NCBI GenBank assembly: GCA_021081985.1
Contig: GCA_021081985.1_3639.2
Direction: 5' to 3' (one strand)
Length of the DNA stretch: 54,988 nucleotides
Source of the DNA: a phage
The position numbers and the translations under genes are program-made. Under the pieces are notes generated by a model that was not told where the DNA came from, did no database searches, and saw nothing but the letters and a program-made list of their open reading frames with translations. The number at the start of each line of letters is the position of its first letter. Within the stretch, counting starts at the first letter, position 1. This document shows, piece by piece, positions 1-54,988 of the stretch.

Positions 1-1686
1 ATTTAACAACCCTGTATCCGTCTTATCCTCATCCATTGGGTCTAAAACAGATCGCCTGTTACGAAGTGATAGCCACTTAACAATCTGTTTTGCCATATGC
101 ACATCAATTTTCTCCAGATTTGGACACAGATGCCCAAAATTATCTTTTAGTTGAGGAGATGTCGGTAACTGGCGTGCCTTACGCCGAAATTTCTTAAATA
201 TCTCTGAATAACCCCTTTCAGATGCATGGCGATGGTCAAACTTACGCTCTGAAATGTTGAATTTCTCATCTGAATCATTAAGGTAGTCAAGAATAAGAGA
301 TTTATACTCAGACTCTGCCAACTCTTCTATGTACTTCTTAACTAGTACATCAATTTCAGAATCTTCACGAGTCTTTTTAAATTGATCCTTAGTAACATCT
401 TTTACACGCCACAGTGTAGGTTTCCAACCAGCATCTTTGATCAAATATTTTTTAATATCATCTTGATTAGAGATTTTCATTGGAACCATTAAATCTGGCA
501 TTTTTCTGTTTCGAAGGTCTTCTTTAGCCTTCTCTAGAAGATCTGGCGGTAAAGGTTCGAGTGTGTTCTCTTTGGCTCGCTGGGAACGAATGAAATCACC
601 GTATAAAGCCGGATCTTCAATGCCATTCTGGATGCAATATCTCTCCCCTGCTGCACTTACATCCCCATTACTCTTAAAAGCTGTTTTTGGTGGAGCTTTA
701 AAATCCAGAGCTTCTCTGTTAACAGGATAACCAAGTTTATATTCCAACCAATTCCACCCATGATGAGATATATTACCCGCTGTGTCAAAAGGGTTGGCTG
801 GGAATTTTGGTTGTTGGGATTTCGTCATCTCTTTCTTTGGAAGAAGTGGTTCTACCTCTTCTTCAATTTCCCGCATCATCTTATCTATGCGATCTCTTAA
901 TTTTTCTGCCTCCTCCCGATTAAAGTATACGCCTTGTATTTCTTGCTCTATCATCAAATAGTCTGTGAGCATTCTCCTACGTAATGCATTTTTCCAATTA
1001 ATCTGGTGCATCCCGTGAGGTTTATCAGTGTACATAAACTGCTTGTCATCAGGCCATCGCGTACCATTTGACTCATCAATAAGAGCTTTCCACACAAGTT
1101 CGTTAATGATAACGTCTTCCCACACACGGTTTACATATTCCCACAATGGCTGATTACGCCAATCATCAATCTGCACTTTCTTGTTTGCTACACGATAACC
1201 CCATGCCAATAAGCCGTGTGGCCCAACCCTGTCACGTTTTCCTGTTACAGGGTTCAATACAGAATCTGGGCAGCCATTAGGCAATGGGCGATCTGGGTAA
1301 AGAACACGACTCATTGAAAGAGTGTCGTAAAGATTTACCTGTTTATTACCTATCGTCCCCATACATTTTGGGTCTTTGAACATGTCATATTCAATCCCAG
1401 AAAGTTTTTTCCACAGACGTAAATCATAGCCGAACAGGTTATGTATTGCTATCCCTCTTGGCTCGGTCTGCAACCAAGAGTAAAAATCATCATAAGAAAG
1501 GATACGTAAATTAACACCTTCTTTGCTGCGTGCAAAATTAACTGCACTCTGGTATTCCTTGTGAGCAGGATCGAGAAACAATACCCAGTTATTTACAGCA
1601 TATTCTTTAAAAAGTGTGCAGTGATATTTAGTTGCCTCTTCTAATAATCCGTCAGCTTCGTTATCTCCGACAAAAAGCCCTTTCAT
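1..1686 (-). CDS. DNA polymerase, family A (T7 gp5-like), N-terminal exonuclease and part of polymerase domain; 3' end of gene lies beyond window start
   Basis: Continuous minus-strand frame from ATG at 1686 (AGGAGG RBS just upstream) to the window edge. N-terminus MKGLFVGDNEADGLLEEATKYHC and HGLLAWGYRV resemble T7 DNA polymerase exonuclease motifs (recalled, not searched). Confidence 0.75.
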   Translation of the reverse strand, partial: MKGLFVGDNEADGLLEEATKYHCTLFKEYAVNNWVLFLDPAHKEYQSAVNFARSKEGVNLRILSYDDFYSWLQTEPRGIAIHNLFGYDLRLWKKLSGIEYDMFKDPKCMGTIGNKQVNLYDTLSMSRVLYPDRPLPNGCPDSVLNPVTGKRDRVGPHGLLAWGYRVANKKVQIDDWRNQPLWEYVNRVWEDVIINELVWKALIDESNGTRWPDDKQFMYTDKPHGMHQINWKNALRRRMLTDYLMIEQEIQGVYFNREEAEKLRDRIDKMMREIEEEVEPLLPKKEMTKSQQPKFPANPFDTAGNISHHGWNWLEYKLGYPVNREALDFKAPPKTAFKSNGDVSAAGERYCIQNGIEDPALYGDFIRSQRAKENTLEPLPPDLLEKAKEDLRNRKMPDLMVPMKISNQDDIKKYLIKDAGWKPTLWRVKDVTKDQFKKTREDSEIDVLVKKYIEELAESEYKSLILDYLNDSDEKFNISERKFDHRHASERGYSEIFKKFRRKARQLPTSPQLKDNFGHLCPNLEKIDVHMAKQIVKWLSLRNRRSVLDPMDEDKTDTGLLN

Positions 1687-1880
1687 ACTCCTCCTATTCA
1701 AGATGGGCTTGACTGTATCGTCGCCCATCTCTTAGTTGGTTATAGATTATGTGGAAAACTACCTATTTTTGATTTATGTTTCTTTGCCAAAGGGCTTCTC
1801 TTGGCGGGAATGTACCCCTCAAGCCCCTTGGCAACACGAATAGCTAACTCATCATATTTTACACGTATCCTCTTTTTCTC

Positions 1881-3881
1881 TCAAAATGGTGTGTCGTTGT
1901 CCAAATCTTCAGGTTGCTCAATAACAACAGCAGGTTCTTGTTGAGGAACAGAAACAGCAATTTTACCCACAGGTGTTTCAAGCTCTAAACTTTGAACCAT
2001 TGATTTAGGTCTTAGCATTACCTCCCCGTTGAGTTTAAACATATTGTCTTCCCACACCCATCCTGACGCATCAGAAAACTGACCATTATCATCCATAATC
2101 AGGGTATCCGCTATGCCTAATTTTTTGTGTGGACGGTTTTTCAAAACAACACTACGAATACGCCCACGAGATCGGTCAGGGAGTTCTTCAGGCTCGACAC
2201 CTAAGACAACCCACGATAACTGTTCGAGTGCTGCACTTCCCCTTAAAGATTCTTTTCTCACCGGATACCAGAAAGGTAACAAATTACCTTCTTTATCTTT
2301 CGGAATTTGTATATCAACACGCTTCATATGACTGATACTGAGGATAAACACGTCATATTTTTTGCAGAAGGCAGCCAATTCCGTCATGATGTTATCTAAA
2401 TCTCTTCGCTCGTTATCGGATTTTAATCCTGATATCACCATCGATAAGTGATCTAAGATAATCCATCTACACCCATCAAGGAAAACCATCTGTTTCAATT
2501 TTTGTAGTAATTGGTCAGTTGGTATTGAACCAAAGTGATCGAAAATTTTAACCTTATCTTCGGCAATCCATCGTTGGTGTATAGCTAAGTGCTGCTCATC
2601 GGTAAGGAATTGTTCTGGGTCTGCAACAAATGCTTTCGGGTCAATCTTTAGCTCCTCAGCATATAAGCTGTTTACAGACTCCTCCTCATCCTCCTCTAGA
2701 CGAATAATTGCAATTTTCTCGTTCTCTTTCCAACCGTCTAATCGGGGAATATCCATGTTACGGAGGTACTCGATAATTGCATACTCAATCTTTCTTGAGA
2801 AAGTTGATTTCCCAGCTCCAGATGGGCCTGTCAGTGTCCACAATTCTCCTGTTCGTGGGCCTCTTGTTAGTTCATACAAACGAGGAAAGCACGGCAACGG
2901 AACGCCATCTTTTTTCTTTTTACGGAGATTCTCAATAGATATTCTCTCCAACCCAATCAATTTATCAGGAACATATTTGTCCTGCGCTTTAGCAAACATA
3001 TTCCAGATATCCATCCATTTACCTTTTTTGTAAATATCTCGGATATCTTTAACACCATTTGGGTCATTGCGTTCATTTGGGTATCGTGCAACATAGATGT
3101 TGTCAGACAGCAAAAAACTAGCAACATCATCTGTGGCTTCCTTACCTTTCTTAATTCTGTGTTCTTTTTCCCTTGCTGTGGCTTCATCATTGTCTAAACC
3201 AAGGACTATCTTTTCATATTCCCTGATAAACTTTTCGTTGTGGGCAAATGTATCCACAGCATTGGCTGTACCACAGTTCAACCCGATAAAAGGTAATGTC
3301 GGGCAATTAGAAACCTCTTCCCCATCCTGAATTGCTTTGATGCCTTTTAAAGCATTGTTTGCCCACTCACGTACTGAACGTGACGTATTAGGATTACTAT
3401 GAAGAAATTTAATATACTCAAACCCAGCTTGCCAGCCAGCCGTTACATCGCCTTCCCCCTCAACAATAAAGATCTGTTTTTTACCAGATCCCATAGCAGC
3501 TTCATGTTGCCCAAAAAATTGAGAGGAAGCCTTCACTGTGCCAACAACAGAGAAATGCCCCTTTTTCTCTTTCGGGACGGTCCAGTCTCGTTTCTTGTAT
3601 CCTGTCAATTTCCCATATTTATCATAATATGGAAGATATGTTGCCACTACTGTAGTACCGTCTTTCAAATCTGTTGCAGATCTGATCTTGAAGTACTTAG
3701 CTGCATCTAAGCTAATATCCATTTGGGGGACAGCCAAGATCCTTGTACTATCCAAGACAGACTCTACAGTTTCTTCTTCTTTTTTCTGATAATTCACTTT
3801 ACCACCACTTTTTGTAGGCCGGAATGCTTTTGGGTTCTCACCTTCAAAGTATGCACCAGCCCCCCATTTTGTCATCTTCAT
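1881..3881 (-). CDS. Primase-helicase (T7 gp4-like, DnaB-family helicase domain)
   Basis: 666-aa ORF. Walker A LTGPSGAGKST, IILDHLSMV and LRGSAALEQLS motifs parallel T7 gp4 helicase motifs. N-terminal half is consistent with a primase domain. Confidence 0.75.
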   Translation of the reverse strand: MKMTKWGAGAYFEGENPKAFRPTKSGGKVNYQKKEEETVESVLDSTRILAVPQMDISLDAAKYFKIRSATDLKDGTTVVATYLPYYDKYGKLTGYKKRDWTVPKEKKGHFSVVGTVKASSQFFGQHEAAMGSGKKQIFIVEGEGDVTAGWQAGFEYIKFLHSNPNTSRSVREWANNALKGIKAIQDGEEVSNCPTLPFIGLNCGTANAVDTFAHNEKFIREYEKIVLGLDNDEATAREKEHRIKKGKEATDDVASFLLSDNIYVARYPNERNDPNGVKDIRDIYKKGKWMDIWNMFAKAQDKYVPDKLIGLERISIENLRKKKKDGVPLPCFPRLYELTRGPRTGELWTLTGPSGAGKSTFSRKIEYAIIEYLRNMDIPRLDGWKENEKIAIIRLEEDEEESVNSLYAEELKIDPKAFVADPEQFLTDEQHLAIHQRWIAEDKVKIFDHFGSIPTDQLLQKLKQMVFLDGCRWIILDHLSMVISGLKSDNERRDLDNIMTELAAFCKKYDVFILSISHMKRVDIQIPKDKEGNLLPFWYPVRKESLRGSAALEQLSWVVLGVEPEELPDRSRGRIRSVVLKNRPHKKLGIADTLIMDDNGQFSDASGWVWEDNMFKLNGEVMLRPKSMVQSLELETPVGKIAVSVPQQEPAVVIEQPEDLDNDTPF

Positions 3882-3890
3882 CTCTTCTCC

Positions 3891-4082
3891 TTAGAAGGGT
3901 TTGGTAACTACAGCCATATACCAGCCATTACACACAGATATGCCACCTGAAATACAGTAGCCTTTTCTAAACCAAGTGTTTAGTTTTAATTCTAATTCTG
4001 AAATACTAGTTCCTGTGAGAATCTTGACATTTTTATCCACCAACCCTCCTAAAATCATTATATAGGAATACAGCTTTGGCAA
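3891..4082 (-). CDS. Hypothetical small protein
   Basis: 63-aa ORF in the same-strand gene chain; no recognisable motif. Confidence 0.3.
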   Translation of the reverse strand: MPKLYSYIMILGGLVDKNVKILTGTSISELELKLNTWFRKGYCISGGISVCNGWYMAVVTKPF

Positions 4083-4773
4083 ATCCTCTTGGGGTTAACG
4101 ATCTTATAACCTTTGTCTTTTTTGATTTACCACCCAATTTTAGGTGCTGCTCAGAATACCCGCTTACCACGGGAACAGGTAATTTCTCAGGCATCCTAAA
4201 ACCATTTCCTGTCCACAAACAAGTCTTTTTAGGGTAGGCATCTCTGGGTTTTATGTATTCTGGAAAAAATGGATGAACATCATTCTCTGTTAAATATCCA
4301 CCGTACTCATAAGGATGAAATGAATGATCTGGTTTACGCCACAGAGAAGATAGAACACTAACTGGATTTTCTATCATGTAAGGGCAGCCGTATTCATCTG
4401 CCAACCTTGCTGCCACTTTTGCTGTATTTACAGCCTTTATCTGGAATAAAGGGTCTTTTGCAGCTTTTCTTGCGAAATGCGCTGCACCACTAACAGCCAT
4501 ATCTGTGCATGGTGGGAATGCGAATATAATACTTGGCTTACAAATCCCTACCTCTGCTGGGTTAAATTGGTCATCTATCCAAACATTAATGTATTCTATA
4601 TTTTTGTGTTTTATTCTGATACTTTCATAACCGCCGTGATCAGCGCCATCATAATTAAGGCATATTACTTTGTACCCATTTTTTGCCCATTCGTAACCCA
4701 TGATACCTGATCCGTCAAACATGCACAAAACTGTATCACTCAACACACCTCCTATACCAGAAAACAGGCCCAT
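4033..4773 (-). CDS. DNA (cytosine-5)-methyltransferase-like protein
   Basis: N-terminal MGLFSGIGG (motif I FxGxGG), FPPCTDMAVSG (PC motif IV) and MIENPVS (ENV-like motif VI) in canonical order. Confidence 0.55.
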   Translation of the reverse strand: MGLFSGIGGVLSDTVLCMFDGSGIMGYEWAKNGYKVICLNYDGADHGGYESIRIKHKNIEYINVWIDDQFNPAEVGICKPSIIFAFPPCTDMAVSGAAHFARKAAKDPLFQIKAVNTAKVAARLADEYGCPYMIENPVSVLSSLWRKPDHSFHPYEYGGYLTENDVHPFFPEYIKPRDAYPKKTCLWTGNGFRMPEKLPVPVVSGYSEQHLKLGGKSKKTKVIRSLTPRGFAKAVFLYNDFRRVGG

Positions 4774-4801
4774 AGTGTGGGCCTTTTAAGTTACGCTAAA
4801 A

Positions 4802-5023
4802 TCAGTGCAACACTGCATGAACGGGGCTTCCATCAGCACCGTAAGGAATGTCTTGTACCTGGGCCACCCTTTTCACTAAAGTATACACCAGCCAACCTTC
4901 AGCTTCATGTTGTCCTGCAATATCATAACCATCATCAAGAAGTTCAGCCAGTTTGTTCTCTACTTCTTCTCTTTTTGTTTTGCTAATTTTGAACTCAATG
5001 AGTTTAACAGTGTTTTTAACCAT
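4802..5023 (-). CDS. Hypothetical protein
   Basis: 73-aa ORF tiling the minus-strand chain. Confidence 0.3.
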   Translation of the reverse strand: MVKNTVKLIEFKISKTKREEVENKLAELLDDGYDIAGQHEAEGWLVYTLVKRVAQVQDIPYGADGSPVHAVLH

Positions 5024-5027
5024 AATT

Positions 5028-5312
5028 CTAGAAACCTTCTTCTCTATTGTAACACCCGTTTATCTCTAGATCTCTCAGGTATTCTCTTAAATGATGGTAT
5101 AGCACATCATCTGGAATGTCAAGATAGATTTGCTTACCGTTTTTGAATACAGCGCAATATTCCAGTTCCTGAAAGCCGTTGTAATCCCAGTCGCTTTCTT
5201 TACTGAAGAAGTCAGGTTTTTGAACAGAAAATAGAGCTTCGACAACCACCAATCCGCAATCCTCATGGTCGTATTCGAACTCAATGTCTACCATAGGGGA
5301 TTTGCTATTCAT
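5028..5312 (-). CDS. Hypothetical protein
   Basis: 94-aa ORF; stop adjoins the next gene start. Confidence 0.35.
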   Translation of the reverse strand: MNSKSPMVDIEFEYDHEDCGLVVVEALFSVQKPDFFSKESDWDYNGFQELEYCAVFKNGKQIYLDIPDDVLYHHLREYLRDLEINGCYNREEGF

Positions 5313-5778
5313 ACTCCCCCAACTCTTGTTTTAACTCAATATTTTCTTTTAACAGGGCATTCACAAAAGCTAATATGTGAACAAGGGAACTCTGACAACC
5401 ATTAGCATATAGTTCAGCTTCTACACGCTTTTTCAATTCTGCGCCATAGCCGTCTAAGCTGTCGAGATGCTCTTTAATTTTATCATAAGCATCTCGTTTT
5501 CCTCTTAGCTCATTAATAATGTACAGAACATTATCTGGGCTTGCGGTGGCAATGTAACTGGCATCGTAGTCATTTTGCCAGTGAGATAAATTCCCTGTTC
5601 CCTCATGTCTCTTTGCCGGACCCATTTTAGGATCTGTGATGAAAACAGTTTCTATTTTATTATCATTTTGGAATGCTACCATTGCATGTCCATGGCTATC
5701 TATCCACCAGTGCCCTCTGGTGGCTTTCTTTGCCAGTTTCTCAATATCTCCGATTAAGATATCAGCTTTTGTCTGCAT
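5305..5778 (-). CDS. Hypothetical protein
   Basis: 157-aa ORF with protein-like composition; no confident motif. Confidence 0.4.
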   Translation of the reverse strand: MQTKADILIGDIEKLAKKATRGHWWIDSHGHAMVAFQNDNKIETVFITDPKMGPAKRHEGTGNLSHWQNDYDASYIATASPDNVLYIINELRGKRDAYDKIKEHLDSLDGYGAELKKRVEAELYANGCQSSLVHILAFVNALLKENIELKQELGEYE

Positions 5779-6088
5779 TGATATCCTCCTTCTTCAAGAC
5801 TAAACTTGCTCTTGAGATCTCAGAAGAAACATACTCTATGTGACTAATCACATATGTCGTCACTCCGCTTCCATCGCCAAAAATATTATCAAGATCTACG
5901 ATAACAAGATCACCATCTTCCGGTTTTTCTACATCATCGGATAAGATAATCACAGCTTCTGCAACCTCCCCAGATTGGTTGAGACGCAGTGTAATATCAT
6001 GACCATTACCCCTATACTCAGTAAAATCAAAAACTTTTTCTGCTTTTTGGTGTGGTGGGAAAAACCACTTAAAGAGCTTCTTCAACAT
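5762..6088 (-). CDS. Hypothetical protein
   Basis: 108-aa ORF, tightly packed with neighbours. Confidence 0.35.
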   Translation of the reverse strand: MLKKLFKWFFPPHQKAEKVFDFTEYRGNGHDITLRLNQSGEVAEAVIILSDDVEKPEDGDLVIVDLDNIFGDGSGVTTYVISHIEYVSSEISRASLVLKKEDINADKS

Positions 6089-6251
6089 TCATTCGCTCCT
6101 TAATTTCATTTAGGATGTCTTCGTATCGCTGCCACGACTCTTCGGCAGACAACTTTGCTTCAAGAAAGTTGTCTCGTGCAACATCTCGTAATTTCAACAA
6201 TTTTTCAGTTGAAACTTGACTCAAATCTGTAAAGTCTTCGACTTTAAACAT
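6069..6251 (-). CDS. Hypothetical small protein (start trimmed to internal Met MFKVEDF)
   Basis: The upstream part of the 132-aa ORF overlaps the 6244..6615 gene in another frame and looks non-coding; the C-terminal 60 aa look genuine. Confidence 0.3.
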   Translation of the reverse strand: MFKVEDFTDLSQVSTEKLLKLRDVARDNFLEAKLSAEESWQRYEDILNEIKERMNVEEAL

Positions 6252-6615
6252 CTTTATTTTCCTTGAAGTAATTAAACAGATCAGTGATTTTCTCTTCCAC
6301 ACCTTTATAGAAGAGATACTTTGTGTCTGCCATACGAGAATTATATGCGTCCTGACCTTTTTCCTGCAACCAGAAGAACGCTTGTGCAAACTCACCCTCT
6401 TTGAGGGTCGGGTCATATTCAAAACCAATTCTTTTACAGGCTTGCAAAGACTGATGGATAAGAACATCCAAGGAGTTTATTACATGTGCAGCATTCTCAA
6501 CATCGCACGCCATACGATGCTCACCTTTTGCAGAGAGTTCTTTAGAAATCTCCATAAGTCGACGGAAAGTTTCTTCTGCCACTGTTCTTGTACCTTTACT
6601 TGTAGATATTTTCAT
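6244..6615 (-). CDS. Hypothetical protein
   Basis: 123-aa ORF with balanced composition. Confidence 0.4.
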   Translation of the reverse strand: MKISTSKGTRTVAEETFRRLMEISKELSAKGEHRMACDVENAAHVINSLDVLIHQSLQACKRIGFEYDPTLKEGEFAQAFFWLQEKGQDAYNSRMADTKYLFYKGVEEKITDLFNYFKENKDV

Positions 6616-6617
6616 AA

Positions 6618-7043
6618 TCAGTCCTCGAATTTAATCCAACGCTTCTGGGATTTGATCTGACCTTTCTCACCTTTACCTTTCAAACGCTGGACAGCCACCT
6701 GTTGTACAATTTTACTCCGTAAAGCAAAGCTGATAGCGTCAGGAGCTAAAACACGAGCTTTACAAACACAATTATTATGAAGTGATACAGCATCTTCAAA
6801 AGACAGGTTTAAAGGGTGTTTTTCAGAACCCCAAACACGATAATATCCAAAACGCCCATCCTTAACATCTGGGTAGTTAGGCAGTAAACGAGGTGCATAT
6901 CCTAATGCAGCCATCATTTCATCAACCGATGCCATCTGGATATGTGTGGTGTCTTTACCATGATGAGATTCTTTATTATCCCACCAACCCTTTAATTCAG
7001 CTTTAAATTTCTTTAAAAGTTCACTTTTTGAATATGAGGTCAT
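6618..7043 (-). CDS. Hypothetical protein
   Basis: 141-aa ORF abutting the helicase gene. Confidence 0.4.
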   Translation of the reverse strand: MTSYSKSELLKKFKAELKGWWDNKESHHGKDTTHIQMASVDEMMAALGYAPRLLPNYPDVKDGRFGYYRVWGSEKHPLNLSFEDAVSLHNNCVCKARVLAPDAISFALRSKIVQQVAVQRLKGKGEKGQIKSQKRWIKFED

Positions 7044-7053
7044 CAGCTATCTC

Positions 7054-8358
7054 CTACTTACCAGGGAAAGTCTCTTCATAAAACTTAACAAGACGTTGAT
7101 CAACGATAATATCTTTATCCCTGATCCTACGTAATAACCTTAATCCTTTTGCACTTGTTGCTCTGCTAAAAGCCACGTATGCCATGCCTGGTGCAAAAGT
7201 CCCATTGCCAAAGTCAACATTAACTTCCGGTAATGTTAATCCTTGTGCTTTGTGTATTGTAACAGCCCACCCAAGACGAATCGGCAAAGCCCTGTACTCA
7301 CCAATGATAATCTTCTCAATTTCTTCAGTTATTGTACCATCTGGGTTTTTCACCTTTATGGGGTTATACTCAACATTTTCCCACACATAAGGTTCTACGT
7401 CAACAATATCCCCATTTTCAAGACGGACTCTAACACTGTATCTACGTAGTTCAACAATCTCTCCACGGGAACCATTCACATAACTTGGTTCCTCCAGTCC
7501 TTTAGGGTCATTGACAGTAATCATCACCTGCGCCCCCTCTTTCAGGTACAACTCTTCCGGCACAGGTGTCTGGTTAAATTGCCCTGTCTTTTTTGCCTTG
7601 TAAACTGTTGGGATTCCAGGTATTGCATCAAAACGTTTTTTGTTTATTTTGTCTGCTGCTGCGTTTGTTGAGGTTATTGTTATAGCATCCAATGGTTTTC
7701 CCATGTTGTAGCAATAAGTATTCATAAACTCAACAATCTCTGGAATACGCTCTCCCTTGCGAAGGCAATTAAGAAGTGTTGAAAAATGAACACTACTTTG
7801 CCTGTAGATTTTATCAAGAAATACAGGATATGGGTTCAATTCTTTCCATGTTTTAGAAAAGCAACAAAGTTCTGTGTCGTGGAACTGGTAGTATATCTCT
7901 TTTTCTTCACTTTTTAAAACAGGTGGATTCTGTAAGAAATCCCCGAACATACACACCTGCAAACCACCGAAAGGCTCTTTGGGTTTTTTACGTGCCAGAC
8001 GACATTTCATGTCCATTTCCCAGAGTTTGTCTGCCCTGAACATACTTATCTCTTCAATAATAAGAATCTTCAGTGCTTTACTTTTAAGCAACTTCTTAGC
8101 CTTTGCCTTTATTTCCTCTGCATCTTTTTTAGTGGACACGCCTAATGAAAGTCCGAAAGCTCTGTGTGCTGTCATACCATCCACATTAATGGCAGCAGCC
8201 CCTGTAGGGGCCACTGTCAAAACTGAGCCTGCGTATAAGGATTGGATAGTTTTTATAGTATGACTCTTTCCAGCACCTGCATAACCACTGATAAACACAT
8301 TCTCACCTGACATTATAGCGCCGAGAGCATCTTCAACGCCAACCCCGTATTGAGACAT
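7054..8358 (-). CDS. dda: Dda-like SF1B DNA helicase (RecD/Pif1 family)
   Basis: 434 aa; Walker A GYAGAGKSH near the N-terminus, Walker-B-like LIIEEISM, C-terminal GWAVTIHKAQGLT and AYVAFSRAT motifs typical of Dda/RecD helicases. Confidence 0.7.
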   Translation of the reverse strand: MSQYGVGVEDALGAIMSGENVFISGYAGAGKSHTIKTIQSLYAGSVLTVAPTGAAAINVDGMTAHRAFGLSLGVSTKKDAEEIKAKAKKLLKSKALKILIIEEISMFRADKLWEMDMKCRLARKKPKEPFGGLQVCMFGDFLQNPPVLKSEEKEIYYQFHDTELCCFSKTWKELNPYPVFLDKIYRQSSVHFSTLLNCLRKGERIPEIVEFMNTYCYNMGKPLDAITITSTNAAADKINKKRFDAIPGIPTVYKAKKTGQFNQTPVPEELYLKEGAQVMITVNDPKGLEEPSYVNGSRGEIVELRRYSVRVRLENGDIVDVEPYVWENVEYNPIKVKNPDGTITEEIEKIIIGEYRALPIRLGWAVTIHKAQGLTLPEVNVDFGNGTFAPGMAYVAFSRATSAKGLRLLRRIRDKDIIVDQRLVKFYEETFPGK

Positions 8359-9371
8359 CAGTCCTCCTTAGATTCTTGTAGATAAATCTCTTCAAGAATT
8401 TTACCCTGTACCCCAATGACAATAATATCTGGTGCACCTGCTGGTTTTGGTGTTCCTGTCAGAACTTCATAACGACAGCAACGGCATTTTTTCTGGTTAT
8501 AGTCATAAGGGACACTGACAATATCTGCCGGATCCACAGATACTTCTATAAGTACCCTTGAAGTCTTCTCAAAGGTAGCGGCATAGTCAATAGATGCAAC
8601 ATGCAAACCTTGGCTACATGTTCTATTGGGATTATCCTCAACCATATTACGTGGCATGGAAATAACTTGCCCTTTATAATTAGGAACTTTACCTGTATGG
8701 CAATCTCGTGGACCATCTACAGTTATCTTAATTTTCTTGTATGCCTTAATATTTCCGTTTTCAAGGATCTCAAGATCATTATGTTTTACAAAATCATAAA
8801 GCATTTTAACAGAAGCATACGACGGGTTGTGTAGCAACTTCTGCATGAATTTGACATATCGTTCGTCAAAGCAATCATTCTCAATATCTTTAATGATTCG
8901 TTTAGCAATACTGCTTTCCTGTTTTTGACCGTGCCAATACAAAACACTATCTATCAATACTAAATTATCACCAAAATCAATGGTCTTTTTCTTTTCTGCT
9001 TCTTTCTCTTCTAAAATACGTTGTACAGCAGCATCTATTCCTCCTGTCCAAAGGATAACACCAACTTCTTTGAAGATGGGGCTGCTACTATTTAGAGTAT
9101 ATTGTTCACCATTTAACAAAGTGATATGGATATTATCTTGGGTAACAAGGACAATTGGTTGTGCAAGAGTATGCACGGGCTTCATAATATCTACAGGATC
9201 TTCCTTAGCCTTTTTGGTTGTCGGCATTCCTTTTTTGGGTGCAACTGTCCAGCGTTTAAGAACATTTAGACCACGATCAACAACCACCATATTATTTTTC
9301 TTAGCGTATTCACGAGCTTCACGACGTGACATGAATAAAGGATTACTCACCTTTTTCTCCTTTGTTGTCAA
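8358..9371 (-). CDS. rIIB: rIIB-like protein
   Basis: 337-aa ORF immediately downstream of and overlapping the rIIA-like gene, the conserved rIIA-rIIB order. Assignment is by synteny and size, not a verified alignment. Confidence 0.45.
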   Translation of the reverse strand: MTTKEKKVSNPLFMSRREAREYAKKNNMVVVDRGLNVLKRWTVAPKKGMPTTKKAKEDPVDIMKPVHTLAQPIVLVTQDNIHITLLNGEQYTLNSSSPIFKEVGVILWTGGIDAAVQRILEEKEAEKKKTIDFGDNLVLIDSVLYWHGQKQESSIAKRIIKDIENDCFDERYVKFMQKLLHNPSYASVKMLYDFVKHNDLEILENGNIKAYKKIKITVDGPRDCHTGKVPNYKGQVISMPRNMVEDNPNRTCSQGLHVASIDYAATFEKTSRVLIEVSVDPADIVSVPYDYNQKKCRCCRYEVLTGTPKPAGAPDIIVIGVQGKILEEIYLQESKED

Positions 9372-11343
9372 TAAATTTACGATACTCTAGCATCTCTGGA
9401 GTATTGAAATGCCTAATATTAATGTATTTTAACAATGGGTAGCGATCTTTCTTAATTTGTAGCAGCTTTTTACCAATTCTCTTCTTGGCCTCTATCATCC
9501 ATAATGCTTTCTCACGGCTATCTTCGTAGCCAGGAACTGAACAATAACTGGGCATGTTTACCTTCATCTCCCATTTTGGGAAACTGGCTACCATCACGCC
9601 GAAGTAGCTAAGTTCTTTAACAATGTTATGATACTCATGGTCTTTCCCTACTTCTTGGTATAAATGATATTCAAGAAGGTTAGTTTTTGCAAGAGCATGA
9701 ATATCCTCCTCAGTTATAACCCGTGCCTCATCTGGCAGCCAACTTGATCTGTTTAAAGGCACAATATATAACTTACCAACCACACCGAGATTCTTGAGAA
9801 ATGTTGGTGGTTGCTTTCTCCAAGATGTTCTAAGATTGGAAACGTATCCTAACGGGCATAATCCTTTCACCTGCCCACCCCAGTATACCATAGCCGCCTC
9901 AATATCTTCAAATTGAGCACGGGAAATACGGGTTACATCTACGGAGCCATCTTGGTTGATTATCCAAACTTTATGACCTGGTTCGTAATAACCATAGCCA
10001 CCATACTTTTTATCTGCTTTTTGCACTGGTCGTTTTTCAAGTTCAGATAACTTGAAAATCATCCCTTCAAAGAATTTATCACTGTATAAGGACAGAGCGT
10101 AATCAGCATCGGTTATAAATGATCTCTTACCAAACTTCTCTGCGAGCCAGTTACATTTAGAGCGCACATACTTGTGATCATCATTGTAAACCAGTGGATG
10201 ACCATTCATCAACTCTGCGTATGAATATCTCTCATCCTTACCACGGCGTGAGCCTTCGCCACCATATGTTTCACAGTAATCTATGTAAGAACCATCAGTA
10301 TAATTCTTGAACTTATTTGCAATAAAAGCAGCACCATATTTTGTAGCGAAATAACCACCAACATATTTCATATGTTCAAGAACTGCTTTTAAAGTTGGCA
10401 GATCGCTTAATTCTTTTGTAATTTCTTCTCCACGAAGTCGGATAGCTTTCGTCACAAAACTTTCAAGTTTATCACGGAATCCTCCGTCATTCTTTCCTTC
10501 TACTGTCCATTCTCGGCCTGGGTCTACATTACAATCCCCAATAGGGATAGATACCGTCATCATGGGCAGTTCTTTACGAGTCGAGAGATAATCAGAGAGA
10601 TATGGTTGTTGCCCCATGATGACAACACTATCAGCGTTTCTCGACATGCTACTATACATCTCAAGAACCCAGCCAGTCTCCTCATCCTCATAACGATACT
10701 GAACAGGATAAGTACGATCTTCAATCTGCGTTTTAACAAAAGGATCATTAATGATATATGGAAATTTAGCATAGCGAAGGCATTTTACAATAGCCAGACG
10801 ATAAGCTCCTGTTTCCCAAGTGTTTACGTTAAATTTAACCTCTACACCATTCTCCTCTGTTGTTTCACAAGAAAATAAAGGCACAACCTCTGGTATTCCG
10901 CTGTTTTTGTGAACAGAGTATGTTGTTTTCACTCCATCTTTAACAGAAACAACTGTGAACATATCTGTTACTGCAAGAGGTGCTTTTGACCCAATACCTT
11001 TCGCGCCAATCAGATCATTACTGTTTCTTTTTGTGGACTCACCAATCATCATGAATGTACGTGTTACCATCTCATGATCCATACCTAACCCTGTATCCTT
11101 AACAGAATACCAAGGTTCCAAGTCTGTTGGTGAGTGGATGATGATGGGTTTATCAGAACACCCTGCCTCTGTATGAGCATCTACAGCGTTGAAGAGAGGC
11201 TCTCGTACTGCTGCTAAAGTTTTATCTTTATAAATTCCATCGATAAGAATACTGAAAGTCTCAGGATTCATTGCAATTGATGCTTGGTATCTTTCTACGT
11301 TCCCAGTTACCTGGACTTTGTTGTCAGATCTTTGAATAATCAT
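9343..11343 (-). CDS. rIIA: rIIA-like protein with GHKL/HATPase_c ATP-binding domain
   Basis: 666 aa; N-box REPLFNAVDA, G1 box DTGLGMD and G2 box GAKGIGSKA of the GHKL ATPase fold, as in phage rIIA; followed by the rIIB-like gene. Confidence 0.6.
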   Translation of the reverse strand: MIIQRSDNKVQVTGNVERYQASIAMNPETFSILIDGIYKDKTLAAVREPLFNAVDAHTEAGCSDKPIIIHSPTDLEPWYSVKDTGLGMDHEMVTRTFMMIGESTKRNSNDLIGAKGIGSKAPLAVTDMFTVVSVKDGVKTTYSVHKNSGIPEVVPLFSCETTEENGVEVKFNVNTWETGAYRLAIVKCLRYAKFPYIINDPFVKTQIEDRTYPVQYRYEDEETGWVLEMYSSMSRNADSVVIMGQQPYLSDYLSTRKELPMMTVSIPIGDCNVDPGREWTVEGKNDGGFRDKLESFVTKAIRLRGEEITKELSDLPTLKAVLEHMKYVGGYFATKYGAAFIANKFKNYTDGSYIDYCETYGGEGSRRGKDERYSYAELMNGHPLVYNDDHKYVRSKCNWLAEKFGKRSFITDADYALSLYSDKFFEGMIFKLSELEKRPVQKADKKYGGYGYYEPGHKVWIINQDGSVDVTRISRAQFEDIEAAMVYWGGQVKGLCPLGYVSNLRTSWRKQPPTFLKNLGVVGKLYIVPLNRSSWLPDEARVITEEDIHALAKTNLLEYHLYQEVGKDHEYHNIVKELSYFGVMVASFPKWEMKVNMPSYCSVPGYEDSREKALWMIEAKKRIGKKLLQIKKDRYPLLKYINIRHFNTPEMLEYRKFIDNKGEKGE

Positions 11344-11363
11344 TCAATACCTCTATGAACTAA

Positions 11364-11882
11364 TTATGCGTCAGGATGCTTGTAAAAAATATGATTCCCA
11401 ACCTTCACTGTTTTCACCATAACTTTTGCCCAAGATGGCCTAACAGTAGTTGCATGATAGTACGTTGCTGATTTTGTGTAGTCAAGAGCTTTGTATAAAC
11501 TTTTGTGGTCTTTATGCAATCTTATCAATATTTTAGCATAAAATTTAGCTCTTAACCATCTATCCTTTTCATAGACTTTAAAGGATTGCCCACCGAATGT
11601 CCAAGAGAATTGCCCTCGCTGATAAACTATTTTCTTGATAGTATGCGGGAAATTCTTGTCATCTTTTCTATTCAATGTGACAAAAGCGACACCCATCATT
11701 CCATAATCACCTTCTCCTCTTCCCTCTTTATACAAGTTACAGGCAAGAATATTAAGCTCTGTATCATTCTTCTTGCAAATGTGAAGAACTTGGGGCTTCT
11801 TTGCACTTTCTTTGGCTAGAACAGGGGTAATAGACAGAGAAAGTGCACAGCAAACTGCAAATAATAAAGATCTTATTTTCAA
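11364..11882 (-). CDS. Cell wall hydrolase, SleB/CwlJ (Hydrolase_2) family, with N-terminal signal peptide; proposed TTG start
   Basis: LYKEGRGEG, GVAFVTLNR and RGQFSW motifs match the SleB-family signature. With a TTG start the N-terminus is MKIRSLLFAVCCALSLSITPVLA, preceded by GGAG; the ORF-track start at 11987 would run through the upstream intergenic hairpin. Confidence 0.6.
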   Translation of the reverse strand: MKIRSLLFAVCCALSLSITPVLAKESAKKPQVLHICKKNDTELNILACNLYKEGRGEGDYGMMGVAFVTLNRKDDKNFPHTIKKIVYQRGQFSWTFGGQSFKVYEKDRWLRAKFYAKILIRLHKDHKSLYKALDYTKSATYYHATTVRPSWAKVMVKTVKVGNHIFYKHPDA

Positions 11883-11923
11883 AACTAACTCCAGACAAAT
11901 AAGCCCCATAAAGGGGCTTTCTG

Positions 11924-12268
11924 TTAGCGATGGAAACGAATATCTCCAGACACTGTGTTTACACTTCCATGGATTGTATTTGCGCAAACATCACCAGACA
12001 CCGAAGATACATTGCCTAAGATATCTTTCTCAACATTAATATCCCCAGATGTTGAGATCACACCATTAGAGACATTTCCATAAACATTGATACCACCTGA
12101 TGTTGTACGTACCTCTTTAGCATCACCTTTGATAATAACTGTAATGTTTTTATCGTTTGTGGTATGAACTAAATCACCATTGATATAGACATTATCACCC
12201 TTAGTGGTGATAGAGATACTACCATTGGTATAGTTTCCAGAAATTGTATTACCATTAATCGTAATCAT
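11924..12268 (-). CDS. Beta-solenoid repeat protein (bactofilin-like), start trimmed to MITINGNT
   Basis: Repeating G-x-V/I-S-G-D-I/V units (GNVSNGVISTSGDINV, GNVSSVSGDV, GSVNTVSGDI); the N-terminal 36 aa of the ORF-track call look like out-of-frame readthrough. Confidence 0.4.
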   Translation of the reverse strand: MITINGNTISGNYTNGSISITTKGDNVYINGDLVHTTNDKNITVIIKGDAKEVRTTSGGINVYGNVSNGVISTSGDINVEKDILGNVSSVSGDVCANTIHGSVNTVSGDIRFHR

Positions 12269-12443
12269 TGTTTTGTTTCTCTTTAACAATAGGTGCTTTC
12301 TGAACAGAGTATACAAATGTTTTATTGTCTTCAATAAACTTTCTGCCCTGTTCTTCATCTTCAAAAATAATTGTGTCACACTTTGCCTTTAACATACCAC
12401 GTTCTACAGTTGTGTGTGTCGTAGAAACAATTAAAGCCATCAA
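12255..12443 (-). CDS. Hypothetical small protein
   Basis: 62-aa ORF between the RNA ligase and repeat-protein genes. Confidence 0.3.
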   Translation of the reverse strand: MMALIVSTTHTTVERGMLKAKCDTIIFEDEEQGRKFIEDNKTFVYSVQKAPIVKEKQNNDYD

Positions 12444-13474
12444 AACACCTCGTTAAGTTGTTCCATGTACCAACTACGGGCTTTATTTGTTGTAAATTTT
12501 GCCACGTCTTTCATAGAAAGAGAATTGGCTTCTAACACATCTGCTTCTTCTTTGTTGATATCGCGGTTAACCCATGCGATAAATGCCCCCAGAGATGCGA
12601 TGTCCAATCCAATTTCTTGCAACCCTTGTCGTAAACGGTTCTCAGTAACTGCATACTCCACAAAATCTTTGATAGATTGCAGTTTCACAGGATCAACGGC
12701 AGCCAGTGTTTTCACTTTAGAGACAGAATGTTTTTGCCCTTTCACTTTAAACCAAAGTGCAGAAACATGTGCCAAGTGGCGATCTTTAGGTGTCCATACC
12801 ACACCCTCACCAACACCAGATACGCCAAAATATTTACCTACTGGGCACTCTTTTTCTACACCTTCGGTAATCTGTGCAATTTCTGATTGCACTGTCTCTG
12901 GCATGTTAAAAGGAATATCCAGTTCCCACTTACCAAAAGTTAAAATATTATAAATACGTTGTTCTGGTAATCCAATGCCAAGAATATCGTCTAAGGCTAA
13001 CCATTTTCGATGGTCATTCTCTTTTCCTACTGCCACACGGAAAATAGTAAAGAAAGGCATGATTTCAGATACCGCAACACCTTTCTGGATACCTTTTCCT
13101 GAAAATTCCCCAGCAATTTCTACTGGGAACTTAAATTCAATACCCCGATCTTCGCAGATCTGCTTGACTTGCTCCAACAGGGGTTTATGGTCTTTTTCAA
13201 CCATAAAGGCCATAAACCCATAATTATCTTCTTCCAAAGACAAAACGCGTTCTTTGGACTGGTACACAACCTCATCTTCAGAATTAAAGACTACACGGCA
13301 ATTAGTCCCGTGAATTTTAACTGTTCCTACATAAGAAATGAGATATTGATCTGGAGAGGCAACCTTACGCTTTATATTGCCATTCTCATCACGACCATCA
13401 TAAGTCAGACGGTCATTAACCGCTCGGATAACGTTGCGAAATTGACTAGTGCTTGGGTACTTAGTTGCTTGCAT
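12440..13474 (-). CDS. RNA ligase, Rnl2-like (ATP-dependent nucleotidyltransferase)
   Basis: 344 aa; motif I lysine in VKIHGTN (the KxHGxN adenylylation motif of T4 Rnl2); size matches the Rnl2 family. Confidence 0.65.
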   Translation of the reverse strand: MQATKYPSTSQFRNVIRAVNDRLTYDGRDENGNIKRKVASPDQYLISYVGTVKIHGTNCRVVFNSEDEVVYQSKERVLSLEEDNYGFMAFMVEKDHKPLLEQVKQICEDRGIEFKFPVEIAGEFSGKGIQKGVAVSEIMPFFTIFRVAVGKENDHRKWLALDDILGIGLPEQRIYNILTFGKWELDIPFNMPETVQSEIAQITEGVEKECPVGKYFGVSGVGEGVVWTPKDRHLAHVSALWFKVKGQKHSVSKVKTLAAVDPVKLQSIKDFVEYAVTENRLRQGLQEIGLDIASLGAFIAWVNRDINKEEADVLEANSLSMKDVAKFTTNKARSWYMEQLNEVF

Positions 13475-13847
13475 TACTATCTTCCTTATTAATAAAGGTC
13501 ACACCAAGAGTGGCCTGGGCAAGAAGTTTCGTGATCTCCTGGCTCCATACAGGACTGGAGATAAAATGTTGTAATTGGAGGCTACCTAAGCGATAGGCGC
13601 TGTTCATCGTAATAGCATAGATTTCTCCATCGTGCATAATCATGCTTTCGACAACAGAAGTCCTGATATTAGAACCACTAAATCCACGCTTTTTGAGGTC
13701 ATCTGCTAAGTATCCGCAGATACAACGCACATCTTTTGTATAACCAAAACCGAAATAGGGTTCAGCACCAAACAGGATACCAGCGTATCTCTTCCCACAG
13801 ACATAGGTATCTTTAGATACGCCTGTTACAGATTTACTTTCCATCAT
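13461..13847 (-). CDS. Hypothetical protein
   Basis: 128-aa ORF; no motif recognised. Confidence 0.35.
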   Translation of the reverse strand: MMESKSVTGVSKDTYVCGKRYAGILFGAEPYFGFGYTKDVRCICGYLADDLKKRGFSGSNIRTSVVESMIMHDGEIYAITMNSAYRLGSLQLQHFISSPVWSQEITKLLAQATLGVTFINKEDSNASN

Positions 13848-14029
13848 TGTCCCTCCACATCGTCAATATCTTCCATACCATCTTGCCACAGAACTTCATA
13901 GCAAGCGTCATAAATTGCGCTCATAGCATCTTTACGATCTAACACATCTACAATTTTTGGATCAATACTTTTAATTGCTTCCGCAATTTTATCGTAAGCA
14001 ATATCAGGATGCATGTTCTTTTTTGCCAT
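13844..14029 (-). CDS. Hypothetical small protein
   Basis: 61-aa acidic ORF, translationally coupled to neighbours. Confidence 0.3.
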   Translation of the reverse strand: MAKKNMHPDIAYDKIAEAIKSIDPKIVDVLDRKDAMSAIYDACYEVLWQDGMEDIDDVEGQ

Positions 14030-14525
14030 CTGGGATCTCCTCTTCGTTTAAGACATAAATTGTCACATCACAATCATGGAGAACAGATTCTATCATAGTT
14101 TCTATGATTTTCCAATCCCCACCTGCTAGTCCAGCACCTATTTTTGGCAGCCCGATCTTATAATCAGACATAAAGCCATCTGTGTGCCTTTGCAAACAAT
14201 CTCGCATTGCTGCTAAAGAATCGTAAAGGGCGTTATAATTCAGATCCCTCACACCCATTCTACGCCCATTATAGCCGTATTGTGTGTACAGATTAAAACC
14301 CGCCAGCTTACCTTCGTTCATGACAGCCCAAGTATAACTGCCCAGTTTTGTTCGATCACCTTTCTCTGTCTTTAAATCTTCAGCATACATTTTTGGGAAT
14401 GTATTCTTTATTTCTTTAGCAATTCCAGACCCCATGGTGCAAAATGTATTACAACCATGAGCTATCACATTAACATCCCTTTTAAGTGCTGCCTCTATTA
14501 AGCAACCAACTTTATACTTAAGCAT
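14004..14525 (-). CDS. Macro-domain protein (ADP-ribose binding/processing), start trimmed to MLKYKV
   Basis: VIAHGCNTFCTMGSGIAKEIK glycine-rich ADP-ribose-binding signature and C-terminal GLPKIGAGLAGGDW match macro-domain proteins. Confidence 0.55.
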   Translation of the reverse strand: MLKYKVGCLIEAALKRDVNVIAHGCNTFCTMGSGIAKEIKNTFPKMYAEDLKTEKGDRTKLGSYTWAVMNEGKLAGFNLYTQYGYNGRRMGVRDLNYNALYDSLAAMRDCLQRHTDGFMSDYKIGLPKIGAGLAGGDWKIIETMIESVLHDCDVTIYVLNEEEIPDGKKEHAS

Positions 14526-14700
14526 TGTCTGATACCTCTTCGCATTCGTATGGATAGATATCCAGTCTTTTCCCATTCCATTCGCAAGAGTAACACTCAA
14601 GAAAACTACCATTAAATATTTCTTCTCTTACTTCAAGAATATCTCCTGTTTTTGGATATCCATCAACATCCGAAAAATCAGAAATCATTTTAACCTTCAT
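14518..14700 (-). CDS. Hypothetical small protein
   Basis: 60-aa ORF; its ATG overlaps the upstream stop as ATGA. Confidence 0.3.
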   Translation of the reverse strand: MKVKMISDFSDVDGYPKTGDILEVREEIFNGSFLECYSCEWNGKRLDIYPYECEEVSDNA

Positions 14701-14873
14701 TCACAACTCCTTTCAAGGAAGGCATTCATACTTTCCAATGCCTCGCTTTTATTTTTAGCACAAACAACAAACACACGCTTATTTTTATAGGTGTACCCAG
14801 CCATAACCATATCGGATCTTTCAATCCACCATTTCTCATGTAGCTGGTCTTTCTTAAATTTATGTTTTGCCAT
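14697..14873 (-). CDS. Hypothetical small protein (58 aa, not in the ORF track)
   Basis: Translated by hand as MAKHKFKKDQLHEKWWIERSDMVMAGYTYKNKRVFVVCAKNKSEALESMNAFLERSCE; ATGA overlaps at both ends. Confidence 0.3.
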   Translation of the reverse strand: MAKHKFKKDQLHEKWWIERSDMVMAGYTYKNKRVFVVCAKNKSEALESMNAFLERSCE

Positions 14874-15289
14874 CAACGATTATACCATACCACATGTGTG
14901 GCCCAGTCTGGCTTTTTATCCCATACTGAAACGTCAGATTCATAGCTATCGTTAGGACACCAGTATCCATTCCCATCTTCAGGGCTAAAAATCGCCGCTT
15001 GGACACCGAAATTCCAATCATCAAGATCCATCACCTTAGCTCCAGCGGTCTTAAAATTAGCATCTGTTTTAAAATGCTCTTTCAGAAGATTACTGACAGA
15101 TGGCATAGGCATATAAGCAATGACAGGCTCACAATCAAAGTAGAAAGACCCATTGATAACATGAACAATACTGTTAAATCCTTGATAGGATTCACAAATA
15201 CCGATCTCACCATCTGCCAAAACGACAAGCCATCTACCAACATCAAGATCTTTAACACCATTTGGTGTTTTTATCCACATATCATTCAT
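14873..15289 (-). CDS. Hypothetical protein, possibly DUF551-like
   Basis: 138 aa; W-I-K-T-P and VIAYMPMPS resemble the DUF551 pattern. Weak. Confidence 0.35.
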   Translation of the reverse strand: MNDMWIKTPNGVKDLDVGRWLVVLADGEIGICESYQGFNSIVHVINGSFYFDCEPVIAYMPMPSVSNLLKEHFKTDANFKTAGAKVMDLDDWNFGVQAAIFSPEDGNGYWCPNDSYESDVSVWDKKPDWATHVVWYNR

Positions 15290-15329
15290 TCAGGTATTCC
15301 TGGGAAAAGCAGCCATTAGGCTGCTGCTA

Positions 15330-16538
15330 TTAATTTAAAATTGCATCTACATCTTTTGCAAAGTTCTTGTGATATTCAGTAATAATCTGCATGACGACAG
15401 GATACTTCTTAAGTAACTTCGCTGGCAGTCTGTCACGAAGGCCATCTAACAAAATACCCTTCCCTGTGGAACTGTCATTAATAAACGTCATGAAGACAGA
15501 TGATACAAAATCGCGGTTGGAATGAGCATCATCTTTACCAAAGTTATCATACAGATATTGCAAGAAATTGGCTGAGAAGTCAATAACCTGATCATCTGTG
15601 TAGTTGGTATTCTTCATAGCCTTACGTAGCCAGATGCAACCTTGTGATCCTAGCGTCCACAATACATCAGAGCTATCAGAGCCAGTGTGTTCCTTAATTG
15701 AACCATCCATTACTTTCTCAATGGGGACCATATCAGCAACGCGAGTATGGTAATACCATAACTCTTTCATTAACGGCCCACCAATACACCCTTGCAAAGC
15801 AGCCATTGCAAGACGGGAAGTAAGATCACCATCCTCATACGCATACAGAATATCACTTGCAGTAACCCAAGTTCGTGGTGTGGCATATGCAGGACTGTTA
15901 ATCTCATACATGGCCTCGAAGTTTTCCAGTTTATCGGGATTGGCTTGGATAAAACCAATTACTGATGGATGCACATTTTTACGCAACGCATAATCCTGCA
16001 TCCACACAGAGGCATCGTAATCAAGTTCCACAACAATAAAACGGTTAGCCAAAGGAGCTTCCATCATGGTAACTGCTGTACCATCACCAGGACGGTTCCC
16101 TGCCGCTGCAAAAACTGCACCTTTTGGAAAGGTGTACTTACCAATTTTATGATCCAAAACAATCTGGAAAGCTACTTTCTGTAAGTAGTTATCAGCATGT
16201 AAAAGTTCATCAAGGAAAATAATACCTTCCCAATCTGGGTCTTCTGGCCAGAAATCTGGTAGCGCATAGACTGTACGTGTTTTTCCATTGTCGTCTGTTA
16301 CAGGAATCTGTACACCTACTACGTCTGTCGGATCTTTATCCGCAAGACGAAAATCAACGAGATTATCATCTCGTTCACCAAACATCTCATTGGCAACTTG
16401 CTTCATGACTTGACTCTTACCAAGCCCAGCACCACCAAACATCATAAGTGCTTTGTTTGCCTTCTTACAAAATTTCATGAGGCTTGGAATATCACGAAGT
16501 GTAACACGATGATCTTCAAAAATATTTCTACTAGACAT
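15330..16538 (-). CDS. AAA+ ATPase, MoxR/AAA_5-like
   Basis: 402 aa; Walker A GGAGLGKS, Walker B IIFLDELLHA, sensor AAAGNRPGDG; the architecture usually partnered with VWA proteins. Confidence 0.7.
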   Translation of the reverse strand: MSSRNIFEDHRVTLRDIPSLMKFCKKANKALMMFGGAGLGKSQVMKQVANEMFGERDDNLVDFRLADKDPTDVVGVQIPVTDDNGKTRTVYALPDFWPEDPDWEGIIFLDELLHADNYLQKVAFQIVLDHKIGKYTFPKGAVFAAAGNRPGDGTAVTMMEAPLANRFIVVELDYDASVWMQDYALRKNVHPSVIGFIQANPDKLENFEAMYEINSPAYATPRTWVTASDILYAYEDGDLTSRLAMAALQGCIGGPLMKELWYYHTRVADMVPIEKVMDGSIKEHTGSDSSDVLWTLGSQGCIWLRKAMKNTNYTDDQVIDFSANFLQYLYDNFGKDDAHSNRDFVSSVFMTFINDSSTGKGILLDGLRDRLPAKLLKKYPVVMQIITEYHKNFAKDVDAILN

Positions 16539-16773
16539 TCGTCTCGTTCCTTAAATCGTTCTTCTGCTCAAGATAACTTTCAATGATACTGTCTATATCT
16601 GCTGATTCAATATCAGCATACAGATTTGTAATACTTGATGCAAGGTCTTTGGCAGAAAAATTGTCTACTCTTTCTGCACCAAAAACTAAAAACCATTGTC
16701 GTCGTGTCATCCTCGCTCTAACAACGGTTTTTAAATACTCCGCTCTCTCTGAAAAATCAAGAGGTTTTACCAC
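16531..16773 (-). CDS. Hypothetical protein
   Basis: 80-aa ORF. Confidence 0.3.
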   Translation of the reverse strand: MVKPLDFSERAEYLKTVVRARMTRRQWFLVFGAERVDNFSAKDLASSITNLYADIESADIDSIIESYLEQKNDLRNETNV

Positions 16774-17123
16774 TTATCCACCCAAACTCTGTTCTCATCA
16801 CACCAGTCGTAGAACTCGTTCAAAGCTAGATTGAACTGCTGTAGAGGACTCACGATAAGGTTGGGGTTATCTTCTTTGCTACAGATTTCCAAGTATTCTT
16901 CATATGTGAGAATATGCTGCATTTCTTCAAGAATATCATACAACCACCCATCGAAGTCAGCATTCTCTTCATCAGTTTGCTTTGGTAAAAGTCGTTTTAC
17001 TCTTTTTACAAGCATGTCCACAAACAGGTGAATATTATCATCTGCCCAAGGCTCTACCTTACCTTCTACGGGATTACCTTTCCAGATATCACGTAAATCA
17101 AGTCGATGTTTCCACTGTGCCAT
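16767..17123 (-). CDS. Hypothetical protein
   Basis: 118-aa ORF, Trp-rich. Confidence 0.35.
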   Translation of the reverse strand: MAQWKHRLDLRDIWKGNPVEGKVEPWADDNIHLFVDMLVKRVKRLLPKQTDEENADFDGWLYDILEEMQHILTYEEYLEICSKEDNPNLIVSPLQQFNLALNEFYDWCDENRVWVDKW

Positions 17124-17124
17124 T

Positions 17125-17319
17125 TTATAACTCCTTAACAGATTCTAAATCAAGATATTCATCACCACCCACTCGTTTACCGTCTTTCTTACGGTATTTT
17201 GCCTTGCTTTCAAATGCTACCCAATAAGCACCTTCATCTTTTAACTTGTCTTCCCATACCCAACCGAACTGCTTTTTCCTAATGGTTCCTTTGTGGGTAT
17301 ATTGTTGTTTACAATACAT
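17125..17319 (-). CDS. Hypothetical small protein
   Basis: 64-aa basic ORF. Confidence 0.3.
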   Translation of the reverse strand: MYCKQQYTHKGTIRKKQFGWVWEDKLKDEGAYWVAFESKAKYRKKDGKRVGGDEYLDLESVKEL

Positions 17320-17320
17320 C

Positions 17321-17536
17321 CTAATCCTCCCATTTTATCCATAAAGGGTATTCTGCAACATGCACTTTCTTACCCTTTTTGTTAATAAAAGTATACTCAA
17401 CAAACTTTGCTATGTAAAACCTATTGTAATCCTCTGTACCTTTAACAGGACAGTCTGTTTTCCTTATCTCCACCCATTCTCTGTGGATCACCGCTTTGTT
17501 CTTTGGATCAAATGGATGTGGTTGATAAACATTCAT
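17321..17536 (-). CDS. Hypothetical small protein
   Basis: 71-aa ORF. Confidence 0.3.
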   Translation of the reverse strand: MNVYQPHPFDPKNKAVIHREWVEIRKTDCPVKGTEDYNRFYIAKFVEYTFINKKGKKVHVAEYPLWIKWED

Positions 17537-18033
17537 TATTTCCCCTCGAATCTTTTTCTTGCATCAGCAAGTTTAAGATGCATTTCATGGTATTTCTTTA
17601 ACCTTGCCAAATCCTTATCTGATAAGGATTTAAGACGTTTTACGTCCATATTGTCTTTTAAATCAGCGAGTTTTACACGAATCGCATCATAATTAGTACA
17701 GATGCCCTCAATGTACTCTTCTTCAGTCAGGCTCTGTTTCTTTGTTAGCAGAAGAACTGCATCTTTTACTCTGTTAGTGAACCCTAACATTACCAAATCG
17801 TAAGCTGTAACTTTAGTATCCTCAAGGATATCGTGAAGGACACCGATTGCCATTAGCTGTAAGTCATCATTACCAAGTTCATGCATCACCCTTAATGGGT
17901 GAAGAATGTAGGGCATTCCACCACGATCTTTTTGCTTAAGATGGTTTTCAGAGGCCAATTTTATAGCTAAAGCCAACTCCTGATGGGGTCTTAAATCTTG
18001 CATGTTACTGGGGACAGACTTCGATTGTGCCAT
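17536..18033 (-). CDS. HD-domain hydrolase, Mesh1/SpoT-like small alarmone hydrolase
   Basis: 165 aa; PYILHPLRV, VLHDILEDT and VKLADLKDN are arranged like the His/Asp metal ligands of the RelA/SpoT hydrolase domain. Confidence 0.65.
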   Translation of the reverse strand: MAQSKSVPSNMQDLRPHQELALAIKLASENHLKQKDRGGMPYILHPLRVMHELGNDDLQLMAIGVLHDILEDTKVTAYDLVMLGFTNRVKDAVLLLTKKQSLTEEEYIEGICTNYDAIRVKLADLKDNMDVKRLKSLSDKDLARLKKYHEMHLKLADARKRFEGK

Positions 18034-18851
18034 TCATATGCCTCTTGCATGTTAAAGGGTTTTATACCAATATTATCAAAATCTACAAGAGAATCAAGAA
18101 AAAATTCTCCTTTGTACCCAGCCATTTCTATCATTAAGCGTTCCTCTTGGGTAGGGATCTCCCCCAAAATAAGCTCTTTTAGCTCTTTTTCTACAACACG
18201 ATGATACATTACTTCCTGGGTATTACACACCAAGTAGTAGTGCGACTTCTTATTCTCTGCGTTTGGCGTGTTGGTTATCTTAATTCCAGCATGGTCTACA
18301 TAATCATACATCTTTGTTTGGTAACGCATTCCATAACAACCTACCAGGGAAAAGGGTCCACAACTGGAATTAATCTCCCTGATGTGGAGAATATCTGGGT
18401 TTGTTCTGACATAGGAAGCCTTTATGGAAAACATATTACCATCCCAATGCCCCAATTGGGACAAAACAGACAGGAATTTTTGTGTTCGTGCAGACAATGA
18501 TCTTGCTAAACACATTCCATAATTAAAGCCTTGGAAAGAGATTGTTATTTGCCCACAAGTAATATCATAGCTTGAAAACTCATGCGTTAAGTTTACGCTT
18601 GCCATGTAAGCACGCTCGTCAGCTTCAACATAATATTTCCAGTAGCATTTCCTATCCCGAGTATCAAAACACATAAGCACAGCATGTTTTATGAGTTCTA
18701 TTAAAGGGTTTGGTTCATGGTGGCGACTTTCAACTTCCCTTATAATGGCTTCACGGAGTACATTAAAATCTATTTTCATAGATTTTGTGTGATGCAGGTA
18801 GGCATCAAAGTAAGAAGAAATGTTTTCGTCAGGTATCTTTGCCATGGTCAA
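17991..18851 (-). CDS. Hypothetical protein
   Basis: 286-aa ORF upstream of the HD hydrolase; no motif recognised. Confidence 0.4.
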   Translation of the reverse strand: MTMAKIPDENISSYFDAYLHHTKSMKIDFNVLREAIIREVESRHHEPNPLIELIKHAVLMCFDTRDRKCYWKYYVEADERAYMASVNLTHEFSSYDITCGQITISFQGFNYGMCLARSLSARTQKFLSVLSQLGHWDGNMFSIKASYVRTNPDILHIREINSSCGPFSLVGCYGMRYQTKMYDYVDHAGIKITNTPNAENKKSHYYLVCNTQEVMYHRVVEKELKELILGEIPTQEERLMIEMAGYKGEFFLDSLVDFDNIGIKPFNMQEAYEWHNRSLSPVTCKI

Positions 18852-18917
18852 ACTCCAAAAATATTTTCATTGGTTATGAGGAATGTACAGAACTAAAAAA
18901 CAAAAGTCAACACTTGA

Positions 18918-18947
18918 CAAACTGAAAATTTGTGAGATACTACGAAT
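18918..18947 (+). promoter_or_regulatory. Putative promoter TTGACA-17-GATACT in the divergent intergenic region
   Basis: Lies between the minus-strand block ending at 18851 and the plus-strand gene starting at 18975. Confidence 0.35.
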
Positions 18948-18974
18948 ACAAGTTAAGCGACAGAGATATTCTGT

Positions 18975-19772
18975 ATGGACTGGAATAAAGAGTTTACAAC
19001 CAAAGAGATAAGGTATCTCAAAACACGACTCTTTTTCAAAAAGAGGAATACCAAAGCGAGAGGTATAGAGTTCAATCTGACAGAAGATGACTGGTTTATG
19101 ATGGGCAACGGATTACTTGGGAAAGGTGTTTGTGATTACACAGGCCTACCTTTTTCTGCGACACCTAATGACCCCCTCTACCCGTCTGTTGAACGAATAG
19201 ATGACAAAAAAGGGTATGTTCGTGGAAACGTTTGTGTAGTCGGTAAGAGAGCAAACCAGTTAAAAGATTTTCTTGTAGACAAAAAGAAAGCTCTAACGAT
19301 TGTAGATCCACTCGACATGGATATCGTCCAAGGAATGATGTTAAATATGTCAAAGGATCACTTGGAAAAGTTAAAACTTAAATACATACCTACGGAAACA
19401 GATATGAAAGAGACAGAGAACGTAATTATTGATGAGCAGGTTGAAGAGATGAAAGAAAAATCTCTTCCTGACGATGTTGAAATTGCACTTGCATACGCAA
19501 ACTACTGTAAAACATTTGCGGAAGCAGGTATGAATGTTAGCGTTACGTATGCACAATTTAAGGCTAAATATTCAAGAAACACCTGTTCTCTAACAGGGGA
19601 GAAGTTAACAAAAACACCAAAACCTATTCTCATTATGGATTTAGATCTTGGGTTCGCAAAAGACAACTTTATTATTGTTTCTGAAAAGATGGAAACAGCA
19701 TTAACACAACTCATGATCAATACGAAAATGAGTTTACCAAAAATCACAGCTATGCTGAATAAGGTGGTTTAA
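18975..19772 (+). CDS. HNH/AP2-like putative homing endonuclease with a duplicated module
   Basis: 265 aa; two copies of a C-x2-TG ... ID ... G-Y/F ... N module (CDYTGLPF...ERIDDKKGYVRGNV and CSLTGEKL...MDLDLGFAKDNF). Residues are degenerate relative to canonical HNH. Confidence 0.4.
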   Translation: MDWNKEFTTKEIRYLKTRLFFKKRNTKARGIEFNLTEDDWFMMGNGLLGKGVCDYTGLPFSATPNDPLYPSVERIDDKKGYVRGNVCVVGKRANQLKDFLVDKKKALTIVDPLDMDIVQGMMLNMSKDHLEKLKLKYIPTETDMKETENVIIDEQVEEMKEKSLPDDVEIALAYANYCKTFAEAGMNVSVTYAQFKAKYSRNTCSLTGEKLTKTPKPILIMDLDLGFAKDNFIIVSEKMETALTQLMINTKMSLPKITAMLNKVV

Positions 19773-19960
19773 TGAAAGATTTTCTACCAAAACCGTGTCC
19801 ATTTTGTAAAAATGATGCACTTTTGCTTAAACAGAAACGCTCTGGGCAAACAATATTTCACTACATTTACTGCCAGAAATGTGGAACATCTGGGCCACAG
19901 GCTCTGAGTGAGCCTACTGCTGTAAGTTGGTGGAATGTCGGTAATAAAGAGGTAAAATAA
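19772..19960 (+). CDS. Lar-family restriction alleviation protein (zinc ribbon)
   Basis: 62 aa; PCPFCKND ... CQKCG zinc ribbon and C-terminal AVSWWN fit the Lar family pattern. Confidence 0.55.
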   Translation: MKDFLPKPCPFCKNDALLLKQKRSGQTIFHYIYCQKCGTSGPQALSEPTAVSWWNVGNKEVK

Positions 19961-19961
19961 T

Positions 19962-20141
19962 ATGTTTGAAGAGATTCTTGGAAGGCCAGCTACCGATCAA
20001 GAAGCCCAGATGATTGAATCTGGAAAGAAACCAAATTTTAAAGTTGGTGATAGGGTTCGTTATAAAAATGCCAGAAACGTTATAACTTCTGTAGAGGCTA
20101 TAGTATTATTTATGTTCCCACACCAACCAACTGGAGGATAA
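19962..20141 (+). CDS. Hypothetical small protein (59 aa, not in the ORF track)
   Basis: ATG at 19962 preceded by AAAGAGGTAAAATAAT; translated as MFEEILGRPATDQEAQMIESGKKPNFKVGDRVRYKNARN... Confidence 0.3.
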   Translation: MFEEILGRPATDQEAQMIESGKKPNFKVGDRVRYKNARNVITSVEAIVLFMFPHQPTGG

Positions 20142-20276
20142 GTTCCGGTATGGGGAGCCAGATTAACTGGCGGTAATAATTTTATGCCGCTTGATACCAT
20201 AGAATTATTTACAAGTAAAAAATAACAAGTATAATAGGTTGTCGAAAGATAGCCTATTTTTGTATGGAGCATAATT

Positions 20277-21713
20277 ATGCAAAAAGACGAATATGAAATG
20301 ATTGCCAAGTTAGAGAAGGATGCTGTAAAAGTTATCCAATCGGCACGAATAGCTCTTTTAAAGTACAGACCATTTTACGGGACTTTGTTAAGTTCTCTAC
20401 CCTTAGTTGCTAACTGGAAATGGTTGCCAACAGCAGCGACTGATCACAAAAACCTCTACTTCAACCCTGAGTTTATTATGGGTATGCCTGAAGAAAGGAA
20501 GAAGAAGGTTTTTGAGCGTGTGGATAATCACCCCACAATGACACAACAAGAAAAAGATGACTATAAAGACTATGTGAACGTATTTTATCGTAAGAAAACA
20601 CCCAAAGAGGTTGTTGTTATTCTTATGCACGAGCTACGTCATATTACTAACGATCATTTATCCCGTGGAAAAGCATTTGATTCTAAAACCTACAACACAG
20701 CAGCAGATCATTATATTAACACGGATTTAGTGGTGTCTGATCTTGGGCCACGCTCCAGCCAGATGTGTTTCTTCCCAATGGGGAAACAGACAACCTTTGA
20801 CAAAGGTAAAGAGTTTGGGTTTATGGCTTATTGCTACTGTGATTTTAATTTCCACGGTAAGACAGCGGAGGAGATTTACAGTCTCATAAACAAAGGCCAA
20901 CCGTCTGTTGGTAAACCTATGGGCACACACATAGGTGATTATGATCAAGACAGCAATATCCTAGGATATGAAGATCCTCACCCAGTGCCAAGCCAAGCAG
21001 AAAAAGATGATAATATGTCGTGGTCATCTGGTCTTATCGAGGCAGCGATGGAAGCAGCGGGAGGAGAGGGGCCGAAAGAGGTGCGTGACGTTATTGCAAG
21101 AATGCGTAAACCACACATAAATTATCTTCAGATAATCAAACAGCGTATGCTTTCTCGGATCAAGTCTAACCTGACATACAGGAAACCATCTCGTAGGTCT
21201 GGATCTATGACACAGGCACTTCGGCAGTATGGAGCTATTGAAAAAAAACAGCATATTGTTTTACCAGGAAGGGAGTACGATAATACTATAGATATAGTTA
21301 TTGGCTTCGATGTGTCTGGATCAATTTCGAAGGCGAATTTAGACAAAATCTTCGGAGAAATTGTAGGATTATGCCAGCTTTACCGCGTTTTTCGCGTGAC
21401 ATTGTTCTGTTGGTCAACAAAAGTCGGAGAGGTTAAAGTTTATACACATGATAATATCAAGGAAATGCTTGATTATAAAGTAAATTCTACGGGTGGGACA
21501 CTTGCAGCATCGGCTTTTGAGTATATTGAAAATAACATTTTTGATGCAAAAGACGTTATTATTTTTACAGACGGGTATATAGAGGATTTAAGCCACAAGA
21601 AAAAAGATTGGGGACGCAAGTGGGATATTCTTTGGGTTATTTGTGGTCGCGGAAATAATAAATTTGTACCACCTTTCGGAAGGGCTGTAAATTTAGATGA
21701 ACACGCAAAATAA
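20277..21713 (+). CDS. VWA-domain protein with N-terminal putative HExxH metallopeptidase domain (DUF2201-like)
   Basis: 478 aa; HELRH zinc-binding-like motif in the N-terminal half; MIDAS motif D-x-S-G-S in VIGFDVSGSIS in the C-terminal half. Confidence 0.65.
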   Translation: MQKDEYEMIAKLEKDAVKVIQSARIALLKYRPFYGTLLSSLPLVANWKWLPTAATDHKNLYFNPEFIMGMPEERKKKVFERVDNHPTMTQQEKDDYKDYVNVFYRKKTPKEVVVILMHELRHITNDHLSRGKAFDSKTYNTAADHYINTDLVVSDLGPRSSQMCFFPMGKQTTFDKGKEFGFMAYCYCDFNFHGKTAEEIYSLINKGQPSVGKPMGTHIGDYDQDSNILGYEDPHPVPSQAEKDDNMSWSSGLIEAAMEAAGGEGPKEVRDVIARMRKPHINYLQIIKQRMLSRIKSNLTYRKPSRRSGSMTQALRQYGAIEKKQHIVLPGREYDNTIDIVIGFDVSGSISKANLDKIFGEIVGLCQLYRVFRVTLFCWSTKVGEVKVYTHDNIKEMLDYKVNSTGGTLAASAFEYIENNIFDAKDVIIFTDGYIEDLSHKKKDWGRKWDILWVICGRGNNKFVPPFGRAVNLDEHAK

Positions 21714-22131
21714 ATTAAAAGTTTTCGACATGTTAGTGGATATTCACTTTCTATCTTTAGGGTGTGCAATAGATATATCATGGAAGAGTTGGAACGGTGG
21801 CAAATTTATTTTTGGATCGCTTAGACAAGATACCACAAAATATTTTGTAAGTTGCACAAGGAAATCTCTTGAAATACAGAAATTTTCTGGGTCTGGTTGG
21901 AAAACATTAATTGACCCCAGCATGACACTTGACCCACAAAATATATCAGAGAGTGAAAAACTCTTGGTAAATATTCTCCCAGGACTCACAGATTTTGAGA
22001 GGGAACTCTACGAAGTGGCTGGGAATGTGGCTAAAATGTGGGCAGATGACCACACACAAGAAACGGATGCAAGGGAGTACGTGAGGAAGTTTCTCCATAG
22101 TCATCTCGATTGGGATACACCAGAAGAGTAA
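21697..22131 (+). CDS. Hypothetical protein
   Basis: 144-aa ORF overlapping the VWA gene end by 17 nt. Confidence 0.4.
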   Translation: MNTQNKLKVFDMLVDIHFLSLGCAIDISWKSWNGGKFIFGSLRQDTTKYFVSCTRKSLEIQKFSGSGWKTLIDPSMTLDPQNISESEKLLVNILPGLTDFERELYEVAGNVAKMWADDHTQETDAREYVRKFLHSHLDWDTPEE

Positions 22132-22239
22132 AATTTAACCACACAGGGAGGCTAACGCACGTAGTCTCCCATATGTCCCCATTTCAGGGACATGGGTATG
22201 TCCCCGTTTTGGGGACACAATACTAACTGATCAAATTAA

Positions 22240-22440
22240 ACTAACTTATAAGATCTATTAAATATAATACTACGTATTATAATACTATGATCTATTTAAT
22301 ATGATCTAATATAATATAAATTATATAATATAATATAATTTAATATAATACTACGTATTATATATAATATATATATATATATATATTATATAAAATTTAT
22401 TTAAAATACATTAAGTCTTGAAGAATGTCAAGACTTGATT
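22240..22440. repeat. A/T-rich low-complexity tract with TATAATA-type repeats and a (TA)n run
   Basis: Repeated TATAATACTACGTATTATA, AATATAATATAAT and ATATATATATATATAT in a non-coding interval. Confidence 0.6.
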
Positions 22441-22625
22441 TTAAATATTTTTGTTGATATGATTCGATTGAGTCGAATCGTATGGTTCGATGATTTCGAA
22501 TCATAGAGTTCATAGTGTTTTGCCTGAAAGCATGAGTCGATGAGACTCTTCAGGCAATACGTGAGTGTGTAAGATGCTCACTGCGCTGATAGCTTGTGAT
22601 CATCTAACCCTCATGAGCCATTCTG

Positions 22626-22678
22626 AGATAAACACACAGAGACAAACCCTACAGGTTTGTCTCTGTGTGTTTATCTCA
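22626..22678. repeat. Perfect 24-bp inverted repeat with 5-nt loop
   Basis: GAGATAAACACACAGAGACAAACC - CTACA - GGTTTGTCTCTGTGTGTTTATCTC; no flanking T-run. Confidence 0.7.
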
Positions 22679-22843
22679 ATCATGGATTCGGGTTGTCACA
22701 AGTCACTATGTGACTCTGTGTGGGGATCTTGAATGTGTACCGGAGCATGGCGCACAGGACTGGTTCATCTGTCCGTCTCAACTGGGGCGCGGTGGGTGTC
22801 AAGGTTTAGTTTTACGTTTTGTGTGGGTGTGGAGGAGAGTCTT

Positions 22844-23155
22844 ATGGCCTACGATGAAAATTCTATCCGTGTGCTGTCACCTGATGATATCAAACAGCGA
22901 TTTGACTGGGTACGCATCGGGGATTTGGTTCACGAATATAACTTACCTGTGGATTGGGTCAGACGTGGCTTTGAAGCGTGCTGGAGGTTAGGCATCGAGC
23001 CTGATTATTTTATCAACAAGTACATCCTCAAGCATGGTGTTGATCCTGTACCTGATTTCGAGGCTGTTTTTAAAGAGATTATTATGGAATCTCGATTCAG
23101 GGATCAGGTATGCACTCGGCAGTCTCAAAAACGCATCTGCGAATCAGATTTGTAA
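22844..23155 (+). CDS. Hypothetical protein (start trimmed to ATG after GGAGGAGAG)
   Basis: The ORF-track start at 22733 lies inside the structured intergenic region; the ATG at 22844 has a strong RBS. Confidence 0.4.
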   Translation: MAYDENSIRVLSPDDIKQRFDWVRIGDLVHEYNLPVDWVRRGFEACWRLGIEPDYFINKYILKHGVDPVPDFEAVFKEIIMESRFRDQVCTRQSQKRICESDL

Positions 23156-23241
23156 ATGTGGTCCACAGATAGGTAAAAACATCAACGCGCAAACGATCGC
23201 GCGTGGCATCTGTAGAGCAAATTTTCAATTTTAGGAGAAAA

Positions 23242-23604
23242 ATGATGAATCGTACCATTACAGAAAAAGATCGTGAAATTGCTAAACAAAAACGAGAGCA
23301 ACAAAAGCGAGAATGGACTGCCTTGGCAGAAGCGGGAAAAATACGCCAACATTTCGCTGACGCTAATCACTGGGCAAGGCTCCGTAGTCAATACGGGATT
23401 ACATCCCCGAATAAGCTAGCACCAGCCGAAAGTAAGTATGGTTTGAAAATCCTTCGAAAGACGGTTAAGCTAACCGGAGGGTTCGAGTGGTTCAATGAGT
23501 CTTTCGGTATGGACATCAAGCAGTTTGTCAGAATGAACCCTTCATGGCCTGCATACGCTATTCAAGGGATCATCCTTGAAGAGTGGGATGATTATCAGAA
23601 TTGA
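23242..23604 (+). CDS. Hypothetical protein
   Basis: RBS TAGGAGAAAA then ATG at 23242; charged N-terminal helix. Confidence 0.4.
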   Translation: MMNRTITEKDREIAKQKREQQKREWTALAEAGKIRQHFADANHWARLRSQYGITSPNKLAPAESKYGLKILRKTVKLTGGFEWFNESFGMDIKQFVRMNPSWPAYAIQGIILEEWDDYQN

Positions 23605-23697
23605 TTTTTGTTGTGTTTCTGATAGCCAACTGGTATGTTTATTACAGGGAGTGATAACCACCCCTGTGTTACTTGTTTTATACAGGAGAGTTGATAT

Positions 23698-24321
23698 ATG
23701 TCTTGGCCTTTTTTGATTTATCTTATTGATGTTCTTAGTACTGATGGGAAGTATGATGGCTGGGGATTCTTGTTGTTTCTGTGTGTTATTGTATACATGC
23801 TGATGCGTCTTCTTCCAAAGATCCTCGAAGAACCTAAGCTGGATATCTATCCAGGACAAAATCTTGTTTTAGCACAAGATTGGTCACGATTTAAAGCCGG
23901 AGATGTTCTTGTTGTGAAGGATACTGCTGGTGGTGATGTTCTTCTTCGCCACGGGGAGGAATCCCTTGGTTCTTGGGTGAGCAAGAGCATTTTACGAAAA
24001 GTGTGCAAACTTGATGAAAAACAAGGATATATCCCACAGCAAGATGCGATGGAAACACCGCGAAAGTTAACTGTGATTGCTATGGTTGTCTGTGTGATGG
24101 GTATTCTATATGCCAACTTCATGCCGCAGAAAGAGACTTCTTACAAGATGCTTGCTGCGTATGTGGGTCAAAACATTGTTGAATCTCCAAGGACTCAACA
24201 ACTTGCGGATAGCACAATCAAGTATCTAGATGCCCAAATCAAGAAGTACACTCAAGAATTAGGTGACTCTTCAGAAGTGGCGAGTAAGGATTCTAAGCCT
24301 GGTGAGAAGGTGAAAGAGTGA
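23698..24321 (+). CDS. Putative membrane protein
   Basis: 207 aa with two hydrophobic stretches (GFLLFLCVIVYMLMRLL and LTVIAMVVCVMGILYANF). Confidence 0.4.
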   Translation: MSWPFLIYLIDVLSTDGKYDGWGFLLFLCVIVYMLMRLLPKILEEPKLDIYPGQNLVLAQDWSRFKAGDVLVVKDTAGGDVLLRHGEESLGSWVSKSILRKVCKLDEKQGYIPQQDAMETPRKLTVIAMVVCVMGILYANFMPQKETSYKMLAAYVGQNIVESPRTQQLADSTIKYLDAQIKKYTQELGDSSEVASKDSKPGEKVKE

Positions 24322-24683
24322 TGGGAAAGCCATTTGAAACAAAACGCATAGCGTTGGACTTTGATGATACTTTCACGCTAGAGCCTGAGAGATGGTCACA
24401 ATTTGTTTCTCTATTTGCAGCAAAGGGTTCAGGTTGGTGTGTTAAATTTGTTACTTATCGCTTCGATTCAGATGATAACTCTGATATCCAGTTTTGGGCT
24501 GAAAAACTAGGTATCGAAATAATTTATTGCAATGGTATCCAGAAAGCACAAGTTTGTGCAGAACTTGGTTGGATCCCAGATGTGTGGATAGACGATTTTC
24601 CTGTTCTCATTCCTGTGAAACAACAACTACAGGGTATGCTTTTAGGAATAGAAAATAACGAAGAAAAACATAATGCTAAGTAG
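24318..24683 (+). CDS. Hypothetical protein, possibly HAD-like phosphatase
   Basis: 121 aa; IALDFDDTF resembles HAD motif I DxDxT. Weak. Confidence 0.3.
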   Translation: MMGKPFETKRIALDFDDTFTLEPERWSQFVSLFAAKGSGWCVKFVTYRFDSDDNSDIQFWAEKLGIEIIYCNGIQKAQVCAELGWIPDVWIDDFPVLIPVKQQLQGMLLGIENNEEKHNAK

Positions 24684-24920
24684 TTTAAGGGGGAGTGTTG
24701 AGAAGCATTGCGTATTACAAATTCAAATGTTGGGAGAAACTCTATGATTTGAGCTACCTTATTTTTGGGAATCTCCCTGTCACTGAAGACATTAAACACA
24801 AAATGTATCTTGCATACATGAAATACCGTCTCCACGAAAGAAAGAGTGGTTGATGAGAATGTTATGATGCCCTGTAGATACTCTCTACAGGGCTTGAATG
24901 CTTAATCACAGGACTTACCA

Positions 24921-25745
24921 ATGACAAGTATTTTACACACGACAGGTATTTTACCACACTATCAGAAGGACTATTCTTTCCCTGATTTATCTGGGGATAT
25001 GTTGCAAATATACGACAAAGTGCAAGGCGAAGTGTCGGAGCTACAGTTTAGTTCAGACCCTGATGATGAGCAAGAGTTTGATAAACAGATTTGTCGTGTA
25101 GAAAACGAGCTTATAGAGCTACAATCATTAGCCAAATCAACAGATATCGAAGACTTAAGGCGATACGTTGAGAATCTTGAAAATTTAGTGTTCGGGCTTT
25201 CGCAAGCTATTATAAACATTGGTGAAATTGCTAAAATTGCCTCTGACAAGTTGCCAGACAACGCAGAAGATATTGAAGAAGCGTTGCAGAATATCTGCTA
25301 TGAAGGAAGTTCTGCTCTCGGTTGTGAATGTAATCTAGGAAATGCTCTTGAAGAACGTGGGTGGAGCCTGTTCCAAAAAACTTTTGTTTATCGTGTTATT
25401 GGTGGTGAGTTCCCACGACTCTTACAACTTAATACCCTTTTTGGAAACAGTCAGAGTGATAATATTGCATTAGGTATTGATGGCTGGTTCTGCTTAAGAG
25501 GTAAAGAATTAACATTTTGTCGTGGCGATGATGTGTTAATTCTCAATGCTTCTAAACCTGGTGTTGGAATAACAGTGAGACTTAATGGTAAGTCCGCTAA
25601 TTTCCACACCACAGAATTGGCAGATATTTTTATGGACATATTAGATCCTACAGAAGACGAAATTCTTATGTATGAAATGACCAGTGGAAAAAGATATGAT
25701 ATTTTGTCGTGGAGAAATATTTTCGGTAAGAAGAAAAGTTTATAG
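24921..25745 (+). CDS. Hypothetical protein
   Basis: 274-aa acidic ORF followed by a hairpin at 25776-25798. Confidence 0.45.
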   Translation: MTSILHTTGILPHYQKDYSFPDLSGDMLQIYDKVQGEVSELQFSSDPDDEQEFDKQICRVENELIELQSLAKSTDIEDLRRYVENLENLVFGLSQAIINIGEIAKIASDKLPDNAEDIEEALQNICYEGSSALGCECNLGNALEERGWSLFQKTFVYRVIGGEFPRLLQLNTLFGNSQSDNIALGIDGWFCLRGKELTFCRGDDVLILNASKPGVGITVRLNGKSANFHTTELADIFMDILDPTEDEILMYEMTSGKRYDILSWRNIFGKKKSL

Positions 25746-26010
25746 TATGATATTTTATCGCTGATATTTGTTTTCCCTGTGATATTTTGTCACAGGGAGA
25801 AGTTTCAACAACAGATATTTTCTTGATACTTTAAAATTCTACCAGAATTTTAAATTCTGTAAATTTAGAAAACTATTACTTATAAGCGTTTCGACACAAT
25901 TTTGTTATGAAAGCCTTGTTTTTATATAAAAACCTGTTTTAGCATGAGTGGTAGGATCACACTCCATACTACCTTTATTCCTACAGATGAGCACCTCCAT
26001 GTCCGAAAAC

Positions 26011-26200
26011 TCGGTTCTCGATCGAAAATTCATTTTCTAAATCGTATTTGCTCCTTACGGAGAAAATTTTTTAGGGCTACAAATTTCAGTTCTCGATCGG
26101 TTTTTCGATTTCAAAATCGTATTTGTTTTTTCTTGCGAAATTTTTCGCACGCTCAGTTCTCGATCGAGTTTTCAAAATCGAAATCGTATTTGCTCTATAG
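26011..26200. repeat. Three imperfect direct repeats (GTTCTCGATCG ... AAATCGTATTTG), 67-75 bp period, with flanking A/T palindromes
   Basis: GTTCTCGATCG at 26014, 26089 and 26156; AAATCGTATTTG at 26039, 26114 and 26181. Confidence 0.6.
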
Positions 26201-26601
26201 CGCGAAAAAATTTTTATGGGTATCATAATTCTATCACACACTTAAACGCAAAGCAACATAAAAATTTTTGTTGAATGATAATCATTCTCATTTGCAGAAT
26301 GACAGGTAGGATTGGTGTCTTATCCTCCCCCGTTGACCATCGTCGCCGTAGTTTGAAGTTTATAGCCGTTCTCGGCTTATCTCTTTGTTAGATAGAGATT
26401 AACATAGTTGCCAAAGGAATCAAGCGTTAATTGTAATCTTTACGTTTCTTTACAAATTTATTTTGGACGAGTTACCGGCGATCGACCTTACAACCAGCGC
26501 CATGGTATGTTAGCCCCGCCTTTACGCCGTGGGGATGGCGTTTCCTCTTTTGTATGTTAGTCATAATAAGCCCAATCCCTGGGCTTGTCAAACATTTTTA
26601 T

Positions 26602-26865
26602 CTATTTATTTTCTTGCCAGGTTAGGACACCTAACCAGAAATGGCAATCACCTTTCGCCCATTGTGGTATATTGCTTTCTTTCCCACCTTCTCGCGCCCA
26701 GGAATAACCGCCCGTGTAACTTTGCAATTGATAACTATCCTCGACCTTATAATCTGACAGGTTGAGAACTGTTTCTACCTTTAAGCCCGTTGCGCTCGCT
26801 ACCTGGTGGATAGTTCCCCCTTGCCAGCCTAACGCGTACATAAGGTGCATTGTGGTAGTGGTCAT
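26602..26865 (-). CDS. Hypothetical protein, divergent from the early cluster
   Basis: 87-aa ORF; GAGGAA upstream of ATG on the minus strand. Confidence 0.35.
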   Translation of the reverse strand: MTTTTMHLMYALGWQGGTIHQVASATGLKVETVLNLSDYKVEDSYQLQSYTGGYSWAREGGKESNIPQWAKGDCHFWLGVLTWQENK

Positions 26866-26950
26866 TTTTCCTATTCCTCTGTTAGTTGGTTAGTTGTTAA
26901 AATTGTATCTATAATCAGCCAGGTTTGCAAGGCAAATAAAAGAGAAAAAT

Positions 26951-26996
26951 TTTTTAAAAATAGTATTGACAGCGGGGGGTAGTATAGATCTACTAT
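26951..26996 (+). promoter_or_regulatory. Putative sigma70-type early promoter with A/T-rich upstream element
   Basis: AAAAATAGTATTGACA with TTGACA at 26966-26971; the -10 is ambiguous (TATAGAT or TACTAT). The same AAAAATAGTATTGACA element recurs at 32021-32037. Confidence 0.4.
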
Positions 26997-27050
26997 GTGC
27001 ACATCAAGGCGATACACCGCCACCAACCAACCTAAAAGGGGTAAATTAAT

Positions 27051-27674
27051 ATGAAAACCATCGTTAACGCTGAGAATGTATCTTTCGATAAGTTGAACGA
27101 CGAACAAAAAGAAAAAGCCATTGATCTTATTCGTGAGCGTGAAAGAGAAAGCGCCGATAATTTCTTTGCGGATAGTGTCATTGAAGACTATAAGAATGAC
27201 ATTTTACCAGAGTACGGGATCGATGACGCGGTTATCTATTGGTCAGGATTCTGGTCGCAAGGCGACGGCGCATCAATCAGCACTGACAGCGTGGATATTG
27301 AAAAATTTTTAAGAAAAGTTAAATCTTTAACAAAATTTAGAGGTATCCGCAAACTATTTGATCTCGGTGAATATAGCCAGTTATATGCAAGCATTGAGCG
27401 GGATAACTACAGCCGTTACCATCATGAAAATACTGTATCAGGTTACGTTGAGACTATGTATTGCGGTGATTTAACGGCAAAACAGGAAGATCTGATCAAT
27501 CAGCTTGAAAACTTGTTAACTGAAACGATCCGCGATCTGTCTTGTAAACTTTACAGAGATTTAGAATCAGCCTACGATGACCAGTTTACAGATGAAGCCA
27601 TCACCGAGTCAATTGAAGCCAATGATTATCGTTTTGATATTGATGAAGATGGAAAAGTTTACGCTATCGCTTAA
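27051..27674 (+). CDS. Acidic hypothetical protein (first gene of the early cluster)
   Basis: 207 aa, Asp/Glu-rich; RBS AAAAGGGGTAAATTAAT before ATG. Confidence 0.5.
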   Translation: MKTIVNAENVSFDKLNDEQKEKAIDLIRERERESADNFFADSVIEDYKNDILPEYGIDDAVIYWSGFWSQGDGASISTDSVDIEKFLRKVKSLTKFRGIRKLFDLGEYSQLYASIERDNYSRYHHENTVSGYVETMYCGDLTAKQEDLINQLENLLTETIRDLSCKLYRDLESAYDDQFTDEAITESIEANDYRFDIDEDGKVYAIA

Positions 27675-27680
27675 AAGTAC

Positions 27681-27710
27681 TTGCATTCAGTTTTAAAATA
27701 GTATTATACT
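27681..27710 (+). promoter_or_regulatory. Putative promoter TTGCAT-17-TTATAC
   Basis: Precedes the 5' stem-loop at 27721-27740 and the gene at 27762. Confidence 0.35.
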
Positions 27711-27761
27711 ACTATCACAAAGCGGGGAATCTCTCCCCGCGACATTCAGGAGATCATCAAA

Positions 27762-27974
27762 ATGGCTAATATCCGCACCTTGTTAAAAAATGCAAAGCAA
27801 GTTTTATTTTCCGATCACGATTATTTAAATAAAGACATTACAGGCGTAAAGAATATCAAAGACGTAAAAAATGTCATGGGTATCTATTGCAATATGAAGC
27901 GAGTAGGCACATTTGGTAATAAAGTATTATATCAGGCAGGTGACTACAATTTTACTTTGACAATTATTTCATAA
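27762..27974 (+). CDS. Hypothetical small protein
   Basis: 70 aa; RBS CAGGAGATCATCAAA before ATG. Confidence 0.45.
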   Translation: MANIRTLLKNAKQVLFSDHDYLNKDITGVKNIKDVKNVMGIYCNMKRVGTFGNKVLYQAGDYNFTLTIIS

Positions 27975-27980
27975 AACCAC

Positions 27981-28008
27981 TTGCAAAGTTATATAGTCCT
28001 GTTATACT
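27981..28008 (+). promoter_or_regulatory. Putative promoter TTGCAA-16-TATACT
   Basis: Hexamers at 27981-27986 and 28003-28008. Confidence 0.45.
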
Positions 28009-28041
28009 ACCAACATTGACAAACGAGAGGTAAATAAAAAA

Positions 28042-28398
28042 ATGGCAATCCAGGCAATCCTGTTAGAACTTACAGACTTCCGTAATACTGTAAAAAATTT
28101 AACCAAAAAACAGGTTGATAATATTATCAACGGATACCGTAGCAAGATTAAAGATCTTCCGCTTAAACGCGATCAACATGCGGCTAATATGATGCTTGAC
28201 GCTATGATCAAAAAGATGATTCAGTGCGATCTTACTCTGGCTTATGAATACGCTGGCGATCTCTTTGTAACGTATAATAAGCCAGTGCCAGGCATGTGCA
28301 CCACGGAAGAATTGCACGCCCTGAATCTAAAACAAGATGCATGGGATAATATGCGCCGCGTTATGGTGTGGGCAGAAAGCGGTAAAATTTATCAATAA
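28042..28398 (+). CDS. Hypothetical protein
   Basis: 118 aa; RBS GAGAGGTAAATAAAAAA before ATG. Confidence 0.45.
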   Translation: MAIQAILLELTDFRNTVKNLTKKQVDNIINGYRSKIKDLPLKRDQHAANMMLDAMIKKMIQCDLTLAYEYAGDLFVTYNKPVPGMCTTEELHALNLKQDAWDNMRRVMVWAESGKIYQ

Positions 28399-28404
28399 AG
28401 ATAG

Positions 28405-28442
28405 TTGTCTTTTAGTTATGCCGTGGTAGAATACACGGCATA
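28405..28442 (+). promoter_or_regulatory. Promoter TTGTCT-16-TAGAAT with a 9-bp inverted repeat (TATGCCGTG / CACGGCATA) bracketing the -10
   Basis: Arms at 28417-28425 and 28434-28442; near-identical copy at 32649-32686. Confidence 0.5.
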
Positions 28443-28474
28443 GATAAGAGAAACTACTTATCAGAGTTTAAAAG

Positions 28475-28693
28475 ATGAAAAATATTACTGGTAAAACCGA
28501 GCTATTAAAGGCGCTTTCTGTCGGTGAGTCAGCTTTATGGGTATGTGAAAAAGATCGCCTACCGTCGCGTGAGATGGCCTTGTTTAAGGCTTTATCTCTG
28601 AAGCTGAAAATTAAATTATCCCAAAAATTAGCGGTTGTTGCCGCACCTGGGGAAACTGCTTTCAGTGTTGTAATGGTTAAAAGGTTGGAGTAG
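28475..28693 (+). CDS. Hypothetical small protein
   Basis: 72-aa ORF. Confidence 0.4.
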   Translation: MKNITGKTELLKALSVGESALWVCEKDRLPSREMALFKALSLKLKIKLSQKLAVVAAPGETAFSVVMVKRLE

Positions 28694-28713
28694 AAAAAAA
28701 ATTAAAAATTATA

Positions 28714-28742
28714 TTGACAAGCAAAACAGCAAAAATTAAACT
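28714..28742 (+). promoter_or_regulatory. Putative promoter TTGACA-17-TAAACT
   Basis: A-rich upstream tract; precedes the gene at 28781. Confidence 0.35.
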
Positions 28743-28780
28743 TACACACAGTTAAACAAATAATATTAACGAGGTAAATC

Positions 28781-29152
28781 ATGAAACAGTTAACCGCTTC
28801 CCAAAAAGCAATGATCCGCAAGTATGTTTTAAACTCTCTTTCTTTCGATATTGAATCGGGTAGCGAGCAAGATCAGATCAAAGAATTAAAAAACCGATTT
28901 GAATCTGAATACTGGTACGATAGCAACAAGAAACGCTATCAAAATGATAAAGTACAAGGCCTCAAAAATTGGTTGCAAGGTTTGCCGAGTGGTGTTAATA
29001 TCGATTTCACTTATTACGATATTGAGCAACGCCTTAAAGATCTTGGAATCATTACCGAGACGACCAGAGAAAGCACTATTGAAAAATATGTATCTGAGTG
29101 GTGGGATCTGATAGCGCCGTTTTATGCTGGGCTAATCGTCAACTTAAAATAA
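28781..29152 (+). CDS. Hypothetical protein
   Basis: 123 aa; RBS ACGAGGTAAATC before ATG. Confidence 0.45.
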   Translation: MKQLTASQKAMIRKYVLNSLSFDIESGSEQDQIKELKNRFESEYWYDSNKKRYQNDKVQGLKNWLQGLPSGVNIDFTYYDIEQRLKDLGIITETTRESTIEKYVSEWWDLIAPFYAGLIVNLK

Positions 29153-29230
29153 TTATTGTAAACTGTCTGAAACTGGTTTAAATTAAAGGGAGTGAGTTTA
29201 ATCACTCCCAACATGAAAGAGGTTAATCAA

Positions 29231-29542
29231 ATGAATACTTATTTTTCTACTCGTTCACTTGCACGCATTGCAGCGAAAGAAACAGGCGGTAAAGTTTTAG
29301 ATAATGGAAAAGATGCGCCGATCGGTAAACGTTGGCAAGTTATCCCTGGCTATGTTATTGAAGCCGTCCAGGATACAGCGAAACAACGCGCTGAGATGGA
29401 AAATAAACCAGTAGTCACCTTGTCCATTGGTAAGCGTAGCAATGTAGCGAATCAAGCCCGTAAGGCGCTTTATTACGCCATCAATTACGCAAAAAATAAT
29501 AAAACTGTTCCGGTTTATCATAAGCGTTCATTTAAAAAATAA
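29231..29542 (+). CDS. Hypothetical protein (start trimmed to MNTYFST)
   Basis: RBS AAAGAGGTTAATCAA before ATG at 29231; basic C-terminus. Confidence 0.4.
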   Translation: MNTYFSTRSLARIAAKETGGKVLDNGKDAPIGKRWQVIPGYVIEAVQDTAKQRAEMENKPVVTLSIGKRSNVANQARKALYYAINYAKNNKTVPVYHKRSFKK

Positions 29543-29559
29543 TTTTTAATTAGATAAAA

Positions 29560-29583
29560 AAGCGCCCATCTCTTAGGGCGCTT
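29560..29583 (-). terminator. Stem-loop AAGCGCCC/GGGCGCTT with the T-run on the minus strand
   Basis: On the plus strand an A-run precedes the hairpin, so it is oriented to terminate minus-strand transcription inside a plus-strand gene block. Confidence 0.35.
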
Positions 29584-29620
29584 AACCAAAACACCAAAAC
29601 ACTTAAAGAGGTAAATTATT

Positions 29621-29971
29621 ATGAATAATATTGTAGAAGTTTTCAAAAAAGCCGTAGAAAATAAAAACGCTGAATTGTCTTTAGTATCTCTAGATTTCAC
29701 TGATGTTTACGGTAACACTTATTTTGTTTATGAGCTTAGTTTTACTTGTCCTGAGTTAAAAACATGGGAGACGTTGCATAAATCTCGCGATCTGCAATAT
29801 GGATATGGTGATCACGTTTTAACTGTTGCAATGAAAGACCTTTCAACTATCACCGGGGTAAAATCTGAGGCCGCATATATTACCCGTTGGGCGCATGACA
29901 ACGGTTTAAAAATTAGTGTCAACAAGCGCACCAATTGCCGGAAAAAAGATTTAAAACAGTTTATCGCTTGA
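29621..29971 (+). CDS. Hypothetical protein
   Basis: 116 aa; RBS AAAGAGGTAAATTATT before ATG. Confidence 0.45.
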
Positions 29972-29996
29972 TCCTGTTAATCATCTTGGTGGTTGT

Positions 29997-30347
29997 ATGA
30001 TTCAGTTTTATATAATCATCGCGGCGCTTGCAATTTACTTAGGATTGCACAAAAAAGTATTCAGGGTGATTATCTGGTTTTATTACGAGTACAGGATCAA
30101 AATGGTTTTCCATTATATTGAATACTCTTTCCACGGTGAGAGATACCACACAAGAAGATCCGGCCCATTAAATGATCTTGAGGGCAACGGTTTAATCTGT
30201 GAGATTAAAAAGCGTGGCGGTAAAATTCTTTACCACAAAGAGGGTACTTTTGATTATATTGATGAGGTGATTAATTTTAGGCAACAAGCCGTAAAAGATC
30301 ACGCCAGCAAAATAATCAACGGCAGCTATAAACGCAAAGCGGGGTAA
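29997..30347 (+). CDS. Hypothetical protein with N-terminal transmembrane segment
   Basis: 116 aa; N-terminus MIQFYIIIAALAIYLGL is hydrophobic. Confidence 0.4.
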   Translation: MIQFYIIIAALAIYLGLHKKVFRVIIWFYYEYRIKMVFHYIEYSFHGERYHTRRSGPLNDLEGNGLICEIKKRGGKILYHKEGTFDYIDEVINFRQQAVKDHASKIINGSYKRKAG

Positions 30348-30348
30348 T

Positions 30349-30531
30349 ATGCGGAATTTTGAAAAAATTGTTAAAGCTAATCGCCTGGAATACGGGGAAA
30401 CAGACGAAAAACGGGAACGGGTAGGCAAACGCCACAAACCTAAAAAGGTTCCTAAGTTGTGGTGTCCTGATAAATACGATCACAAATTAAAACAGCGTAT
30501 CGCTGAAAAACAGCGACTTAATGCAAGATAA
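30349..30531 (+). CDS. Hypothetical small basic protein
   Basis: 60 aa, Lys/Arg-rich; followed by a terminator. Confidence 0.4.
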   Translation: MRNFEKIVKANRLEYGETDEKRERVGKRHKPKKVPKLWCPDKYDHKLKQRIAEKQRLNAR

Positions 30532-30536
30532 CAGAC

Positions 30537-30561
30537 AAGGCCGGATAGTTCCGGCCTTTTT
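30537..30561 (+). terminator. Rho-independent terminator
   Basis: AAGGCCGGA-TAGT-TCCGGCCTT followed by TTTTT. Confidence 0.6.
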
Positions 30562-30749
30562 AATGCCTGGTGGCGTTCAGAACGATTAAAACTCTTAAAG
30601 ATGGTCCAATGTACCACAAAATAAAATAGCTCGTTAGAGAGTGTTTTAGAGGCCTTAAAATCGATCCGAAAATATCTATAAAAATGCTTGCAATGCTTTC
30701 CCGCTATCGTTATAGTGTTCCCAACAAGCAAGCAAACGAGGTAACGGCA

Positions 30750-30887
30750 ATGATTGAGATTCTTAAAAATCCTATTTTGTGTGGTATGGTTGTTTCTGTG
30801 TCACTTCCGATCGTGCTGTTAGTCGTTGGCGAGATAGATGATCTTATTTTCAATAAAAGACTTGCCAACAAGTCAAAAACAAATTAA
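30750..30887 (+). CDS. Small membrane protein (start trimmed to MIEILKNPIL)
   Basis: RBS ACGAGGTAACGGCA before ATG at 30750; hydrophobic core CGMVVSVSLPIVLLVVG. Confidence 0.35.
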   Translation: MIEILKNPILCGMVVSVSLPIVLLVVGEIDDLIFNKRLANKSKTN

Positions 30888-30924
30888 CATAGTATCAACA
30901 TACTAACTGACGAGGTGATTTAAT

Positions 30925-31143
30925 ATGTTTGGTTTTATTGTTCTATCTTGTTCTCTTTCTGTCACTGCTGCAAAGGTAGAATGTAACTACACTGTAAAAG
31001 AGACTTTTAATGATGAAAATTCTTGCAATGTATACGAAAATAATTATAAACTAGGAGACGGGGAGCAGTTCGGGATCTGTGATGAATTAAAGGACGGTAT
31101 CAAGAAAGGCGATAAGCGCCCGATCCTGGTCCTGAAAAAATAA
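30925..31143 (+). CDS. Small secreted protein (signal peptide-like N-terminus)
   Basis: 72 aa; N-terminus MFGFIVLSCSLSVTAAKV; RBS GACGAGGTGATTTAAT. Confidence 0.4.
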   Translation: MFGFIVLSCSLSVTAAKVECNYTVKETFNDENSCNVYENNYKLGDGEQFGICDELKDGIKKGDKRPILVLKK

Positions 31144-31175
31144 TTTTTCTAATCATGTTGATCAATTTTTAAGAG

Positions 31176-31472
31176 GTGAATAAAATGTTTGAAGTTTTCG
31201 CGGGTATGTGCTTTTATACAGCTTTGGCAGTTCGCCAGTGTGATGATTATATCGTTGAATCATACGATGATCAGTTGACTTGCGAAATAGTCGCTAATGA
31301 CTACGGCAAAAAAGATCGCTGGATTAATCCGGCTTGCATACCATCCCCAGAGGTTGAAGCCATGCCGGAAGGGGAAGAGGTATCAGATCCAGTTGTAGCA
31401 GTATCCTCCTTTTTCGTTGACAACCTGGACGCCCAAGAATTGATCAACATGTATGTAAAAAATCAAAAATAA
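31176..31472 (+). CDS. Hypothetical protein
   Basis: 98 aa; RBS TAAGAGGTGAATAAA before ATG. Confidence 0.45.
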   Translation: MNKMFEVFAGMCFYTALAVRQCDDYIVESYDDQLTCEIVANDYGKKDRWINPACIPSPEVEAMPEGEEVSDPVVAVSSFFVDNLDAQELINMYVKNQK

Positions 31473-31475
31473 CGC

Positions 31476-31510
31476 TTGACGTTGATTTGTGCCACCTTAT
31501 AATAGGTGGC
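31476..31510 (+). promoter_or_regulatory. Promoter TTGACG-16-TATAAT with the -10 inside the inverted repeat GCCACCT/AGGTGGC
   Basis: TTGACG at 31476-31481, TATAAT at 31498-31503; palindrome arms at 31491-31497 and 31504-31510. Confidence 0.5.
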
Positions 31511-31562
31511 ATAGGTAAGCGAAAGCGGATCTAAGTCTTAAACAAGTTAAGAGAGGTAAATC

Positions 31563-31697
31563 ATGGAACAAGCTAATAAATTTTTCTTTCTGGCTGGGAT
31601 CGTGGATAATGTGAAATATGATTTCAAGCGTGAAAATGATAAGACGTTACTCACTTTCTGCGATATGCTTGATCATGAGAATGCCGACAAGTTATGA
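31563..31697 (+). CDS. Hypothetical small protein (44 aa, not in the ORF track)
   Basis: RBS AAGAGAGGTAAATC before ATG; translated MEQANKFFFLAGIVDNVKYDFKRENDKTLLTFCDMLDHENADKL. Confidence 0.3.
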   Translation: MEQANKFFFLAGIVDNVKYDFKRENDKTLLTFCDMLDHENADKL

Positions 31698-32031
31698 ATC
31701 GAGATCCGCACGATAACCAATATCGACAATTCAAGCCGTTTAATTTATAAATCTCATTCGATAGCTTACAGCTTGGAAACATCAACAAGCTGCATACAAC
31801 AAGGTGAGAGCTTGCCCATTCTAAATAGTGCCGATGTATTTGGCGCGGTTGTTGCAATTGTAAATGATGTTTTTTCTCGTTGATTGGTGTTAATATTATG
31901 TTAGAGAATATCGTGTTTTGGTGTGGTGTCGTTATCGCTGTTATGGTTGGCATCCTGGCGACGATGGCGAACATTGTGATCTCAAACAACCTGGCAGGGT
32001 AAAAATTTTTTAAAAATAGTATTGACATACT

Positions 32032-32059
32032 GGCGGCATATGGTATCATTTACCACATG
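32032..32059 (+). promoter_or_regulatory. Promoter TTGACA-16-TATCAT with extended -10 TG and upstream AAAAATAGTA element
   Basis: TTGACA at 32032-32037; TGGTATCAT at 32051-32059. Confidence 0.45.
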
Positions 32060-32100
32060 AAGGGGCGAGATTGACTTGCCTCACTAACGAAAGGTAAATA

Positions 32101-32370
32101 ATGATGAACATTTCTAAAACTACTTTTAACTTTGCTAAAAAGCGTGGAATTGAGCTTGAGCTAGTCGAAGCAGATGATCGCTTGCTCCTGGCTTTTTATG
32201 AAGCTAAAAACGAATGTGAGTGGATGTTCTCTTATAATGTTAATCATGATTGCCTAACCTGGCGCGGAAATATCTATCTTTCAAACGAAGTGAAAGAGGA
32301 ATTACCCGCCACGATCACGACTGAGAAAAAACTACGTGAGGTTATTGACTTCATCTCTAAAAGTATCTAA
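32101..32370 (+). CDS. Hypothetical protein
   Basis: 89 aa; RBS ACGAAAGGTAAATA before ATG. Confidence 0.45.
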   Translation: MMNISKTTFNFAKKRGIELELVEADDRLLLAFYEAKNECEWMFSYNVNHDCLTWRGNIYLSNEVKEELPATITTEKKLREVIDFISKSI

Positions 32371-32417
32371 GATTACAGGGAAAGGGGCAAAAGCCCCCTA
32401 CCGCAGAAGGTATAAAA

Positions 32418-32642
32418 ATGGATAAATTAACAAAGATTGAACATGAAGTTATGGATCTTGCACGGGCTAATAAGCCATTTGACAAGATTTACTCTAAGGA
32501 GAATAAAGAGATCTTGAAAGATCTAACGCAAGGCCAAAAAGACGGCTTGCGCCGCTTATATCGTGAGGCGTATGACTATTTTCGCTGGTGGGAAATAGAA
32601 GAGGCTAACGCGAAAATAGAAGGCTTAGAAAATTTAGTATAA
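32418..32642 (+). CDS. Hypothetical small protein
   Basis: 74 aa; RBS CAGAAGGTATAAAA before ATG. Confidence 0.4.
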   Translation: MDKLTKIEHEVMDLARANKPFDKIYSKENKEILKDLTQGQKDGLRRLYREAYDYFRWWEIEEANAKIEGLENLV

Positions 32643-32648
32643 AAGTAG

Positions 32649-32686
32649 TTGACTTTTAGTTATGCCGTGATAGAATGCACGGCATA
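32649..32686 (+). promoter_or_regulatory. Promoter TTGACT-16-TAGAAT with the same 9-bp inverted repeat (TATGCCGTG / CACGGCATA) as at 28405-28442
   Basis: The two copies share about 40 nt including both palindrome arms. Confidence 0.5.
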
Positions 32687-32737
32687 GATAAGAGAGACGG
32701 CATAAGCCATTAATTAAACTTAAAGAGGTGAATTATC

Positions 32738-33139
32738 ATGAATACTTATGGTACTGTTTTTAATTTCGACAACTTCAAAGCTATCTGTGACGATCAGATC
32801 GGTAAGTGCCGTAAAGAAAAAGGATTCTATAAATCTTATAAATTGATTGCGGTTGTTGATGAAGAGATCACCGAAGTGGCGACGCTCAACCTGTACCACA
32901 CCAACGCTACTAATTACGCTTGCTTATGGATGCACTGGACCAATATTAAAGGTTGGGATCATGGCTATGTTGGCGGGAAAGCAAGCGGATACGGTTACAA
33001 CAGGGAAGAGGCCGCGATCCATGTTGCAGCTAATAAACTCGGTATTACCGGCAACTGGTTTAACGGTGAACAATTGTTAGATGCAATGGCACGTCATTTT
33101 GATATGAAAGGCGCGAAGGTTATCTGCTGCAACGCGTGA
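32738..33139 (+). CDS. Hypothetical protein
   Basis: 133 aa; RBS AAAGAGGTGAATTATC before ATG. Confidence 0.45.
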   Translation: MNTYGTVFNFDNFKAICDDQIGKCRKEKGFYKSYKLIAVVDEEITEVATLNLYHTNATNYACLWMHWTNIKGWDHGYVGGKASGYGYNREEAAIHVAANKLGITGNWFNGEQLLDAMARHFDMKGAKVICCNA

Positions 33140-33186
33140 TCACTCAATAGCGGGGAATATTCCCCGCTTATAGATAGGGCATAATC

Positions 33187-33570
33187 ATGATTTACGATCT
33201 TAAATATTACGACGAATTGAGCATTGCAGCACAATTAACCGCCCGTGTCAATATTATAGCAGACCTGGAGAATCACCACAGAAAGCGCATAGCTCAGACT
33301 ATCGCCAGTTTTAAAAATGATCCCCATAAAGTGATTAATGACACGAAGCACATTCAACGCCTGATAAACGGCGCAAAGGCGCTTTATAGTGTACGCCATT
33401 ACGTGGATGATTACCTTATAAAGTTTATTCGTGATAATCGTTTGATCTTTACCCCTGGGGGCAGCTATATAACCTATAGCGACGGCTTTATGATGATTAT
33501 TGGAGGTAAGGAATACACCCCCCACGGCCTCACAACAAAAAGCATTGAGGGAGCTTTACATAGCCATTAA
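33187..33570 (+). CDS. Hypothetical protein
   Basis: 127-aa ORF preceded by the stem-loop at 33149-33168. Confidence 0.4.
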   Translation: MIYDLKYYDELSIAAQLTARVNIIADLENHHRKRIAQTIASFKNDPHKVINDTKHIQRLINGAKALYSVRHYVDDYLIKFIRDNRLIFTPGGSYITYSDGFMMIIGGKEYTPHGLTTKSIEGALHSH

Positions 33571-33642
33571 TGAACGCGGTCCGTCATATCATGATTGGTT
33601 ATATAGAATACACCACAAGATAAAAATTTTTATGATTCCCGC

Positions 33643-33671
33643 TTGACACCCTCATAAAAACGCCTTATTAT
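33643..33671 (+). promoter_or_regulatory. Promoter TTGACA-17-TATTAT
   Basis: Followed by the 5' stem-loop GGCGGGGAGCGGTTCCCCGCC (33683-33703) and the gene at 33725. Confidence 0.45.
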
Positions 33672-33724
33672 CTATCTCATAAGGCGGGGAGCGGTTCCCC
33701 GCCACACTTAAGAGGTAAATAATC

Positions 33725-34090
33725 ATGCGTAACCTGGTTCATGTTTCCAACGTTGAAAAATTCCAATCTTTACAGGCTATCGTAAACGATACAGCGCTTT
33801 TTATCGTTAAAGGCTTGATCGCAAGAATGCAACAGAAAAAACCTGAAATCTGGGCTAATTATTGCCTTGATAATGATGATCAGGCCGCCGCTTTCATGGT
33901 TGGCGAACTGCTGGGAAGTGTAGGGAACATGTTACCGGAAAACATCGCAGAAGAGATCGCCTACCGTTACAATATGGCGATAACTTATCAGGAAGTCGCA
34001 CAATTTAACCTGATGGATGACGACGAACAACAGGACAGGAAATTTTCTGGGAGTATGCCGACCGCCAAGCCGTTTTTGATGAGCGGTTAG
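33725..34090 (+). CDS. Hypothetical protein
   Basis: 121 aa; RBS TAAGAGGTAAATAATC before ATG. Confidence 0.45.
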   Translation: MRNLVHVSNVEKFQSLQAIVNDTALFIVKGLIARMQQKKPEIWANYCLDNDDQAAAFMVGELLGSVGNMLPENIAEEIAYRYNMAITYQEVAQFNLMDDDEQQDRKFSGSMPTAKPFLMSG

Positions 34091-34118
34091 AGATGTACTA
34101 TAATGAATGGTAATGAAC

Positions 34119-34147
34119 AGGCCGCATATTAGCGGCCTTTAATTTTT
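34119..34147 (+). terminator. Putative rho-independent terminator
   Basis: AGGCCGC-ATATTA-GCGGCCT followed by TTTAATTTTT. Confidence 0.5.
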
Positions 34148-34150
34148 CTA

Positions 34151-34178
34151 TTGACAATATTACACTAACCTTTAAAAT
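34151..34178 (+). promoter_or_regulatory. Putative promoter TTGACA-16-TAAAAT
   Basis: Precedes the small gene at 34210. Confidence 0.4.
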
Positions 34179-34209
34179 GTTCTCTGTTAAGTATCTTTAA
34201 AGGTGTAAC

Positions 34210-34389
34210 ATGTTTCAATCAATCATTGATGTTCTATCAGTCGCTAACAACGTGATGAATGTAATTACAATGATTAAACTTGTTGCGTGGTTTGTTTCTG
34301 GGGATTATCGCTATATCAAATGGCGCAAGCCAACCATAAAAGACGTAGCGAAGATCTCATTTGAAGCAATGACAGAATATTATCTATAA
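34210..34389 (+). CDS. Hypothetical small protein (59 aa, not in the ORF track)
   Basis: RBS AAAGGTGTAAC before ATG; translated MFQSIIDVLSVANNVMNVITMIKLVAWFVSGDYRYIKWRK... Confidence 0.3.
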   Translation: MFQSIIDVLSVANNVMNVITMIKLVAWFVSGDYRYIKWRKPTIKDVAKISFEAMTEYYL

Positions 34390-34401
34390 CGATTATTTTT
34401 G

Positions 34402-34430
34402 TTGACATCCTGGGATTACTCTTTTACTAT
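34402..34430 (+). promoter_or_regulatory. Putative promoter TTGACA-17-TACTAT
   Basis: Precedes the gene at 34485. Confidence 0.4.
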
Positions 34431-34484
34431 TAACGTGACTGGAAGGCCGTAACTGGTACGACCTGATTTGAAAGGTGAATTAAT

Positions 34485-34685
34485 ATGAAACGTTTTACTT
34501 ATGGTGTTGTCGGTGGTTCTGTTTCTAATCGGTTTTACAATACCGAGCGTGGTGCTAAAAATGCGGCTACCCGTGAACATGGCAATAGTGTGAATTTACA
34601 AGTTGGCTATATTAGCAAAATTAGCGGCATGTTTATTCCGGTTGCTCAACGCGGCATGTATTGCATAAACTGGATGCCAATGTAA
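34485..34685 (+). CDS. Hypothetical small protein
   Basis: 66 aa; RBS AAAGGTGAATTAAT before ATG. Confidence 0.45.
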   Translation: MKRFTYGVVGGSVSNRFYNTERGAKNAATREHGNSVNLQVGYISKISGMFIPVAQRGMYCINWMPM

Positions 34686-34700
34686 AAAGGAGTAATAAAA

Positions 34701-34892
34701 ATGGATGTACCACAAGTTAGAAAGGTATTAGCAGCGTTACGCTATCACAATTATAGCAAGGTGAAGAATGATCCTGATTATGTTGATTCAAGCCTGGAGG
34801 AAGACACATTGCAAGCTATAAGCCATATGCAGAAATTGCTTAAACGTATGACAGAGAAGAACAGATCTGATTATATAGGTGAAGAGATTTAA
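34701..34892 (+). CDS. Hypothetical small protein
   Basis: 63 aa; RBS AAAAGGAGTAATAAAA before ATG; last gene before the gene-poor region. Confidence 0.45.
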   Translation: MDVPQVRKVLAALRYHNYSKVKNDPDYVDSSLEEDTLQAISHMQKLLKRMTEKNRSDYIGEEI

Positions 34893-34923
34893 TCTCTTAC
34901 AACCGCACAAAGTAAAATTGTAC

Positions 34924-34952
34924 AAAGGGCGCTTAATGCGCCCTTTCTTTTT
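34924..34952 (+). terminator. Rho-independent terminator ending the plus-strand early cluster
   Basis: GGGCGC-TTAAT-GCGCCC followed by TTTCTTTTT. Confidence 0.6.
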
Positions 34953-35429
34953 GCTCTAATAAACATGATAAGTTTTATCTATCAAAACACCACACAGAAC
35001 AAAAATGAATAAAACGCGGTATCGAGCTAAACGAGGATAGGCAATACAACGGCAAGGCTAAACACTTAAGGCCGTTACAACGCGATTTAGGCCGCTTAAA
35101 ATCGATCCCCACCACAAACAACCCCCACAAAATGACCAAAACGACACAACATTACTTAAATGATAACCATTATCAATAACATAAGCATTTTTATGCGTTT
35201 TTAGTGAATATCTATTTAAATGATAATGACTCTCAACAACAAAATAACACGACCGAAGCGATTTAATCGCCTATCACAAAATAAATCAATTGTAAAGAAC
35301 AATTTAAAAGCTGCATAGGTGGCGCGACCGTAGGGAGCGACACAATAACGCAGTAGTAACCCCTCCCCCTCACTCCTTACAGTCGCCCGGTATCGGGCTA
35401 GCGTTATTATGTCGCTACGCGCCAACGCG

Positions 35430-35720
35430 TTAACAATTTTGCAAAGAAGCCTGCTTTGCAGGTTAAGCGCAATGCGCTTAATCGCGTAGCGACTATGTGA
35501 AATTATAACAGTTAAATTATTAATAAAATCTTGCAAAATTGTTAACCTCCTGCGTTATTGTGTCCATGAATGGATGAGGAATAATATTCCTCCCAGCTAC
35601 CGCTGCAAAATTGTGTCCTGTACGGATTAGTTACGTATGTAACTAACAACTAACGTTGCAAAATTGTGTCACGTAGTGATTAGCTGAGAATCAGCTAACC
35701 CGTAAAACGGGCTAAATTAT
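35430..35720. repeat. Cluster of TTGCAAAATTGT-type repeats, each followed by a short palindrome
   Basis: TTGCAAAG/TTGCAAAATTGT occurs near 35444, 35531, 35609 and 35661; palindromes include GTTACGTATGTAAC, TAGCTGAGAATCAGCTA and AAGCGCAATGCGCTT. Confidence 0.5.
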
Positions 35721-37482
35721 TCCCATTAATCCCCCGATTATTACGCAGTAAATCACTTGCTTATTACGTTTAATTAGCCTGTTAAACAGGCTAGTAATGT
35801 GATGACCATTAACCACGATTATTGTTTGGATTATCCAGCCTAAACCGCTTATCATGCTGTTAAATTCTGTTAAGTGCCTGAAATGCCAGATCAATTTGGT
35901 CACTGCGTGATTATGATTGCGACAATAATTTGCTTATGATTGTTTATGTGCTGTTTATAATTGCTTATGTTTTGTTATAGTTTGCTATTTATTTGTTATG
36001 TTTTGTTTGTGATTTGTTAAACACCCTTTTATCTTTCCTCTTACATTTTCGTTATATTTGATTTGTTATCGTTTTCCCTCATTTCGCTTCGTTATTGAAA
36101 ACAAGAATTATTATCATTGATACGCCTTAACAGGCTGGCAGGTCTGTTAGTGGTCTGGTTCTCTGTGTGGTCATGTGATGGTTGGTTGTAGTAGCCTGGT
36201 TTTATGGTCTGGCCTGTTATTGTTAGCTTGCTTATTGTTGTGTGGTGTATGTATCAGTTAGCTAGTGCATTAGCTGGTGCGCATAACGTGTATTATGTTA
36301 AATCACTAAGCCCACAAATAAGGTGGCTTGTCAATAACAATAAGTGCTGTGTGCGGTAGTCTGGCCCATCAGTGTGCCCTTTTGTTGTGTGGTGTCCGAT
36401 GACAAGGCGGGACTATCCACCCGACATCGTGAAAACTCGATGGATTCTCGATCACAATAGCTGTAAGATATTTTGTAAAGATTCGTAGTTTTTCTTGACA
36501 CCCACAATCATCCGTCTAACCCTTCAGAGATAAATACATGACAAATTCGCACAAATTCACCACCTGCCGTGCCACGTCACTAATCTCGCAAGGATATTTC
36601 TGGAAGTGAACCTGCACGCAATGCAGCACGCGTCTTGTTGTGTGGGGAGGGTGGGGTAACAATCAGGAAGTGGTGTGGCTGTGATAACGTATTGGATAAA
36701 AACTCTGGCTGGCTTGTCGATGATATTTGTGTGGGGAAATGCTGATGGGTAAGAGATAAGACACTTGTCTCCGGCAGGGGTGGGGTGTGGAAAAGAAATG
36801 GGTCGGACAGACCCATTGTGATATAGAAATGAAATGGCCATCTCACCATTGACCAGGTAAGCCAATATCAAGGCCAAATTCGTGGCACTCATCCCAGTCA
36901 AGACTTTGATTCCAGTTTGTAACTGTCCTCTCTGTGTGGTGGGTGTATGATGCTCTCTGTGACTGCTTTGGCATCTTTTTTGTCTGAGATTTCCCGAAAA
37001 GAGGTGTGTTGTCATTGAGTCTTCCGGCAGCCTTTTCACCCTTTTTGACTTGTCTCCCACGGGCATTCCACTGCTCCAGTGTCCTGTAACACATAAAATC
37101 ATTCTCCTGTAATATCTGGTGTGGGGAATGGTAGTGGAGAATATCAACCGTGTCAAGTAGGTTTGCTTAGAGGCGTTATTATAAAAATTTTTTGGTGGGC
37201 TTTCTGGGGCTGGCTGTCGGGCTGTAAACAAGCTGTGAAGCCAGATGTGACGGGGCTTTCAGCTATGTTGTGTGTTGATCGCAAATAAGGATAAAATAAT
37301 CAATATAAATGCAGATAAATGTTGTTTTATTGAGTTTGTGTAATAGGTGTGTCATGTCTTGATAGGTTATGACCTGTACATATTTTGTACAATTGTGTGG
37401 TGTGCAGAGTTTGGGTGGCAATTCCCCAGACGGGGCAGGGTAGGTTATGGTGGAGAGCAGGGGCATGGTTAGCCCCATATGA

Positions 37483-37806
37483 TCAGGGTTGTGCGTCTGT
37501 TTGTTTGAACTGGTCTTTTGAACGTATTACATAACCACAACCATATTTTCTCAGCCAGACCAGTTCCCATGGACTATCACTCAGGTTTTTCCTGTTTATC
37601 TCTTTTAGCTGGGCAACCGCATCGTCCCATGATGTGACTTCGAGATAACCGATGAGACTGTCCTCTCCAAAATCTCCGTAATCAAATGTGCATCTGACCT
37701 TGGCGATAAACTCTGTCTGTGGATTTTCGGGTTTTACAAAAGCCCAGTGAAAGATTTGTTCTGTGCAATGCTCATTAACCCACCTTATTTGTGTGGTCAT
37801 AATCAC
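37483..37806 (-). CDS. Hypothetical protein
   Basis: 107 aa; first gene of the minus-strand block after the gene-poor region. Confidence 0.4.
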   Translation of the reverse strand: MIMTTQIRWVNEHCTEQIFHWAFVKPENPQTEFIAKVRCTFDYGDFGEDSLIGYLEVTSWDDAVAQLKEINRKNLSDSPWELVWLRKYGCGYVIRSKDQFKQTDAQP

Positions 37807-37809
37807 CTC

Positions 37810-38433
37810 TTATCGTATAATCTCGCCTCGGAAAACTGTCTCTTGCTCCTGAAGATGCCTTGTTATGTAGTCTTTAATCCGATCATCAACCCATTTAATA
37901 CGTTCTGGGTTGGTGTGACATTTATCATTGAGGCTTTCCAACCAGTAAGCCGCTTGGTCAGCGGTGAATGGAAAATTCAATGGGCGACCCGCAGCTACGA
38001 ATTGTGCTTGCATCTCCCGAAGTAAGTTATCCCTTTCTCGCCATGACCAGCGCCATTCTGCATAAGCCTTCAGATTGTTTTTCAGACCTGTTTGTTTTGA
38101 AAATTTATACCCTAAATATTTGTCAGGGTCATTAAGCCATTTCTGGTAAGCCGTGTAAAACTCATATAGTTTTTCACTTGAAACTTTTACCTTTGTTGTC
38201 TGCATTGGTGGCAGAGGCAGATATGCCCAGTGTGTTGGTTCACACACAATACGTGTATCATCGTGGTAAGCATACTGGAATACACCTTGCCCAATATGAG
38301 CACCAACAAACATTTCTTTAGTGTCTGAGCAGAACACCAGAACATCTACAAAATCTGGTGGTAACTTATCGGAGCACATTACCCATGTATCTGTGTGATT
38401 GGTTTTTAATTCCGCAAAAAATTTATTGTTCAT
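37810..38433 (-). CDS. DUF551-domain protein (start trimmed to MNNKFFAELK)
   Basis: WVMCSDKLPPDFVDVLVF ... THWAYLPLPP matches the DUF551 signature; RBS AAGGGTG before the internal ATG. Confidence 0.5.
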   Translation of the reverse strand: MNNKFFAELKTNHTDTWVMCSDKLPPDFVDVLVFCSDTKEMFVGAHIGQGVFQYAYHDDTRIVCEPTHWAYLPLPPMQTTKVKVSSEKLYEFYTAYQKWLNDPDKYLGYKFSKQTGLKNNLKAYAEWRWSWRERDNLLREMQAQFVAAGRPLNFPFTADQAAYWLESLNDKCHTNPERIKWVDDRIKDYITRHLQEQETVFRGEIIR

Positions 38434-38626
38434 ACTTACACCCTTAAAAATAAGGAAAACAGACAGGCGACCCCACCAAATACATTGACACAACTTAGAA
38501 GAATACTCCACAATCTTTTCCAGCCTTTAACAGCAGCACTTTCCGAGAATCCGCAGAGTGCCAATATGAAATTGGAAATTCCAAGAAAGGCCAGTAGTAA
38601 ATTTAATAGTATATCTATCATCGGCA

Positions 38627-38983
38627 TCACCCAAACCACATTACTATCCCTAATACTACGAAAAGAAACCCAAGTAGGCAAAAGGAGGTTATTCTCTCTT
38701 TCTTTTTAAACTCTTTTGTTGGGTTGTAATTTTCCTGTTTTAATACAAGGTTCTCATCATACCAAGTAATCCGTTGCCCGTTCAGGTTATGATACCGCTT
38801 ATGAAGCTGCACAGCTTTTTTGGCAATATCTCCTGTTGGGTATGGGTTTGAGTACATGGCCTCGCCATCATCTGAAACTACTGTTTGGTTTATCGCATTA
38901 CCATCGTAGTACACTTCCCAGCAGGATTTAGTTATAACCCCATCAACCATGTCTTCTATGTGGTATATATTGTACTTGCTCAT
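38627..38983 (-). CDS. Hypothetical protein with C-terminal hydrophobic segment
   Basis: 118-aa ORF. Confidence 0.35.
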   Translation of the reverse strand: MSKYNIYHIEDMVDGVITKSCWEVYYDGNAINQTVVSDDGEAMYSNPYPTGDIAKKAVQLHKRYHNLNGQRITWYDENLVLKQENYNPTKEFKKKERITSFCLLGFLFVVLGIVMWFG

Positions 38984-39351
38984 GCGTACTCTTTTATCTC
39001 CTGGATTGCATCTTTCGATAGCCAGCTATCAACAGGAATACTACTGAAATCTTTGTGCCAACGATGCGGTTTGTGTCCCTCCCTATGATCAAGGGTACAT
39101 ATATCCTCTGGCACTTTAAAGTGAATGCCTTCGATATCGTAATAGTTTCCGTCTATAAGGGTATAGACGTGCCCTTGTATCCTGCTATAGCATATCTGCG
39201 CCTGTGGGAAAATGTGTTTAAGTACTAATGCCACTTGGTAGCACTTTCCATTCTGACCAATCCACACACTATCTACTTGTGGTGGGAAAATATCTCTGAT
39301 TTTTCTTATCAGAGATGTTATATGGTTCTCTACACAACCTGCCATACTCAT
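38980..39351 (-). CDS. Hypothetical protein
   Basis: 123 aa; ATGA overlap with the downstream gene. Confidence 0.4.
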   Translation of the reverse strand: MSMAGCVENHITSLIRKIRDIFPPQVDSVWIGQNGKCYQVALVLKHIFPQAQICYSRIQGHVYTLIDGNYYDIEGIHFKVPEDICTLDHREGHKPHRWHKDFSSIPVDSWLSKDAIQEIKEYA

Positions 39352-39626
39352 CGCCTTGTTTTTAGCAGTGCCTTGAAAAATTTTCTCGCTGCTTTTTCTG
39401 CTTGCCCCTTACGAGAAAACTCGTTCTCTCTGAATCTCCATTTCCCAGTGTCTTCGTCCTTCCAGACTTCTGTACTAAGGAAATCAAGAATATTATCTGT
39501 AATCAATTCAATATCCTCATCTGTAAACCAATATTTTATGGCCCCGCTATAGACCTCTCGGAGGTACTCTCTACGGTCATCACCAGAAATCATATTTTTC
39601 CCTGATGGCTGCTCCCAACCCAACAC
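39348..39626 (-). CDS. Hypothetical protein
   Basis: 92-aa ORF. Confidence 0.35.
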   Translation of the reverse strand: MLGWEQPSGKNMISGDDRREYLREVYSGAIKYWFTDEDIELITDNILDFLSTEVWKDEDTGKWRFRENEFSRKGQAEKAARKFFKALLKTRR

Positions 39627-39767
39627 CTATAACTAGTAGTACTGCCACGAATACCAACCAAAAGAGATAAGCATTGCCAAAAATGGTTGTTGGAAACACA
39701 ACAATAAACAAAACAATCAGTACGACAGGAACCCCGATACACAAATTCTTCAGCACTTCCTTCATAA

Positions 39768-40088
39768 TTACAAACTGACCTCTTTCTTTGGTAAAGGTTT
39801 AAAGCATGGCGGTAATTCACCACCTAGCGACCAACGTAGAAGATAATTATACCCTGGGAGTCTCTTGATACCGCCTTCTCCTTTATACATCCACGGAACA
39901 AGCGTAGATTCAAATTTTCTCTTGCCTGTCTTTGACTCGTACAATAGCCACATACCTTGGGTATTGGTTCCTGTATCCTTCCAGTTTATCTGCCAATCTG
40001 ATGTTCCCACTAATTCGAAATTGTCTGTTTCTTTCTTTTTCTTAAACCATCCAAACATTACTCTATCCTCACTGATACGTAGCGCCAT
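39768..40088 (-). CDS. Hypothetical protein
   Basis: 106-aa ORF. Confidence 0.35.
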   Translation of the reverse strand: MALRISEDRVMFGWFKKKKETDNFELVGTSDWQINWKDTGTNTQGMWLLYESKTGKRKFESTLVPWMYKGEGGIKRLPGYNYLLRWSLGGELPPCFKPLPKKEVSL

Positions 40089-40215
40089 GTTCTTTTGTAA
40101 TATTCCACAGTTTCCTCCAGTTTGTCAAGAGGAACTCTAGTTTTCAATACCCACCAGTTCCCTAGATATTCGGCAGAACATGCACTCATCCTGCCACATA
40201 TGGTATACGTTGCCA

Positions 40216-40416
40216 CTACATCCTCCACGTTAGTTTCTGAGCGATCTCCAACAAGGCATCTATCTTATGCATATACTCTTTCCTTTTCTCACTGCCAGGA
40301 GGGAATTGGTCTCTCGTTTGCATCAAGGTTTTTATCTCTTCGGACAGATGATTAAGGATTTCAACGCGCTCTCGTTTCCGACCTAGTTGTTCAATTTCTT
40401 TGTCACGACAATTCAT
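40216..40416 (-). CDS. Hypothetical small protein
   Basis: 66-aa helical, charged ORF. Confidence 0.3.
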   Translation of the reverse strand: MNCRDKEIEQLGRKRERVEILNHLSEEIKTLMQTRDQFPPGSEKRKEYMHKIDALLEIAQKLTWRM

Positions 40417-40496
40417 AATGTACCTTACAGTGTTGTCAAACTATGAGAGTATGATAATATACGGTACAACTATTTACAATAGTAGGAGACGATCTA

Positions 40497-40777
40497 TGAC
40501 TGTAAAAATCCCAAGAGGCGGTAAACCAGACAGAAATGAATGTGATAAGCGTGTAAGGGTAGGGAGAATGTGTCTGATTTATGGAATAACCTATCCACCA
40601 ATGGTGCGACTTAATGGTAAAATATGTAAGGTCATCGACATACCAAAAGATAACACAACACGCTTCTTGTGCAAGGTCAAAGGTGAAGAGAAGGTTTTTA
40701 ACATCCCACACAAAAACCTAACAGTTTTGGATCTTAATGACAACATTGTTATCTCCAAATACCGTTGTATAAACTAA
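40497..40777 (+). CDS. Hypothetical protein (plus-strand gene inside the minus block; start trimmed to MTVKIPRGG)
   Basis: Promoter-like TTGTCA ... TGATAATAT upstream, RBS TAGGAGACG, and a bidirectional terminator just downstream. Confidence 0.4.
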
Positions 40778-40782
40778 AATAA

Positions 40783-40810
40783 AAGCCCCACATGGGGCTT
40801 TTATTTTTAT
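40783..40810. terminator. Bidirectional rho-independent terminator between convergent genes
   Basis: AAGCCCC-ACAT-GGGGCTT flanked by an A-run upstream and a T-run downstream. Confidence 0.6.
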
Positions 40811-41547
40811 TCAAAATCATCAACACCGCTATCGGTAAGGTTTTCTCTGCTCGAAGGTTTTGTCGAAAGAACTTGCTCAAGCAGAGAGGAAAATTTCTGC
40901 AAATTACTTACAGAAGAAGCCCCTGCTGCCATGGCAAGCATATCCACTTCTTTTTCGGTAGGTTGCGTCCAGTCTAGAAACATCTCTTTCATGTACAACG
41001 TTGATGTCCCTATTGGTGTGGCGTGGTCAACCCTATCAGCATAGACCCAGAAAAGAACTTCTTTCTCTATACATACACACAAAGCAGCACCCAACGAGTA
41101 TCCTGCAACGAGGGATGGATATCTTGCAACGAGGATCTCGACATTCAGGTCATCCCAGTGAAATACAACACCCAAACACTTCATATCCACAATGTCTTCC
41201 ACTGCGGGTCTTAGCTCCTCATGGGAAGAAAAGGAGTCATAGTTGATATTCTTTATGAATTTAAGAACGTCTTGGCGGTTGTAGGCACAATCGTTATCAC
41301 CTTGCTTCCAGTAACCCCAAAATGAAGTCGATAAATTCAACCAAAAACTTGCAGTTGTCCCTAATGTCTCAGCCAGTTTTTCAGCCACATCCTCTGATAC
41401 CTCTTCCATGTTATAAAGGATGGTTCTCAACTTATTTACCGGTATACCAGATCTGTCAGCAAGATCATCCACACACCAACCTAATGGATCCAGATATTCG
41501 TGGATAATAACCTCCCCTGGTGACACTGGTGCTCTTTCTTTCTGCAT
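40807..41547 (-). CDS. HTH (XRE/HigA-like) DNA-binding protein with a C-terminal domain of unknown function
   Basis: N-terminus after the internal Met: PVSPGEVIIHEYLDPLGWCVDDLADRSGIPVNKLRTIL ... ASFWLNL resembles HigA-type HTH antitoxins; RBS AAAGGAGAA precedes that ATG. Confidence 0.5.
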   Translation of the reverse strand: MQKERAPVSPGEVIIHEYLDPLGWCVDDLADRSGIPVNKLRTILYNMEEVSEDVAEKLAETLGTTASFWLNLSTSFWGYWKQGDNDCAYNRQDVLKFIKNINYDSFSSHEELRPAVEDIVDMKCLGVVFHWDDLNVEILVARYPSLVAGYSLGAALCVCIEKEVLFWVYADRVDHATPIGTSTLYMKEMFLDWTQPTEKEVDMLAMAAGASSVSNLQKFSSLLEQVLSTKPSSRENLTDSGVDDFE

Positions 41548-41600
41548 TCTTTCTCCTTTCTCTCTACCAGAAAACCCTGCTTTGCAGGGTTTTGTTACTA

Positions 41601-41804
41601 TCAGCATTTAGGCGAGCATTTATCGCACGGGCATGAAATTCCGTGGAAACACAAACCTGTTCCGTCTTTCTTGACCCCTGTTCCACCACATTGGGGACAA
41701 CTATCGTGTAAGCATTTTGTTTTTGTTGTCTCCTCTTTATCTTTATTAAAGAAGTTTTTCATAATCATTTTCTGTTGTTCAATCGTAAACATTTGCGTCC
41801 CCAA
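41601..41804 (-). CDS. Small Cys-rich zinc-binding protein
   Basis: 67 aa with C-x2-C and C-x-C clusters (CPQCGGTG, CPCDKCSPKC). Confidence 0.35.
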   Translation of the reverse strand: MGTQMFTIEQQKMIMKNFFNKDKEETTKTKCLHDSCPQCGGTGVKKDGTGLCFHGISCPCDKCSPKC

Positions 41805-42085
41805 AATCTTTCAAGTGCTTCTACCTCTTCCATGTTTGGGAAGATACCATAGAAACAGAACTTACCTTTAGAGAAGTACGGAATAAATACCCGTCCATCA
41901 GATGTTTGAAACATCTTGTCAAAATTTGGTAGCTTCAGGTGGGATTTTATAGCCTCTTTAATACTTTTATCCCATTGATGCTGCCATTTACAGGCTTTTA
42001 GGTACTCACTAATATTGTAAGAACCTACTCTCCCCAAGATACTGGTGAGAAACTTTTTGTTTTTACTAATAATCTTCTTTTTCAC
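41765..42085 (-). CDS. Hypothetical protein
   Basis: 106-aa ORF. Confidence 0.35.
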   Translation of the reverse strand: MKKKIISKNKKFLTSILGRVGSYNISEYLKACKWQHQWDKSIKEAIKSHLKLPNFDKMFQTSDGRVFIPYFSKGKFCFYGIFPNMEEVEALERFWGRKCLRLNNRK

Positions 42086-42314
42086 TCAAAAACCTCGTTT
42101 CTTCAAACTGCTCTGGTGTCAATAAACTTGTTCCTACACGACTGCCATTGCCACACATAATGGGCACGGCAATCATGTGGCTATCCTTTTCTGCATTACC
42201 TAAATCAAGGTACTGCCCATAACGTTTGATAAGTCGGATACTCATTTTTGAATTAGCTAAAGCCCTTGTATTATAGAGATAATCCTCAAGGTACAAATGT
42301 AGAGCGTTTGCCAC
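42066..42314 (-). CDS. Hypothetical protein
   Basis: 82-aa ORF. Confidence 0.3.
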   Translation of the reverse strand: MANALHLYLEDYLYNTRALANSKMSIRLIKRYGQYLDLGNAEKDSHMIAVPIMCGNGSRVGTSLLTPEQFEETRFLSEKEDY

Positions 42315-42316
42315 CT

Positions 42317-42565
42317 TTAAAGATTTTGATAAGAATAATTTATTACGCCGGACCAGTTTTTTTTTTCTTCATGCAACCCTCGCTTGTGCCTGTACATTGC
42401 TAAAGGCCATACAGAACTCACTATAAAGCATTTCCATGCCCAACCCCATGGAGTCTTTGGTGCATAAGCTCGTTCAAGCCATTTACTCTTTTCCATCTCT
42501 GCCGTATGTACAAACCATACGGCAATATACAGTGCAACTATAATGTAGATAAAGCCATTAATCAT
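42317..42565 (-). CDS. Small membrane protein
   Basis: 82 aa; hydrophobic N-terminus MINGFIYIIVALYIAVWFV. Confidence 0.3.
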   Translation of the reverse strand: MINGFIYIIVALYIAVWFVHTAEMEKSKWLERAYAPKTPWGWAWKCFIVSSVWPLAMYRHKRGLHEEKKNWSGVINYSYQNL

Positions 42566-43619
42566 TCATCTTATCCCAACACATTTGTTGTGCTGTCATC
42601 AAAACATCGGCAGCAAAGTTAAGATCTGTTGTCTTCGGTAAATGCGTGTTCTTGTACAGAGTGTTACGAATATAATCATCCTTCTCTTCTGCCCAAGCCA
42701 AGAGCTTCTCCAAAGACCATGCACCATTTCTGATTGCAAGAAGCTCCTGAGCATCAGGTCTTTTTACAAGAACTTTCCCTTCCGTCAGGATTTCTTCTGC
42801 TTGTCGCATCAACCTAACCAAGTGCATACCATGCTTTGAATCGAAGCCATACTTTTCTTCTAACTCATGACGTGCTGGGTTTCTGTTTTCAACCCATGTC
42901 CAGTAGTTCTTATGCTTTTCCTTTGCTTGTTTATGGTCATCTGCTAGATACTTAACGATTAAAATTGGTTTACGTTTCTTATCCTCGCCAGAGAACTGTT
43001 CGTATGGGACTTTACGAATAGAGCCGTCAGAGTTAAACAAGCCAGCATTGTCGTGTGTTCCGATCACGCCATAGATATTATCACCCATTGGTAAAAAGAC
43101 ACACAACTTGTTAAGGTCATCCAGCATTTTCTGGAAGTCTTTGTGTTTTGTAAGATTATCATCCATCCACGAGTGTGTCAAGCGCATGAACTCTTTTTGT
43201 GTTGGTTGCTCTTTAGGCTGCGGGTTATTAATCCATTTATTATGGCCTTTGATACGCTTCAGTTGCGCCATCGCGTACCCAGAAAATGTAAAAGCAACTT
43301 TGCTGGATAGGAGTTTTGGCGCTTGCTCGCGTAGGTACTCGTAAACATCTGAAGTTTGCAGAATGTCACCTCTATCAACAAACATAAGCTCGATGATGTT
43401 TGGGTTCATATCAACGAACAACTTCATGTAGTTTGTTAGCTCATACAGCTTACCATCCTCTTCATCAATAAGAGTCATTTCTCTGTCAACGAAAAATGGG
43501 GTAAGAATGCTTTTAGGCTCTGCACAATAAATTCCGCGAATATCCACATCGGATGTTGGTAAGTTAGTTCCATAGGCAATACTACCGGAGTAACAACGCA
43601 TTAGTTCTAGTTTCTTCAT
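42558..43619 (-). CDS. Pol-beta superfamily nucleotidyltransferase
   Basis: 353 aa; N-terminal G-S-x4-G-T-x4-S-D-V-D-I (GSIAYGTNLPTSDVDI), the minimal NTase signature shared by OAS/CD-NTase-like and RNA-modifying NTases. Confidence 0.55.
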   Translation of the reverse strand: MKKLELMRCYSGSIAYGTNLPTSDVDIRGIYCAEPKSILTPFFVDREMTLIDEEDGKLYELTNYMKLFVDMNPNIIELMFVDRGDILQTSDVYEYLREQAPKLLSSKVAFTFSGYAMAQLKRIKGHNKWINNPQPKEQPTQKEFMRLTHSWMDDNLTKHKDFQKMLDDLNKLCVFLPMGDNIYGVIGTHDNAGLFNSDGSIRKVPYEQFSGEDKKRKPILIVKYLADDHKQAKEKHKNYWTWVENRNPARHELEEKYGFDSKHGMHLVRLMRQAEEILTEGKVLVKRPDAQELLAIRNGAWSLEKLLAWAEEKDDYIRNTLYKNTHLPKTTDLNFAADVLMTAQQMCWDKMND

Positions 43620-43996
43620 TGTTGTACCTTTTTGTCTTTTCTTGCATTATCCCAAAAATTAAGGATATTTTGGTATCGGATCTTGTCTTCCATATATTCA
43701 GCTTCATCCCGAAGATCGCATACATGATCTATTAAGGCACATACCTCATTATGGTATTCTGTATTACTGGTGATGTGCTTAATCATACAAGATCCTGCTT
43801 TCCATTTCGAGAGGGAGTATCTCAGATTATCATCTTTTTCTGTGGGGGAAGCATCAACTAGCACCTTTGCCCTGTTCCCTTGTATCGTTTGTATTGTTCC
43901 TTGGCGCAGTTCGTTATTACCCCAATAGATAAATACTGTATCGCCAACAAATAATCTTGTTCCGCTTGCATCCCTCATTTTATGCCCCCAACACAA
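43616..43996 (-). CDS. Hypothetical protein
   Basis: 126-aa ORF. Confidence 0.35.
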   Translation of the reverse strand: MCWGHKMRDASGTRLFVGDTVFIYWGNNELRQGTIQTIQGNRAKVLVDASPTEKDDNLRYSLSKWKAGSCMIKHITSNTEYHNEVCALIDHVCDLRDEAEYMEDKIRYQNILNFWDNARKDKKVQQ

Positions 43997-44363
43997 AGAA
44001 ATAGTGAACTGTTACCGCTGCGAAGTAAAGCGTTTTGTAAATCAATTGTAACCAGCAATCTCTGTTTGTATACACTTTTCCTGCTAAGATATAGCTACCT
44101 GTTACGAAATGCTCACACACCCAGATCCCCATCAGGAAACCACTAAGCAAGCCTCCTGTTGGTGGTGTTAGTGTGGTAATCATTGCAATTCCTTCGAGGA
44201 AAGTGAATATGAAGAAATATGAGAATCCTTCTCTTGCACATTTTATTCCTCTGCCAGTAACACAGGTATGAACTAAACCTATGAGACAAAAGATCGTCCA
44301 AAGTACATACAATGTATAAACCATAAACCACTTAACCCAAAAAAAAAATGTTAACCTCTCCAA
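43980..44363 (-). CDS. Putative membrane protein
   Basis: 127 aa with several hydrophobic stretches. Confidence 0.35.
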   Translation of the reverse strand: MERLTFFFWVKWFMVYTLYVLWTIFCLIGLVHTCVTGRGIKCAREGFSYFFIFTFLEGIAMITTLTPPTGGLLSGFLMGIWVCEHFVTGSYILAGKVYTNRDCWLQLIYKTLYFAAVTVHYFFVLGA

Positions 44364-44393
44364 CCCTATCAGAGAGGTTTCAGAAATGATTTG

Positions 44394-44891
44394 TTACTCA
44401 CCTTTCAGCTTAAAACTTTTCAATGTTTTGATAAAGTTTTTCTCTGCTGGTGTGTAAGTGTGAACGAAACCTGTTTCTTCACAGGTGTAGGTATCATTAA
44501 TCTCCATCGCATGTTGAGGGATAAATGCACCTTCAGGAGCAGGTTTATATTCTGGGTTGTAGATAAACTCCGGCAGCACAACAGCTACAGCAGTCATTGC
44601 TCCGTTCAAGGCTTTCTTTTCTTCACGCCACCACGCTACTGGGTAAGTCTCTAAAGACATTGCCTGGTCAAGAAAATCTTCAAGCACGGACTGATAACCG
44701 CCATTCAAAACAATAATGGTCTTATCTTCTTCTTTCCAGCATTTCAGCCAATAGTGTGCAGTGATCTGCTCTGGTGTATATGCTTCACCACTATGCAAAA
44801 CCATAAGCTCTGCAATGGCGTGTGCTGATTGGATACCAGCATGGATACCGGAGATATACTGATTAACAATACAATACATTCTTGTTTTCAT
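44394..44891 (-). CDS. Hypothetical protein, possibly PTH2-like peptidyl-tRNA hydrolase fold
   Basis: 165 aa; spacing of AGIQSAHAIAEL, a conserved W, IVLNGG and MTAVAVVLP resembles the PTH2 core. Tentative. Confidence 0.3.
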   Translation of the reverse strand: MKTRMYCIVNQYISGIHAGIQSAHAIAELMVLHSGEAYTPEQITAHYWLKCWKEEDKTIIVLNGGYQSVLEDFLDQAMSLETYPVAWWREEKKALNGAMTAVAVVLPEFIYNPEYKPAPEGAFIPQHAMEINDTYTCEETGFVHTYTPAEKNFIKTLKSFKLKGE

Positions 44892-45106
44892 TTTTGTTTT
44901 TTCCTCAGAATTATTCTATCTTCACTAAAAATTTCCTGTAACCCAGCAGCTATCAGTGCAAATATTGCTACCCACCATACAACTAACAGGAGTACCCCAA
45001 CAAGCAAATCTCTACCTGTGATCTGTTGCTCAATCCTGTAGGTAAAAATAAAGAAAGCTACGGATACTAAAGCACCAACAAAGAAGTAGATAAACACTTC
45101 AGTCAT
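44888..45106 (-). CDS. Small membrane protein
   Basis: 72 aa, two hydrophobic helices. Confidence 0.3.
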   Translation of the reverse strand: MTEVFIYFFVGALVSVAFFIFTYRIEQQITGRDLLVGVLLLVVWWVAIFALIAAGLQEIFSEDRIILRKKQK

Positions 45107-45434
45107 TATCTCTTTTCTCCAAATCCCGTTTCTCCAAGTATCCTTTTACCATAAGTGCTACAGCGTAAATTCCCACAAGACAAATACAAAATGTAAAAAT
45201 AATAGGTAAAACCATTACCGCAAACATCATAAATAGCGGTCCCGCAACAGTAATGAATGCTGTTCCAAGCAACAATAGAAATACTACATATTTATCTGCC
45301 GTCTCATCCACCTTCTTAAGATACACACCTAAACACACAGAAGACAATAGGAATGATAGAATGGACAGCAACAGATACCAATTATCAATAAAGATGATAA
45401 TTGGACCAGCAACATTTTCTAACCACCACATCAT
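45099..45434 (-). CDS. Membrane protein
   Basis: 111 aa, three hydrophobic segments. Confidence 0.35.
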   Translation of the reverse strand: MMWWLENVAGPIIIFIDNWYLLLSILSFLLSSVCLGVYLKKVDETADKYVVFLLLLGTAFITVAGPLFMMFAVMVLPIIFTFCICLVGIYAVALMVKGYLEKRDLEKRDND

Positions 45435-45448
45435 ATATACTTACCTCT

Positions 45449-46693
45449 TTAGAATAACATATCCCTGCTGATTGCTTTACGAATAGCATCAATACGGGCT
45501 ACTCGCACAGCTTCACCAATCTCTTTACCATTCTTACCCTTTTCCAGAAGGGGTTTTGTTATAGCTTTAGAATCAACTTTTGTCATAGCGTCGTAGGCTT
45601 CCAGCAAAATATGACCTTGAAGATAAGGCTTATGCCTAAAATCACCACCTCTTCCTTTAGCATCACAATAACACGCATCTGCAAGTGTGTAAACCTTCAT
45701 TTTCTGATCCGCTTGTCCAGCAGCTTCAAATATTTTCATGATGCTTTTTGGTTTCAAACCGTTGTTACCATCTCTGGGAGAGATGGCGTGCACTTTTGTG
45801 TGATTTTCTGCAACATATTTTGCCGTGTCACGATAGATATTATAAATCTTCAACCTTTCACACAAGGATTGGATAACATCTACACCAGCTTTCTCATGAC
45901 CATGAAGATTACCATTGTCCTTGTAAGTTATAGCTTTGCCAAAATCATGGCACAGCACAGCAAACTTGGTCAGTGGATCAGCTTCTAATTCATCAGCAAC
46001 CCTTAACGCTAGAATTGTATGGGTGTAAGCATCCCCTTCTGGGTGATGTTCTTTAGGTTGTTGCACACCACGTAGGGCTTCCAGTTCAGGAAGTTCGCCA
46101 ATACGTCCCATATTGACAGCAAAAGATCTGAAATAACTACTCTTTAAGGCTTTCAACATTTCCTTCCATTTACGCTCGGCGCTTATTTCTGCCAAAGAGT
46201 GTCGGTTGTCATAAGCCAGTTTAAAAGTTTCTGGATGGATATGCCATTCTTCCCCAAGCTGGGCTTTAAATCTAAACAGGCGTAGAATACGTAATGGATC
46301 TTCAATAAACGCCTCTGATGTATGACGTAATGTTTTAAGTCCTAAGTCAACCTGACCGCCAAAAGGATCAATAATCTCACCACTATCAACATCCATCGCC
46401 ATGGAGTTGATGGTAAGATCTCTACGTGCCAAATCCTCTTCCAGTGTTACATCTGGACTAAAGCATACCTCAAATCCTTTATGGCCTTCGCCTGTTTTTC
46501 TTTCTGTGCGTGCAAGAGCGTACTCTTCTCTTGTTTCTGGGTGAAGATAAACTGGAAAAGATGCGCCAACTTGTGTGAACCCTCTTTTCAGCATCTCTTC
46601 ATGCGTAGCACCAACAACCACATAATCACGGTCTGATATTTCACGACCTAACAATTTATCTCTTACTGCGCCACCTACCAAGTATACCTTCAT
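45449..46693 (-). CDS. cca: CCA-adding enzyme (tRNA nucleotidyltransferase) with C-terminal HD domain
   Basis: MKVYLVGGAVRDKLLG, RDYVVVG, EEYALARTERK, RRDLTINS, GEIIDPFGG and EDPLRILRLFRF closely parallel the E. coli Cca head domain (recalled); C-terminal HDFGKA ... HGHEKAG gives the HD motif. Confidence 0.8.
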   Translation of the reverse strand: MKVYLVGGAVRDKLLGREISDRDYVVVGATHEEMLKRGFTQVGASFPVYLHPETREEYALARTERKTGEGHKGFEVCFSPDVTLEEDLARRDLTINSMAMDVDSGEIIDPFGGQVDLGLKTLRHTSEAFIEDPLRILRLFRFKAQLGEEWHIHPETFKLAYDNRHSLAEISAERKWKEMLKALKSSYFRSFAVNMGRIGELPELEALRGVQQPKEHHPEGDAYTHTILALRVADELEADPLTKFAVLCHDFGKAITYKDNGNLHGHEKAGVDVIQSLCERLKIYNIYRDTAKYVAENHTKVHAISPRDGNNGLKPKSIMKIFEAAGQADQKMKVYTLADACYCDAKGRGGDFRHKPYLQGHILLEAYDAMTKVDSKAITKPLLEKGKNGKEIGEAVRVARIDAIRKAISRDMLF

Positions 46694-47016
46694 TTCTTCG
46701 CCCACGTATTCATATAATTAACAATATCTTTTACGGTTCTCTTTCCGTCCAGTGGATAAACCATGTCATCGCTCATCCCACCGTGTTTTAGCATTGCTAC
46801 CAGTCTAGTATATACCTCTTTTGGTCTTTTGCAAGTTCTTTTCTTCCATTTATGACCGTCTGGGGAGTACTCCTTATCTTCAAGAGAGATATGAAGGATG
46901 TCTCCTATAAACTCTTTTGCCTGTGTGCTGTAAAGCGGACGGTGGAATATATAGAATTTCATTGCTTGCTCCTTTATTGTAATAACAATATCAGTGCAAG
47001 CTACATGTGTCAACAC
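46690..47016 (-). CDS. Hypothetical protein
   Basis: 108-aa ORF. Confidence 0.35.
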   Translation of the reverse strand: MLTHVACTDIVITIKEQAMKFYIFHRPLYSTQAKEFIGDILHISLEDKEYSPDGHKWKKRTCKRPKEVYTRLVAMLKHGGMSDDMVYPLDGKRTVKDIVNYMNTWAKK

Positions 47017-47044
47017 ATAAAGAAAAACCCGCTAAAAAGCGGGT
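47017..47044 (-). terminator. Putative rho-independent terminator (minus strand)
   Basis: On the minus strand AACCCGC-TTTTTA-GCGGGTT is followed by TTTCTTT. Confidence 0.45.
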
Positions 47045-47052
47045 TATCTCTC

Positions 47053-47334
47053 TTACCATGTTACAAATATGTTTATAGATGTGCCTTGTTTTGTTGGCTG
47101 ATAGCTAATAATATCTACCGTGAAACCACCACCACGAAGATCGCCAACAATATGAGGCAGGTAATCACCCATTTCCTCCGGGAACTGTAGTGACATACCC
47201 ATTCCAAATAGACCTTTCTTTGCACATTGGCTGATCCCGTTTACTATCTGGTCGTACAGTTCCACCAGAGATTTTGGGGTGTCCTTTTTCGACTTGTTCG
47301 CTATCTCTCTCATTTTGCTGGCGACATTTGCCAT
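47053..47334 (-). CDS. Hypothetical protein; overlaps the 3' end of the Dam-like gene in another frame
   Basis: 93-aa ORF with protein-like composition; about 170 nt overlap with 47165..47845. Confidence 0.35.
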   Translation of the reverse strand: MANVASKMREIANKSKKDTPKSLVELYDQIVNGISQCAKKGLFGMGMSLQFPEEMGDYLPHIVGDLRGGGFTVDIISYQPTKQGTSINIFVTW

Positions 47335-47845
47335 CTTTACCTCTTAAAAAATAGAAAGGCTTCAAATTAAGGGTGTTCTTTTTGTCCCACACATACCATG
47401 CATACCCGCTTCCATCTGTCTTACCATCCTCTGTAAAAGATGGTCTTTGAGAAAGTACAAGCAGAGATGTTGGGGGATTATCTTGCCACCACTCCCACCT
47501 TTTCATACTTTCAAGAAAACCAAGACGTAGAAGCATGATAACGACATCAGCGTCACGCAGAGCTTTCTCAACAAATTCTTGAGCCAGTGAGTATGGAGGA
47601 TTAGAGATTATGATGTCTGTGTGATTATACTCTGTTGCCAGATAATCAACACCTTGACGTATTTCTCCCCAAGCACTTCCGATTGGTAGAAAATTATAAA
47701 TCCTACCGGAAGCTCTGCACGGCTCCATATATTTCTTTTTCATATCTATGGGGATGACTTCCAACAGGGCTTCAACAGCCCATACTGGGGTTTCATACGT
47801 GTCGTATTCTCTCCGATCACCCTTCCTTTTCAGGGGTGCTACCAT
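47165..47845 (-). CDS. DNA N6-adenine methyltransferase, phage Dam-like (true 3' end uncertain)
   Basis: YETPVWAVEALL near the N-terminus, DIIISNPPYS (NPPY catalytic motif), VVIMLLRLGFLES and YAWYVWDKK; the last 55 aa of the ORF look like readthrough. Confidence 0.6.
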   Translation of the reverse strand: MVAPLKRKGDRREYDTYETPVWAVEALLEVIPIDMKKKYMEPCRASGRIYNFLPIGSAWGEIRQGVDYLATEYNHTDIIISNPPYSLAQEFVEKALRDADVVIMLLRLGFLESMKRWEWWQDNPPTSLLVLSQRPSFTEDGKTDGSGYAWYVWDKKNTLNLKPFYFLRGKDGKCRQQNERDSEQVEKGHPKISGGTVRPDSKRDQPMCKERSIWNGYVTTVPGGNG

Positions 47846-48792
47846 CAGTTACCAACCTTTTCGATAGTTTCTTTCAGAATATCTTCGGAAACACTAAGAA
47901 TTTGATTCAGTAGAATGTCTCTTTTGTGTGGTATTACTCTGGCTTCATTCTCACCATATTGCATGTTGTTTAATTGTACAAGAATTTCTTTTAGCTCGTC
48001 AACATTAAAACCATCAAAATCACGTTCGTTCAAAGTTGACATATTGAAACTAAAATTCTCGCCACCAACCGCAATGTTCATAAGCATTTCTTGTACCTCA
48101 CCTTTAGGAACAGCATCTATGTTTTGGGGTGTGACATTCTTAACCACTGTTGTTTTTGTGGTTTTTGAGCCTGTTACATACTTCAGCCCTTGTTGCTCTC
48201 TTCGGATATTCTCTTTATCCAGTAAAGCGGCTTCTGTGCGTGCCAAAATATCTTCTTCTGTCAACCAAACTTCCCCACCACCTTTAATGGTTTCCATTTC
48301 TTCAGGTGTTAGCACATCTTTATAGAAATAATCGAAGACACGATCAAAGTAGTCTTTTTGGAACACAGCTTGGCGGTAAATGTTGGATCCGTCTCCACCT
48401 ATCCAACCCTGATAGTTATGGAACATAAAAATTGTCAATGGTGAAACAGTTCTACGCTCACATGCCAACCATAATACTGTTCCTGCTGAACACACTTGGC
48501 CTTCTGCATGAACAATAACCATGGCCTGACTTTCTCGGATGGCGCTAACGTATGCCATAGCAATAGCAACATCTCCACCCAATGTATTTATAATAATGCG
48601 TACCGTATCCTCTGGATTGGCTGCACGAATTGTTTGTAACCGCTCTTGGTGATCTTCCAACCAATGCATCTCATTAACGTAAATGACATGATTATTAGCA
48701 TGAGCACGATATGTAAAAACATTAGCAGTCTCTACACGGTTAACGTTAAAATCATTACTCAGTTTTTGCATTACAACCTTCTCCGTTTTCAA
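47845..48792 (-). CDS. ClpP-like serine peptidase (S14 family)
   Basis: INTLGGDVAIAMAYVSAI ... VHAEGQVCSAGTVLWLAC parallels the ClpP active-site region INSPGG ... GQAASMG. Confidence 0.55.
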   Translation of the reverse strand: MKTEKVVMQKLSNDFNVNRVETANVFTYRAHANNHVIYVNEMHWLEDHQERLQTIRAANPEDTVRIIINTLGGDVAIAMAYVSAIRESQAMVIVHAEGQVCSAGTVLWLACERRTVSPLTIFMFHNYQGWIGGDGSNIYRQAVFQKDYFDRVFDYFYKDVLTPEEMETIKGGGEVWLTEEDILARTEAALLDKENIRREQQGLKYVTGSKTTKTTVVKNVTPQNIDAVPKGEVQEMLMNIAVGGENFSFNMSTLNERDFDGFNVDELKEILVQLNNMQYGENEARVIPHKRDILLNQILSVSEDILKETIEKVGN

Positions 48793-49252
48793 TGAGGATA
48801 CCCATCAAAATATGGCTATTACTCAAAAGCCAATCTATGTTTATGCCGCACTCCTCATCAACAATAACTTTGTCGCTATATCTGGAGCACCGGATAACTC
48901 TACGAGCATATTCAGCCGCTATAGCTGCTTGGTGTATAATTGTAAACCTATCAAGTTCATCTTTAGTAAGATGAATGAACTTAGATTTACCATTCATACA
49001 GATGAGATGCTCCAGCAACTCAATTCTGTTAGAGAACATCAATTCAGCATCCTTCTTAGCAGCACTTTCAGAATAAAACATACTAGCTAAGAGGCTTTTA
49101 TTAACAATTCTTAAAGAATTAGCCACCGTGGTCATATATCTGTTATAAAGCTCAGTAGCCATCTCTTCAAACACGTCAGGCTCTACAACACCACAATTCT
49201 GTAACTTTACCAAGGTATCGTTTGTTAAGACACTACAGACAGTATTTTTCAT
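48755..49252 (-). CDS. Hypothetical protein
   Basis: 165-aa ORF. Confidence 0.4.
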   Translation of the reverse strand: MKNTVCSVLTNDTLVKLQNCGVVEPDVFEEMATELYNRYMTTVANSLRIVNKSLLASMFYSESAAKKDAELMFSNRIELLEHLICMNGKSKFIHLTKDELDRFTIIHQAAIAAEYARRVIRCSRYSDKVIVDEECGINIDWLLSNSHILMGILIENGEGCNAKTE

Positions 49253-49258
49253 TGTCCC

Positions 49259-49567
49259 CTACCTAGCAATTAGATATTGTATCTTTCCGTCATCTTCCTG
49301 ATACCCAACATCTACAACATAGTATTCTCCAACATCAGGAATCAACAACTTATCCCCAACCTCGTACTCTTTTGGGGTATGGTATACCATTGATTCTGTA
49401 AAATATTTGTACTTATCCGTATCGTTAATGTTGCATGAAATTTCCATTTCTCCGTTGTTGTTGGGTATGAGAATATCCTCACCATTCTTTTTCCCAACCA
49501 CATAACCACCTACCAATGTTTTAACTAAGCACAGTGTTTTATTGAGTTTGTCTTGGAACTTTGGCAA
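49259..49567 (-). CDS. Hypothetical protein
   Basis: 102-aa ORF. Confidence 0.35.
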   Translation of the reverse strand: MPKFQDKLNKTLCLVKTLVGGYVVGKKNGEDILIPNNNGEMEISCNINDTDKYKYFTESMVYHTPKEYEVGDKLLIPDVGEYYVVDVGYQEDDGKIQYLIAR

Positions 49568-50183
49568 AAGAATCCTCCATTTTGTCCAGGAATGTTTCCA
49601 GGAGTTTTATTCTTTCTGGTGTGTTAAGATTAAGTGTTTTAATCCCTTTCATCTTAGCAAGATTGACAGCAGTAGCCGTGCCGCCTCTTGGATTACCATT
49701 CTTATCTTCTTTTGCGAAGTAGAGCACAAAGGAAGATGGCTTTGGGTTGTTAATATTCACTCCCAACACTTGATGCACATTCCTAGAATGTAACGCAAAT
49801 GCTGCTCTGTTTCTCAACAATGCTTGTGGGTTTGGATGCACCTTTTGCACCAACTCATCTCGGTATTCTATTTGATCGATATATAGATGGTTAATATATT
49901 GTAAGCCATAATCCCAGTTATCGTACAAATCCACTTCTTTATCGCCAAAACCTTTCCATGGTATGTAAATTTCTGCGAGTCTGTTACCATACAATATTTT
50001 GGTTTTATCGTCAAGGCTATCGAAATATCGCTGCATCCCTCTCTGGAACGCCGCATCAGCCCCTTCTGCCTTACCGCTCCGCAATGTAAACCCTAACCCA
50101 GCCAGTCTAAAAGCAGCGTCTTCCATGACGCTGATAACTTCTGGGGGTGTTTCACGAGAACCTACCCCAGTATAATAACGCAT
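49539..50183 (-). CDS. Hypothetical protein, possibly SLOG/DprA-like Rossmann fold
   Basis: 214 aa; N-terminal YTGVGSRETP and C-terminal GGTATAV are reminiscent of SLOG-family nucleotide-binding proteins. Weak. Confidence 0.3.
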   Translation of the reverse strand: MRYYTGVGSRETPPEVISVMEDAAFRLAGLGFTLRSGKAEGADAAFQRGMQRYFDSLDDKTKILYGNRLAEIYIPWKGFGDKEVDLYDNWDYGLQYINHLYIDQIEYRDELVQKVHPNPQALLRNRAAFALHSRNVHQVLGVNINNPKPSSFVLYFAKEDKNGNPRGGTATAVNLAKMKGIKTLNLNTPERIKLLETFLDKMEDSFAKVPRQTQ

Positions 50184-50191
50184 AAACCCCC

Positions 50192-50980
50192 TTATGATGC
50201 CATTGGTGTGTAAATACCTTTATCTCTGTCTTTCAACAATCCCTTGGCGATTTCCTTGACAACACCACCACGGACTACATCCTGTAGTTGATTAAATTGA
50301 ACAATACCCACACCAGAAATATTATGTCTGTGGAGAAAATCTTCAACCCATTCCAAACCAGAGACACCACGTATATCTTTTTGACTTTCATCCCCCATGA
50401 TGACAAGAGTGCAATTATCTGAAATACGAGTTACAATACTCAGCATTTCTTCTGGAGTGCTTTGTTGTGCCTCGTCAATCAGTAGAAAGCTGTTTTCATC
50501 AAACGATCTTCCTCTAATACTCTCCAACTCTTGCACCTCGATACGTCCATGCAGTCCATCTTTCAATGAATTATAATACGCCCCATCACCCATTCTTTTA
50601 CGAATTGTATCGAGCATATTCCTTACGTAAGGATATAGTTTCTCCAGAGTAGAACCAGGTTTGAATCCAGAGGTCTTTCCCGTTTGCACATATGGCCTTG
50701 CTACAATGATTTTATCTATCTCATTTTTCCTGAGAAGATCAGCAGCATATGCAGAGGCGAGATATGTCTTTCCTGTTCCAAAGATCCCTTTTGCTATAAT
50801 GATGTTACAGGTCTTAAGTTTTTGGAGGTAATCTTGTTGCTTTCTATTCATGGCAACAAGTGTTGGGGCACTATTTCTCTCTTCCTCAAACTTAGGCTTG
50901 TATTTCATCTTTCTTTCATCGCGTGCTTTCTTCCTTGCAGCAAGTTTCAAAGCACGCGTCTCTTTACTTCTTCCCATCAA
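50192..50980 (-). CDS. phoH: PhoH-like ATPase
   Basis: 262 aa; Walker A GIFGTGKTYLA, then RGRSFDENSFLLIDEAQ and the VIMGD region, typical of PhoH. Confidence 0.75.
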   Translation of the reverse strand: MMGRSKETRALKLAARKKARDERKMKYKPKFEEERNSAPTLVAMNRKQQDYLQKLKTCNIIIAKGIFGTGKTYLASAYAADLLRKNEIDKIIVARPYVQTGKTSGFKPGSTLEKLYPYVRNMLDTIRKRMGDGAYYNSLKDGLHGRIEVQELESIRGRSFDENSFLLIDEAQQSTPEEMLSIVTRISDNCTLVIMGDESQKDIRGVSGLEWVEDFLHRHNISGVGIVQFNQLQDVVRGGVVKEIAKGLLKDRDKGIYTPMAS

Positions 50981-50989
50981 AGGATCTCC

Positions 50990-51694
50990 TTAAGAGTTCA
51001 GAACAGATTTGGCTTTATTATAGTATGCAGTTCTTTCAGACAGATGATTTGTCCCACCATTCACAAGTTTTGTTATTTTTACAATATCGTCAGCATCACA
51101 GGCTGCATTAATATCCCGAGATTGCCAGTACCAACCAGCACTTAACACAGCATACTCCGGCTGCTCAAGAAGCTCTGGGTGATTAATCAAATCTATACCT
51201 AGAGCTTTGCCACAATCTCTATAATTGGCATAACCTGTAATCTGGATAAGGCCTCTTCCTTTATACTTTGCCCCATCACCATCTTTTTCCGGTGTATTGC
51301 CGAGTTTTTTTGCTAGGCTACCTGTGTCATACTTATCAAAGTATGCATCATTACCAAGCTCTCTGACATATTTAAACTCAGCAGACTCAACACCTATCTG
51401 GGATAGAAAACCAGCTATCCTGTTTGTGGTGTTAATATCTGTTTTCAAGAAAAGATTGTTTAGGGGTTCAAGGAATTTAGAATTTCTGTTTGCTTTTGCT
51501 CCGATAGGAAATATCTTGTCCAATTGCGCTTGTGTAAGTAGTGTATTCCCCCCGTTTGTCGAGTTAGCTTTTTGTATGCATTTTTCCAATGCGGATTTAG
51601 TGGCGGGGCCATAGATACCATCAGCCCCAGATTTTCCTACACTAAAACCACCATTTATCAGCATACGTTGAATTTCGGCTATCGCAGAGTTCAT
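50990..51694 (-). CDS. Endolysin: N-terminal peptidoglycan-binding domain plus glycoside hydrolase family 19 catalytic domain
   Basis: N-terminal GADGIYGPATKSALE (PG_binding_1-like); catalytic AGFLSQIGVESAEF, KYKGRGLIQITGYANY and SAGWYWQ are GH19 hallmarks. Confidence 0.7.
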   Translation of the reverse strand: MNSAIAEIQRMLINGGFSVGKSGADGIYGPATKSALEKCIQKANSTNGGNTLLTQAQLDKIFPIGAKANRNSKFLEPLNNLFLKTDINTTNRIAGFLSQIGVESAEFKYVRELGNDAYFDKYDTGSLAKKLGNTPEKDGDGAKYKGRGLIQITGYANYRDCGKALGIDLINHPELLEQPEYAVLSAGWYWQSRDINAACDADDIVKITKLVNGGTNHLSERTAYYNKAKSVLNS

Positions 51695-51709
51695 TTTCCC
51701 TCTTCTGTG

Positions 51710-52168
51710 TTAGCCCTCTCCAATTGCCTCACTAAAAGCTGTTTGAAAACTGGAAGCGACCCCAGCAAGTTTAATCGTAATTCTTTCTTGGTAAATTGCA
51801 TACGCTAGCTCATCTGGTGAAAGAGCTTCTTTCAGATGACCAGCCATTACACCCATCACTTTCTCAAGTGTGTCTTCAGATAACATCTTCTTGAGCCGTT
51901 TCTGGGCTGTGTTTAACTCTTTCTCAAGGGTTGGGTTAGAGTCTTTCTTGGCTTGCGCTTTCATCCTCTTCATGGAATCAATCATTAACTGAGTATCCTC
52001 AGTCACCTGATTAATCAATCTTGGAAAGATCAATTCTGCAAAAATATAGGCCAACTCTTCATGAGTTTTAAGAAGTAAGCTATCAATCGTTAATTTTGGT
52101 GCGTACAAGTTTTCTTCATTAATGATATCTGCCATGATATTATCCTCTACGGGTTGCCCGTGCTGCAT
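51710..52168 (-). CDS. Hypothetical protein
   Basis: 152-aa helical, charged ORF. Confidence 0.4.
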   Translation of the reverse strand: MQHGQPVEDNIMADIINEENLYAPKLTIDSLLLKTHEELAYIFAELIFPRLINQVTEDTQLMIDSMKRMKAQAKKDSNPTLEKELNTAQKRLKKMLSEDTLEKVMGVMAGHLKEALSPDELAYAIYQERITIKLAGVASSFQTAFSEAIGEG

Positions 52169-52286
52169 TATCTGCCATTACCTGAAACAATTCCTCTTCG
52201 GTAATCTTTCTTTTCTTGCGTTTTCCACTACGCAGTGCCAGCGCAAGCTCTTTTTCATATGCCTTTCGTAGAGTTTTCTTACTCAT

Positions 52287-52760
52287 TTAAATCCCCTCTT
52301 TCCACAAACCATCTTTTTTAACCCACATTTTTTGGTTATCAGAACCCCTGAACCTTTTGGTTGTAGGCTTAGTCATATCATACTTACCATCTATAACAAT
52401 GTCAACAAGATTCTTAATTCTTTCAGGTATTTCTTCAAATAAATACCCTGTCCACAGCCAAATGTTTTTATCATCTCCGTAAACTGACCGTACCTTTAAA
52501 ATAATCTTTATAACACCATCAATATTTTGCGGATCAAGTGGTTCCCCACCTAAAATTGAGAGTCCTTTTATTTGCTTACGTGCCAAATCCTTTATGATTC
52601 TATCTAAATGTTCATCTGTAAACACTTCGCCATAACTGTATGACCAAGCTCTTTGGTTAAAACAGCCGCGACAACCATGACCACAACCGCTAACCCAGAG
52701 GGAGCATCGCACTCCCTCCCCGTTGATCATATCTGTTGGTTCATAACCGCAGAAATTCAT
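52287..52760 (-). CDS. nrdG: Anaerobic ribonucleotide reductase activating protein NrdG (radical SAM)
   Basis: 157 aa; GVRCSLWVSGCGHGCRGCFN carries the CxxxCxxC radical-SAM cluster motif; sits directly downstream of the NrdD C-terminal exon. Confidence 0.8.
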   Translation of the reverse strand: MNFCGYEPTDMINGEGVRCSLWVSGCGHGCRGCFNQRAWSYSYGEVFTDEHLDRIIKDLARKQIKGLSILGGEPLDPQNIDGVIKIILKVRSVYGDDKNIWLWTGYLFEEIPERIKNLVDIVIDGKYDMTKPTTKRFRGSDNQKMWVKKDGLWKEGI

Positions 52761-53241
52761 GTATGTTTCACTCTCTCAATAACCTCTTGCATCTTACCTT
52801 TGTTGTAAGGACGGCTGTTTGGAGCAGACAAATATCCAGACACACGTCTAATCACACTTATTGTTTCTTCATCATGATTGCCACAAGAAGGACACTCGAA
52901 CCCCTTGGCTGTGGCCTTAAACTCACCAGAGAAGCCACACTCGTGACATCTATCTACAGGTTGATTTATACCAAAATAAGGGATGTATTCATATCCATAA
53001 TCCACTAAGGCTTCCAATGCTTGCATGTTGTTTTTTAGATTAGGAACTTCCACATAACCTATGTTGCCACCATTACTTATCTCAGCAAACCCACATTCAT
53101 AATCCCATTTGAAGAATGGATCAGACGTTTTCCACACTGGTTGATGGAACGAGTTTGTCAAATAATCTCTTTCAATTAACCCAGGATATGCTTCTTTAAG
53201 TTTTGTGGCAAATTTATAACACAGAGATTCTGCCGATGTAC
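52757..53241 (-). CDS. nrdD: NrdD (anaerobic ribonucleoside-triphosphate reductase) 3'-terminal exon; upstream boundary approximate
   Basis: C-terminal zinc ribbon CHECGF ... CPSCGN followed by glycyl-radical motif RRVSGYL and ERVKH tail. The frame stays open upstream of the annotated TTG start (...SAESLCYKFATKLKEAYPGLIERDYLTNSFH) up to an in-frame TAA inside the intron. Confidence 0.75.
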
Positions 53242-53514
53242 CGCTGCTTTCGCAGTATTTTTACGGACTAGACTATATCACGATCTTGTGACCACTCACA
53301 AGACCCTCCACATTTCGCCATTCAAGGCTACTCTACTCGCTTCTTCACATCAGGTGAGGCTGATGCTATGCTTTCGATAGTCGTTAGAGACAATTTCTTG
53401 CCTACGGGGTTAGCTCTGCCCCCAGCGGGGTTTAGCCTTTCTTACCAGCTTATTGTTTATTCAGCTATGCCCGTTTAGTGGAGTTATTCGACAACCATCA
53501 CTGGTTGAAGGCCC
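53242..53514 (-). other. Group I intron (ORF-less, about 270 nt) within nrdD; boundaries approximate (about +/-20 nt)
   Basis: Minus strand carries CUAAACGGG, R-like AACGACUAUC, S-like GAUAUAGUC (P7 pairing GACUA/UAGUC), a GNRA-capped hairpin CUGCGAAAGCAG before the 3' junction, and a possible P1 between exon ACAACU and internal guide GGUUGU. Confidence 0.65.
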
Positions 53515-54019
53515 AGTTGTGTCTAGGCGTGCCATATAAGCTAAATGCTAAACCACTTCGCTCTTTAAAATCAGCACAAATATCCTTCATATATTTCAGG
53601 ATATTCATTGCCATCTCTTTACGAACTGGCTCACCATGCAAAATTTCAACTGCTTCATAAAGACCTACATAACCAATACTGATTGATGCGTAGCCATTAA
53701 AGAAGAGTTTACTAATCTTCTCATCAGGTCCGAGCCGTGCAATAGCCCCCTCCATAAACATTGTAGGGTTCTGGGATGCTTTTACATCCATCAATCTACC
53801 GACTCTAACCATATGCGCTTTATATGCCATTTCCATGTGCTTTTCAAGCAATTCGGTAAACAGAGTTTTCTTAGATTTTGCTTCTGCTGCAATCATAGGT
53901 AAGTTTAGAGAGACAACACCAAGATTGAATCTACCATCATATTTCTCACCATGCTCTGTTGCATAATAAGATAAGAAACTTCTACACATTATGTTCGAAG
54001 TGGTTCGCAAGGTCACTCC
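53515..54019 (-). CDS. nrdD: NrdD internal exon; boundaries approximate
   Basis: Open frame (ORF 53498..54016 plus upstream codons) with NLGVVSLNLP, IMCRSFL and GYASISIGYVGLYEAV; ends near ...SLYGTP before the intron. Confidence 0.6.
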
Positions 54020-54238
54020 CGCACCATTACGTGCTGCTGCATGTCACCATGCAGATCAGACCATATCTTCATGCTTAAAGCATGTCTGCCGTTTGGGGTG
54101 TCATCAGCTTACACTCTACATCCTTACATTCATCAGGATTGGTCGTTAGGCATTTACGGTTGATACCGATTTAGCACGGGATTCCCTCCATAGAGGATTC
54201 CCCCGTTTAGGCAGATTTTACATGAGCAGTTATAGTTT
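54020..54238 (-). other. Group I intron (ORF-less, about 220 nt) within nrdD; boundaries approximate
   Basis: Minus strand CUAAACGGGGGAAUCCUCUAUGGAGGGAAUCCCGUGCUAAAUCGG closely resembles the T4 td intron core as recalled; R-like AACGACCA and S-like GAUAUGGUC show a compensatory P7 change (GACCA/UGGUC); GNRA hairpin CUGCAUG-GUGA-CAUGCAG near the 3' end; P1 candidate exon CAUGGGU with guide GCUCAUG. Confidence 0.7.
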
Positions 54239-54544
54239 ACCCATGCTTGTAACACGCCCGTCTGAAGAACCTGTTACCTTTTTATTCAACGGTACAGATA
54301 TGAAATCTGGATAAATCCTTTCAACACAACACTCCATGGCTAATTGCTTTAAGTCGTAGTTTGGATCGCCAGGCTTCATGTTTACACCATCTTCCAAGAA
54401 GAAGATAACTTTTGGAAAAACAGGTGTGACTTTATCTTTGCCAAGTCCGTTTTTGTGAACAAGAAAATAATTCTTTGTAATCATTCTCCCAAAATAGGAA
54501 GTATCAAGCCCAAGGCTCAAGGTGATAAATGGGCATTGCATTGC
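54239..54544 (-). CDS. nrdD: NrdD internal exon; boundaries approximate
   Basis: ORF 54230..54541 (MQCPFITLSLGLDTS ... RVTSMG); the in-frame stop lies just inside the following intron. Confidence 0.55.
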
Positions 54545-54817
54545 CCACTTTATGTTTCCATAAAGACAGACTATCTCTTAGCATCTCCTAGATGCTCTCT
54601 CCGTTTCGGAGTTGGTATTTCAACCAACCACTACACTACTGGGTTGTGCTTCACAAAATCCATTTCGCACCTTTTCGTTAGTCGTTACAACCGCCAAGCC
54701 AGATGCCTGACTGGTCACGGGATTAGCATAGCTCTATGCCTTAGCGTTCCCCGTTAGCCAGAATATATCTGACCCCACTTGTGTGGTTAGGAGAGTTTTA
54801 TAACGGCCATTGTGTTA
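54545..54817 (-). other. Group I intron (ORF-less, about 270 nt) within nrdD; boundaries approximate
   Basis: Begins UAACACAAUGGCC (compare the td intron start UAAUUGAGGCC, recalled) right after exon codon GGU; contains CUAACGGGGAACG, AAUCCCGUG, R-like AACGACUAACG, S-like GAUAGUC and a GNRA hairpin CUUUAUG-GAAA-CAUAAAG before the 3' junction. Confidence 0.6.
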
Positions 54818-54988
54818 ACCGTTAGCACTCATCAAGGTATTTACCTGATAAAGCAATGTCTGCATGGCATCGTAAACATCTTTTTCCGTCATCTGCATAG
54901 CTACACCTTCTGGATCTGGCAGCCATTGCTCCTGACAAAATTTTAGATTTTTATCGTAACTTGCCTTGGCATATTGTTTTAATCCTTC
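54818..54988 (-). CDS. nrdD: NrdD upstream exon, partial (gene continues beyond window end)
   Basis: Minus-strand frame from the window edge reads EGLKQYAKASYDKNLKFCQEQWLPDPEGVAMQMTEKDVYDAMQTLLYQVNTLMSANG, then a stop at the proposed intron start. Confidence 0.45.

Follow-up and report, generated by a model that had tools for sequence, protein, structure and literature searches.

A dif-like XerC/XerD site in the predicted terminal repeat of a Vequintavirinae phage

What occupies some 2.5 kbp of nearly gene-free DNA in a phage genome is the question raised by this locus. We analyzed a 54,988-nucleotide stretch of the genome (the window), in which the plus-strand gene block ends at position 34892 and the minus-strand block at 37483. 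The final plus-strand gene (34701-34892) matches phrog_9599 (E=1.5e-37), and between the two borders coding sequence is almost absent, apart from a single 83-aa gene. The initial annotation, which described a gene-poor stretch between convergent gene blocks, was right on this point, and what it observed is largely real and partly confirmed; it missed one real gene, a mirrored C+A-rich left arm and a dif-like XerCD site. Its description of the plus strand as G+T-rich and C-poor over 35900-37480 also holds, with 17.5% C and a G+T fraction of 0.593, the highest among all segments of 1.58 kb (mean 0.495, sd 0.023). The left arm (34950-35320) is the mirror image of this composition, and its G+T fraction of 0.367 is the minimum for the window. 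The GTGTGG repeats pointed out earlier were recovered as 10 plus-strand copies in the region, at a density of 3.86/kb versus 0.38/kb elsewhere. As candidate DnaA boxes, IHF sites or sigma-70 promoters, these repeats gave no convincing match by eye or by promoter scan, and the region holds zero copies of Chi (GCTGGTGG).

The phage belongs to the Vequintavirinae (rV5-like), within a clade that holds TH18, Av-05 and 18-1-2. Among the interpretations offered for the gap, that of a terminal-repeat or packaging region is supported by comparison with related phages: in those with mapped ends, the gap between convergent blocks contains a short direct terminal repeat (DTR), of 458-459 bp in Gotham, EdH4 and HdK5, 519 bp in Hena1 and 343 bp in phi92, where it sits in the homologous gap. 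The DTR of Gotham (MT682716) spans 1-459 and 136567-137025, flanked to either side, between the convergent blocks, by approximately 1 kb that lacks genes, and a homologue of the window's 63-aa gene (81% aa identity) is found on the corresponding side. This sequence of 458-459 bp also starts the records of EdH4, HdK5, ECP2309 and YN3 and is annotated as a repeat_region in four Danish phages, and terminal repeats of this size have been reported (PMC7471380, PMC6563267). The rV5 paper (2013) drew a box marked “non-coding” at the equivalent spot. The gap in the window is likewise gene-free, lies between convergent blocks and adjoins the same flanking genes as the DTR gaps of the relatives, and we consider it very probable that it is the genome-end (concatemer-junction) region of linear phage DNA. 

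The repeat itself is predicted to measure ~450 bp and to span 36020..36470, a location inferred from collinear anchors, among them the dif-like site, in relatives that share only short anchors with the window; its edges carry a latitude of about ±10 nt on the left and ±20 nt on the right. The left edge, at ~36020, aligns with the mapped edge of Gotham through Seunavirus intermediates, and three-way identity rises from 0.21 (35960-36019) to 0.82 from 36020 onward. For the right edge, which shows no significant similarity to mapped edges, distance was the only guide. From the terminator to the repeat the distance is 1074 nt here, against 1069 nt in phi92 and ~997 nt in Gotham. Contig ends, which cluster near the 28-mer described below, were considered as a proxy for physical ends and rejected; most of the metagenome contigs ending there are probably bacterial dif loci (35-72% GC, with no common neighboring genes), and contig ends are therefore uninformative on the ends of the phage. 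A DTR-bearing gap between convergent blocks is already known in relatives; the new point would be the reading of the 28-mer as an Xer site.

This 28-mer, GGTGCGCATAA|CGTGTA|TTATGTTAAAT, lies at 36276..36303 on the plus strand, within the predicted repeat, and its arms match E. coli dif (sequence taken from PMC3025954) at 22/22 positions, with 11/11 in the XerC arm GGTGCGCATAA and 11/11 in the XerD arm TTATGTTAAAT. At dif, the XerC and XerD enzymes of the host disentangle chromosomes. The 28-mer shares with dif the layout of an 11-bp XerC arm, a 6-bp center and an 11-bp XerD arm, a center length within the 6-8 bp typical of Xer sites (dif, cer, psi); unlike dif, it carries the center CGTGTA rather than TGTATA, the two differences falling on both the XerC and XerD sides, and it sits in the terminal repeat of a virulent phage. 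A 56-nt query around the site found matches in 5415 of 5426 complete E. coli genomes, at 5415 chromosomal places with a median of one per genome, the chromosomal match covering 31/33 positions; in one inspected genome this match adjoins hipA and reads as canonical dif. Close matches to the 28-mer occur in 246 phage records, almost all Vequintavirinae, and the records listed include at least seven Vequintavirinae genera or clades along with a few weak unrelated matches. Across the Vequintavirinae the 28-mer is invariant while its flanks are unalignable. The centers seen in nine tabulated IMG/VR viral contigs of at least 90 kb are CGTGTA, TGGGTA, GGTGTA, CGTGTT, TGTGTA and GACATA, and never TGTATA.

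The position of the 28-mer within the repeat is also similar among relatives. The annotated DTRs of Gotham and Hena1 both contain it (at 170-197 and at 288-316 of 519, respectively), and its distance to the left repeat edge is 256 nt here (from the predicted edge), 262 nt in Gotham and 287 nt in Hena1; in UPEC06, where the repeat is not annotated and the record start was taken as its edge, the distance is ~235 nt. The window resembles the Vequintavirus terminal region, in which ~2.5 kb without genes likewise separates the convergent blocks, the flanking gene and the mirrored skew are shared, and the invariant 28-mer stands about as far from the edge of the repeat. Unlike in Vequintavirus proper, the surrounding sequence is unrelated save for the 28-mer and short edge motifs, and the left arm of the window resembles phi92 and phAPEC8 instead. 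phi92 and phAPEC8, when searched, yielded no Xer site; these phages nevertheless share the architecture of the gap and possess a DTR, and the site is therefore not required for such ends. The 28-mer had also been considered as a terminase site or promoter, readings that were dropped once the pattern matched 67 unrelated metagenome contigs and was then recognized as dif. We regard the 28-mer as probably a functional Xer site, and its exact dif arms suggest that a purely lytic phage borrows the XerC/XerD machinery of its host. In the literature searched, no paper mentions XerD together with these phages, and the searchable literature holds no report of host XerCD circularizing these genomes or resolving their multimers.

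To the left of the repeat, the non-coding DNA is rich in repeated and palindromic elements. The plus-strand block closes with a predicted bidirectional intrinsic terminator at 34924..34946 (AAAGGGCGC-TTAAT-GCGCCCTTT followed by a T-run), which is kept in Av-05 with compensatory changes and has homologues in phi92 and phAPEC8 that are annotated as terminators. Directly past it lies a conserved non-coding element (34947..35100) with 74-80% nt identity to Stephanstirmvirinae, namely phi92, phAPEC8 and relatives. The minus-strand ORF overlapping this element is judged non-coding because its aa identity is only ~49% versus 74-77% at the nt level and its substitutions are flat across codon positions; as a promoter the element was rejected for want of an acceptable -10 element. 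Two palindromes resembling Fur boxes follow inside a 60-nt direct repeat (35153..35244). The first, TGATAACCATTATCA at 35161-35175, agrees with the consensus as written (TGATAATnATTATCA) at 14/15 positions, with one mismatch, and the second is TGATAATGACTCTCA at 35221-35235. Such motifs recur at the equivalent place in phi92 and phAPEC8, perfect consensus copies are found in phi92 (within its DTR) and KE22, and their density is 0.67/kb around the terminal region versus 0.05/kb outside (17 loci). By consensus match these are putative Fur boxes, a description that fits better than that of ARG boxes, which was rejected as a poor fit; the literature searched held no link between Fur boxes and phage terminal repeats.

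Further inward, a long interrupted palindrome, GGCGCGACCGTAGGGAGCGACACAATAACGC ... GCGTTATTATGTCGCTACGCGCC, spans 35320..35424, and its left arm (35319-35360) matches positions 2554-2595 of Seunavirus KE22 at 83%. Next, perfect 16-bp inverted repeats, GTTAACAATTTTGCAA and TTGCAAAATTGTTAAC, enclose an 86-bp segment (35429..35546) whose orientation is the same in six relatives, fully inverted in Av-05 and partly inverted in TH18 and L027; three relatives have lost it, and these deletions fit palindrome instability equally well as a Hin/Gin-type invertase switch. Where four similar repeats followed by short palindromes had been noted (35430-35720), we find three direct copies of TTGCAAAATTGT (35531, 35603 and 35656) and one inverted copy (35429-35444), each adjoining a hairpin. 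Matches to TTGCAAAATTGT with up to three mismatches number 13 in the whole window, and 7 of the 13 are clustered at 35339-35670. The direct copies form three plus-strand modules (35531..35700) of TGCAAAATTGTGTC(C/A), 6-7 nt, GAT and a hairpin with a 7-8-bp stem and a 3-4-nt loop; their number and order vary among relatives. The fold of 35300-35720 is far better than that of shuffled sequences (z = -10.8). The TTGTTAT/TTTGTT motifs flagged earlier proved to be a T-rich degenerate tandem array on the plus strand (35928..36019) with periods of ~10.5 bp and 21 bp, highly variable among relatives and stopping precisely where the left edge of the DTR is predicted.

These features can be assembled into a model of how the genome ends might be used. 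Two convergent transcription units would stop at the borders of the region, where non-coding arms of repeated boxes and palindromes would surround a short DTR at ~36020-36470. With a copy of the DTR at either end of the virion DNA, an injected genome would have two directly oriented Xer sites. Recombination between these terminal copies by host XerCD could close the genome into a circle; alternatively, XerCD could resolve or interconvert circular multimers. Crossing over between the phage site and chromosomal dif would be prevented by the non-host center. XerCD binding and the use of recombination are here inferred. We lean toward this combined reading of a genome-end region with a DTR and a host-type Xer site at which XerCD circularizes the genome or resolves multimers; that cyclization is the main use of the site is possible but somewhat doubtful. 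More tentatively still, the Vequintavirinae as a whole may carry a dif mimic in each terminal repeat for re-joining by XerCD, insulated by its private center and with the Fur-like palindromes in an accessory or regulatory role. Experimental support for the genome-end model comes from the related phage Bas54, in which the DTR-bearing gap, an intergenic region of ~2 kb, was found in 2025 to tolerate no transposon insertions, an intolerance for which the wider reading would also account.

Some observations temper the model. The genes xerC, xerD, ftsK and recA are absent from the main text and one supplementary file of a Keio-collection screen with LL12, a V5-like phage, and to judge from these texts plating in a recA+ host apparently does not depend on Xer. 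At chromosomal dif, recombination requires FtsK, which convergent GGGNAGGG motifs direct to the site, and this convergent context is lacking here: the gap holds three GGGNAGGG motifs, all pointing away from the 28-mer. Acting on concatemers, XerCD could also release circular monomers, an outcome that seems to run against packaging.

Known systems offer partial parallels. Phage P1 carries loxP in terminally repeated DNA, where Cre circularizes the injected linear DNA and is dispensable given homologous recombination; the recombinase is encoded by P1 itself, and packaging is by headful. The proposed arrangement is like that of P1 in placing a recombination site in a terminal repeat and unlike it in its fixed, short-repeat ends and in the host origin of the presumed enzyme. 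In T7, the concatemer junction reportedly has a short terminal repeat with short-repeat arrays to either side and, toward the preceding genome, sequence able to form hairpins. The window similarly combines a short repeat, flanking arrays and hairpin-forming sequence; it is unlike T7 in having no sequence relation to it, an Xer site that T7 is not known to have and both gene blocks pointing toward the ends. A virus with a dif-like site also recalls CTX-phi, other filamentous phages and some gokushoviruses. These Xer-exploiting elements are small single-stranded-DNA phages, unlike the present virulent myovirus, whose relatives measure 121-134 kb, whose arms are perfect and of which no integrated copies were found in 5426 complete E. 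coli genomes. Such elements integrate at dif, often with degenerate XerD arms and longer centers (PMC3025954).

If the model is true, the XerCD hijackers known among plasmids, filamentous phages and microviruses would extend to large virulent tailed phages, in which the joining of short-terminal-repeat genomes after injection is poorly known, and the region drawn as an unexplained box in rV5 would gain a concrete function. Vequintavirinae are common candidates for therapy and biocontrol, and a perfect dif mimic would bear on their safety, through the question of integration, and on their engineering, where the region would best be left intact.

Other uses of the Xer site, and other roles for the region, have to be weighed against this model. 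Plasmid Xer sites such as cer (ColE1) and psi (pSC101) work with an accessory region bound by ArgR, ArcA or PepA, and the phage site might in a similar way resolve multimers of a putative circular replicating form or balance monomers and multimers as packaging substrates. One site per genome unit in a concatemer and the canonical arms agree with this, as do palindromes that in several lineages stand ~160-250 nt from the site beyond its XerC arm, the location of the accessory sequences in plasmid sites. We nonetheless hold it to be rather doubtful, since DTR phages normally package concatemers and no accessory box of the cer/psi type (ArgR, ArcA or PepA, the ARG box by eye) was recognized in the gap. 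That the site serves for attachment, the phage integrating at host dif in a hidden carrier state, appears very unlikely: these phages are described as lytic, the center differs from that of host dif on the XerC and XerD sides, and searches of 5426 complete E. coli genomes and 72556 plasmids gave no copy of this region or of the Gotham end region. This is to be set against the integration of filamentous phages via dif-like sites (PMC3025954) and the occurrence of the exact 83-aa protein sequence in two NCBI genome assemblies.

A replication origin, with boxes, hairpins and an AT-rich phased array at 35300-36130 and a composition switch left by divergent replication, would be compatible with the favored model of a genome end. 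The clustered 14-nt boxes, the extreme fold potential, a stretch of 27-30% GC at 35900-36100 and a skew running from minus to plus across the center are all in keeping with an origin; however, the box spacing of 53-72 nt is irregular and atypical for iterons, no adjacent initiator gene was identified, the modules are shuffled, lost or inverted among close relatives, and the skew switches where transcription changes direction, a conclusion that the authors of the rV5 paper reached as well. On balance an origin is unlikely. About as improbable is the idea that the skewed arms load Rho by giving C+A-rich, G-poor read-through RNA, insulating the terminal repeat from convergent transcription. It draws on composition only, with 13% G on the plus strand of 34950-35320, 17.5% G on the minus strand of 35900-37480 and a mirrored skew that recurs in Gotham and, for the left arm, in phi92, and intrinsic terminators already stand at both borders. 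Finally, the earlier suggestion of a non-coding RNA locus is without support, and this or a decayed coding region is highly improbable. The many hairpins, the TTGACA box at 36497 and, in relatives, a hairpin with a T-run after 36540 would suit such a reading; against it, searches of the region gave no tRNA and nothing at the curated thresholds of Rfam covariance models (best E=0.17, on the terminator), substitution counts are flat across codon positions, indels break the frames, and no protein similarity was found in the gap beyond the 83-aa gene.

That gene, at 36843..37094 on the minus strand, contradicts the initial statement that no ORF here has credible composition or a ribosome binding site. 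It matches phrog_25175 (E=2e-38), has homologues in 51 phage records and carries AGGAG 9 nt upstream of its ATG; its substitutions by codon position number 6/2/12, whereas the counts are flat in every other gap ORF. Among all gap ORFs of at least 30 aa, it alone passes for coding potential. The longest ORF (36557..37231), described earlier as Pro/His/Trp-rich, contains 8.5% Pro and 4.5% His but just 1.3% Trp, and codon periodicity is absent from it. The 83-aa gene would be transcribed from a putative sigma-70-like promoter recognized by consensus match (TTGACA-17-TACCAT, 37128..37156, minus strand) to a predicted intrinsic terminator (36797..36817, minus strand). Its product has no solved-structure relatives among those searched and shows a weak match to the N-terminal motif of ArdC. 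Near the right edge of the predicted repeat, a conserved element common to Seunavirus, AAGATATTTTGTAAAGATTCGTAGTTTTTCTTGACACCC ... CCCTTCAGAGATAAAT, spans 36434..36540; most relatives have at this element an additional unit of ~43 nt (a hairpin and a T-run) that is absent from the window. The TTGACA at 36497 was rejected as a promoter, having no acceptable -10 element. A conserved G+T-rich spacer (37157..37482) separates the 83-aa gene from the minus-strand block's last gene; it contains GTGTGG motifs and one GGGNAGGG at 37433-37440, and a 71-aa ORF within this spacer is broken in Av-05 by a 5-nt indel.

Two transcription units converge on the gap at 34947-37482: plus-strand genes extend to 34892, and minus-strand genes reach 37483 from the other side. 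The region has 82-89% nucleotide identity to Escherichia phages TH18, 18-1-2, 19-1-2, 24-2-1 and Av-05, of which TH18 and Av-05 are classified in the Vequintavirinae (rV5-like myoviruses). The initial annotation saw no ORF of credible composition and no ribosome binding site here; this fails for an 83-aa ORF at 36843..37094 (-), which matches phrog_25175 (E=2e-38), has homologues in 51 phage records and possesses an AGGAG ribosome-binding site as well as a promoter-like site and a terminator of its own. Its substitutions by codon position are 6/2/12, with flat counts for all other ORFs of the gap, and the exact protein sequence occurs in 138 blocks of public assemblies. Because this ORF is a real gene, the truly gene-free DNA is limited to 34947-36796 and a 390-nt spacer (37095-37482); in 10 of 10 contigs inspected that encode the protein, its gene adjoins 1.8-2.0 kb in which no gene is called. 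The compositional claims fared better. Plus-strand G+T is 0.593 over 35900-37480, the top value among 1.58-kb windows (mean 0.495, sd 0.023); the plus strand has ten copies of GTGTGG, a ten-fold excess over the remainder of the window; the TTGTTAT/TTTGTT repeats form a degenerate tandem array with a period of ~10.5 bp at 35928-36019; and the TTGCAAAATTGT boxes, found only in the gap, comprise three direct copies and one inverted copy. A mirror-image arm at 34950-35320 had been overlooked, with the lowest G+T of the window (0.367) and only 13% G; Gotham and the phi92 left arm show mirrored skew as well. One reading of this composition is that read-through RNA from both sides, being C+A-rich and G-poor, would load Rho.

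Non-coding DNA and terminal repeats at this place are already known from relatives, and the gap is assigned to that class. The rV5 paper marked a grey "non-coding" box between convergent units whose last genes are 163 and 164, and took the genome as circularly permuted (PMC3606486); fixed ends with short repeats were later reported for Gotham (459 bp; PMC7471380) and for EdH4 and HdK5 (458 bp; PMC6563267). The Gotham record carries the repeat at 1-459 and 136567-137025, flanked on each side by ~1 kb of gene-free DNA, beyond which the genes to left and right are directed towards the ends. An 81%-identical homologue of the window's 63-aa gene lies in the corresponding Gotham block, which places that record in the opposite orientation to the window. 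The Gotham-type 459 bp form the start of five independently deposited records and the annotated repeat in four more, and in rV5 variants map to ~105.0-105.5 kb, where the rV5 authors saw a skew switch (PMC3606486). In the homologous gap of phage phi92, a member of the sister subfamily, a 343-bp repeat lies 1069 nt past the same terminator. The Gotham-type repeat also falls within a ~2 kb intergenic interval of Bas54 (phage MaxBurger) in which transposon insertions are not tolerated and for which an important role of unknown nature was concluded (bioRxiv 10.1101/2025.11.20.689424); repeat, packaging signals and Xer site together would account for that result.

Nucleotide similarity between the window and Gotham is limited to short anchors, but these are collinear, and window 36275-36303 matches a segment within the Gotham repeat. 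Seunavirus KE22 bridges the two: KE22 3075-3113 aligns with the inner edge of the repeat in Gotham, and 3341-3416 and 3501-3599 correspond to window 36275-36350 and 36434-36532. Multiple alignment sets the mapped edge of Gotham (ATGTCA/GACAAG) opposite TTGTTA/AACACC at 36019/36020 in the window, where three-way identity rises from 0.21 to 0.82; independently of that alignment, the variable tandem array ends at 36019. The terminator-to-repeat distance would then be 1074 nt, compared with 1069 in phi92 and ~997 in Gotham. We therefore predict the left edge of the repeat at 36019/36020 and, from distance, a right edge at ~36460-36480.

Within this predicted repeat, a 28-mer is the only sequence common to all Vequintavirinae loci, with unalignable flanks. 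A metagenome pattern search gave 67 contigs that range from 35-72% GC and have no neighbouring genes in common, a distribution that makes no sense for a phage signal and led to the recognition of the 28-mer as a dif site. Window 36276-36303 reads GGTGCGCATAA-CGTGTA-TTATGTTAAAT, and E. coli dif is GGTGCGCATAA-TGTATA-TTATGTTAAAT (PMC3025954); the two agree throughout both 11-bp arms and differ at two positions of the centre. When complete E. coli genomes were searched with 56 nt spanning the site, 5415 of 5426 gave a match, at 5415 chromosomal places in unannotated DNA, which amounts to essentially one place per genome (median one), and in the one genome inspected the match adjoins hipA and reads as canonical dif. 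Among phages, 246 records have a close match, 242 of them spanning at least 80% of a 32-nt query; genera among the matches listed include Vequintavirus, Avunavirus, Seunavirus, Certrevirus, Henunavirus, Mydovirus and Septuagintavirus, with a few unrelated phages, such as a microvirus and a Ralstonia phage, among the weakest matches. The site lies within the annotated repeat in Gotham (170-197 of 459) and Hena1 (288-316 of 519); in UPEC06, where no repeat is annotated, it is 236-262 from the record start and present twice, as expected for a terminal repeat. A canonical XerC/XerD site is present in the DNA that relatives carry at both virion ends, and its orientation towards the flanking genes is the same. 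Across the nine tabulated IMG/VR viral contigs of at least 90 kb, centres are CGTGTA, TGGGTA, GGTGTA, CGTGTT, TGTGTA or GACATA, with the host TGTATA in none. An IMG/VR and JGI viral contig of 261806 nt (L012/L045) has a perfect-arm site with centre TGTGTA, so the feature may extend to jumbo phages outside the Vequintavirinae. The Xer-exploiting viruses we found in the literature are filamentous phages, microviruses or non-tailed phages (including PMC3025954). None of the listed papers that name these phages, from a collection thin on subscription journals, mentions XerD, and we found no report of a dif mimic inside the terminal repeat of a virulent myovirus, though an earlier description is possible.

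Host XerCD would be expected to bind the site, and recombination between the two direct copies would yield a genome-length circle and a repeat-length linear by-product. The same site could allow circular multimers to be resolved or interconverted, as cer and psi do on plasmids. The phage P1 genome is cyclised by Cre-loxP, and the logic would be the same here with an enzyme supplied by the host. A private centre would permit phage-by-phage exchange while disfavoring both strand exchanges with chromosomal dif; consistent with this, searches of 5426 E. coli genomes and 72556 plasmids recovered no copy of this region or of the end region of Gotham. Several observations count against an essential role. 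No Xer site was found in the gap of phi92 or phAPEC8, and phi92-like phages do without one. The main text and one searchable supplementary file of a Keio screen of V5-like phage LL12 (PMC7229145) do not include xerC, xerD, ftsK or recA; this absence would be compatible with Xer being redundant in a recA+ host, where the 459-bp repeats could undergo homologous recombination. The FtsK-orienting GGGNAGGG motifs, seven in the window and three in the gap (35361-35368 (-), 36644-36651 (+) and 37433-37440 (+)), weigh in the same direction, as all three in the gap are directed away from the site, opposite to the arrangement at chromosomal dif. Gotham, PVP-SE1 and locus L011 have GGGGAGGG-type motifs in the corresponding position.

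Left of the repeat, a bidirectional terminator (34924-34946) is followed by a conserved non-coding 150-nt element, 74-80% identical to phi92 and phAPEC8, and then by two Fur-box-like palindromes (35161 and 35221), which are candidate binding sites for Fur or for a protein of the phage. Over 17 loci, the density of TGATAATnATTATCA matches with at most two mismatches is 0.67/kb around the terminal region versus 0.05/kb elsewhere, and perfect copies are present in the phi92 repeat, KE22 and a distant IMG/VR lineage. Few genes are also present at 26230-26600, a stretch with a GC-skew dip that contains a one-mismatch Fur-type box (TGATAATCATTCTCA, 26276-26290) overlapping a TTGAAT -35-like hexamer; this motif closely resembles those of the phi92 and phAPEC8 terminal regions. 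Palindromes and box-plus-hairpin modules cluster at 35320-35700, their number and order varying among close relatives, and the fold potential of 35300-35720 is far beyond shuffles (z = -10.8). Perfect 16-bp inverted repeats flank an 86-bp segment at 35445-35530; Av-05 has this segment inverted, two relatives have part of it inverted and three have lost it, which could reflect palindrome-driven rearrangement or a DNA switch. The layout of the gap recalls the T7 concatemer junction, in which a short repeat has flanking short-repeat arrays and hairpins. A ~43-48 nt unit (CCCTTCAGAGATAAAT repeat, hairpin and GGGCTTTTT) is missing at window 36537-36562 and in the related locus L035 and is present in most relatives (L001, L002, L028 and others), and CTCTTCAGG-type motifs recur on the same side of the repeat in Gotham and KE22. 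The left arm (34947-35250) is common to the Stephanstirmvirinae (phi92, phAPEC8), and the repeat core with the right-hand element (36020-36540) to the Vequintavirinae (Seunavirus, Vequintavirus); judged by these similarities, the gap is a mosaic of the two.

Contigs of ~52-56 kb, the size of the window, recur in many independent assemblies, including those behind L026-L035, and in three GenBank "complete genomes" (18-1-2, 19-1-2, 24-2-1); in TH18 (134 kb) and a 132-kb metagenome scaffold the same DNA is internal. The 54-kb records look like recurrent assembly fragments rather than whole genomes, possibly broken at repeated elements such as the group I intron near the right end (54037-54277 (-); Rfam RF00028, 80.9 bits, E=4.8e-19). 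Beside the gap, a 233-aa DUF551 protein (37810-38511 (-)) is homologous in its C-terminal half to phAPEC8 gp245, the first gene after the phAPEC8 gap; the two lie on opposite strands relative to the gap, indicating that the block on that side is inverted between the two subfamilies.

Follow-up and report, generated by a model that had tools for sequence, protein, structure and literature searches.

Orphan 'antitoxin-like' helix-turn-helix (HTH) genes are common in phage genomes, where they are mostly annotated by name only. The antitoxins of the HigA family, with which such genes invite comparison, are single-domain proteins of about 95-110 aa that share one operon with an adjacent toxin gene and autorepress via a palindromic operator in their own promoter. 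An HTH combined with a second folded domain is also found in the regulatory proteins HicB, MqsA, E. coli K-12 HigA and HTH-plus-COG2856/ImmA; in the two-domain antitoxins, the second domain binds the cognate toxin encoded next door, and in COG2856/ImmA it is a metallopeptidase. Among phage proteins, the Aca-Acr fusions AcrIIA1, AcrIIA13-15 and AcrIF24 likewise place a small N-terminal XRE-type HTH before a lineage-specific effector domain that also occurs without the HTH. Lastly, the gp172 family of Seunavirus (PVP-SE1 gp172 and its homologues in SSE121, 4MG, GAP31, SPLA5a, FENT2 and other phages) comprises free-standing proteins of 160-172 aa. Herein, we describe a phage gene that touches on all of these systems, as its product is a fusion of a HigA-type HTH with a gp172-type domain.

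The window, i.e., the whole stretch of DNA that was analysed (54,988 nt; 55 kb), derives from an Av-05-like E. coli phage (Vequintavirinae, Avunavirus) and represents 55 kb out of a phage genome of roughly 120-134 kb; the 2.6 kb around the gene are 93-94% identical to phages Av-05, TH18, 18-1-2, 19-1-2 and 24-2-1. Though the minus-strand open frame spans 40807..41607, the functional start is the ATG at 41547, giving 246 aa, because (i) an AGGAG Shine-Dalgarno sequence (GGGAG in Av-05) lies just upstream of it, (ii) the 20-codon extension further upstream reads through a hairpin and overlaps the stop codon of the preceding gene, and (iii) the gene calls for Av-05, TH18 and metagenomic homologues begin at the same methionine. 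The 266-aa frame from the ATG at 41607, which overlaps the upstream stop, crosses the hairpin and has no Shine-Dalgarno sequence, was dropped. Coordinates of the locus are collected in the table.

Table. Features of the fused gene and its surroundings, with positions in the window.
Feature	Position	Strand	Basis or remark
Whole gene, HigA-type HTH fused to gp172-type domain	40807..41547	minus	246 codons plus stop at 40807-40809
Five-helix HigA/VapI-family HTH module, aa 1-80	41308..41547	minus	profile and solved homologues
Linker, aa 81-92 (KQGDNDCAYNRQ)	41272..41307	minus	alignments; no counterpart in free-standing homologues
gp172-type (PHROG 19128) alpha/beta domain, aa 93-246	40810..41271	minus	PHROG, BLASTP, alignments
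Shine-Dalgarno AGGAG	41553..41557	minus	5 nt upstream of the ATG at 41547
Hairpin AAAACCCTGC-AAA-GCAGGGTTTT, perfect 10-bp arms	41571..41593	minus	terminator or attenuator-like; inverted repeat
Bidirectional intrinsic terminator, 15-nt arms, A-tract/T-tract on both sides	40776..40807	both	inverted repeat
gp169 homologue	41601-41804		directly upstream of the fused gene
RlaP-type nucleotidyltransferase	42558-43619		
gp173 (phrog_13562) homologue	40496-40777	plus	converges on the fused gene across the bidirectional terminator
Promoter-like palindromic element	28405-28442		
Promoter-like palindromic element	31476-31510		
Promoter-like palindromic element	32649-32686		

PHROG 1381 covers the whole protein (E 1e-86), which is 93-95% identical in Av-05, TH18, 18-1-2, 19-1-2 and 24-2-1, with a pI of 4.46 and a net charge of -20. 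The Av-05 orthologue currently bears two labels, 'plasmid antitoxin with HTH domain' in RefSeq and 'putative pirin' in GenBank. Compared with Av-05 and TH18, and from small counts, dN/dS amounts to 0.05-0.09 for aa 1-80 and 0.19-0.5 for aa 81-246; judged by these ratios, purifying selection acts on both domains and more strongly on the HTH. That the gene should be non-functional, either a chance ORF or a decaying fusion, is thus a highly improbable reading, countered by these ratios well below 1 in both domains, by the strong Shine-Dalgarno sequence and by conservation at full length across six phage genomes as well as several clusters from metagenomes; in its favour is the metagenomic variant P0004, in which a frameshift truncates the protein after residue 177.

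The first-pass annotation had assigned the N-terminal ~80 residues to the HigA/XRE antitoxin-type HTH domains, and profile searches bear this out. TIGR02607 (antidote_HigA), the NCBIfam equivalog for the HigA family addiction-module antitoxin, matches residues 5-74 over profile positions 2-71 of 81 (57.4 bits, E 9.8e-16; curated cutoff 47.7 bits), with Pfam HTH_3 and HTH_26 scoring below threshold. Residues 2-81 match solved HigA-type proteins, led by E. coli YbaQ (2eby, 3.5e-11) and followed by C. burnetii VapI (3trb) and P. putida GraA (6f8s); P. aeruginosa HigA (PaHigA, 7csv) is also among the PDB homologues. The phage protein shares their five-helix fold over aa 5-76, with the HTH itself at about aa 24-45 and alpha4-alpha5 extending to about aa 77, and keeps the HigA-family signature motifs PGE(V/I), LA..xG(I/V), A.(K/R)L and T..FWLNL. 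Unlike these antitoxins, it carries a foreign domain of ~155 aa after alpha5. No plasmid or solved HigA exceeds 40% identity to it, and when the HTH by itself served as query in a word-indexed protein search, only fragments of the same gene came back. An origin by recent capture out of a toxin-antitoxin module of the host was rejected on account of this low identity to plasmid HigAs and of the lack of related DNA in 5,426 complete E. coli genomes.

The part following the HTH (about 166 aa) consists of a 12-aa linker and a domain of about 154 aa, with low pLDDT across aa 62-87. Initially described as having no recognisable motif, it is in fact homologous to PVP-SE1 gp172 and PHROG 19128 (E 9.8e-10), a protein that stands free at the syntenic position in Seunavirus; Pfam, NCBIfam and PDB sequence searches with this part gave no match. 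By tblastn, the 164-aa protein of Salmonella phage SPLA5a matches the domain, with BLASTP giving 34% identity across 93 aa (E 1e-12). The free-standing Seunavirus proteins align end to end with aa 93-246, at 23-31% identity along their whole length, and the alignments contain 12-22 invariant columns, depending on the sequence set. Conserved residues are W167, Y169, D171, V173, Y185, M189-F190, D192, P196-T197, E200, M203-L204, M206 and G209, and the core W.Y.D.V...Y..(D/E)MF.D...PT.EE..ML.M..G is common to both groups. Relative to Seunavirus gp172, the Av-05-type copy is missing 4 and 6 residues in its C-terminal helical part, ends in a lineage-specific acidic tail (...TDSGVDDFE), and has a charge of -12 versus about -2.4 to +1.6 for the full-length Seunavirus homologues.

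This family is narrowly distributed. A profile search of 5.8 billion proteins recovered 25 clusters, none from outside the Seunavirus-like and Av-05-like phages, and the full-length cluster members have two architectures only, i.e., free-standing (160-172 aa) or HTH-fused (243-246 aa), with the HTH-fused proteins scoring 186-191 bits. Exhaustive phmmer against 1.84 billion representatives found nothing beyond the family's own cluster except two repetitive proteins, P0005 and P0006, which were discarded as spurious; when all viral contigs were scanned for the gp172-type motif, only Av-05, PVP-SE1 and 4MG came up. Within this sampling, the HTH fusion is found only in Av-05-like (Avunavirus) phages, with the Seunavirus proteins lacking any HigA module. 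Structure prediction, proposed at the outset as a route to the nature of this domain, gave AF2 models with a pLDDT of about 66-82 and no convincing fold match, the sole BFVD structural match being the SSE121 homologue. The domain has no structural or profile similarity to RelE/ParE/HigB; Peptidase_M78 does not match the protein, from which the HExxH motif is also absent, and a PADLOC match to Cas8b (E 0.003, 14.7 bits) was taken as noise. The phage protein thus differs from the two-domain antitoxins and ImmA in having neither a Pfam match to such domains nor an HExxH motif, with no toxin gene in the window.

Taken together, the alignments show the product to be a chimeric accessory protein, in which a complete HigA/VapI-type HTH is joined in frame before a ~155-aa domain, and gene order suggests how this may have come about. 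In Seunavirus, a nucleotidyltransferase gene and small genes are followed by gp169 (Zn-ribbon-like), gp170, gp171 (HNH/endonuclease-VII-like), gp172, a bidirectional terminator and the convergent gp173 (phrog_13562); gp171 overlaps gp172 by 16 nt and the two are translationally coupled. The window has the RlaP-type nucleotidyltransferase, small genes, the gp169 homologue, a spacer with the hairpin, the fused gene, the bidirectional terminator and the gp173 homologue. The fused gene thus occupies the same slot, as the last gene of a long nucleotide-metabolism/nucleotidyltransferase unit that also encodes a CCA-adding tRNA nucleotidyltransferase, and faces the phrog_13562 gene across the terminator. 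Neither gp170 nor gp171 is present in the 55-kb window; in their place stand the hairpin, the Shine-Dalgarno sequence and the HTH-coding segment, and the Av-05-type copy is no longer coupled to gp171. The fused protein begins with MQKE and the Seunavirus proteins with MQ[KDE]E[LM]; after the HTH and linker, it continues with VLKFIKN, comparable to IRLFVKD of the Seunavirus proteins. The HTH-coding segment thereby seems to have been inserted in frame directly behind the original start, for which the nucleotide evidence is short and only suggestive. Derivation of the HTH from a fusion with the upstream gp171 was rejected, as gp171 and the HTH share no similarity. In Mydovirus (KpS8) and Henunavirus (Hena1), gp171 and/or gp173 are kept and the gp172-type gene is absent; because it is missing at this same spot, it is dispensable. 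A functional pairing with the convergent phrog_13562 gene was also considered and rejected, since the latter occurs in 68 phage records and faces other genes in Mydovirus and Henunavirus.

The bidirectional terminator has RNA folding energies of -21 and -19 kcal/mol for its two strands (z about -6), closes the transcription units of both the fused gene and the convergent one, and has annotated equivalents in PVP-SE1. Upstream, the 53 nt that separate the gp169-like gene from the fused gene hold the hairpin (RNA fold -15 kcal/mol, z -3.3), which is built like a weak intrinsic terminator (A-tract/GC-stem/T-tract) and recurs in Av-05 with an identical stem and the loop TTT instead of AAA. No sigma-70-like promoter was found between hairpin and gene or just upstream. 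Lacking its own promoter and preceded by a hairpin, the gene probably depends on read-through of this weak structure and is thus likely to be expressed little, less than the upstream genes.

The absence of an adjacent HigB-like toxin, remarked upon in the first-pass annotation, extends well beyond the immediate neighbours. No HigB/RelE/ParE/Gp49-type toxin is encoded among the nine neighbouring products; none of the 78 small ORFs of the window has a RelE/HigB/ParE/Gp49 Pfam match at E<=0.01 (all 13 matched families being listed), and among the 107 non-overlapping ORFs there is no toxin family in the 25 listed of 39 matched Pfam families. The fused protein is an orphan within 55 kb and, as the window contains no HigB/RelE-type toxin, does not form one partner of a toxin-antitoxin module. 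This sets it apart from the HigA antitoxins, as does the failure to find a promoter or operator of its own.

Could the HTH nevertheless bind DNA in the manner of HigA? In the PaHigA-operator structure, S26, R32 and T40 are conserved DNA contacts, and each of the substitutions T40A, D43A and R49A abolishes operator binding (PMC6987408). In ungapped alignments, in which residue n of the phage protein corresponds to residue n+1 of PaHigA or GraA, the phage residues at PaHigA S26, R32, T40, D43 and R49 are C25, D31, K39, T42 and E48. At the Arg49 position, YbaQ, VapI, 3cec and PaHigA all have Arg (in GraA, the Arg lies one residue earlier); in the phage module, the residue is Glu48, followed by Glu49, and the surrounding NMEEVS stretch is unchanged in every Av-05-type homologue (Av-05, TH18, P0001-P0004). 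Over the aligned region, the HTH core is far more acidic, with a net charge of -7.1 versus -0.3 to -2.1 in four solved homologues. DNA binding is thus uncertain, because of the core charge of -7 and of Glu48-Glu49 where solved homologues have Arg, and canonical HigA-style binding appears doubtful. On the other hand, two basic residues, K39 and R41, were acquired in the recognition helix, so that DNA may still be bound; if so, the mode probably differs from that at canonical HigA operators, given the charge changes at the contact positions.

These residues bear on the possibility of a classical one-component transcription factor, the HigA HTH of which would recognise a specific operator in the DNA of phage or host and thereby repress or time promoters during the early-to-middle switch, with the C-terminal domain serving only for oligomerisation or signal sensing. 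Such a role is compatible with N38, K39, R41, T42 and Y45 as polar or basic residues in the recognition helix, with K57 in place of the conserved Arg58, with the very strong conservation of the HTH, and with the location of the gene at the end of a middle-type operon with probably low expression. We consider it unlikely all the same: the HTH is acidic with Glu at the Arg49 position, the C-terminal domain stands free in sister phages, where a sensor without an output module would make little sense, and no recurring operator-like palindrome for the protein was found in the window. The sole palindrome adjacent to the gene looks terminator-like, and the hairpin core CCTGC-N3-GCAGG was rejected as a recurring operator, with 2 copies versus 0.65 expected, the second inside an ORF, i.e., chance level.

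A more specific version, raised in the first-pass annotation, would have the fused protein repress the three palindromic early promoters of the window. These sites are real promoter-like elements of the type TTGACTTTT.GTTATGCC...TA.AAT...GGCATAGA, with a dyad around the -10 box; the dyad was not found in 50 kb of PVP-SE1, a phage without the HTH, and the fused gene is made after the early genes, all of which would suit a repressor. However, the same element is present in a 153-kb IMG/VR contig (TTGACTTATCGTTATGCCCTGTTAGAATACAGGGCATAGA) and, at 91-96% identity to that copy, in the Klebsiella phages KP13-16, 05F01 and FBKp34, being annotated as a promoter in FBKp34 (Stephanstirmvirinae). None of these three phages is among the 13 phage records matching the fused protein (tblastn, E<=1e-5), and the viral contigs recovered by the gp172-type motif scan were confined to Av-05, PVP-SE1 and 4MG. 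Moreover, the inner arms vary between copies (CGTG/CACG, ACCT/AGGT, CCTG/CAGG) and change on both arms between the window phage and Av-05; such covariation is expected of a structural constraint and not of one sequence-specific repressor and its operator. Lastly, the conserved outer TGCC and GGCA lie 18 bp apart, centre to centre, a spacing that does not match the GraA dimer, in which the recognition helices are about 34 Å apart, or one helical turn (PMC6393540). Repression of these promoters by the fused protein is accordingly disfavoured, to the point of being very unlikely, and the palindromic promoters, as a feature of a much wider phage group, need another explanation than the fused protein.

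The first-pass annotation also raised a decoy antitoxin, i.e., a HigA fold without operator binding that would neutralise infection-triggered host mRNA interferases of the HigB/RelE family, the C-terminal domain then stabilising the module or adding a second target. The protein would fit this role in that its HigA-family module is an orphan, 55 kb of sequence being devoid of toxin genes, and HigA/GraA-type antitoxins do neutralise their toxin via the folded HTH domain itself (PMC6393540). The strong purifying selection, together with changed charges at DNA-contact positions (HTH core -7, whole protein -20), and the co-occurrence of the CCA-adding and RlaP-type nucleotidyltransferases in the same unit point the same way. 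Against this stand the lack of related DNA in 5,426 complete E. coli genomes and the identity of at most 40% to any plasmid or solved HigA, toxin-antitoxin pairs being usually specific; the fusion to the gp172-type domain would also be left unexplained, and a literature search turned up no experiment in which a phage HigA acted as a decoy. We thus rate the decoy as somewhat less probable than even the transcription factor. The same low standing is given to a broader variant, in which a hyper-acidic HigA mimic plus an effector domain would form a counter-defence protein that sequesters HigB/RelE-type toxins or another HigA-recognising host factor.

The reading that we prefer, with a probability of roughly 40%, is that of an accessory effector domain that took up a HigA module as a means of dimerisation, targeting or regulation. 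As sister phages use the gp172-type domain without any HTH, this domain is the probable carrier of the primary activity, which would be the ancestral and dispensable one. The HigA module would have been recruited as a dimerising device that binds DNA or a partner protein, and may thus tether or regulate the gp172-type domain. The arrangement would resemble, by analogy, the phage HTH-effector fusions AcrIIA1, AcrIIA15 and AcrIF24, two of which (AcrIIA15 and AcrIF24) appeared among weak structural and literature matches; it differs from the Acr proteins in that the C-terminal domain has no sequence or significant fold relation to them and in that no operator-bearing promoter was found for the gene. 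PADLOC and fold searches for an anti-defence link of the fused protein gave nothing meaningful. A host-directed role of the gp172-type domain is a guess, its anti-defence or host-directed flavour being drawn only from accessory status and operon-end position.

Ultimately, our analysis contributes (i) recognition of the fusion with the gp172 family, (ii) evidence against a role as a toxin-antitoxin component, and (iii) the departure of the HTH, as aligned, from HigA at a residue on which recognition of the operator depends. It does not describe a new system, and the protein is a modest curiosity unless the decoy or anti-defence reading gains experimental confirmation. Were the decoy reading true, a protein-antitoxin mimic would be added to the known phage counter-measures against toxin-antitoxin defence, and this would be the first lytic phage re-using the HigA fold against host abortive-infection toxins; were it false, the protein would be one more lineage-specific regulator. 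In either case, an accessory protein that phages already possessed has received a HigA-type module in frame, and the natural pair of fused and free-standing forms would thus provide a tool to ask what the HigA fold adds, be it DNA targeting, dimerisation or toxin capture.

Where Seunavirus phages encode gp171, an HNH/endonuclease-VII-like protein, ahead of the gp172-type gene, the HigA-type HTH module of the fused protein occupies that place in the Av-05-type window, in which no gp171 gene was found. The two Seunavirus genes overlap by 16 nt, suggesting that translation of the gp172-type gene may be coupled to that of upstream gp171; gp171 might also be a nuclease partner of the gp172-type protein. 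In a metagenomic homologue of the fused protein (P0004, 13-kb contig), a frameshift past residue 177 (...DHAT|SGFMALLKPQNKP) cuts the protein short; the C-terminal helices may have been lost naturally, or the contig may be misassembled.

Convergent to the fused gene runs a homologue of PVP-SE1 gp173, kept in Avunavirus, Seunavirus, Mydovirus, Henunavirus, and Proteus/Raoultella phages (68 records), and always positioned where one transcription unit gives way to another. The product encoded upstream of the fused gene contains four CxxC-type pairs (CPQCGGTG...CPCDKCSPKC) and is a small, conserved Zn-binding protein.

Coordinates of features in the window and in related phage sequences
Feature	Position	Strand	Remarks
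62-aa Zn-ribbon ORF	19772-19960	+	KPCPFC...CQKCG
Sigma-70-type promoters with dyad	28405-28442; 31476-31510; 32649-32686; 33643-33690		
Same promoter dyad, other sequences	L019:3673-3717; L027:61-105		
93-aa gp173 homologue	40496-40777	+	PHROG 13562; 39% identity
67-aa protein	41601-41804	-	PHROG 17149; 46% identity to PVP-SE1 gp169
RlaP-type ("RNA repair pathway") nucleotidyltransferase	42558-43619	-	Fused gene's transcription unit
CCA-adding/poly(A)-polymerase-type tRNA nucleotidyltransferase	45449-46705	-	Fused gene's transcription unit
Group I catalytic intron	54037-54277	-	Rfam RF00028; 80.9 bits; E 5e-19
Seunavirus gp171 (131 aa)	L002:3639-4034; L010:17794-18189		

The group I intron sits between ORFs matching anaerobic ribonucleotide reductase NrdD; nrdD appears to be split into several ORFs in this phage (~52.3-54.5 kb). 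The single Pfam match to the Lar restriction-alleviation protein in a whole-window scan (PF14354, E 4e-9) likely stems from the Zn-ribbon ORF, a candidate anti-restriction gene. Together with an RNA ligase match elsewhere in the window, the RlaP-type and tRNA nucleotidyltransferases suggest that this phage has RNA-repair functions.

In the strong sigma-70-type promoters, the dyad flanks the -10 box on both sides (TATGCCnnn-TAGAAT-nnnGGCATA), with covariation at the inner arm bases and invariance of TGCC/GGCA in the outer arms and of ATAG downstream. Av-05 and a 153-kb IMG/VR contig share the element, as do the Klebsiella phages KP13-16, 05F01, and FBKp34 (Stephanstirmvirinae), in the last of which it carries a promoter annotation. 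The promoter-embedded palindrome is a conserved element across a wide group of phages.

Follow-up and report, generated by a model that had tools for sequence, protein, structure and literature searches.

Phage T4 provides the paradigm for phage repair of host-inflicted tRNA damage: its Pnkp and Rnl1 counter the anticodon nuclease PrrC. T4 is not known to encode a Cca. The tRNA genes of E. coli encode CCA, and the Cca of this bacterium serves repair. A second group of systems has been described for jumbo phages through comparative genomics, where RlaP, the CCA-adding enzyme and PTH2 are named together as RNA-repair components in section 3.4.9 of Iyer et al. 2021 (PMC7824862). The same text also places RNA ligase and Pnkp among the phage tRNA-repair families, and cites Burroughs & Aravind 2016 for phage RNA-repair gene sets. 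In bacteria, RlaP is found in RtcB-RlaP-RtcA operons of Pseudomonas fluorescens and P. aeruginosa; two Pseudomonas RlaP enzymes add 1–2 NMP to an RNA 3'-OH in vitro and, given a mimic of a cleaved tRNA, favor its broken end (PMC12776372).

We found components of this kind side by side in the window, as we call the whole 54,988-nucleotide stretch of phage DNA that was analysed. It belongs to an Avunavirus phage (Vequintavirinae) and its DNA is 90–94% identical to that of E. coli phage Av-05. Between positions 42317 and 47016, the minus strand encodes Cca, two small membrane proteins, a PTH2-fold protein (hereafter PTH2L), a further membrane protein, a DUF7205 protein and an RlaP-family nucleotidyltransferase (NTase). 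Several junctions within this block show 4–8 nt overlaps or ATGA-type stop/start overlaps. The first-pass annotation had described a compact, co-oriented neighborhood here, and every gene that it named is indeed present on the minus strand and tightly packed. RefSeq labels the three enzyme genes tRNA nucleotidyltransferase, hydrolase and nucleotidyltransferase, respectively. With moderate confidence, we interpret the block as a phage tRNA 3'-end repair and recycling cassette with Cca, PTH2L and RlaP as its core.

The Cca gene (45449..46705, minus strand) encodes a class II CCA-adding enzyme whose C-terminal part is an HD phosphohydrolase domain. Translation from the likely start, an ATG at 46693, gives a protein of 414 aa, matching the Av-05 annotation. 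Its Pfam matches (PolyA_pol 9.7e-22, PolyA_pol_RNAbd 4.1e-06 and HD 1.5e-07) and a full-length match to the NCBIfam model PRK10885, "multifunctional CCA addition/repair protein" (1.2e-126, covering 1–404 of 409), bear out the earlier assignment, with a PRK10885 score of 423 bits that lies just under the equivalog cut-off of 451 bits. The protein also matches phrog_2244 (4.5e-145), and when aligned with the CCA enzyme of B. stearothermophilus (1miv) it preserves the GGAVRD, DxD, RRDxTxN and EDxLR motifs. It has the head, neck and HD domains of the multifunctional E. coli Cca, with every head motif, but is encoded by a phage, in linkage with PTH2L and RlaP.

The NTase gene (42558..43619, minus strand, 353 aa) had been noted for a generic signature, GS-x4-GT-x4-SDVD. 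A Pol-beta-type motif is present, but its first spacer is x3, not x4 (G12-S13-x3-G17-T18-x4-S23-D24-V-D26). G12, S13, D24, D26 and D55 are invariant across 48 homologues. Residues 7–123 match Pfam RlaP (PF10127; 7.7e-14, 52.4 bits vs a cut-off of 23), and the protein also matches phrog_388 (1.8e-78). Among the 120 matches listed for it, all 119 full-length ones carry PF10127; the exception, P0074, covers 57% of the query. In the AlphaFold2 (AF2) model (pLDDT 92.5), an N-terminal NTase domain and a C-terminal helical domain are separated by an alpha/beta insertion of ~115 residues (roughly 130–245), which we delimited by alignment to short-form RlaPs of 250–257 aa. The PDB copy searched held no solved RlaP structure for comparison. 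The Pseudomonas enzymes belong to the same Pfam family and have the same two domains and the three-carboxylate Pol-beta active site. In contrast, the insertion that makes the phage protein a long form is absent from this characterized type, and the phage gene lies near Cca and PTH2L instead of RtcB and RtcA. A T4 counterpart also exists: T4 NrdC.11 is an RlaP, and nrdC.11 of the T4-like phage RB16 is a weak match to the NTase.

The call of a possible PTH2-like protein at 44394..44891 (minus strand, 165 aa) survived fold comparison although its sequence match is weak, with a Pfam PTH2 score of 17.9 bits (0.0038) under the cut-off of 23. The AF2 model has a pLDDT of 95.4, and its best 11 Foldseek matches in the PDB are all PTH2 enzymes (E 6e-5 to 6e-4, probability 1.00, target TM 0.61–0.69). 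Alignment against PTH2 with hhalign gave E 1.3e-4 (probability 53%), and phrog_3668, "hydrolase", is matched at 4.2e-48. The family comprises 2470 clusters at 50% identity and has no Pfam family. PTH2L consists of a PTH2-like core of ~110 residues and a C-terminal extension of ~55 residues that distinguishes it from archaeal and eukaryotic Pth2 (S. solfataricus 1xty, human Bit1 1q7s). It shares their fold and still has the helix motif Q-x-x-H, a Trp and the Pro at the end of the core, but is only 15–23% identical to them. Three residues invariant in solved PTH2s are replaced: K18 by His, D86 by Glu and T90 by Ala. It is therefore possible that the substrate is not peptidyl-tRNA. However, the family has its own invariant polar residues at equivalent positions (Q21, H24, K57, T58, E90 and T100, with H17 nearly invariant), which argues for catalysis. 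We predict that PTH2L hydrolyses 3' esters of tRNA, using an active site that is non-canonical.

The first-pass annotation had counted three small membrane proteins as part of the module. All three exist, each with 2–3 hydrophobic 19-residue segments, but between the three enzyme genes of other lineages they are poorly conserved or absent. The 111-aa protein at 45099..45434 (minus strand; weak match to phrog_29214) has a homologue solely in Av-05 among the loci compared; it is lineage-specific and outside the conserved core. Its neighbor at 44888..45106 (minus strand, 72 aa, two TM segments, phrog_14512 "membrane protein") is only 24% identical to its KB57 counterpart; the Vibrio, Barba and L032 cassettes described below lack it. 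The third (43980..44363, minus strand; phrog_16835 "membrane protein", 3.6e-44) has 127 aa if it starts at a TTG, or 114 aa if, like its Av-05 counterpart, it starts at an ATG (44324); it is 30% identical to its SalP219 counterpart and absent elsewhere. These membrane genes are lineage-specific filler, not conserved parts of the module. A fourth small protein with one N-terminal TM segment (42317..42565, minus strand, phrog_11850) is encoded by a gene that overlaps the RlaP stop and is kept in Seuna- and Mydovirus at 30–35% identity. The DUF7205 gene (43616..43996, minus strand; Pfam PF23835 2.5e-33, phrog_2112) had been overlooked in the first reading of the block. From its likely ATG at 43978 it encodes 120 aa, like its homologues, with a weak N-terminal KOW-like Pfam match. 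It lies directly upstream of RlaP, and its stop overlaps the RlaP start. This pairing occurs only in Avuna-, Seuna- and Mydovirus and Erwinia phages (loci L005, L006, L016–L018, L020–L023 and L027).

The probable transcription unit has its upstream end at 46690..47045 (minus strand), judging from consensus matches: a terminator-like hairpin at 47045–47026 and a sigma-70-like promoter at 47013–46985, upstream of Cca. A small conserved ORF (phrog_7526) also precedes Cca, its stop overlapping the Cca ATG. Between PTH2L and the next gene, a terminator-like scan and the sequence revealed a 12-bp stem hairpin followed by a run of 10 U (44340..44379, minus strand). We treat it as a consensus match only, because the surrounding 81 nt fold no better than shuffles (z -1.16). 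It may be an intrinsic terminator or attenuator, in which case the block would comprise two transcription units.

Among 50,697 phage records, RlaP-like (379), PTH2-like (176) and Cca (508) proteins are each found in 1% or less. Cca, PTH2L and RlaP follow one another in this order on one strand in four Vequintavirinae genera (Avunavirus, Seunavirus, Mydovirus and Certrevirus). They are directly adjacent, without membrane genes, in Vibrio phage 495E54-1, Rheinheimera phage Barba19A and the IMG/VR contigs L032 and L046. In the compact cassettes PTH2L lies between the other two, and its start overlaps or abuts the end of Cca. The Barbavirus genomes show cassette-like gain and loss. In the flanks, which end at the Cca start and resume shortly after the RlaP stop, Barba19A and Barba5S share 99.7% identity; in between, Barba19A has the 2.65-kb trio and Barba5S has ~290 nt, a clean presence/absence indel. 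Barba8S has Cca and PTH2L but no RlaP. Compared with the window, the Barba RlaP is only 20% identical and the PTH2L 43%, so that a different RlaP lineage fills the same gene "syntax". Other contigs contain further repair genes: in L046, Pnkp is encoded 1.6 kb upstream of Cca; in L045, PTH2L has an RNA ligase upstream and a short-form RlaP downstream; and in L041, RlaP and a 3'-5' exoribonuclease are found near PTH2L. Within 7 kb of PTH2L, 13 of 42 IMG/VR clusters have Cca, 10 have RlaP and 7 have both, more than expected by chance. Since several of the trio lineages are related by descent (the Vequintavirinae genera, and L032 with its further shared gene downstream), the independent observations are few, roughly the Vequintavirinae-like phages, the Vibrio phage, Barbavirus and L046. 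Across them, the conserved core is Cca, PTH2L and RlaP.

It is possible, though rather doubtful, that the three are separate housekeeping or auxiliary genes that share a conserved early-gene region by coincidence, with no concerted module and no counter-defence: Cca and PTH2L would raise translational capacity through tRNA end turnover and relief of peptidyl-tRNA drop-off, and the NTase would be unrelated. Given the broad synteny among Vequintavirinae, an arrangement conserved inside this subfamily says little in favor of a module. Moreover, the three genes are dispersed in jumbo phages, about two thirds of the PTH2L clusters lack both Cca and RlaP at distances of up to 7 kb, and the hairpin described above may split the block. 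However, the contiguous trio recurs outside Vequintavirinae, in Barbavirus it comes and goes as one exact indel with a different RlaP lineage in the same position, and elsewhere PTH2L neighbors an RNA ligase and the trio a Pnkp. A related view, which we consider unlikely, is that PTH2L is no tRNA esterase but acts on another substrate or binds RNA or protein without catalysis; the block would then consist of a pair of enzymes adding nucleotides to 3' ends, Cca and RlaP, and an unrelated passenger. The replaced PTH2 invariants and sub-threshold Pfam score fit this view, as does the occurrence of PTH2L both beside plasmid genes of the ArdC/TraD type and in T4-like phages that have no Cca or RlaP; the family's own conserved polar residues and its tight placement between Cca and RlaP speak against it.

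Two further explanations center on the membrane proteins, which adjoin the NTase in the window lineage. The NTase and these proteins could form an exclusion, toxin-antitoxin or Hailong-like system in which an oligonucleotide made by the NTase restrains a membrane effector. This is very improbable: the likeness to HalB (13% identity, TM 0.2–0.3) does not go beyond the fold common to NTases, the TM genes are variable or absent beside orthologous NTases, whose constant neighbors are Cca and PTH2L, and PADLOC gave zero matches (2023 library; Hailong may lie outside it). Least credible, and already disfavored, is a CD-NTase/OAS-like nucleotide-signal synthase, sponge or decoy with the membrane proteins as effectors or targets. 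The generic Pol-beta GS...DxD signature would fit, but no CD-NTase/OAS or defence-system similarity was found for the block.

The recurrence of the trio as one cassette in several phage lineages makes a kit for repairing tRNA ends the most likely interpretation. An RNA-end-modifying or repair module had already been proposed from the gene content, and the confirmed PTH2 fold, the trio's recurrence and the in vitro addition of nucleotides to RNA 3'-OH ends by the RlaP family (PMC12776372) strengthen this proposal. All 14 tRNA genes of Av-05 encode CCA, which favors repair over maturation; the repair logic of E. coli Cca applies equally to these relatives of the window phage. We infer the substrates of RlaP and PTH2L and the order of steps as follows. 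On a tRNA that has stalled or been modified by a toxin, PTH2L would clear the 3' end of its peptidyl or N-blocked aminoacyl group, and the HD domain of Cca would strip the 2',3'-cyclic or 3'-phosphate left by a nuclease. RlaP would restore one or two nucleotides when trimming exceeds what Cca can rebuild, and Cca would then rebuild C74-C75-A76 to give a chargeable tRNA. Alternatively, RlaP may act at an anticodon-loop break before ligation by the phage's Rnl2-type RNA ligase (PF09414; 12440..13474, minus strand; Pfam RNA_ligase 1.3e-09, phrog_548 7.5e-73). This ligase is the one likely to do the sealing in RlaP-type repair, although its distance of ~29 kb from the cassette counts against the proposed reading, as does the insertion in the window's RlaP. 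After the ligase gene come a "methyltransferase" phrog (13461–13847) and a macro-domain protein (14004–14612; Macro 2e-4, just under the cut-off). The selective driver would most likely be host tRNA-targeting toxins or defence nucleases, and the cassette probably has a counter-defence role, although simple tRNA recycling under heavy phage translation could also drive its maintenance.

T4 heals and seals anticodon-loop breaks, whereas the cassette enzymes would act on 3' termini by CCA addition, ester hydrolysis and the addition of 1–2 nt. With the sets described in PMC7824862, the locus shares the component families acting on damaged tRNA and the modular "syntax" with component displacement, seen here in the Barbavirus RlaP, the Pnkp of L046 and the ligase of L045. 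Those sets, as outlined there, belong to jumbo phages, with RlaP tracking RNA ligases; the window phage has ~120–150 kb, its trio forms a contiguous or near-contiguous cassette without a ligase, and its PTH2 member comes from a divergent family scoring below the Pfam PTH2 threshold. The earlier remark, which knew of no described phage module of this composition, therefore holds in part: the components had been named together, but the literature searched yielded no account of the contiguous Cca-PTH2L-RlaP cassette itself. The parts are known individually; the cassette as a unit would be an addition to the described phage RNA-repair systems.

The minus-strand block between 42317 and 47016 contains nine protein genes, delimited with an ORF list and family scans. 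In transcription order, these are a small conserved ORF (46690-47016, phrog_7526), Cca (45449-46705), two membrane proteins of 111 aa (45099-45434, two to three hydrophobic segments) and 72 aa (44888-45106, two segments), a 165-aa protein with similarity to type 2 peptidyl-tRNA hydrolases (PTH2L, 44394-44891, phrog_3668), a further membrane protein of 127 aa (43980-44363, two to three hydrophobic segments), a DUF7205 protein (43616-43996, PF23835, E 2.5e-33), a 353-aa nucleotidyltransferase of the RlaP family (42558-43619, phrog_388, E 1.8e-78) and an 82-aa protein with one TM segment (42317-42565). The membrane-protein calls are backed by hydropathy. The first-pass annotation had described this region as a compact neighbourhood of RNA-end enzymes and small membrane proteins; with small corrections, the ORF list, family scans and hydropathy agree with it. 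All genes that it named are present, but the list was incomplete, as the DUF7205 gene had gone unmentioned. Region 42300-47100 shares 90–94% DNA identity with Escherichia phage Av-05 (Avunavirus, Vequintavirinae), with vB_EcoM_TH18 and with three 54-kb records. The RefSeq labels in the Av-05 block read tRNA nucleotidyltransferase, two membrane proteins, hydrolase, nucleotidyltransferase and hypotheticals. None of the nine proteins matched the PADLOC 2023 HMMs at an E-value of 0.01 or better, and in the NCBIfam scan only Cca gave a match.

The Rfam scan of the block and its surroundings was negative for structured RNAs. PTH2L is followed, ahead of the next gene, by a terminator-like hairpin with a U10 tract, and a terminator and promoter-like pair is located upstream of the block (47045-46985); both are consensus matches. 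They would suggest two transcription units. This statement is tentative because the promoter scan was not enriched over shuffled sequences (23 found, 21.7 expected) and the hairpin region folds no better than shuffles. Downstream of RlaP, a small Cys-rich protein (41601-41804, minus strand; CxxCxGxG ... CPCxKC) is encoded, a homologue of which also follows RlaP in the metagenomic contig L032. A 266-aa protein with a HigA-like N-terminus (40807-41607, minus strand) carries the Av-05 annotation 'plasmid antitoxin with HTH domain'; a toxin partner is not evident.

The window is not colinear with Av-05. Its positions 1-22194 correspond to Av-05 80633-102827 and positions 22166-50095 to Av-05 13595-41739, so that at the junction (22166-22194) these two segments are joined directly and the structural genes and a cluster of 14 tRNA genes are skipped. 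Due to this different order, the window is without the tRNA cluster, yet carries the phage RNA ligase; ARAGORN found no tRNA genes in it. The public 54-kb 'phage' records OK181862, OK136181 and OK181860 match the cassette region and the last 5 kb of the window at 90–96% identity, and the window may therefore represent a partial or rearranged assembly type. Near its end, a group I intron is present (54037-54277, minus strand; match to the full Rfam model RF00028 with 80.9 bits). At this place, the annotation of related records shows a class III anaerobic ribonucleotide reductase large subunit (nrdD) in fragments, a situation that recalls the T4 nrdD/sunY intron.

Cca, a class II CCA-adding enzyme of the multifunctional type, has three domains: a PolyA_pol head (PF01743, 9.7e-22), an RNA-binding part and an intact HD domain (PF01966, 1.5e-07, residues 227-315; HDIG TIGR00277, 3.4e-05). 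The GGxVRD/DxD, RRD and EDxxR motifs are visible in an alignment to 1miv. The NCBIfam model PRK10885 aligns over 1-404 of 409 positions with E 1.2e-126; the score of 422.9 bits is below the equivalog cut-off of 451, which makes the protein, judged by sequence, a close PRK10885 homologue just under the threshold. The HD domain of E. coli Cca has phosphatase and 2',3'-cyclic phosphodiesterase activity. Maturation of phage tRNAs was considered as the main reason for carrying the gene and rejected: the CCA is already encoded at the end of each of the 14 Av-05 tRNA genes, so Cca is not needed for their maturation, as in E. coli. Repair of damaged ends appears to be the more natural role.

The nucleotidyltransferase scores 52.4 bits against the RlaP model PF10127 (cut-off 23, E 7.7e-14), and PF10127 was found in all 119 full-length homologues among the 120 matches listed, the exception (P0074) covering 57% of the query. 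The Pfam match is limited to residues 7-123 because about 115 residues are inserted between the two RlaP domains. This insertion is shared with the L032 relative and a protein of jumbo phage CBB, and we refer to such proteins as long-form RlaP; the C-terminal part can still be aligned with short-form RlaPs. The AF2 model (pLDDT 92.5) displays an N-terminal alpha/beta domain followed by C-terminal helices. Neither single-sequence nor profile searches against PDB sequences returned anything useful. The Pol-beta signature noticed at first pass is genuine, except that its first spacer has three residues instead of four (GS-x3-GT-x4-SDVD). All 48 homologues keep G12, S13, D24, D26 and D55, which provide the G-S pair, the D-x-D and the third carboxylate of the signature. 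Three strictly conserved Asp residues have also been reported for RlaP in a December 2025 preprint (PMC12776372). According to that study, two Pseudomonas enzymes (P. fluorescens, P. aeruginosa) add 1–2 NMP to RNA 3'-OH ends in a Mn2+-dependent manner, are inactive on DNA and protein, prefer the broken end when given a mimic of cleaved tRNA, and can make a tRNA with one lost nucleotide aminoacylatable again; T4 NrdC.11 belongs to the same family. In the jumbo phages CBB and XaC1, the long-form RlaP gene lies about 4 kb downstream of a gene for Thg1 tRNA-His guanylyltransferase, another tRNA-end enzyme, which acts at the 5' end.

No RNA ligase gene adjoins RlaP in the window. The only one, of the Rnl2 type (12440-13474, minus strand), is about 29 kb away, so that the phage possesses a sealing enzyme, though not beside RlaP. 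Within the ligase region (12440-14612, minus strand), the ligase (PF09414) precedes a protein of 128 aa with a 'methyltransferase' phrog, an ORF of 61 aa and a macro-domain protein (phrog 'phosphatase'); together these may be a second RNA-end-processing cluster.

PTH2L matches Pfam PTH2 (PF01981) with 17.9 bits (E 0.0038), below the cut-off of 23, and no PDB sequence was matched even with a 52-sequence profile. The first-pass annotation had called it possibly PTH2-like, a call that the fold search upheld. With an AF2 model of high confidence (pLDDT 95.4), the best 11 Foldseek matches were all PTH2 enzymes (probability 1.00, E 6e-5 to 6e-4), among them S. solfataricus 1xty, MJ0051, PH1539, AF2095 and human Bit1, and nothing unrelated scored better than E 0.3. 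A profile-profile comparison (hhalign) with five solved PTH2 sequences gave E 1.3e-4 at a probability of 53%, placing Q21, H24 and R89 of PTH2L opposite Q22, H25 and E85. The modelled structure thus points to a PTH2 fold, but the Pfam score stays under its cut-off and the canonical residues are replaced. K18, D86 and T90 (S. solfataricus numbering), invariant in the five solved PTH2s, are reportedly the catalytic residues (Fromant et al. 2005). In the extended register, they correspond to H17, E90 and A94 of PTH2L, the T90 mapping being uncertain by one residue. Since H17 is nearly invariant and E90 invariant in the phage family, the site is altered yet possibly active. The family has its own set of invariant polar residues, is extended at the C-terminus by about 55 residues and numbers 2470 representatives at 50% identity (E 1e-3 or better); Pfam holds no model for it. 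Homologues in two other large phages (L011:5405-6375 and L041:6986-10533) are found beside or near an Rv2179c-like (DexA-like) 3'-5' exoribonuclease gene, in L011 also about 6 kb from an SmpB homologue. Another one (L014:3513-6537) has the anti-restriction gene ArdC and TraD-type genes about 1.5 kb away; the contig is plasmid/ICE-like, so that the context is that of a conjugative element and not of a phage.

Within Vequintavirinae, the order Cca, PTH2L, RlaP is kept in Seunavirus (SalP219), Mydovirus (KB57) and Certrevirus (PBES 02), while the small genes in between differ. Outside this subfamily, the three genes are directly adjacent in Vibrio phage 495E54-1, in Rheinheimera phage Barba19A (Barbavirus, 84.6 kb) and in the IMG/VR contigs L032 and L046. 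One further downstream gene is common to L032 and the window, so L032 is probably a distant relative; Barbavirus shares no further flank with the window. Its RlaP is only 20% identical to that of the window, compared to 43% for PTH2L, and thus represents a different RlaP lineage at the same position. Three near-identical Rheinheimera phages of one host strain display an exact presence/absence polymorphism. On both sides of the trio, Barba19A and Barba5S share 99.7% identity: on one side, the match runs to the start codon of Cca, and on the other it resumes shortly past the stop of RlaP. Where Barba19A has the 2.65-kb trio, Barba5S has about 290 nt. Barba8S has Cca and PTH2L and about 220 nt where RlaP would be, which makes RlaP alone a 0.97-kb indel. 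PTH2L occurs in only 5 Rheinheimera records, against 115 that match the flanks.

Other RNA-processing genes accompany the trio or parts of it. L046 carries Pnkp (AAA_33 + HAD_PNKP, 2.4e-40) 1.6 kb upstream of Cca, and its RlaP gene (L046:7417-9241) is interrupted by an ORF for a GIY-YIG/NUMOD3 homing endonuclease, which leaves separate ORFs for the N- and C-terminal parts. An RNA ligase (PF09414 + OB domain), PTH2L and a short-form RlaP lie within 4.5 kb in contig L045, RlaP being 2.8 kb from the ligase, and L041 combines RlaP, PTH2L and the exoribonuclease. None of the three families (RlaP, PTH2L, Cca) is found in more than 1% of 50,697 phage records. Of 42 IMG/VR PTH2L clusters (70% identity or more), 13 have Cca, 10 RlaP and 7 both on the same strand within 7 kb. 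Two observations count against linkage: roughly two thirds of the PTH2L clusters, including T4-like phages and the ArdC/TraD plasmid-like contig, have neither Cca nor RlaP as neighbour, and in jumbo phages the trio genes are dispersed, with RlaP near Thg1.

The small membrane proteins were considered part of the module at first pass. We rejected this because other lineages lack conserved counterparts of them between the enzyme genes; on these comparisons, they appear to be lineage-specific insertions outside the proposed mechanism. The DUF7205 gene, whose stop overlaps the RlaP start, is confined to some Vequintavirinae among the loci compared, and homologue searches returned near-identical proteins only. 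Speculatively, its product may be an accessory factor.

RlaP above its Pfam cut-off, the PTH2 fold and the fact that the trio recurs in phages of other groups support the RNA-end repair module proposed at first pass. The block is a real and coherent feature, and we consider it probable that it is a cassette for repair and recycling of tRNA 3' ends; that counter-defence drives it is less certain. PTH2L would clear a peptidyl or N-blocked aminoacyl group from the 3' end, and the HD domain of Cca would remove terminal phosphates. RlaP would then restore one or two nucleotides where the loss reaches past the CCA, or act at an anticodon-loop break ahead of ligation, and Cca would rebuild the CCA; the order of the four steps is hypothetical. 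The genes might instead be independent housekeeping helpers that happen to sit in a syntenic region, in which case the finding would be an ordinary annotation of the Vequintavirinae early region. The dispersed arrangements fit such independence, but the Barbavirus indel and the trio outside the subfamily weaken it, and we regard it as possible though doubtful.

Two further explanations start from the nucleotidyltransferase. A role in nucleotide signalling, which the first-pass annotation had left open, seems extremely improbable: fold similarity of the cGAS/OAS type (CD-NTase or OAS-cGAS) was not found for the protein, and the membrane genes are not conserved. The latter point also makes a Hailong or TA-like pairing of nucleotidyltransferase and membrane protein very improbable. 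Concerning PTH2L itself, the altered active site would be in line with a substrate other than tRNA, which we judge unlikely. An equally unlikely but more far-reaching idea is that the PTH2L family forms a new class of enzymes for 'deblocking' tRNA 3' ends. They would undo a specific acceptor-end modification inflicted by toxins or defence systems, in a horizontally mobile cassette dedicated to anti-defence, together with Cca and long-form RlaP. Candidate targets may be N-acetyl-aminoacyl groups from GNAT toxins or another ester or adduct.

No known phage module of this composition had been recognized at first pass. In the literature searched, this holds for the contiguous cassette, while its components had already been catalogued as phage RNA repair: Iyer et al. 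list RlaP, the CCA-adding enzyme and PTH2 in their survey of jumbo phages (PMC7824862, section 3.4.9), and RaK2 encodes Cca, Pth2, Pnk and RNA ligase (PMC3622015). The components and the repair idea are thus known. Our literature search turned up no account of Cca, PTH2L and RlaP as a contiguous cassette or of the way in which it behaves as an indel, nor of the long-form RlaP or the divergent family of PTH2L.

Bacterial immune systems and toxins often attack tRNA, by means of anticodon nucleases, acceptor-stem nucleases, and CCA-end pyrophosphorylation, nucleotidylation or acetylation. Phages are known to respond with replacement tRNAs and with the heal-and-seal reaction of T4 Pnkp/Rnl. The polymorphism among Barbavirus phages infecting one host strain is a natural experiment and offers a handle for experimental work, as do the large uncharacterised PTH2-fold family with its altered active site and the long-form RlaP with its extra subdomain. 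If the deblocking idea is true, the cassette would be a counter-defence that restores chargeable tRNA after acceptor-end attack, a strategy distinct from both T4 anticodon-loop heal-and-seal and phage-encoded replacement tRNAs. A compact cassette made up solely of 3'-acceptor-end enzymes would suggest that a second repair route exists, directed at the acceptor end.

Follow-up and report, generated by a model that had tools for sequence, protein, structure and literature searches.

The gene at 45449..46693 (minus strand) of the window, by which we mean the whole 54,988-nucleotide stretch of phage DNA analysed here, resembles the bacterial genes for the enzyme that adds CCA to tRNA 3' ends. It raises two questions: whether its product is a functional enzyme of that type, and whether the phage would use it to synthesize the ends of its own tRNAs, to maintain tRNA ends in the infected cell, or to resist host defence. 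We estimate at about 85% the probability that the phage cca gene encodes a functional E. coli-type Cca with a repair-type role, the enzymatic activities being predicted from sequence.

Family assignment of the cca product

The cca gene is predicted to encode a 414-aa multifunctional CCA-adding/repair enzyme, composed of the head and neck of a class II tRNA nucleotidyltransferase and a C-terminal HD phosphohydrolase. The span of the gene includes the stop codon and begins with an ATG at 46693, so that the protein opens MKVYLVGGAVRD; an alternative in-frame start, the GTG at 46705, is unlikely. The ATG shares a 4-nt overlap (ATGA) with the TGA stop codon of a small upstream ORF, and the identical arrangement is annotated in Escherichia phage Av-05. 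A sequence-only reading of the window had named the product a Cca-type CCA-adding enzyme with an HD domain, quoting three head-domain motifs and a C-terminal HD motif. Every one of these motifs was found in the ORF (GGAVRD at residues 7-12, RDLTIN at 91-96, EDPLRILR at 131-138, and H249-D250 as the HD motif), and the identification is fully supported by profile scores, by alignment with E. coli Cca, and by the intact HD ligands.

The profile search that the same reading had suggested, with tRNA nucleotidyltransferase head and HD models, gave matches to both in Pfam and NCBIfam: (i) in Pfam, the PolyA_pol head PF01743 (9.5e-22), PolyA_pol_RNAbd PF12627 (4.1e-6, aa 151-190), and HD (1.5e-7); (ii) in NCBIfam, PRK10885, 'multifunctional CCA addition/repair protein', as the top model by a margin of 137 bits (422.9 bits, 1.1e-126), with residues 1-408 aligned on positions 1-404 of the 409 in the model; and (iii) PHROG 2244 (1.4e-144). 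Judged by these scores, the profile matches are far beyond chance. The phage protein lies 28 bits below the PRK10885 equivalog cutoff of 451 bits, a shortfall that we read as divergence rather than as a sign of another function, the cutoff being an annotation threshold and not a biochemical feature. BLASTP aligned the phage Cca end to end with E. coli K-12 Cca (b3056) at 45% identity.

Assignment solely to poly(A) polymerases or to an unrelated nucleotidyltransferase family, which would have spoken against the sequence-only reading, was not observed, the PcnB models giving 52-78 bits against 423 for PRK10885. It is very improbable that the product is a poly(A) polymerase, another RNA-tailing enzyme, or one half of a split CC-/A-adding pair: the Pfam head domain is common to poly(A) polymerases and 'Poly A polymerase' appears among the labels of deposited relatives, but the PcnB models TIGR01942 (78.1 bits, cutoff 305.65) and NF008634 (52.2 bits, cutoff 702) cover the head only and score five- to eight-fold below PRK10885, the A-adding model NF041569 reaches 41.9 bits against a cutoff of 1440, and the phage protein aligns collinearly with E. 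coli Cca through to the HD domain, which poly(A) polymerases are without. The flexible loop between motifs A and B is needed for the addition of A76 and is deleted in CC-adding enzymes. In the phage protein this region (residues ~55-80), in which E57, A59, L60, G68, and F74 are invariant, shows no gap against E. coli Cca, which argues against a CC-only enzyme; an intact loop would be expected to support A76 addition.

Catalytic residues, predicted structure, and selection

The residues expected of a class II CCA-adding enzyme were checked in two alignments of phage and gammaproteobacterial homologs, comprising 20 and 27 sequences. In the head, or Pol-beta nucleotidyltransferase domain (aa 3-123; 46325..46687, minus strand), both alignments show as invariant motif A, G7-G8-A9-V10-R11-D12, with the catalytic carboxylates D21/D23 (DxD), and motif B, R90-R91-D92, which serves in ribose discrimination; D109-P110..G113 of motif C (DPxxG) is likewise invariant among the phage and bacterial homologs. 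Motifs D and E fall, together with the neck/RNA-binding segment, within aa 131-190 (46124..46303, minus strand). In motif D, E131-D132-P133-L-R135 (EDxxR, the amino-acid template for CTP/ATP), residues D132, P133, and R135 are invariant and position 131 is E or D in relatives; R138 and R141 of motif E are invariant in both alignments. The HD phosphohydrolase core (aa 217-311; 45761..46045, minus strand) contains H217-P-E-x-D221, H225, H249-D250, G252-K253, H266, H298, and H302, and the last HD ligand, D344, lies beyond the core, downstream at about 45662-45664. The HD-domain residues H217, D221, H225, H249-D250, H266, H298, H302, and D344 are all invariant in the phage and gammaproteobacterial alignments.

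An AF2 model of the phage Cca, computed from an input alignment from which the E. coli Cca row was left out, was confident and combined a class II nucleotidyltransferase fold with an HD fold in a head/neck/body architecture. A fold search with this model did not separate CCA-adding enzymes from poly(A) polymerases. Comparison of the window with Av-05 revealed 25.5 synonymous and 10.5 non-synonymous differences in cca, and the resulting dN/dS of 0.11 indicates that the gene is under purifying selection. The HD domain of E. coli Cca, as reportedly established by Yakunin and colleagues in 2004, acts as a 2',3'-cyclic phosphodiesterase, a 2'-nucleotidase, and a phosphatase.

Relatives and distribution

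The DNA of the window is 94-96.5% identical to the Escherichia phages Av-05 (Vequintavirinae, Avunavirus), vB_EcoM_TH18, 18-1-2, 19-1-2, and 24-2-1, whose records already name the cca product 'tRNA nucleotidyltransferase' or 'CCA tRNA nucleotidyltransferase'. A tblastn search of 50,697 deposited phage records found homologs of Cca in 508, with 207 being full length and almost all bearing a like annotation, and IMG/VR holds at least 376 more. The phage cca is thus an already known, fairly widespread accessory gene, and its mere presence changes nothing; the earlier remark that such genes are not standard phage equipment was overstated, given the annotation in the closest relatives, the existence of PHROG 2244, and the 508 phage records. 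Recent capture from the host was considered and rejected, the identity to E. coli Cca being 45% and the nearest cellular homologs, Cca of Pseudoalteromonas, reaching 49-50%.

A literature search returned no biochemical or other experimental study of any phage Cca. Among the papers that it did return, one uses the yeast CCA enzyme as a reagent only (PMC13219725) and one concerns an unrelated small nucleotidyltransferase of a podophage (PMC7291057).

tRNA genes and the choice between repair and synthesis

No tRNA gene was detected in the window, and the evidence on tRNAs was for this reason drawn from relatives: the complete genome of Av-05 contains 14 tRNA genes, that of TH18 16, and that of the more distant PVP-SE1 25. 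For each gene, the acceptor stem was located and the bases 3' of the discriminator were read. CCA is encoded directly after the discriminator base in 14/14 tRNA genes of Av-05, 15-16/16 of TH18, and 24/25 of PVP-SE1. The ambiguous case in TH18 is a tRNA-Arg gene that was scored as lacking CCA; an equally good register of its acceptor stem reads CTCCTCG-A-CCA, and this gene probably encodes CCA too. In PVP-SE1, one tRNA-Gly gene is without an encoded CCA. E. coli has CCA in all of its tRNA genes, and its cca is non-essential (PMC11541572). With CCA encoded in the tRNA genes of both the relatives and E. coli, the phage enzyme is expected to repair or maintain tRNA ends and not to synthesize them de novo.

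A biosynthetic role, in which Cca would add CCA de novo to phage tRNAs whose genes are without it, is accordingly improbable in this lineage. The lineage does carry 14-16 tRNA genes, and the PVP-SE1 tRNA-Gly gene is of the required kind, but the tRNA genes of the two closest relatives encode CCA in 14/14 and 15-16/16 cases, and a rare CCA-less tRNA could be served by the host Cca. Host Cca adds CCA in this way to some tRNAs of T4. Linkage of cca to tRNA clusters was not found, any tRNA lying within 10 kb of cca in only 8 of the 80 viral loci. A further point for synthesis comes from elsewhere: on an unrelated Cca-bearing IMG/VR contig, 0/12 neighbouring tRNA genes encode CCA, and the encoded-CCA argument for repair does not extend to all Cca-bearing phages. 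For the present phage, the maintenance of tRNA CCA ends proposed in the sequence-only reading fits both the encoded CCA in the tRNA genes of relatives and the synteny of cca with the genes of an RlaP and a Pth2-fold protein.

Genomic neighbourhood of cca

All of the neighbouring features described here lie on the minus strand, as does cca. Upstream, a consensus scan found a sigma-70-like promoter match (47013-46985; TTGACA-17-TATTGT with TG) preceded by a terminator-like hairpin (47045-47026), and the cca transcription unit may begin at this pair (46985..47045). The small ORF that overlaps the start of cca (46690..47016; phrog_7526, no assigned function) is annotated with 90 aa in Av-05 and is located 5' of cca in 11/80 viral loci. 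Downstream of cca are two small predicted membrane ORFs of 111 and 72 aa (44888..45434), annotated as membrane or hypothetical proteins in Av-05 and kept in close relatives only, and then the gene of a 165-aa Pth2-fold protein (44394..44891; phrog_3668, 'hydrolase'). The Pth2 fold is present in this protein, and the assignment is by fold, the sequence match to PF01981 being non-significant (17.9 bits, E 0.0038, below the cutoff of 23) and NCBIfam giving no match. The protein is a candidate hydrolase of peptidyl- or aminoacyl-tRNA that would act on the ester at the tRNA 3' end.

The Pth2-fold gene is followed by a second terminator-like hairpin from the consensus scan (44353..44379; 12 pairs, T-rich tail), by the gene of a 126-aa DUF7205 protein (43616..43996; PF23835, 2.5e-33; found in 10/80 loci), and by that of a 353-aa RlaP-family nucleotidyltransferase (42558..43619; PF10127, 7.7e-14, 52.4 bits against a cutoff of 23; phrog_388, 1.8e-78). 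The promoter and terminator matches, which are consensus matches and no more than suggestive, would place rlaP and cca in separate units. An Rfam scan at gathering thresholds for structured RNAs returned a group I intron at 54 kb and none near cca.

Cronobacter phage GAP31, with a Cca of 66% identity to this one, keeps the order cca, Pth2-fold gene, DUF7205 gene, rlaP. Across the 80 IMG/VR loci, RlaP was found within 10 kb of cca and on the same strand in 22, and was not seen within that distance in the other 58; in about 20 it lies at most 2.5 kb downstream, in some of them overlapping the cca stop codon. The Pth2-fold gene occurs together with cca in 13/80. When the Cca proteins are clustered at 55% identity, the RlaP-linked loci are spread over 11 of the 28 clusters, and the linkage therefore reflects more than shared ancestry. 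RlaP is reportedly named in an RNA-repair survey by Burroughs and Aravind from 2016. Neither a preprint on RlaP (PMC12776372) nor Iyer et al. 2021 (PMC7824862) describes the tight succession of cca, the Pth2-fold gene, and rlaP; both partner RlaP with RNA ligases and not with Cca, and an earlier report of the Cca-RlaP linkage in Burroughs & Aravind 2016 is possible. According to the preprint, RlaP-family enzymes extend damaged tRNA by 1-2 NMP at its 3'-OH (PMC12776372); another paper mentions RlaP in passing only (PMC6514570).

Three further minus-strand genes of related interest are distant from cca. The first (17536..18033) encodes a 165-aa HD protein resembling small alarmone hydrolases: residues 21-153 match the (p)ppApp hydrolase of PDB 7smg (8.5e-26), Mesh1 and Rel hydrolase domains match at 1e-7 to 1e-5, and the N-terminal region of RelA/SpoT (TIGR00691) matches at 6.9e-14; Pfam gave no match at E 0.01. 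The second (12440..13474) encodes a 344-aa Rnl2-like RNA ligase (PF09414, 1.3e-9; phrog_548, 7.5e-73; TIGR02307, 6e-10, below cutoff). The third (14004..14612) encodes a DarG-like macro-domain protein (Pfam Macro, 21.7 bits against a cutoff of 22; NF048014 DarG, 1.8e-9, below cutoff) that is annotated as 'macro domain-containing' in Av-05. The sequence-only reading had placed cca in the company of a nucleotidyltransferase, an RNA ligase, and an HD alarmone hydrolase; all three are real by their profile matches, the nucleotidyltransferase being RlaP, but the ligase and the hydrolase do not form one locus with cca. As these two lie 27-33 kb away, RlaP is the sole neighbour among the three companions.

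Proposed function

In the proposed pathway, (i) the class II nucleotidyltransferase head would rebuild missing C74, C75, and A76 on tRNAs without a template, (ii) the fused HD domain would remove 2',3'-cyclic or 3'/2' phosphates that block the tRNA end, as in E. coli Cca, (iii) the downstream Pth2-fold hydrolase would clear blocked acyl groups from the tRNA 3' end, and (iv) RlaP would add 1-2 nt to damaged RNA 3'-OH ends. Cca would thereby raise the capacity of the infected cell to keep the 3' ends of host and phage tRNAs intact and chargeable. Most likely, Cca works together with the Pth2-fold hydrolase and RlaP, all of them acting on RNA 3' termini, a cooperation suggested by the gene arrangement and the predicted activities. 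The damage that these enzymes would repair could be inflicted by host exonucleases or by defence effectors.

Cca and host defence

A more specific form of the repair hypothesis assigns to Cca, the Pth2-fold hydrolase, and RlaP a dedicated task in counter-defence, namely to undo the disabling of tRNA 3' ends by host immune effectors. The candidate targets would be (i) pyrophosphorylation by CapRel/toxSAS, (ii) extension by MenT/AbiEii-type nucleotidyltransferases, (iii) blocking by GNAT toxins that acetylate aminoacyl groups, and (iv) cleavage of the acceptor end by RNase toxins. We regard this reading, targets included, as tentative and less likely than not; it sharpens the explanation by repair and maintenance and does not replace it.

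Several observations point in this direction. There are documented defence and toxin systems that alter the CCA end, either by pyrophosphorylation, as with CapRel and toxSAS enzymes, or by extension, as with MenT nucleotidyltransferases (PMC9712102, PMC11559606, PMC10435456). In mycobacteria, MenT3 is neutralised when the CCA-adding enzyme PcnA is overexpressed (PMC11541572). The host already possesses a cca of its own, and a second, phage-borne copy suggests a special need. The phage gene is linked to those of RlaP and the Pth2-fold protein, and the alarmone-hydrolase-like HD protein, the RNA ligase, and the DarG-like macro protein are encoded in the same genome. The general idea has been published for jumbo phages by Iyer et al. 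2021 (PMC7824862), who interpret a CCA-adding enzyme, RlaP nucleotidyltransferases, and ATP-dependent RNA ligases as RNA repair against host RNase effectors. On the other side, the literature search found no experiment tying any phage Cca to a defence system, extra Cca could be favoured just as well by ordinary exonucleolytic turnover of CCA, the HD domain of Cca has only a hypothetical capacity to remove a 3' pyrophosphate, and the alarmone hydrolase and RNA ligase are unlinked to cca.

In its boldest form, the hypothesis states that cca, the Pth2-fold gene, and rlaP constitute a dedicated 'tRNA 3'-end rescue' cassette, recurrently assembled in phages, that neutralises acceptor-end effectors (CapRel/toxSAS, MenT/AbiEii nucleotidyltransferases, GNAT toxins, and acceptor-stem RNases). 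We consider this version unlikely as it stands. In such a cassette, the Pth2-fold enzyme would strip blocked (e.g., N-acetylated) aminoacyl groups, RlaP or pyrophosphorolysis would reset damaged or over-extended ends, the HD domain of Cca would remove a cyclic phosphate or pyrophosphate, and its head would rebuild CCA. If true, the cassette would be the 3'-end counterpart of the anticodon-loop repair by T4 Pnkp/Rnl1; our literature searches revealed no counter-measure by which phages act at the CCA end.

The interest of the question has grown with several anti-phage effectors, discovered since 2021, that disable the tRNA CCA end, and with the detoxification of one such toxin by a host CCA-adding enzyme. 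A phage of E. coli that encodes Cca, a Pth2-fold hydrolase, and RlaP and has no need for CCA synthesis would be a convenient system in which to ask whether tRNA 3'-end repair protects against immunity. The additions made here are modest, consisting of the finding that cca, the Pth2-fold gene, and rlaP have a conserved arrangement and of the CCA encoded in the tRNA genes of relatives, and they make the counter-defence hypothesis directly testable.

Comparison with known systems

The closest counterparts of the phage Cca are the tRNA nucleotidyltransferases of PHROG 2244 (Av-05 gp068, GAP31 gp120, and the proteins of PVP-SE1, 4MG, and phiEa104), which are its direct orthologs with the same synteny. 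The identity is 97.6% to the Av-05 ortholog and 64-66% to those of Seunavirus and related genera. We see no substantive difference from these proteins, and the phage Cca is another member of an annotated family.

E. coli Cca (b3056) shares with the phage protein its length, the domain order head-neck-HD, the residues of motifs A-E, and the HD ligands. As CCA is encoded in the tRNA genes of either system, the same role, repair and not synthesis, is expected for both enzymes. In contrast to the E. coli enzyme, the phage Cca comes from a virulent myovirus and has diverged well past any recent host capture, and its gene is located in an early-gene block adjoining the Pth2-fold and RlaP genes, a context that E. 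coli cca is without.

The concept of phage enzymes restoring effector-damaged tRNAs is shared with T4, where Pnkp and Rnl1 act against the PrrC anticodon nuclease, and with the jumbo-phage toolkits. The site of repair in T4 is the anticodon loop, whereas that of Cca is the 3' terminus, and the genome of this phage, at about 134 kb, is not a jumbo genome, unlike those treated by Iyer et al. 2021. Mycobacterial PcnA differs in that it belongs to the host, in which CCA is missing from most tRNA genes and the enzyme is essential for tRNA maturation, and no phage is involved. It is, like the phage Cca, a class II CCA-adding enzyme, and its higher dosage restores toxin-altered tRNA 3' ends (PMC11541572), which makes PcnA a mechanistic precedent for a phage that brings extra Cca.

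Genome arrangement

The whole window (1..54988) matches the 54-kb record in the two-record deposits of the Escherichia phages 18-1-2, 19-1-2, and 24-2-1, in which records of 79 kb and 54 kb sum to a total of ~134 kb, similar to that of the related phage TH18. The gene order in the 120.9-kb record of Av-05 differs from that of the window. Two regions of Av-05, at ~82-103 kb and ~15-41 kb, are directly joined in the window, and the terminase and DNA polymerase annotations are split in the Av-05 record; these observations point to differences in assembly or permutation.

The window stretch 35000..38000 contains few genes; its GC content is raised (0.438), and its AT skew is strongly negative. A search of this stretch for convincing ORFs, tRNA genes, and Rfam matches revealed none, and its counterpart in Av-05 (26.3-28.2 kb) carries no annotation.

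Other genes and elements

A group I catalytic intron was identified on the minus strand at 54037..54277 by a match to Rfam RF00028 that covers the full model (1-253) and scores 80.9 bits versus the gathering score of 50. The intron is flanked by two split ORFs, 53498..54016 and 54230..54541. These ORFs neighbour an NrdG-like activase ORF (52287..52760) and resemble an anaerobic ribonucleotide reductase gene that has been interrupted.

The 165-aa HD protein (17536..18033, minus strand) shows strong similarity to Rel/SpoT/Mesh1 hydrolase domains and to a (p)ppApp hydrolase of solved structure, 7smg (8.5e-26). A Macro-domain protein encoded by 14004..14612 (minus strand) is similar to the corresponding domain of the antitoxin DarG, with matches under the cutoff for the DarG model NF048014 (1.8e-9) and at 21.7 against a cutoff of 22 for Pfam Macro. 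This protein may be an anti-DarT ADP-ribosyl glycohydrolase; the RNA ligase is encoded two genes away.

Cca and RlaP linkage and encoded CCA ends

Among the 80 Cca-bearing IMG/VR loci (L009-L088), 22 encode Cca and the nucleotidyltransferase RlaP on the same strand, as in the window (42558..46693, minus strand). RlaP is located downstream of cca in ~20 of the 80 loci, and in some of the loci the two genes overlap. When Cca proteins from these loci were clustered at 55% identity, same-strand linkage was observed in 11 of the 28 clusters. No earlier description of this recurrent linkage was found in the papers that we consulted.

In the more distant relative PVP-SE1, tRNA-Gly (L008 8553..8626) is the only one of 25 tRNA genes that lacks an encoded CCA: the acceptor 3' strand ATGACGC is followed by discriminator T and then TAA, whereas the tRNA-Gly genes of Av-05 and TH18 encode CCA. 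In the 21 kb examined around cca of the viral contig L070 (IMGVR_UViG_3300017527_000512), 12 tRNA genes lie no more than 10 kb from cca and none of them encodes CCA, which suggests a biosynthetic role for phage Cca in some lineages. This arrangement is the reverse of the Vequintavirinae pattern.

Follow-up and report, generated by a model that had tools for sequence, protein, structure and literature searches.

A 170-nt out-of-frame overlap between a small methyltransferase gene and its downstream neighbour, apparently maintained by selection in Avunavirus and related phages

The phage DNA analysed here (54,988 nt, contig GCA_021081985.1_3639.2 of the GenBank assembly GCA_021081985.1, hereafter called the window) belongs to the genus Avunavirus (Vequintavirinae), with 94-97% identity to phages Av-05, TH18 and 18-1-2 over the region of interest. 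On its minus strand, the ORF of a ClpP-like protease is followed by a methyltransferase ORF and then by a small ORF, hereafter called ORF2 (Table 1). A terminator-like hairpin that starts 7 nt past the stop codon of ORF2 marks the end of this three-gene unit. The TGA of the protease gene shares a base with the ATG of the methyltransferase gene (TGATG, in the local sequence aacTGATGgta). The start of the protease gene is uncertain, and the annotation of relatives gives it 927 nt. Relative to the methyltransferase ORF, ORF2 is read in the +1 frame, and the overlap of the two, put at about 170 nt in the initial annotation of this stretch, is exactly of that length. The sigma-70-like promoter precedes the next gene (46690..47016), which corresponds to phrog_7526.

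Table 1. Features of the methyltransferase/ORF2 locus, in coordinates of the window
Feature	Position	Strand	Basis
ClpP-like protease gene	47845..48792	-	ORF list; PF00574 E = 2.5e-10; annotations in relatives
Methyltransferase ORF with its tail, 226 aa in total, ATG start	47165..47845	-	ORF list; phrog_799 'DNA methyltransferase' E = 1.8e-80
Methyltransferase catalytic core, aa 1-170, predicted class I SAM-methyltransferase fold	47336..47845	-	AlphaFold2, Foldseek
NPPY, aa 82-85 of the methyltransferase	47591..47602	-	Motif
Heptamer T_TTT_TTA, zero frame of the methyltransferase	47345..47351	-	Sequence; judged incidental
ORF2 Shine-Dalgarno AAGAGG, within methyltransferase codons L167-G169	47340..47345	-	5 nt before the ORF2 ATG
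Dual-coding stretch: methyltransferase aa 171-226 and stop / ORF2 codons 1-56 and 2 nt	47165..47334	-	ORF list, comparison
Proximal tail, aa 172-190, predicted helix	47276..47332	-	AlphaFold2; pN/pS; kept in truncated lineages
Distal tail, aa 191-226, predicted disordered, hydrophilic	47168..47275	-	pLDDT; pN/pS; at-risk T counts
Methyltransferase stop TGA: third base of ORF2 codon 56 (GGT) and GA of codon 57 (GAT)	47165..47167	-	
ORF2, 93 aa, ATG start, rV5 gp119 family (phrog_12158)	47053..47334	-	ORF list, tblastn, profile match
Intrinsic-terminator-like hairpin and T-run	47026..47045	-	8-bp stem, 5 GC pairs, tail TTTCTTTATG
Sigma-70-like promoter TTGACA-17-TATTGT (with TG)	46985..47013	-	10/12 matches

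The recognizable motifs of the methyltransferase are all found within its first ~166 residues, in keeping with the ~170 residues proposed initially: EPCRASG (aa 41-47), NPPY (aa 82-85) and PFYF (aa 163-166). Residues N82, P83 and P84 are invariant among 62 homologues, and the invariant columns of the family end at W153. Homologues outside the clade of long forms comprise 166 to 183 residues and end soon after PFYF or PFYW. As judged from these alignments, the last 56 residues of the methyltransferase represent a lineage-specific tail, the core of the family ending at ~aa 166-170. This tail, described initially as ~55 low-information residues overlapping ORF2, is hydrophilic and of low complexity over its 56 overlapped residues, and it includes the peptides ISGGTVRPDSK and SIWNGYVTTVPGGNG.

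The AlphaFold2 model of the methyltransferase has pLDDT values of 94-98 over ~aa 20-130 and of 83-97 up to ~aa 170. A Foldseek comparison of this model with the PDB yielded 48 matches with E <= 1e-3 (E from 3e-6), at 9-17% identity and TM-scores of ~0.45-0.53. The top matches are type I M subunits, PacII, CamA, M.BseCI and the rRNA adenine dimethylases Dim1/KsgA. A PDB search with the sequence gave no match, and in a search of curated profiles the protein scored under every cut-off, including those of the Dam family profile PF05869 (14.7 bits for a cut-off of 28.1) and of TIGR01712 phage_N6A_met (14.0 bits for a cut-off of 97.05). The model thus predicts a class I SAM-methyltransferase fold whose neighbours are adenine methyltransferases, of the gamma class rather than Dam. 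The term 'Dam-like' used in the initial annotation therefore fits as regards the NPPY motif and the adenine-methyltransferase-like fold, but it is loose, given the profile scores far under the cut-offs and the gamma-class neighbours. The predicted enzyme probably has adenine-methyltransferase activity. It shares its fold, the NPPY motif and the location of motif I upstream of motif IV with gamma-class N6-adenine enzymes (HsdM, CamA, PacII, M.BseCI) and with small 'Dam-like' phage enzymes. Unlike the gamma-class enzymes, it has only ~170 residues and is devoid of a target-recognition domain. Our literature search returned no specific prior account of the activity of this enzyme. ClaI patterns reported for Certrevirus are consistent with Dam-type methylation, which was not tied to the methyltransferase homologue (PMC7344957), and Vequintavirinae were reported to be highly restriction-sensitive (PMC8594841).

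A methyltransferase of 225-227 residues together with a full-length, overlapping ORF2 is present in the genera Avunavirus, Seunavirus, Mydovirus and Henunavirus, as well as in six metagenomic lineages. Named carriers include Av-05, TH18, PVP-SE1, SSE121, GAP31, 4MG, KB57, Mydo, DP and pEp_SNUABM_01, and the Avunavirus relatives of the window (Av-05, TH18, 18-1-2) all have the same 681-nt methyltransferase ORF. The initial annotation had envisaged that relatives might keep the full 226-aa length and lack the overlapping ORF; the length is indeed conserved, but so is the overlapping ORF.

Using ORF2 as a query, we retrieved 190 phage records by tblastn, each covering at least 80% of its length, and residues 7-93 align with rV5-like phages. 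A comparison with phrog_12158 gave E = 7.1e-19 over aa 6-93 of 93. A protein search yielded no more than 8 clusters, a low number that probably reflects how seldom full-length ORF2 is predicted by gene callers. Scans of IMG/VR with the ORF2 protein and with the alignment gave 2 and 10 loci, respectively, mostly from known reference genomes and adding little diversity. No Pfam or NCBIfam signature matches ORF2. Its AlphaFold2 model (pLDDT 77) consists of two helices, a strand, a helix and two strands, and comparison of this model with PDB folds gave nothing significant (best E = 0.04).

Some relatives have a different arrangement. In rV5/LL12, the methyltransferase has 177 residues and its gene is joined by an ATGA junction to that of the ORF2 homologue gp119 (94 aa), and in the metagenomic contigs L040 and L041 the homologue overlaps the methyltransferase gene by just 22-23 nt. 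The gene order (ClpP-like protease, small NPPY methyltransferase, ORF2 homologue) is the same as in the window for rV5 (gp118/gp119), L040 and L041, and the proteins are homologous, but the methyltransferases are 177-182 residues long and their overlap with ORF2 is limited to 4-23 nt. The frame equivalent to that of the tail contains 3-8 stops over the first 55 codons of ORF2 in these three cases. Because ORF2 is found with so short an overlap in these relatives and because the methyltransferase is short elsewhere, ORF2 appears to be ancestral and the tail to have been overprinted on it. In L041, the short methyltransferase is Certrevirus-like and ORF2 is Henunavirus-like, and recombination at the methyltransferase/ORF2 junction therefore occurs as well.

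Each codon of the tail combines the third base of an ORF2 codon with positions 1 and 2 of the codon that follows, so that a stop arises in the tail frame when xxT precedes an AA, AG or GA codon. Synonymous resampling of ORF2, in which the codon usage of the window was applied to all phages, predicted ~5 stops over 55 junctions; none is present in Avunavirus, Seunavirus, Mydovirus or Henunavirus, with a probability of zero stops of ~0.001 for each lineage. The rV5 control has 5 stops in that frame versus 5.4 expected. T occupies 0/62 at-risk junctions in five of the most divergent lineages versus 16/36 in the three short-overlap controls (p = 8e-9), a comparison that treats lineages as independent, as do our other statistics, which is justified only by their near-saturated synonymous divergence (pS ~0.57). 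Among 11 full-length lineages, at-risk T residues number 0/50 in the proximal and 1/81 in the distal part of the tail versus 13/48 in the C-terminal part of the same ORF2 genes, which lies outside the overlap (p = 4e-5 and 8e-6, respectively). The only one in the distal tail is the terminator of the lineage P0012c itself, whose methyltransferase stops one codon earlier than the conserved TGA. More generally, T represents 6-11% of ORF2 third positions in the overlap, 35-54% downstream of it and 24-29% in the short-overlap controls. No lineage has a stop within the first 23 codons of the tail.

The end of the tail is conserved as well. Thirteen lineages terminate at that position, and in every one of them the terminator is formed by an xxT codon before GAT, using as many as seven different ORF2 codons (GGT, AAT, AGT, CTT, GTT, GCT and CGT). 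Read-through of this TGA would append the tryptophan-rich segment LPASYCWRSSWWWFHGRYY to the methyltransferase. Together, these comparisons indicate that selection keeps the tail frame of the methyltransferase open.

The 34 long ORFs of the window contain 17 alternative-frame runs of at least 55 codons. An open frame of this length is thus unremarkable in a single genome, and the significance comes from the comparative data only. A frame open by chance was rejected on the basis of synonymous resampling and of the control lineages, the single-genome test alone being non-significant.

Shorter methyltransferases with part of the tail were found in four lineages, with lengths of 219 aa in FENT2, 205 aa in P0023, 198 aa in P0024 and 194 aa in P0025. 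The proximal segment is kept in all four, each of which retains at least 23 tail residues. In FENT2, P0023c, P0024c and P0025c, the share of T at third positions is 0-9% ahead of the new stop and 17-30% past it. P0023c and P0024c have additional stops in the tail frame, and P0024c and P0025c have lost the old TGA. As read from these sequences, the return of T and of stops after truncation follows the pattern expected of relaxed constraint. Since four lineages live with truncated tails, at least the distal tail appears to be dispensable.

We compared the two parts of the tail at the amino-acid level. In the methyltransferase frame, pN/pS is 0.84 for the proximal and 1.47 for the distal part, relative to a non-coding baseline of 1.56 calculated for the same frame across the non-overlapped part of ORF2. 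Only the proximal part departs from this baseline, the distal part being indistinguishable from it. The lower proximal value could partly stem from nucleotide-level constraints near the start of ORF2. In the AlphaFold2 model, aa 172-187 form a helix (pLDDT ~65), and the remainder of the tail is disordered (pLDDT 41-48). A cluster of Arg and Lys residues (e.g. RDRKQRRK) is found in the proximal segment of 17/20 sequences; it is weak at most in the Avunavirus lineage of the window. Within Avunavirus, 5/5 substitutions in the overlap are synonymous for ORF2 and change the tail. Given the lack of an R/K cluster and these tail-changing substitutions, a role of the tail at the protein level is weakest in the genome of the window. 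Taken as a whole, the sequence data point to a selection that acts mainly on the openness and composition of the tail frame and not on its amino-acid sequence.

Basic C-terminal tails of unrelated sequence are present in several short-form relatives (P0038, P0040, P0042, P0044, P0068), a hint that a small enzyme devoid of a target-recognition domain may benefit from a charged tail. The predicted structures of the two products look complementary, in that the tail is modelled as helical where ORF2 is of low confidence and as disordered where ORF2 is folded.

Because related phages appear to keep both frames readable by selection, we regard the overlap as a real one and not as an error. With high confidence, we consider it to be a genuine same-strand, out-of-frame overlap maintained by selection, in which the tail was overprinted on the older ORF2. 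In this reading, both frames would be translated and the proximal part of the tail would be the functional one. Translation of both frames is what the sequence signatures in each of them suggest. A farther-reaching version, which we hold to be rather doubtful, is that the tail represents a recently born functional segment, the stages of which coexist as short-overlap, full-length and secondarily truncated forms, with the proximal helix as a working module. If so, translation of the tail across the start of ORF2 might tune the expression of the latter, or the ORF2 protein might be a binding partner of the tail.

The tail might also be translated and yet be a neutral passenger, the ~170-aa enzyme being sufficient and the frame remaining open by inheritance and composition. 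The distal pN/pS close to the non-coding baseline, the four truncated lineages, the predicted disorder of the tail, the recent Avunavirus changes, all silent for ORF2 and non-synonymous for the tail, and the long alternative frames that chance leaves open in single genomes are in line with such a scenario. However, third positions are near saturation, and T is nevertheless missing from at-risk junctions where the controls have it. In addition, the TGA is kept across seven ORF2 codons, T and stops reappear after truncation and the first 23 tail codons are free of stops in every lineage. We therefore consider a neutral tail improbable.

A third explanation involves a programmed -1 frameshift at T_TTT_TTA, which would generate a 172-aa isoform and couple the translation of ORF2 to it, the long form arising from ribosomes that do not shift. 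The heptamer is phased as X_XXY_YYZ in the window, its counterpart in Mydovirus is T_TTT_TTG, and the -1 frame reaches a stop after 2 codons, at a TAA located 1 nt upstream of the ATG of ORF2. However, Seunavirus and Henunavirus have the same architecture without the heptamer: their junctions read TAT TTC CTG or TAC TTC CTG in the former and CAT TTG in the latter, both with a 226-aa methyltransferase. We found no RNA structure downstream of the heptamer, as the 90 nt that follow it fold no better than shuffled sequences (z = +0.62). The conserved F-L pair is simply encoded by two common codons, TTT and TTA, and ORF2 has a strong Shine-Dalgarno sequence of its own. A conserved programmed -1 frameshift signal was rejected on account of the missing heptamers and stimulatory structure, and such a mechanism seems very unlikely to us in the window too.

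The annotations of relatives would suggest yet another reading, namely that ORF2 is a protein of 39-49 residues initiated at an internal Met and that its upstream half is no longer coding. It is annotated in this manner in Av-05, TH18, PVP-SE1, GAP31, 4MG, Mydo, SSE121 and FENT2, and phrog_15143 rests on the short model. Several lines of evidence argue against it. The upstream half of ORF2 is open in 21/21 lineages, and its Shine-Dalgarno sequence and start codon are conserved, with GGAGGG located 6-8 nt before ATG or GTG in Seunavirus, Mydovirus and Henunavirus. The 56 N-terminal residues encoded within the overlap (which in the window include the peptide SLVELYDQIVNGISQCAK) are homologous to the N-termini of the short-overlap proteins, with up to 61% identity (34/56), and the annotators of PVP-SE1 noted a similarity of their short protein only to the 'C-terminus of rv5_gp119'. 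This half evolves as a coding sequence would, with divergences of 0.33, 0.23 and 0.48 at codon positions 1, 2 and 3 and an ORF2-frame pN/pS of 0.55-0.63 within the overlap, for an overall range of 0.43-0.63. Lower synonymous variability of ORF2 in the overlap was sought and was absent (0.39 vs 0.365). Finally, one helix and one strand of the ORF2 model are made up of aa 21-55, the first 20 residues being of low confidence. These data indicate that ORF2 is a real gene over its whole length, and we give the short version very little chance of being correct.

That an indel introduced by sequencing or assembly into the T6 run (47346-47351) falsely fused a 166-172-aa methyltransferase to an open frame is hardly credible: this homopolymer lies exactly at the junction, where one T fewer would give ...YF and a stop and one T more ...YFFKR and a stop, but the same 225-227-aa ORF occurs in independent genomes (Mexico, China, Europe, Korea, Canada, USA) and in metagenomes, the run is absent from most long-form lineages, including Seunavirus and Henunavirus, and the tail frame bears signatures of selection.

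The initial annotation had left the choice between a true overlap, a frameshift of biological or technical origin, and a methyltransferase shorter than its ORF. The first is borne out by the presence of the overlap in four genera and in metagenomic lineages, with signatures of selection. A frameshift of either kind is at odds with a frame common to independent genomes, mostly without homopolymer or heptamer, and with the absence of RNA structure. The third holds in a historical sense only, for the ancestral core that ends at ~aa 166-170, to which the tail appears as a lineage-specific addition.

According to our preferred reading, that of an overprinted tail maintained by selection, the methyltransferase would have lost or shifted its stop codon in an ancestor of Avunavirus, Seunavirus, Mydovirus and Henunavirus, thereby gaining a tail over the 5' half of ORF2. 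Selection would since have barred T from ORF2 third positions before AA, AG and GA codons and held the TGA in place. Ribosomes starting at the ATG at 47845 would read to the TGA at 47167-47165 and produce the ~170-aa NPPY core with its 56-aa tail, and other ribosomes would use the internal Shine-Dalgarno sequence (47345-47340) and the ATG at 47334, in the +1 frame, to produce the 93-aa ORF2 protein. The proximal tail (~aa 172-190) would be the functional part, possibly aiding the methyltransferase in nucleic-acid binding, and the distal tail may be a tolerated, disordered appendage.

Phages lambda (Rz/Rz1), phiX174 and MS2 have same-strand, out-of-frame gene overlaps that yield two proteins, the second gene being translated from a ribosome-binding site within the first, and the methyltransferase/ORF2 pair resembles them in this layout. 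Rz1 is wholly embedded in Rz and the two proteins are known partners, and the overlaps of phiX174 and MS2 are tied to very small genomes. We know of no functional link between the methyltransferase and ORF2. C-terminal extensions produced by programmed frameshifting are found in gene 10A/10B of T7 and in the tail chaperones G/GT. There too, an extra C-terminal segment lies in a frame that overlaps downstream sequence. Unlike those cases, the methyltransferase tail is in the zero frame and needs no frameshift, the heptamer of the window is not conserved and it has no stimulator.

A further parallel is with overlaps that arise when one of two neighbouring genes loses its stop codon, and with overprinting in viruses (Delaye et al. 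2008, PMC2268670; Pavesi 2021, PMC8227390; Schlub and Holmes 2020, PMC7017920), in which an older frame is likewise overprinted on the same strand and out of frame. Overprinted segments are typically disordered and fast-evolving, and the tail is likewise hydrophilic, predicted to be disordered and fast-evolving. Unlike the known cases, however, it extends the C-terminus of an old enzyme and does not form a stand-alone protein, it is found in a dsDNA phage of 120-150 kb with no obvious pressure for genome compression, and truncated and short-overlap relatives exist alongside. Annotated viral genomes, those of dsDNA phages included, commonly contain overlaps of more than 50 nt (PMC7017920). Our literature search found no proteomic or ribosome-profiling data on the two products and no earlier description of the methyltransferase/ORF2 overlap, which is thus newly described and well supported, although overlaps of this type are already known.

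The short-overlap (4-23 nt), full-length and truncated forms represent a natural series for studying overprinting in a large dsDNA phage. Its signature is simple enough to be checked by eye, with T banned at specific third positions and a stop held through seven codons. That the openness and composition of a frame can be selected without selection on its amino-acid sequence also bears on the detection of overlapping genes. The identification of full-length ORF2 also puts right a systematic error of annotation, now widespread in GenBank, RefSeq and PHROGs, in which ORF2 is cut to 39-49 residues or omitted in Avunavirus, Seunavirus, Mydovirus and Henunavirus. Avunavirus annotations give it 39 residues or leave it out. 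Similarly, phrog_15143 is a truncated version of the family held at full length in phrog_12158, and the two PHROGs correspond to a single family.

ORF2, the 93-residue reading frame that overlaps the 3' end of the methyltransferase gene, and its homologue gp119 of phage rV5 belong to a single protein family, which the PHROGs database divides into a 49-residue group (phrog_15143) and a 94-residue group (phrog_12158). This division arises because, in genomes where ORF2 overlaps the methyltransferase gene, its annotation starts only at an internal Met; RefSeq records YP_009111144.1 and YP_004893960.1 are among those affected. In KB57 and 18-1-2, two further phage genomes, the ORF2 annotation is wholly absent.

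Among metagenomic relatives, L041 (1201-2012) harbours a mosaic junction, in which a Certrevirus-like short methyltransferase of 182 residues is followed by a Henunavirus-like ORF2, with 61% N-terminal identity to that of pEp_SNUABM_01. The latter ORF is in the +2 frame and overlaps the methyltransferase gene by 22 nt. The composition of this junction suggests recombination at the methyltransferase/ORF2 boundary. In L039 (1201-2212), a contig of 120,968 bp, nearly as long as the Avunavirus genome Av-05, a 167-residue short methyltransferase is immediately followed by an HNH_3 homing-endonuclease gene in place of ORF2.

Features identified in the window outside the overlap
Feature	Position	Strand	Remarks
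Terminator-like hairpin, then promoter-like site TTGACA-17-TATTGT	46985..47045	-	Between ORF2 and next gene
CCA-adding tRNA nucleotidyltransferase gene	45449..46705	-	Second gene downstream from ORF2
Possibly non-coding or unusual region	36557..37231	-	All 3 frames open, raised GC
Group I intron	54037..54277	-	Matches the whole length of Rfam model RF00028 at 80.9 bits

The hairpin and the promoter-like site directly after it likely mark a boundary of transcription units; the next gene past them is a conserved small gene (phrog_7526). A GmrSD_N/DUF262-type gene (PF03235) is found a few genes downstream of ORF2 in several relatives (L030, L033, L035-L037 and L041). ARAGORN detected no tRNA genes in the whole 55-kb window (1..54988), although a CCA-adding tRNA nucleotidyltransferase gene is present.

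The region at 36557..37231, annotated as 'hypothetical protein' in relatives, to which it is only 87-90% identical, harbours open stretches of 59-95 codons in each frame, whose translations lack a protein-like appearance. Its GC content reaches 0.46-0.49, and an Rfam search of the region gave no match. It may be non-coding or unusual in some other way. Finally, the group I intron lies within the gene for the large subunit of the anaerobic ribonucleotide reductase, which is split into two pieces at the intron site in relatives' annotations.
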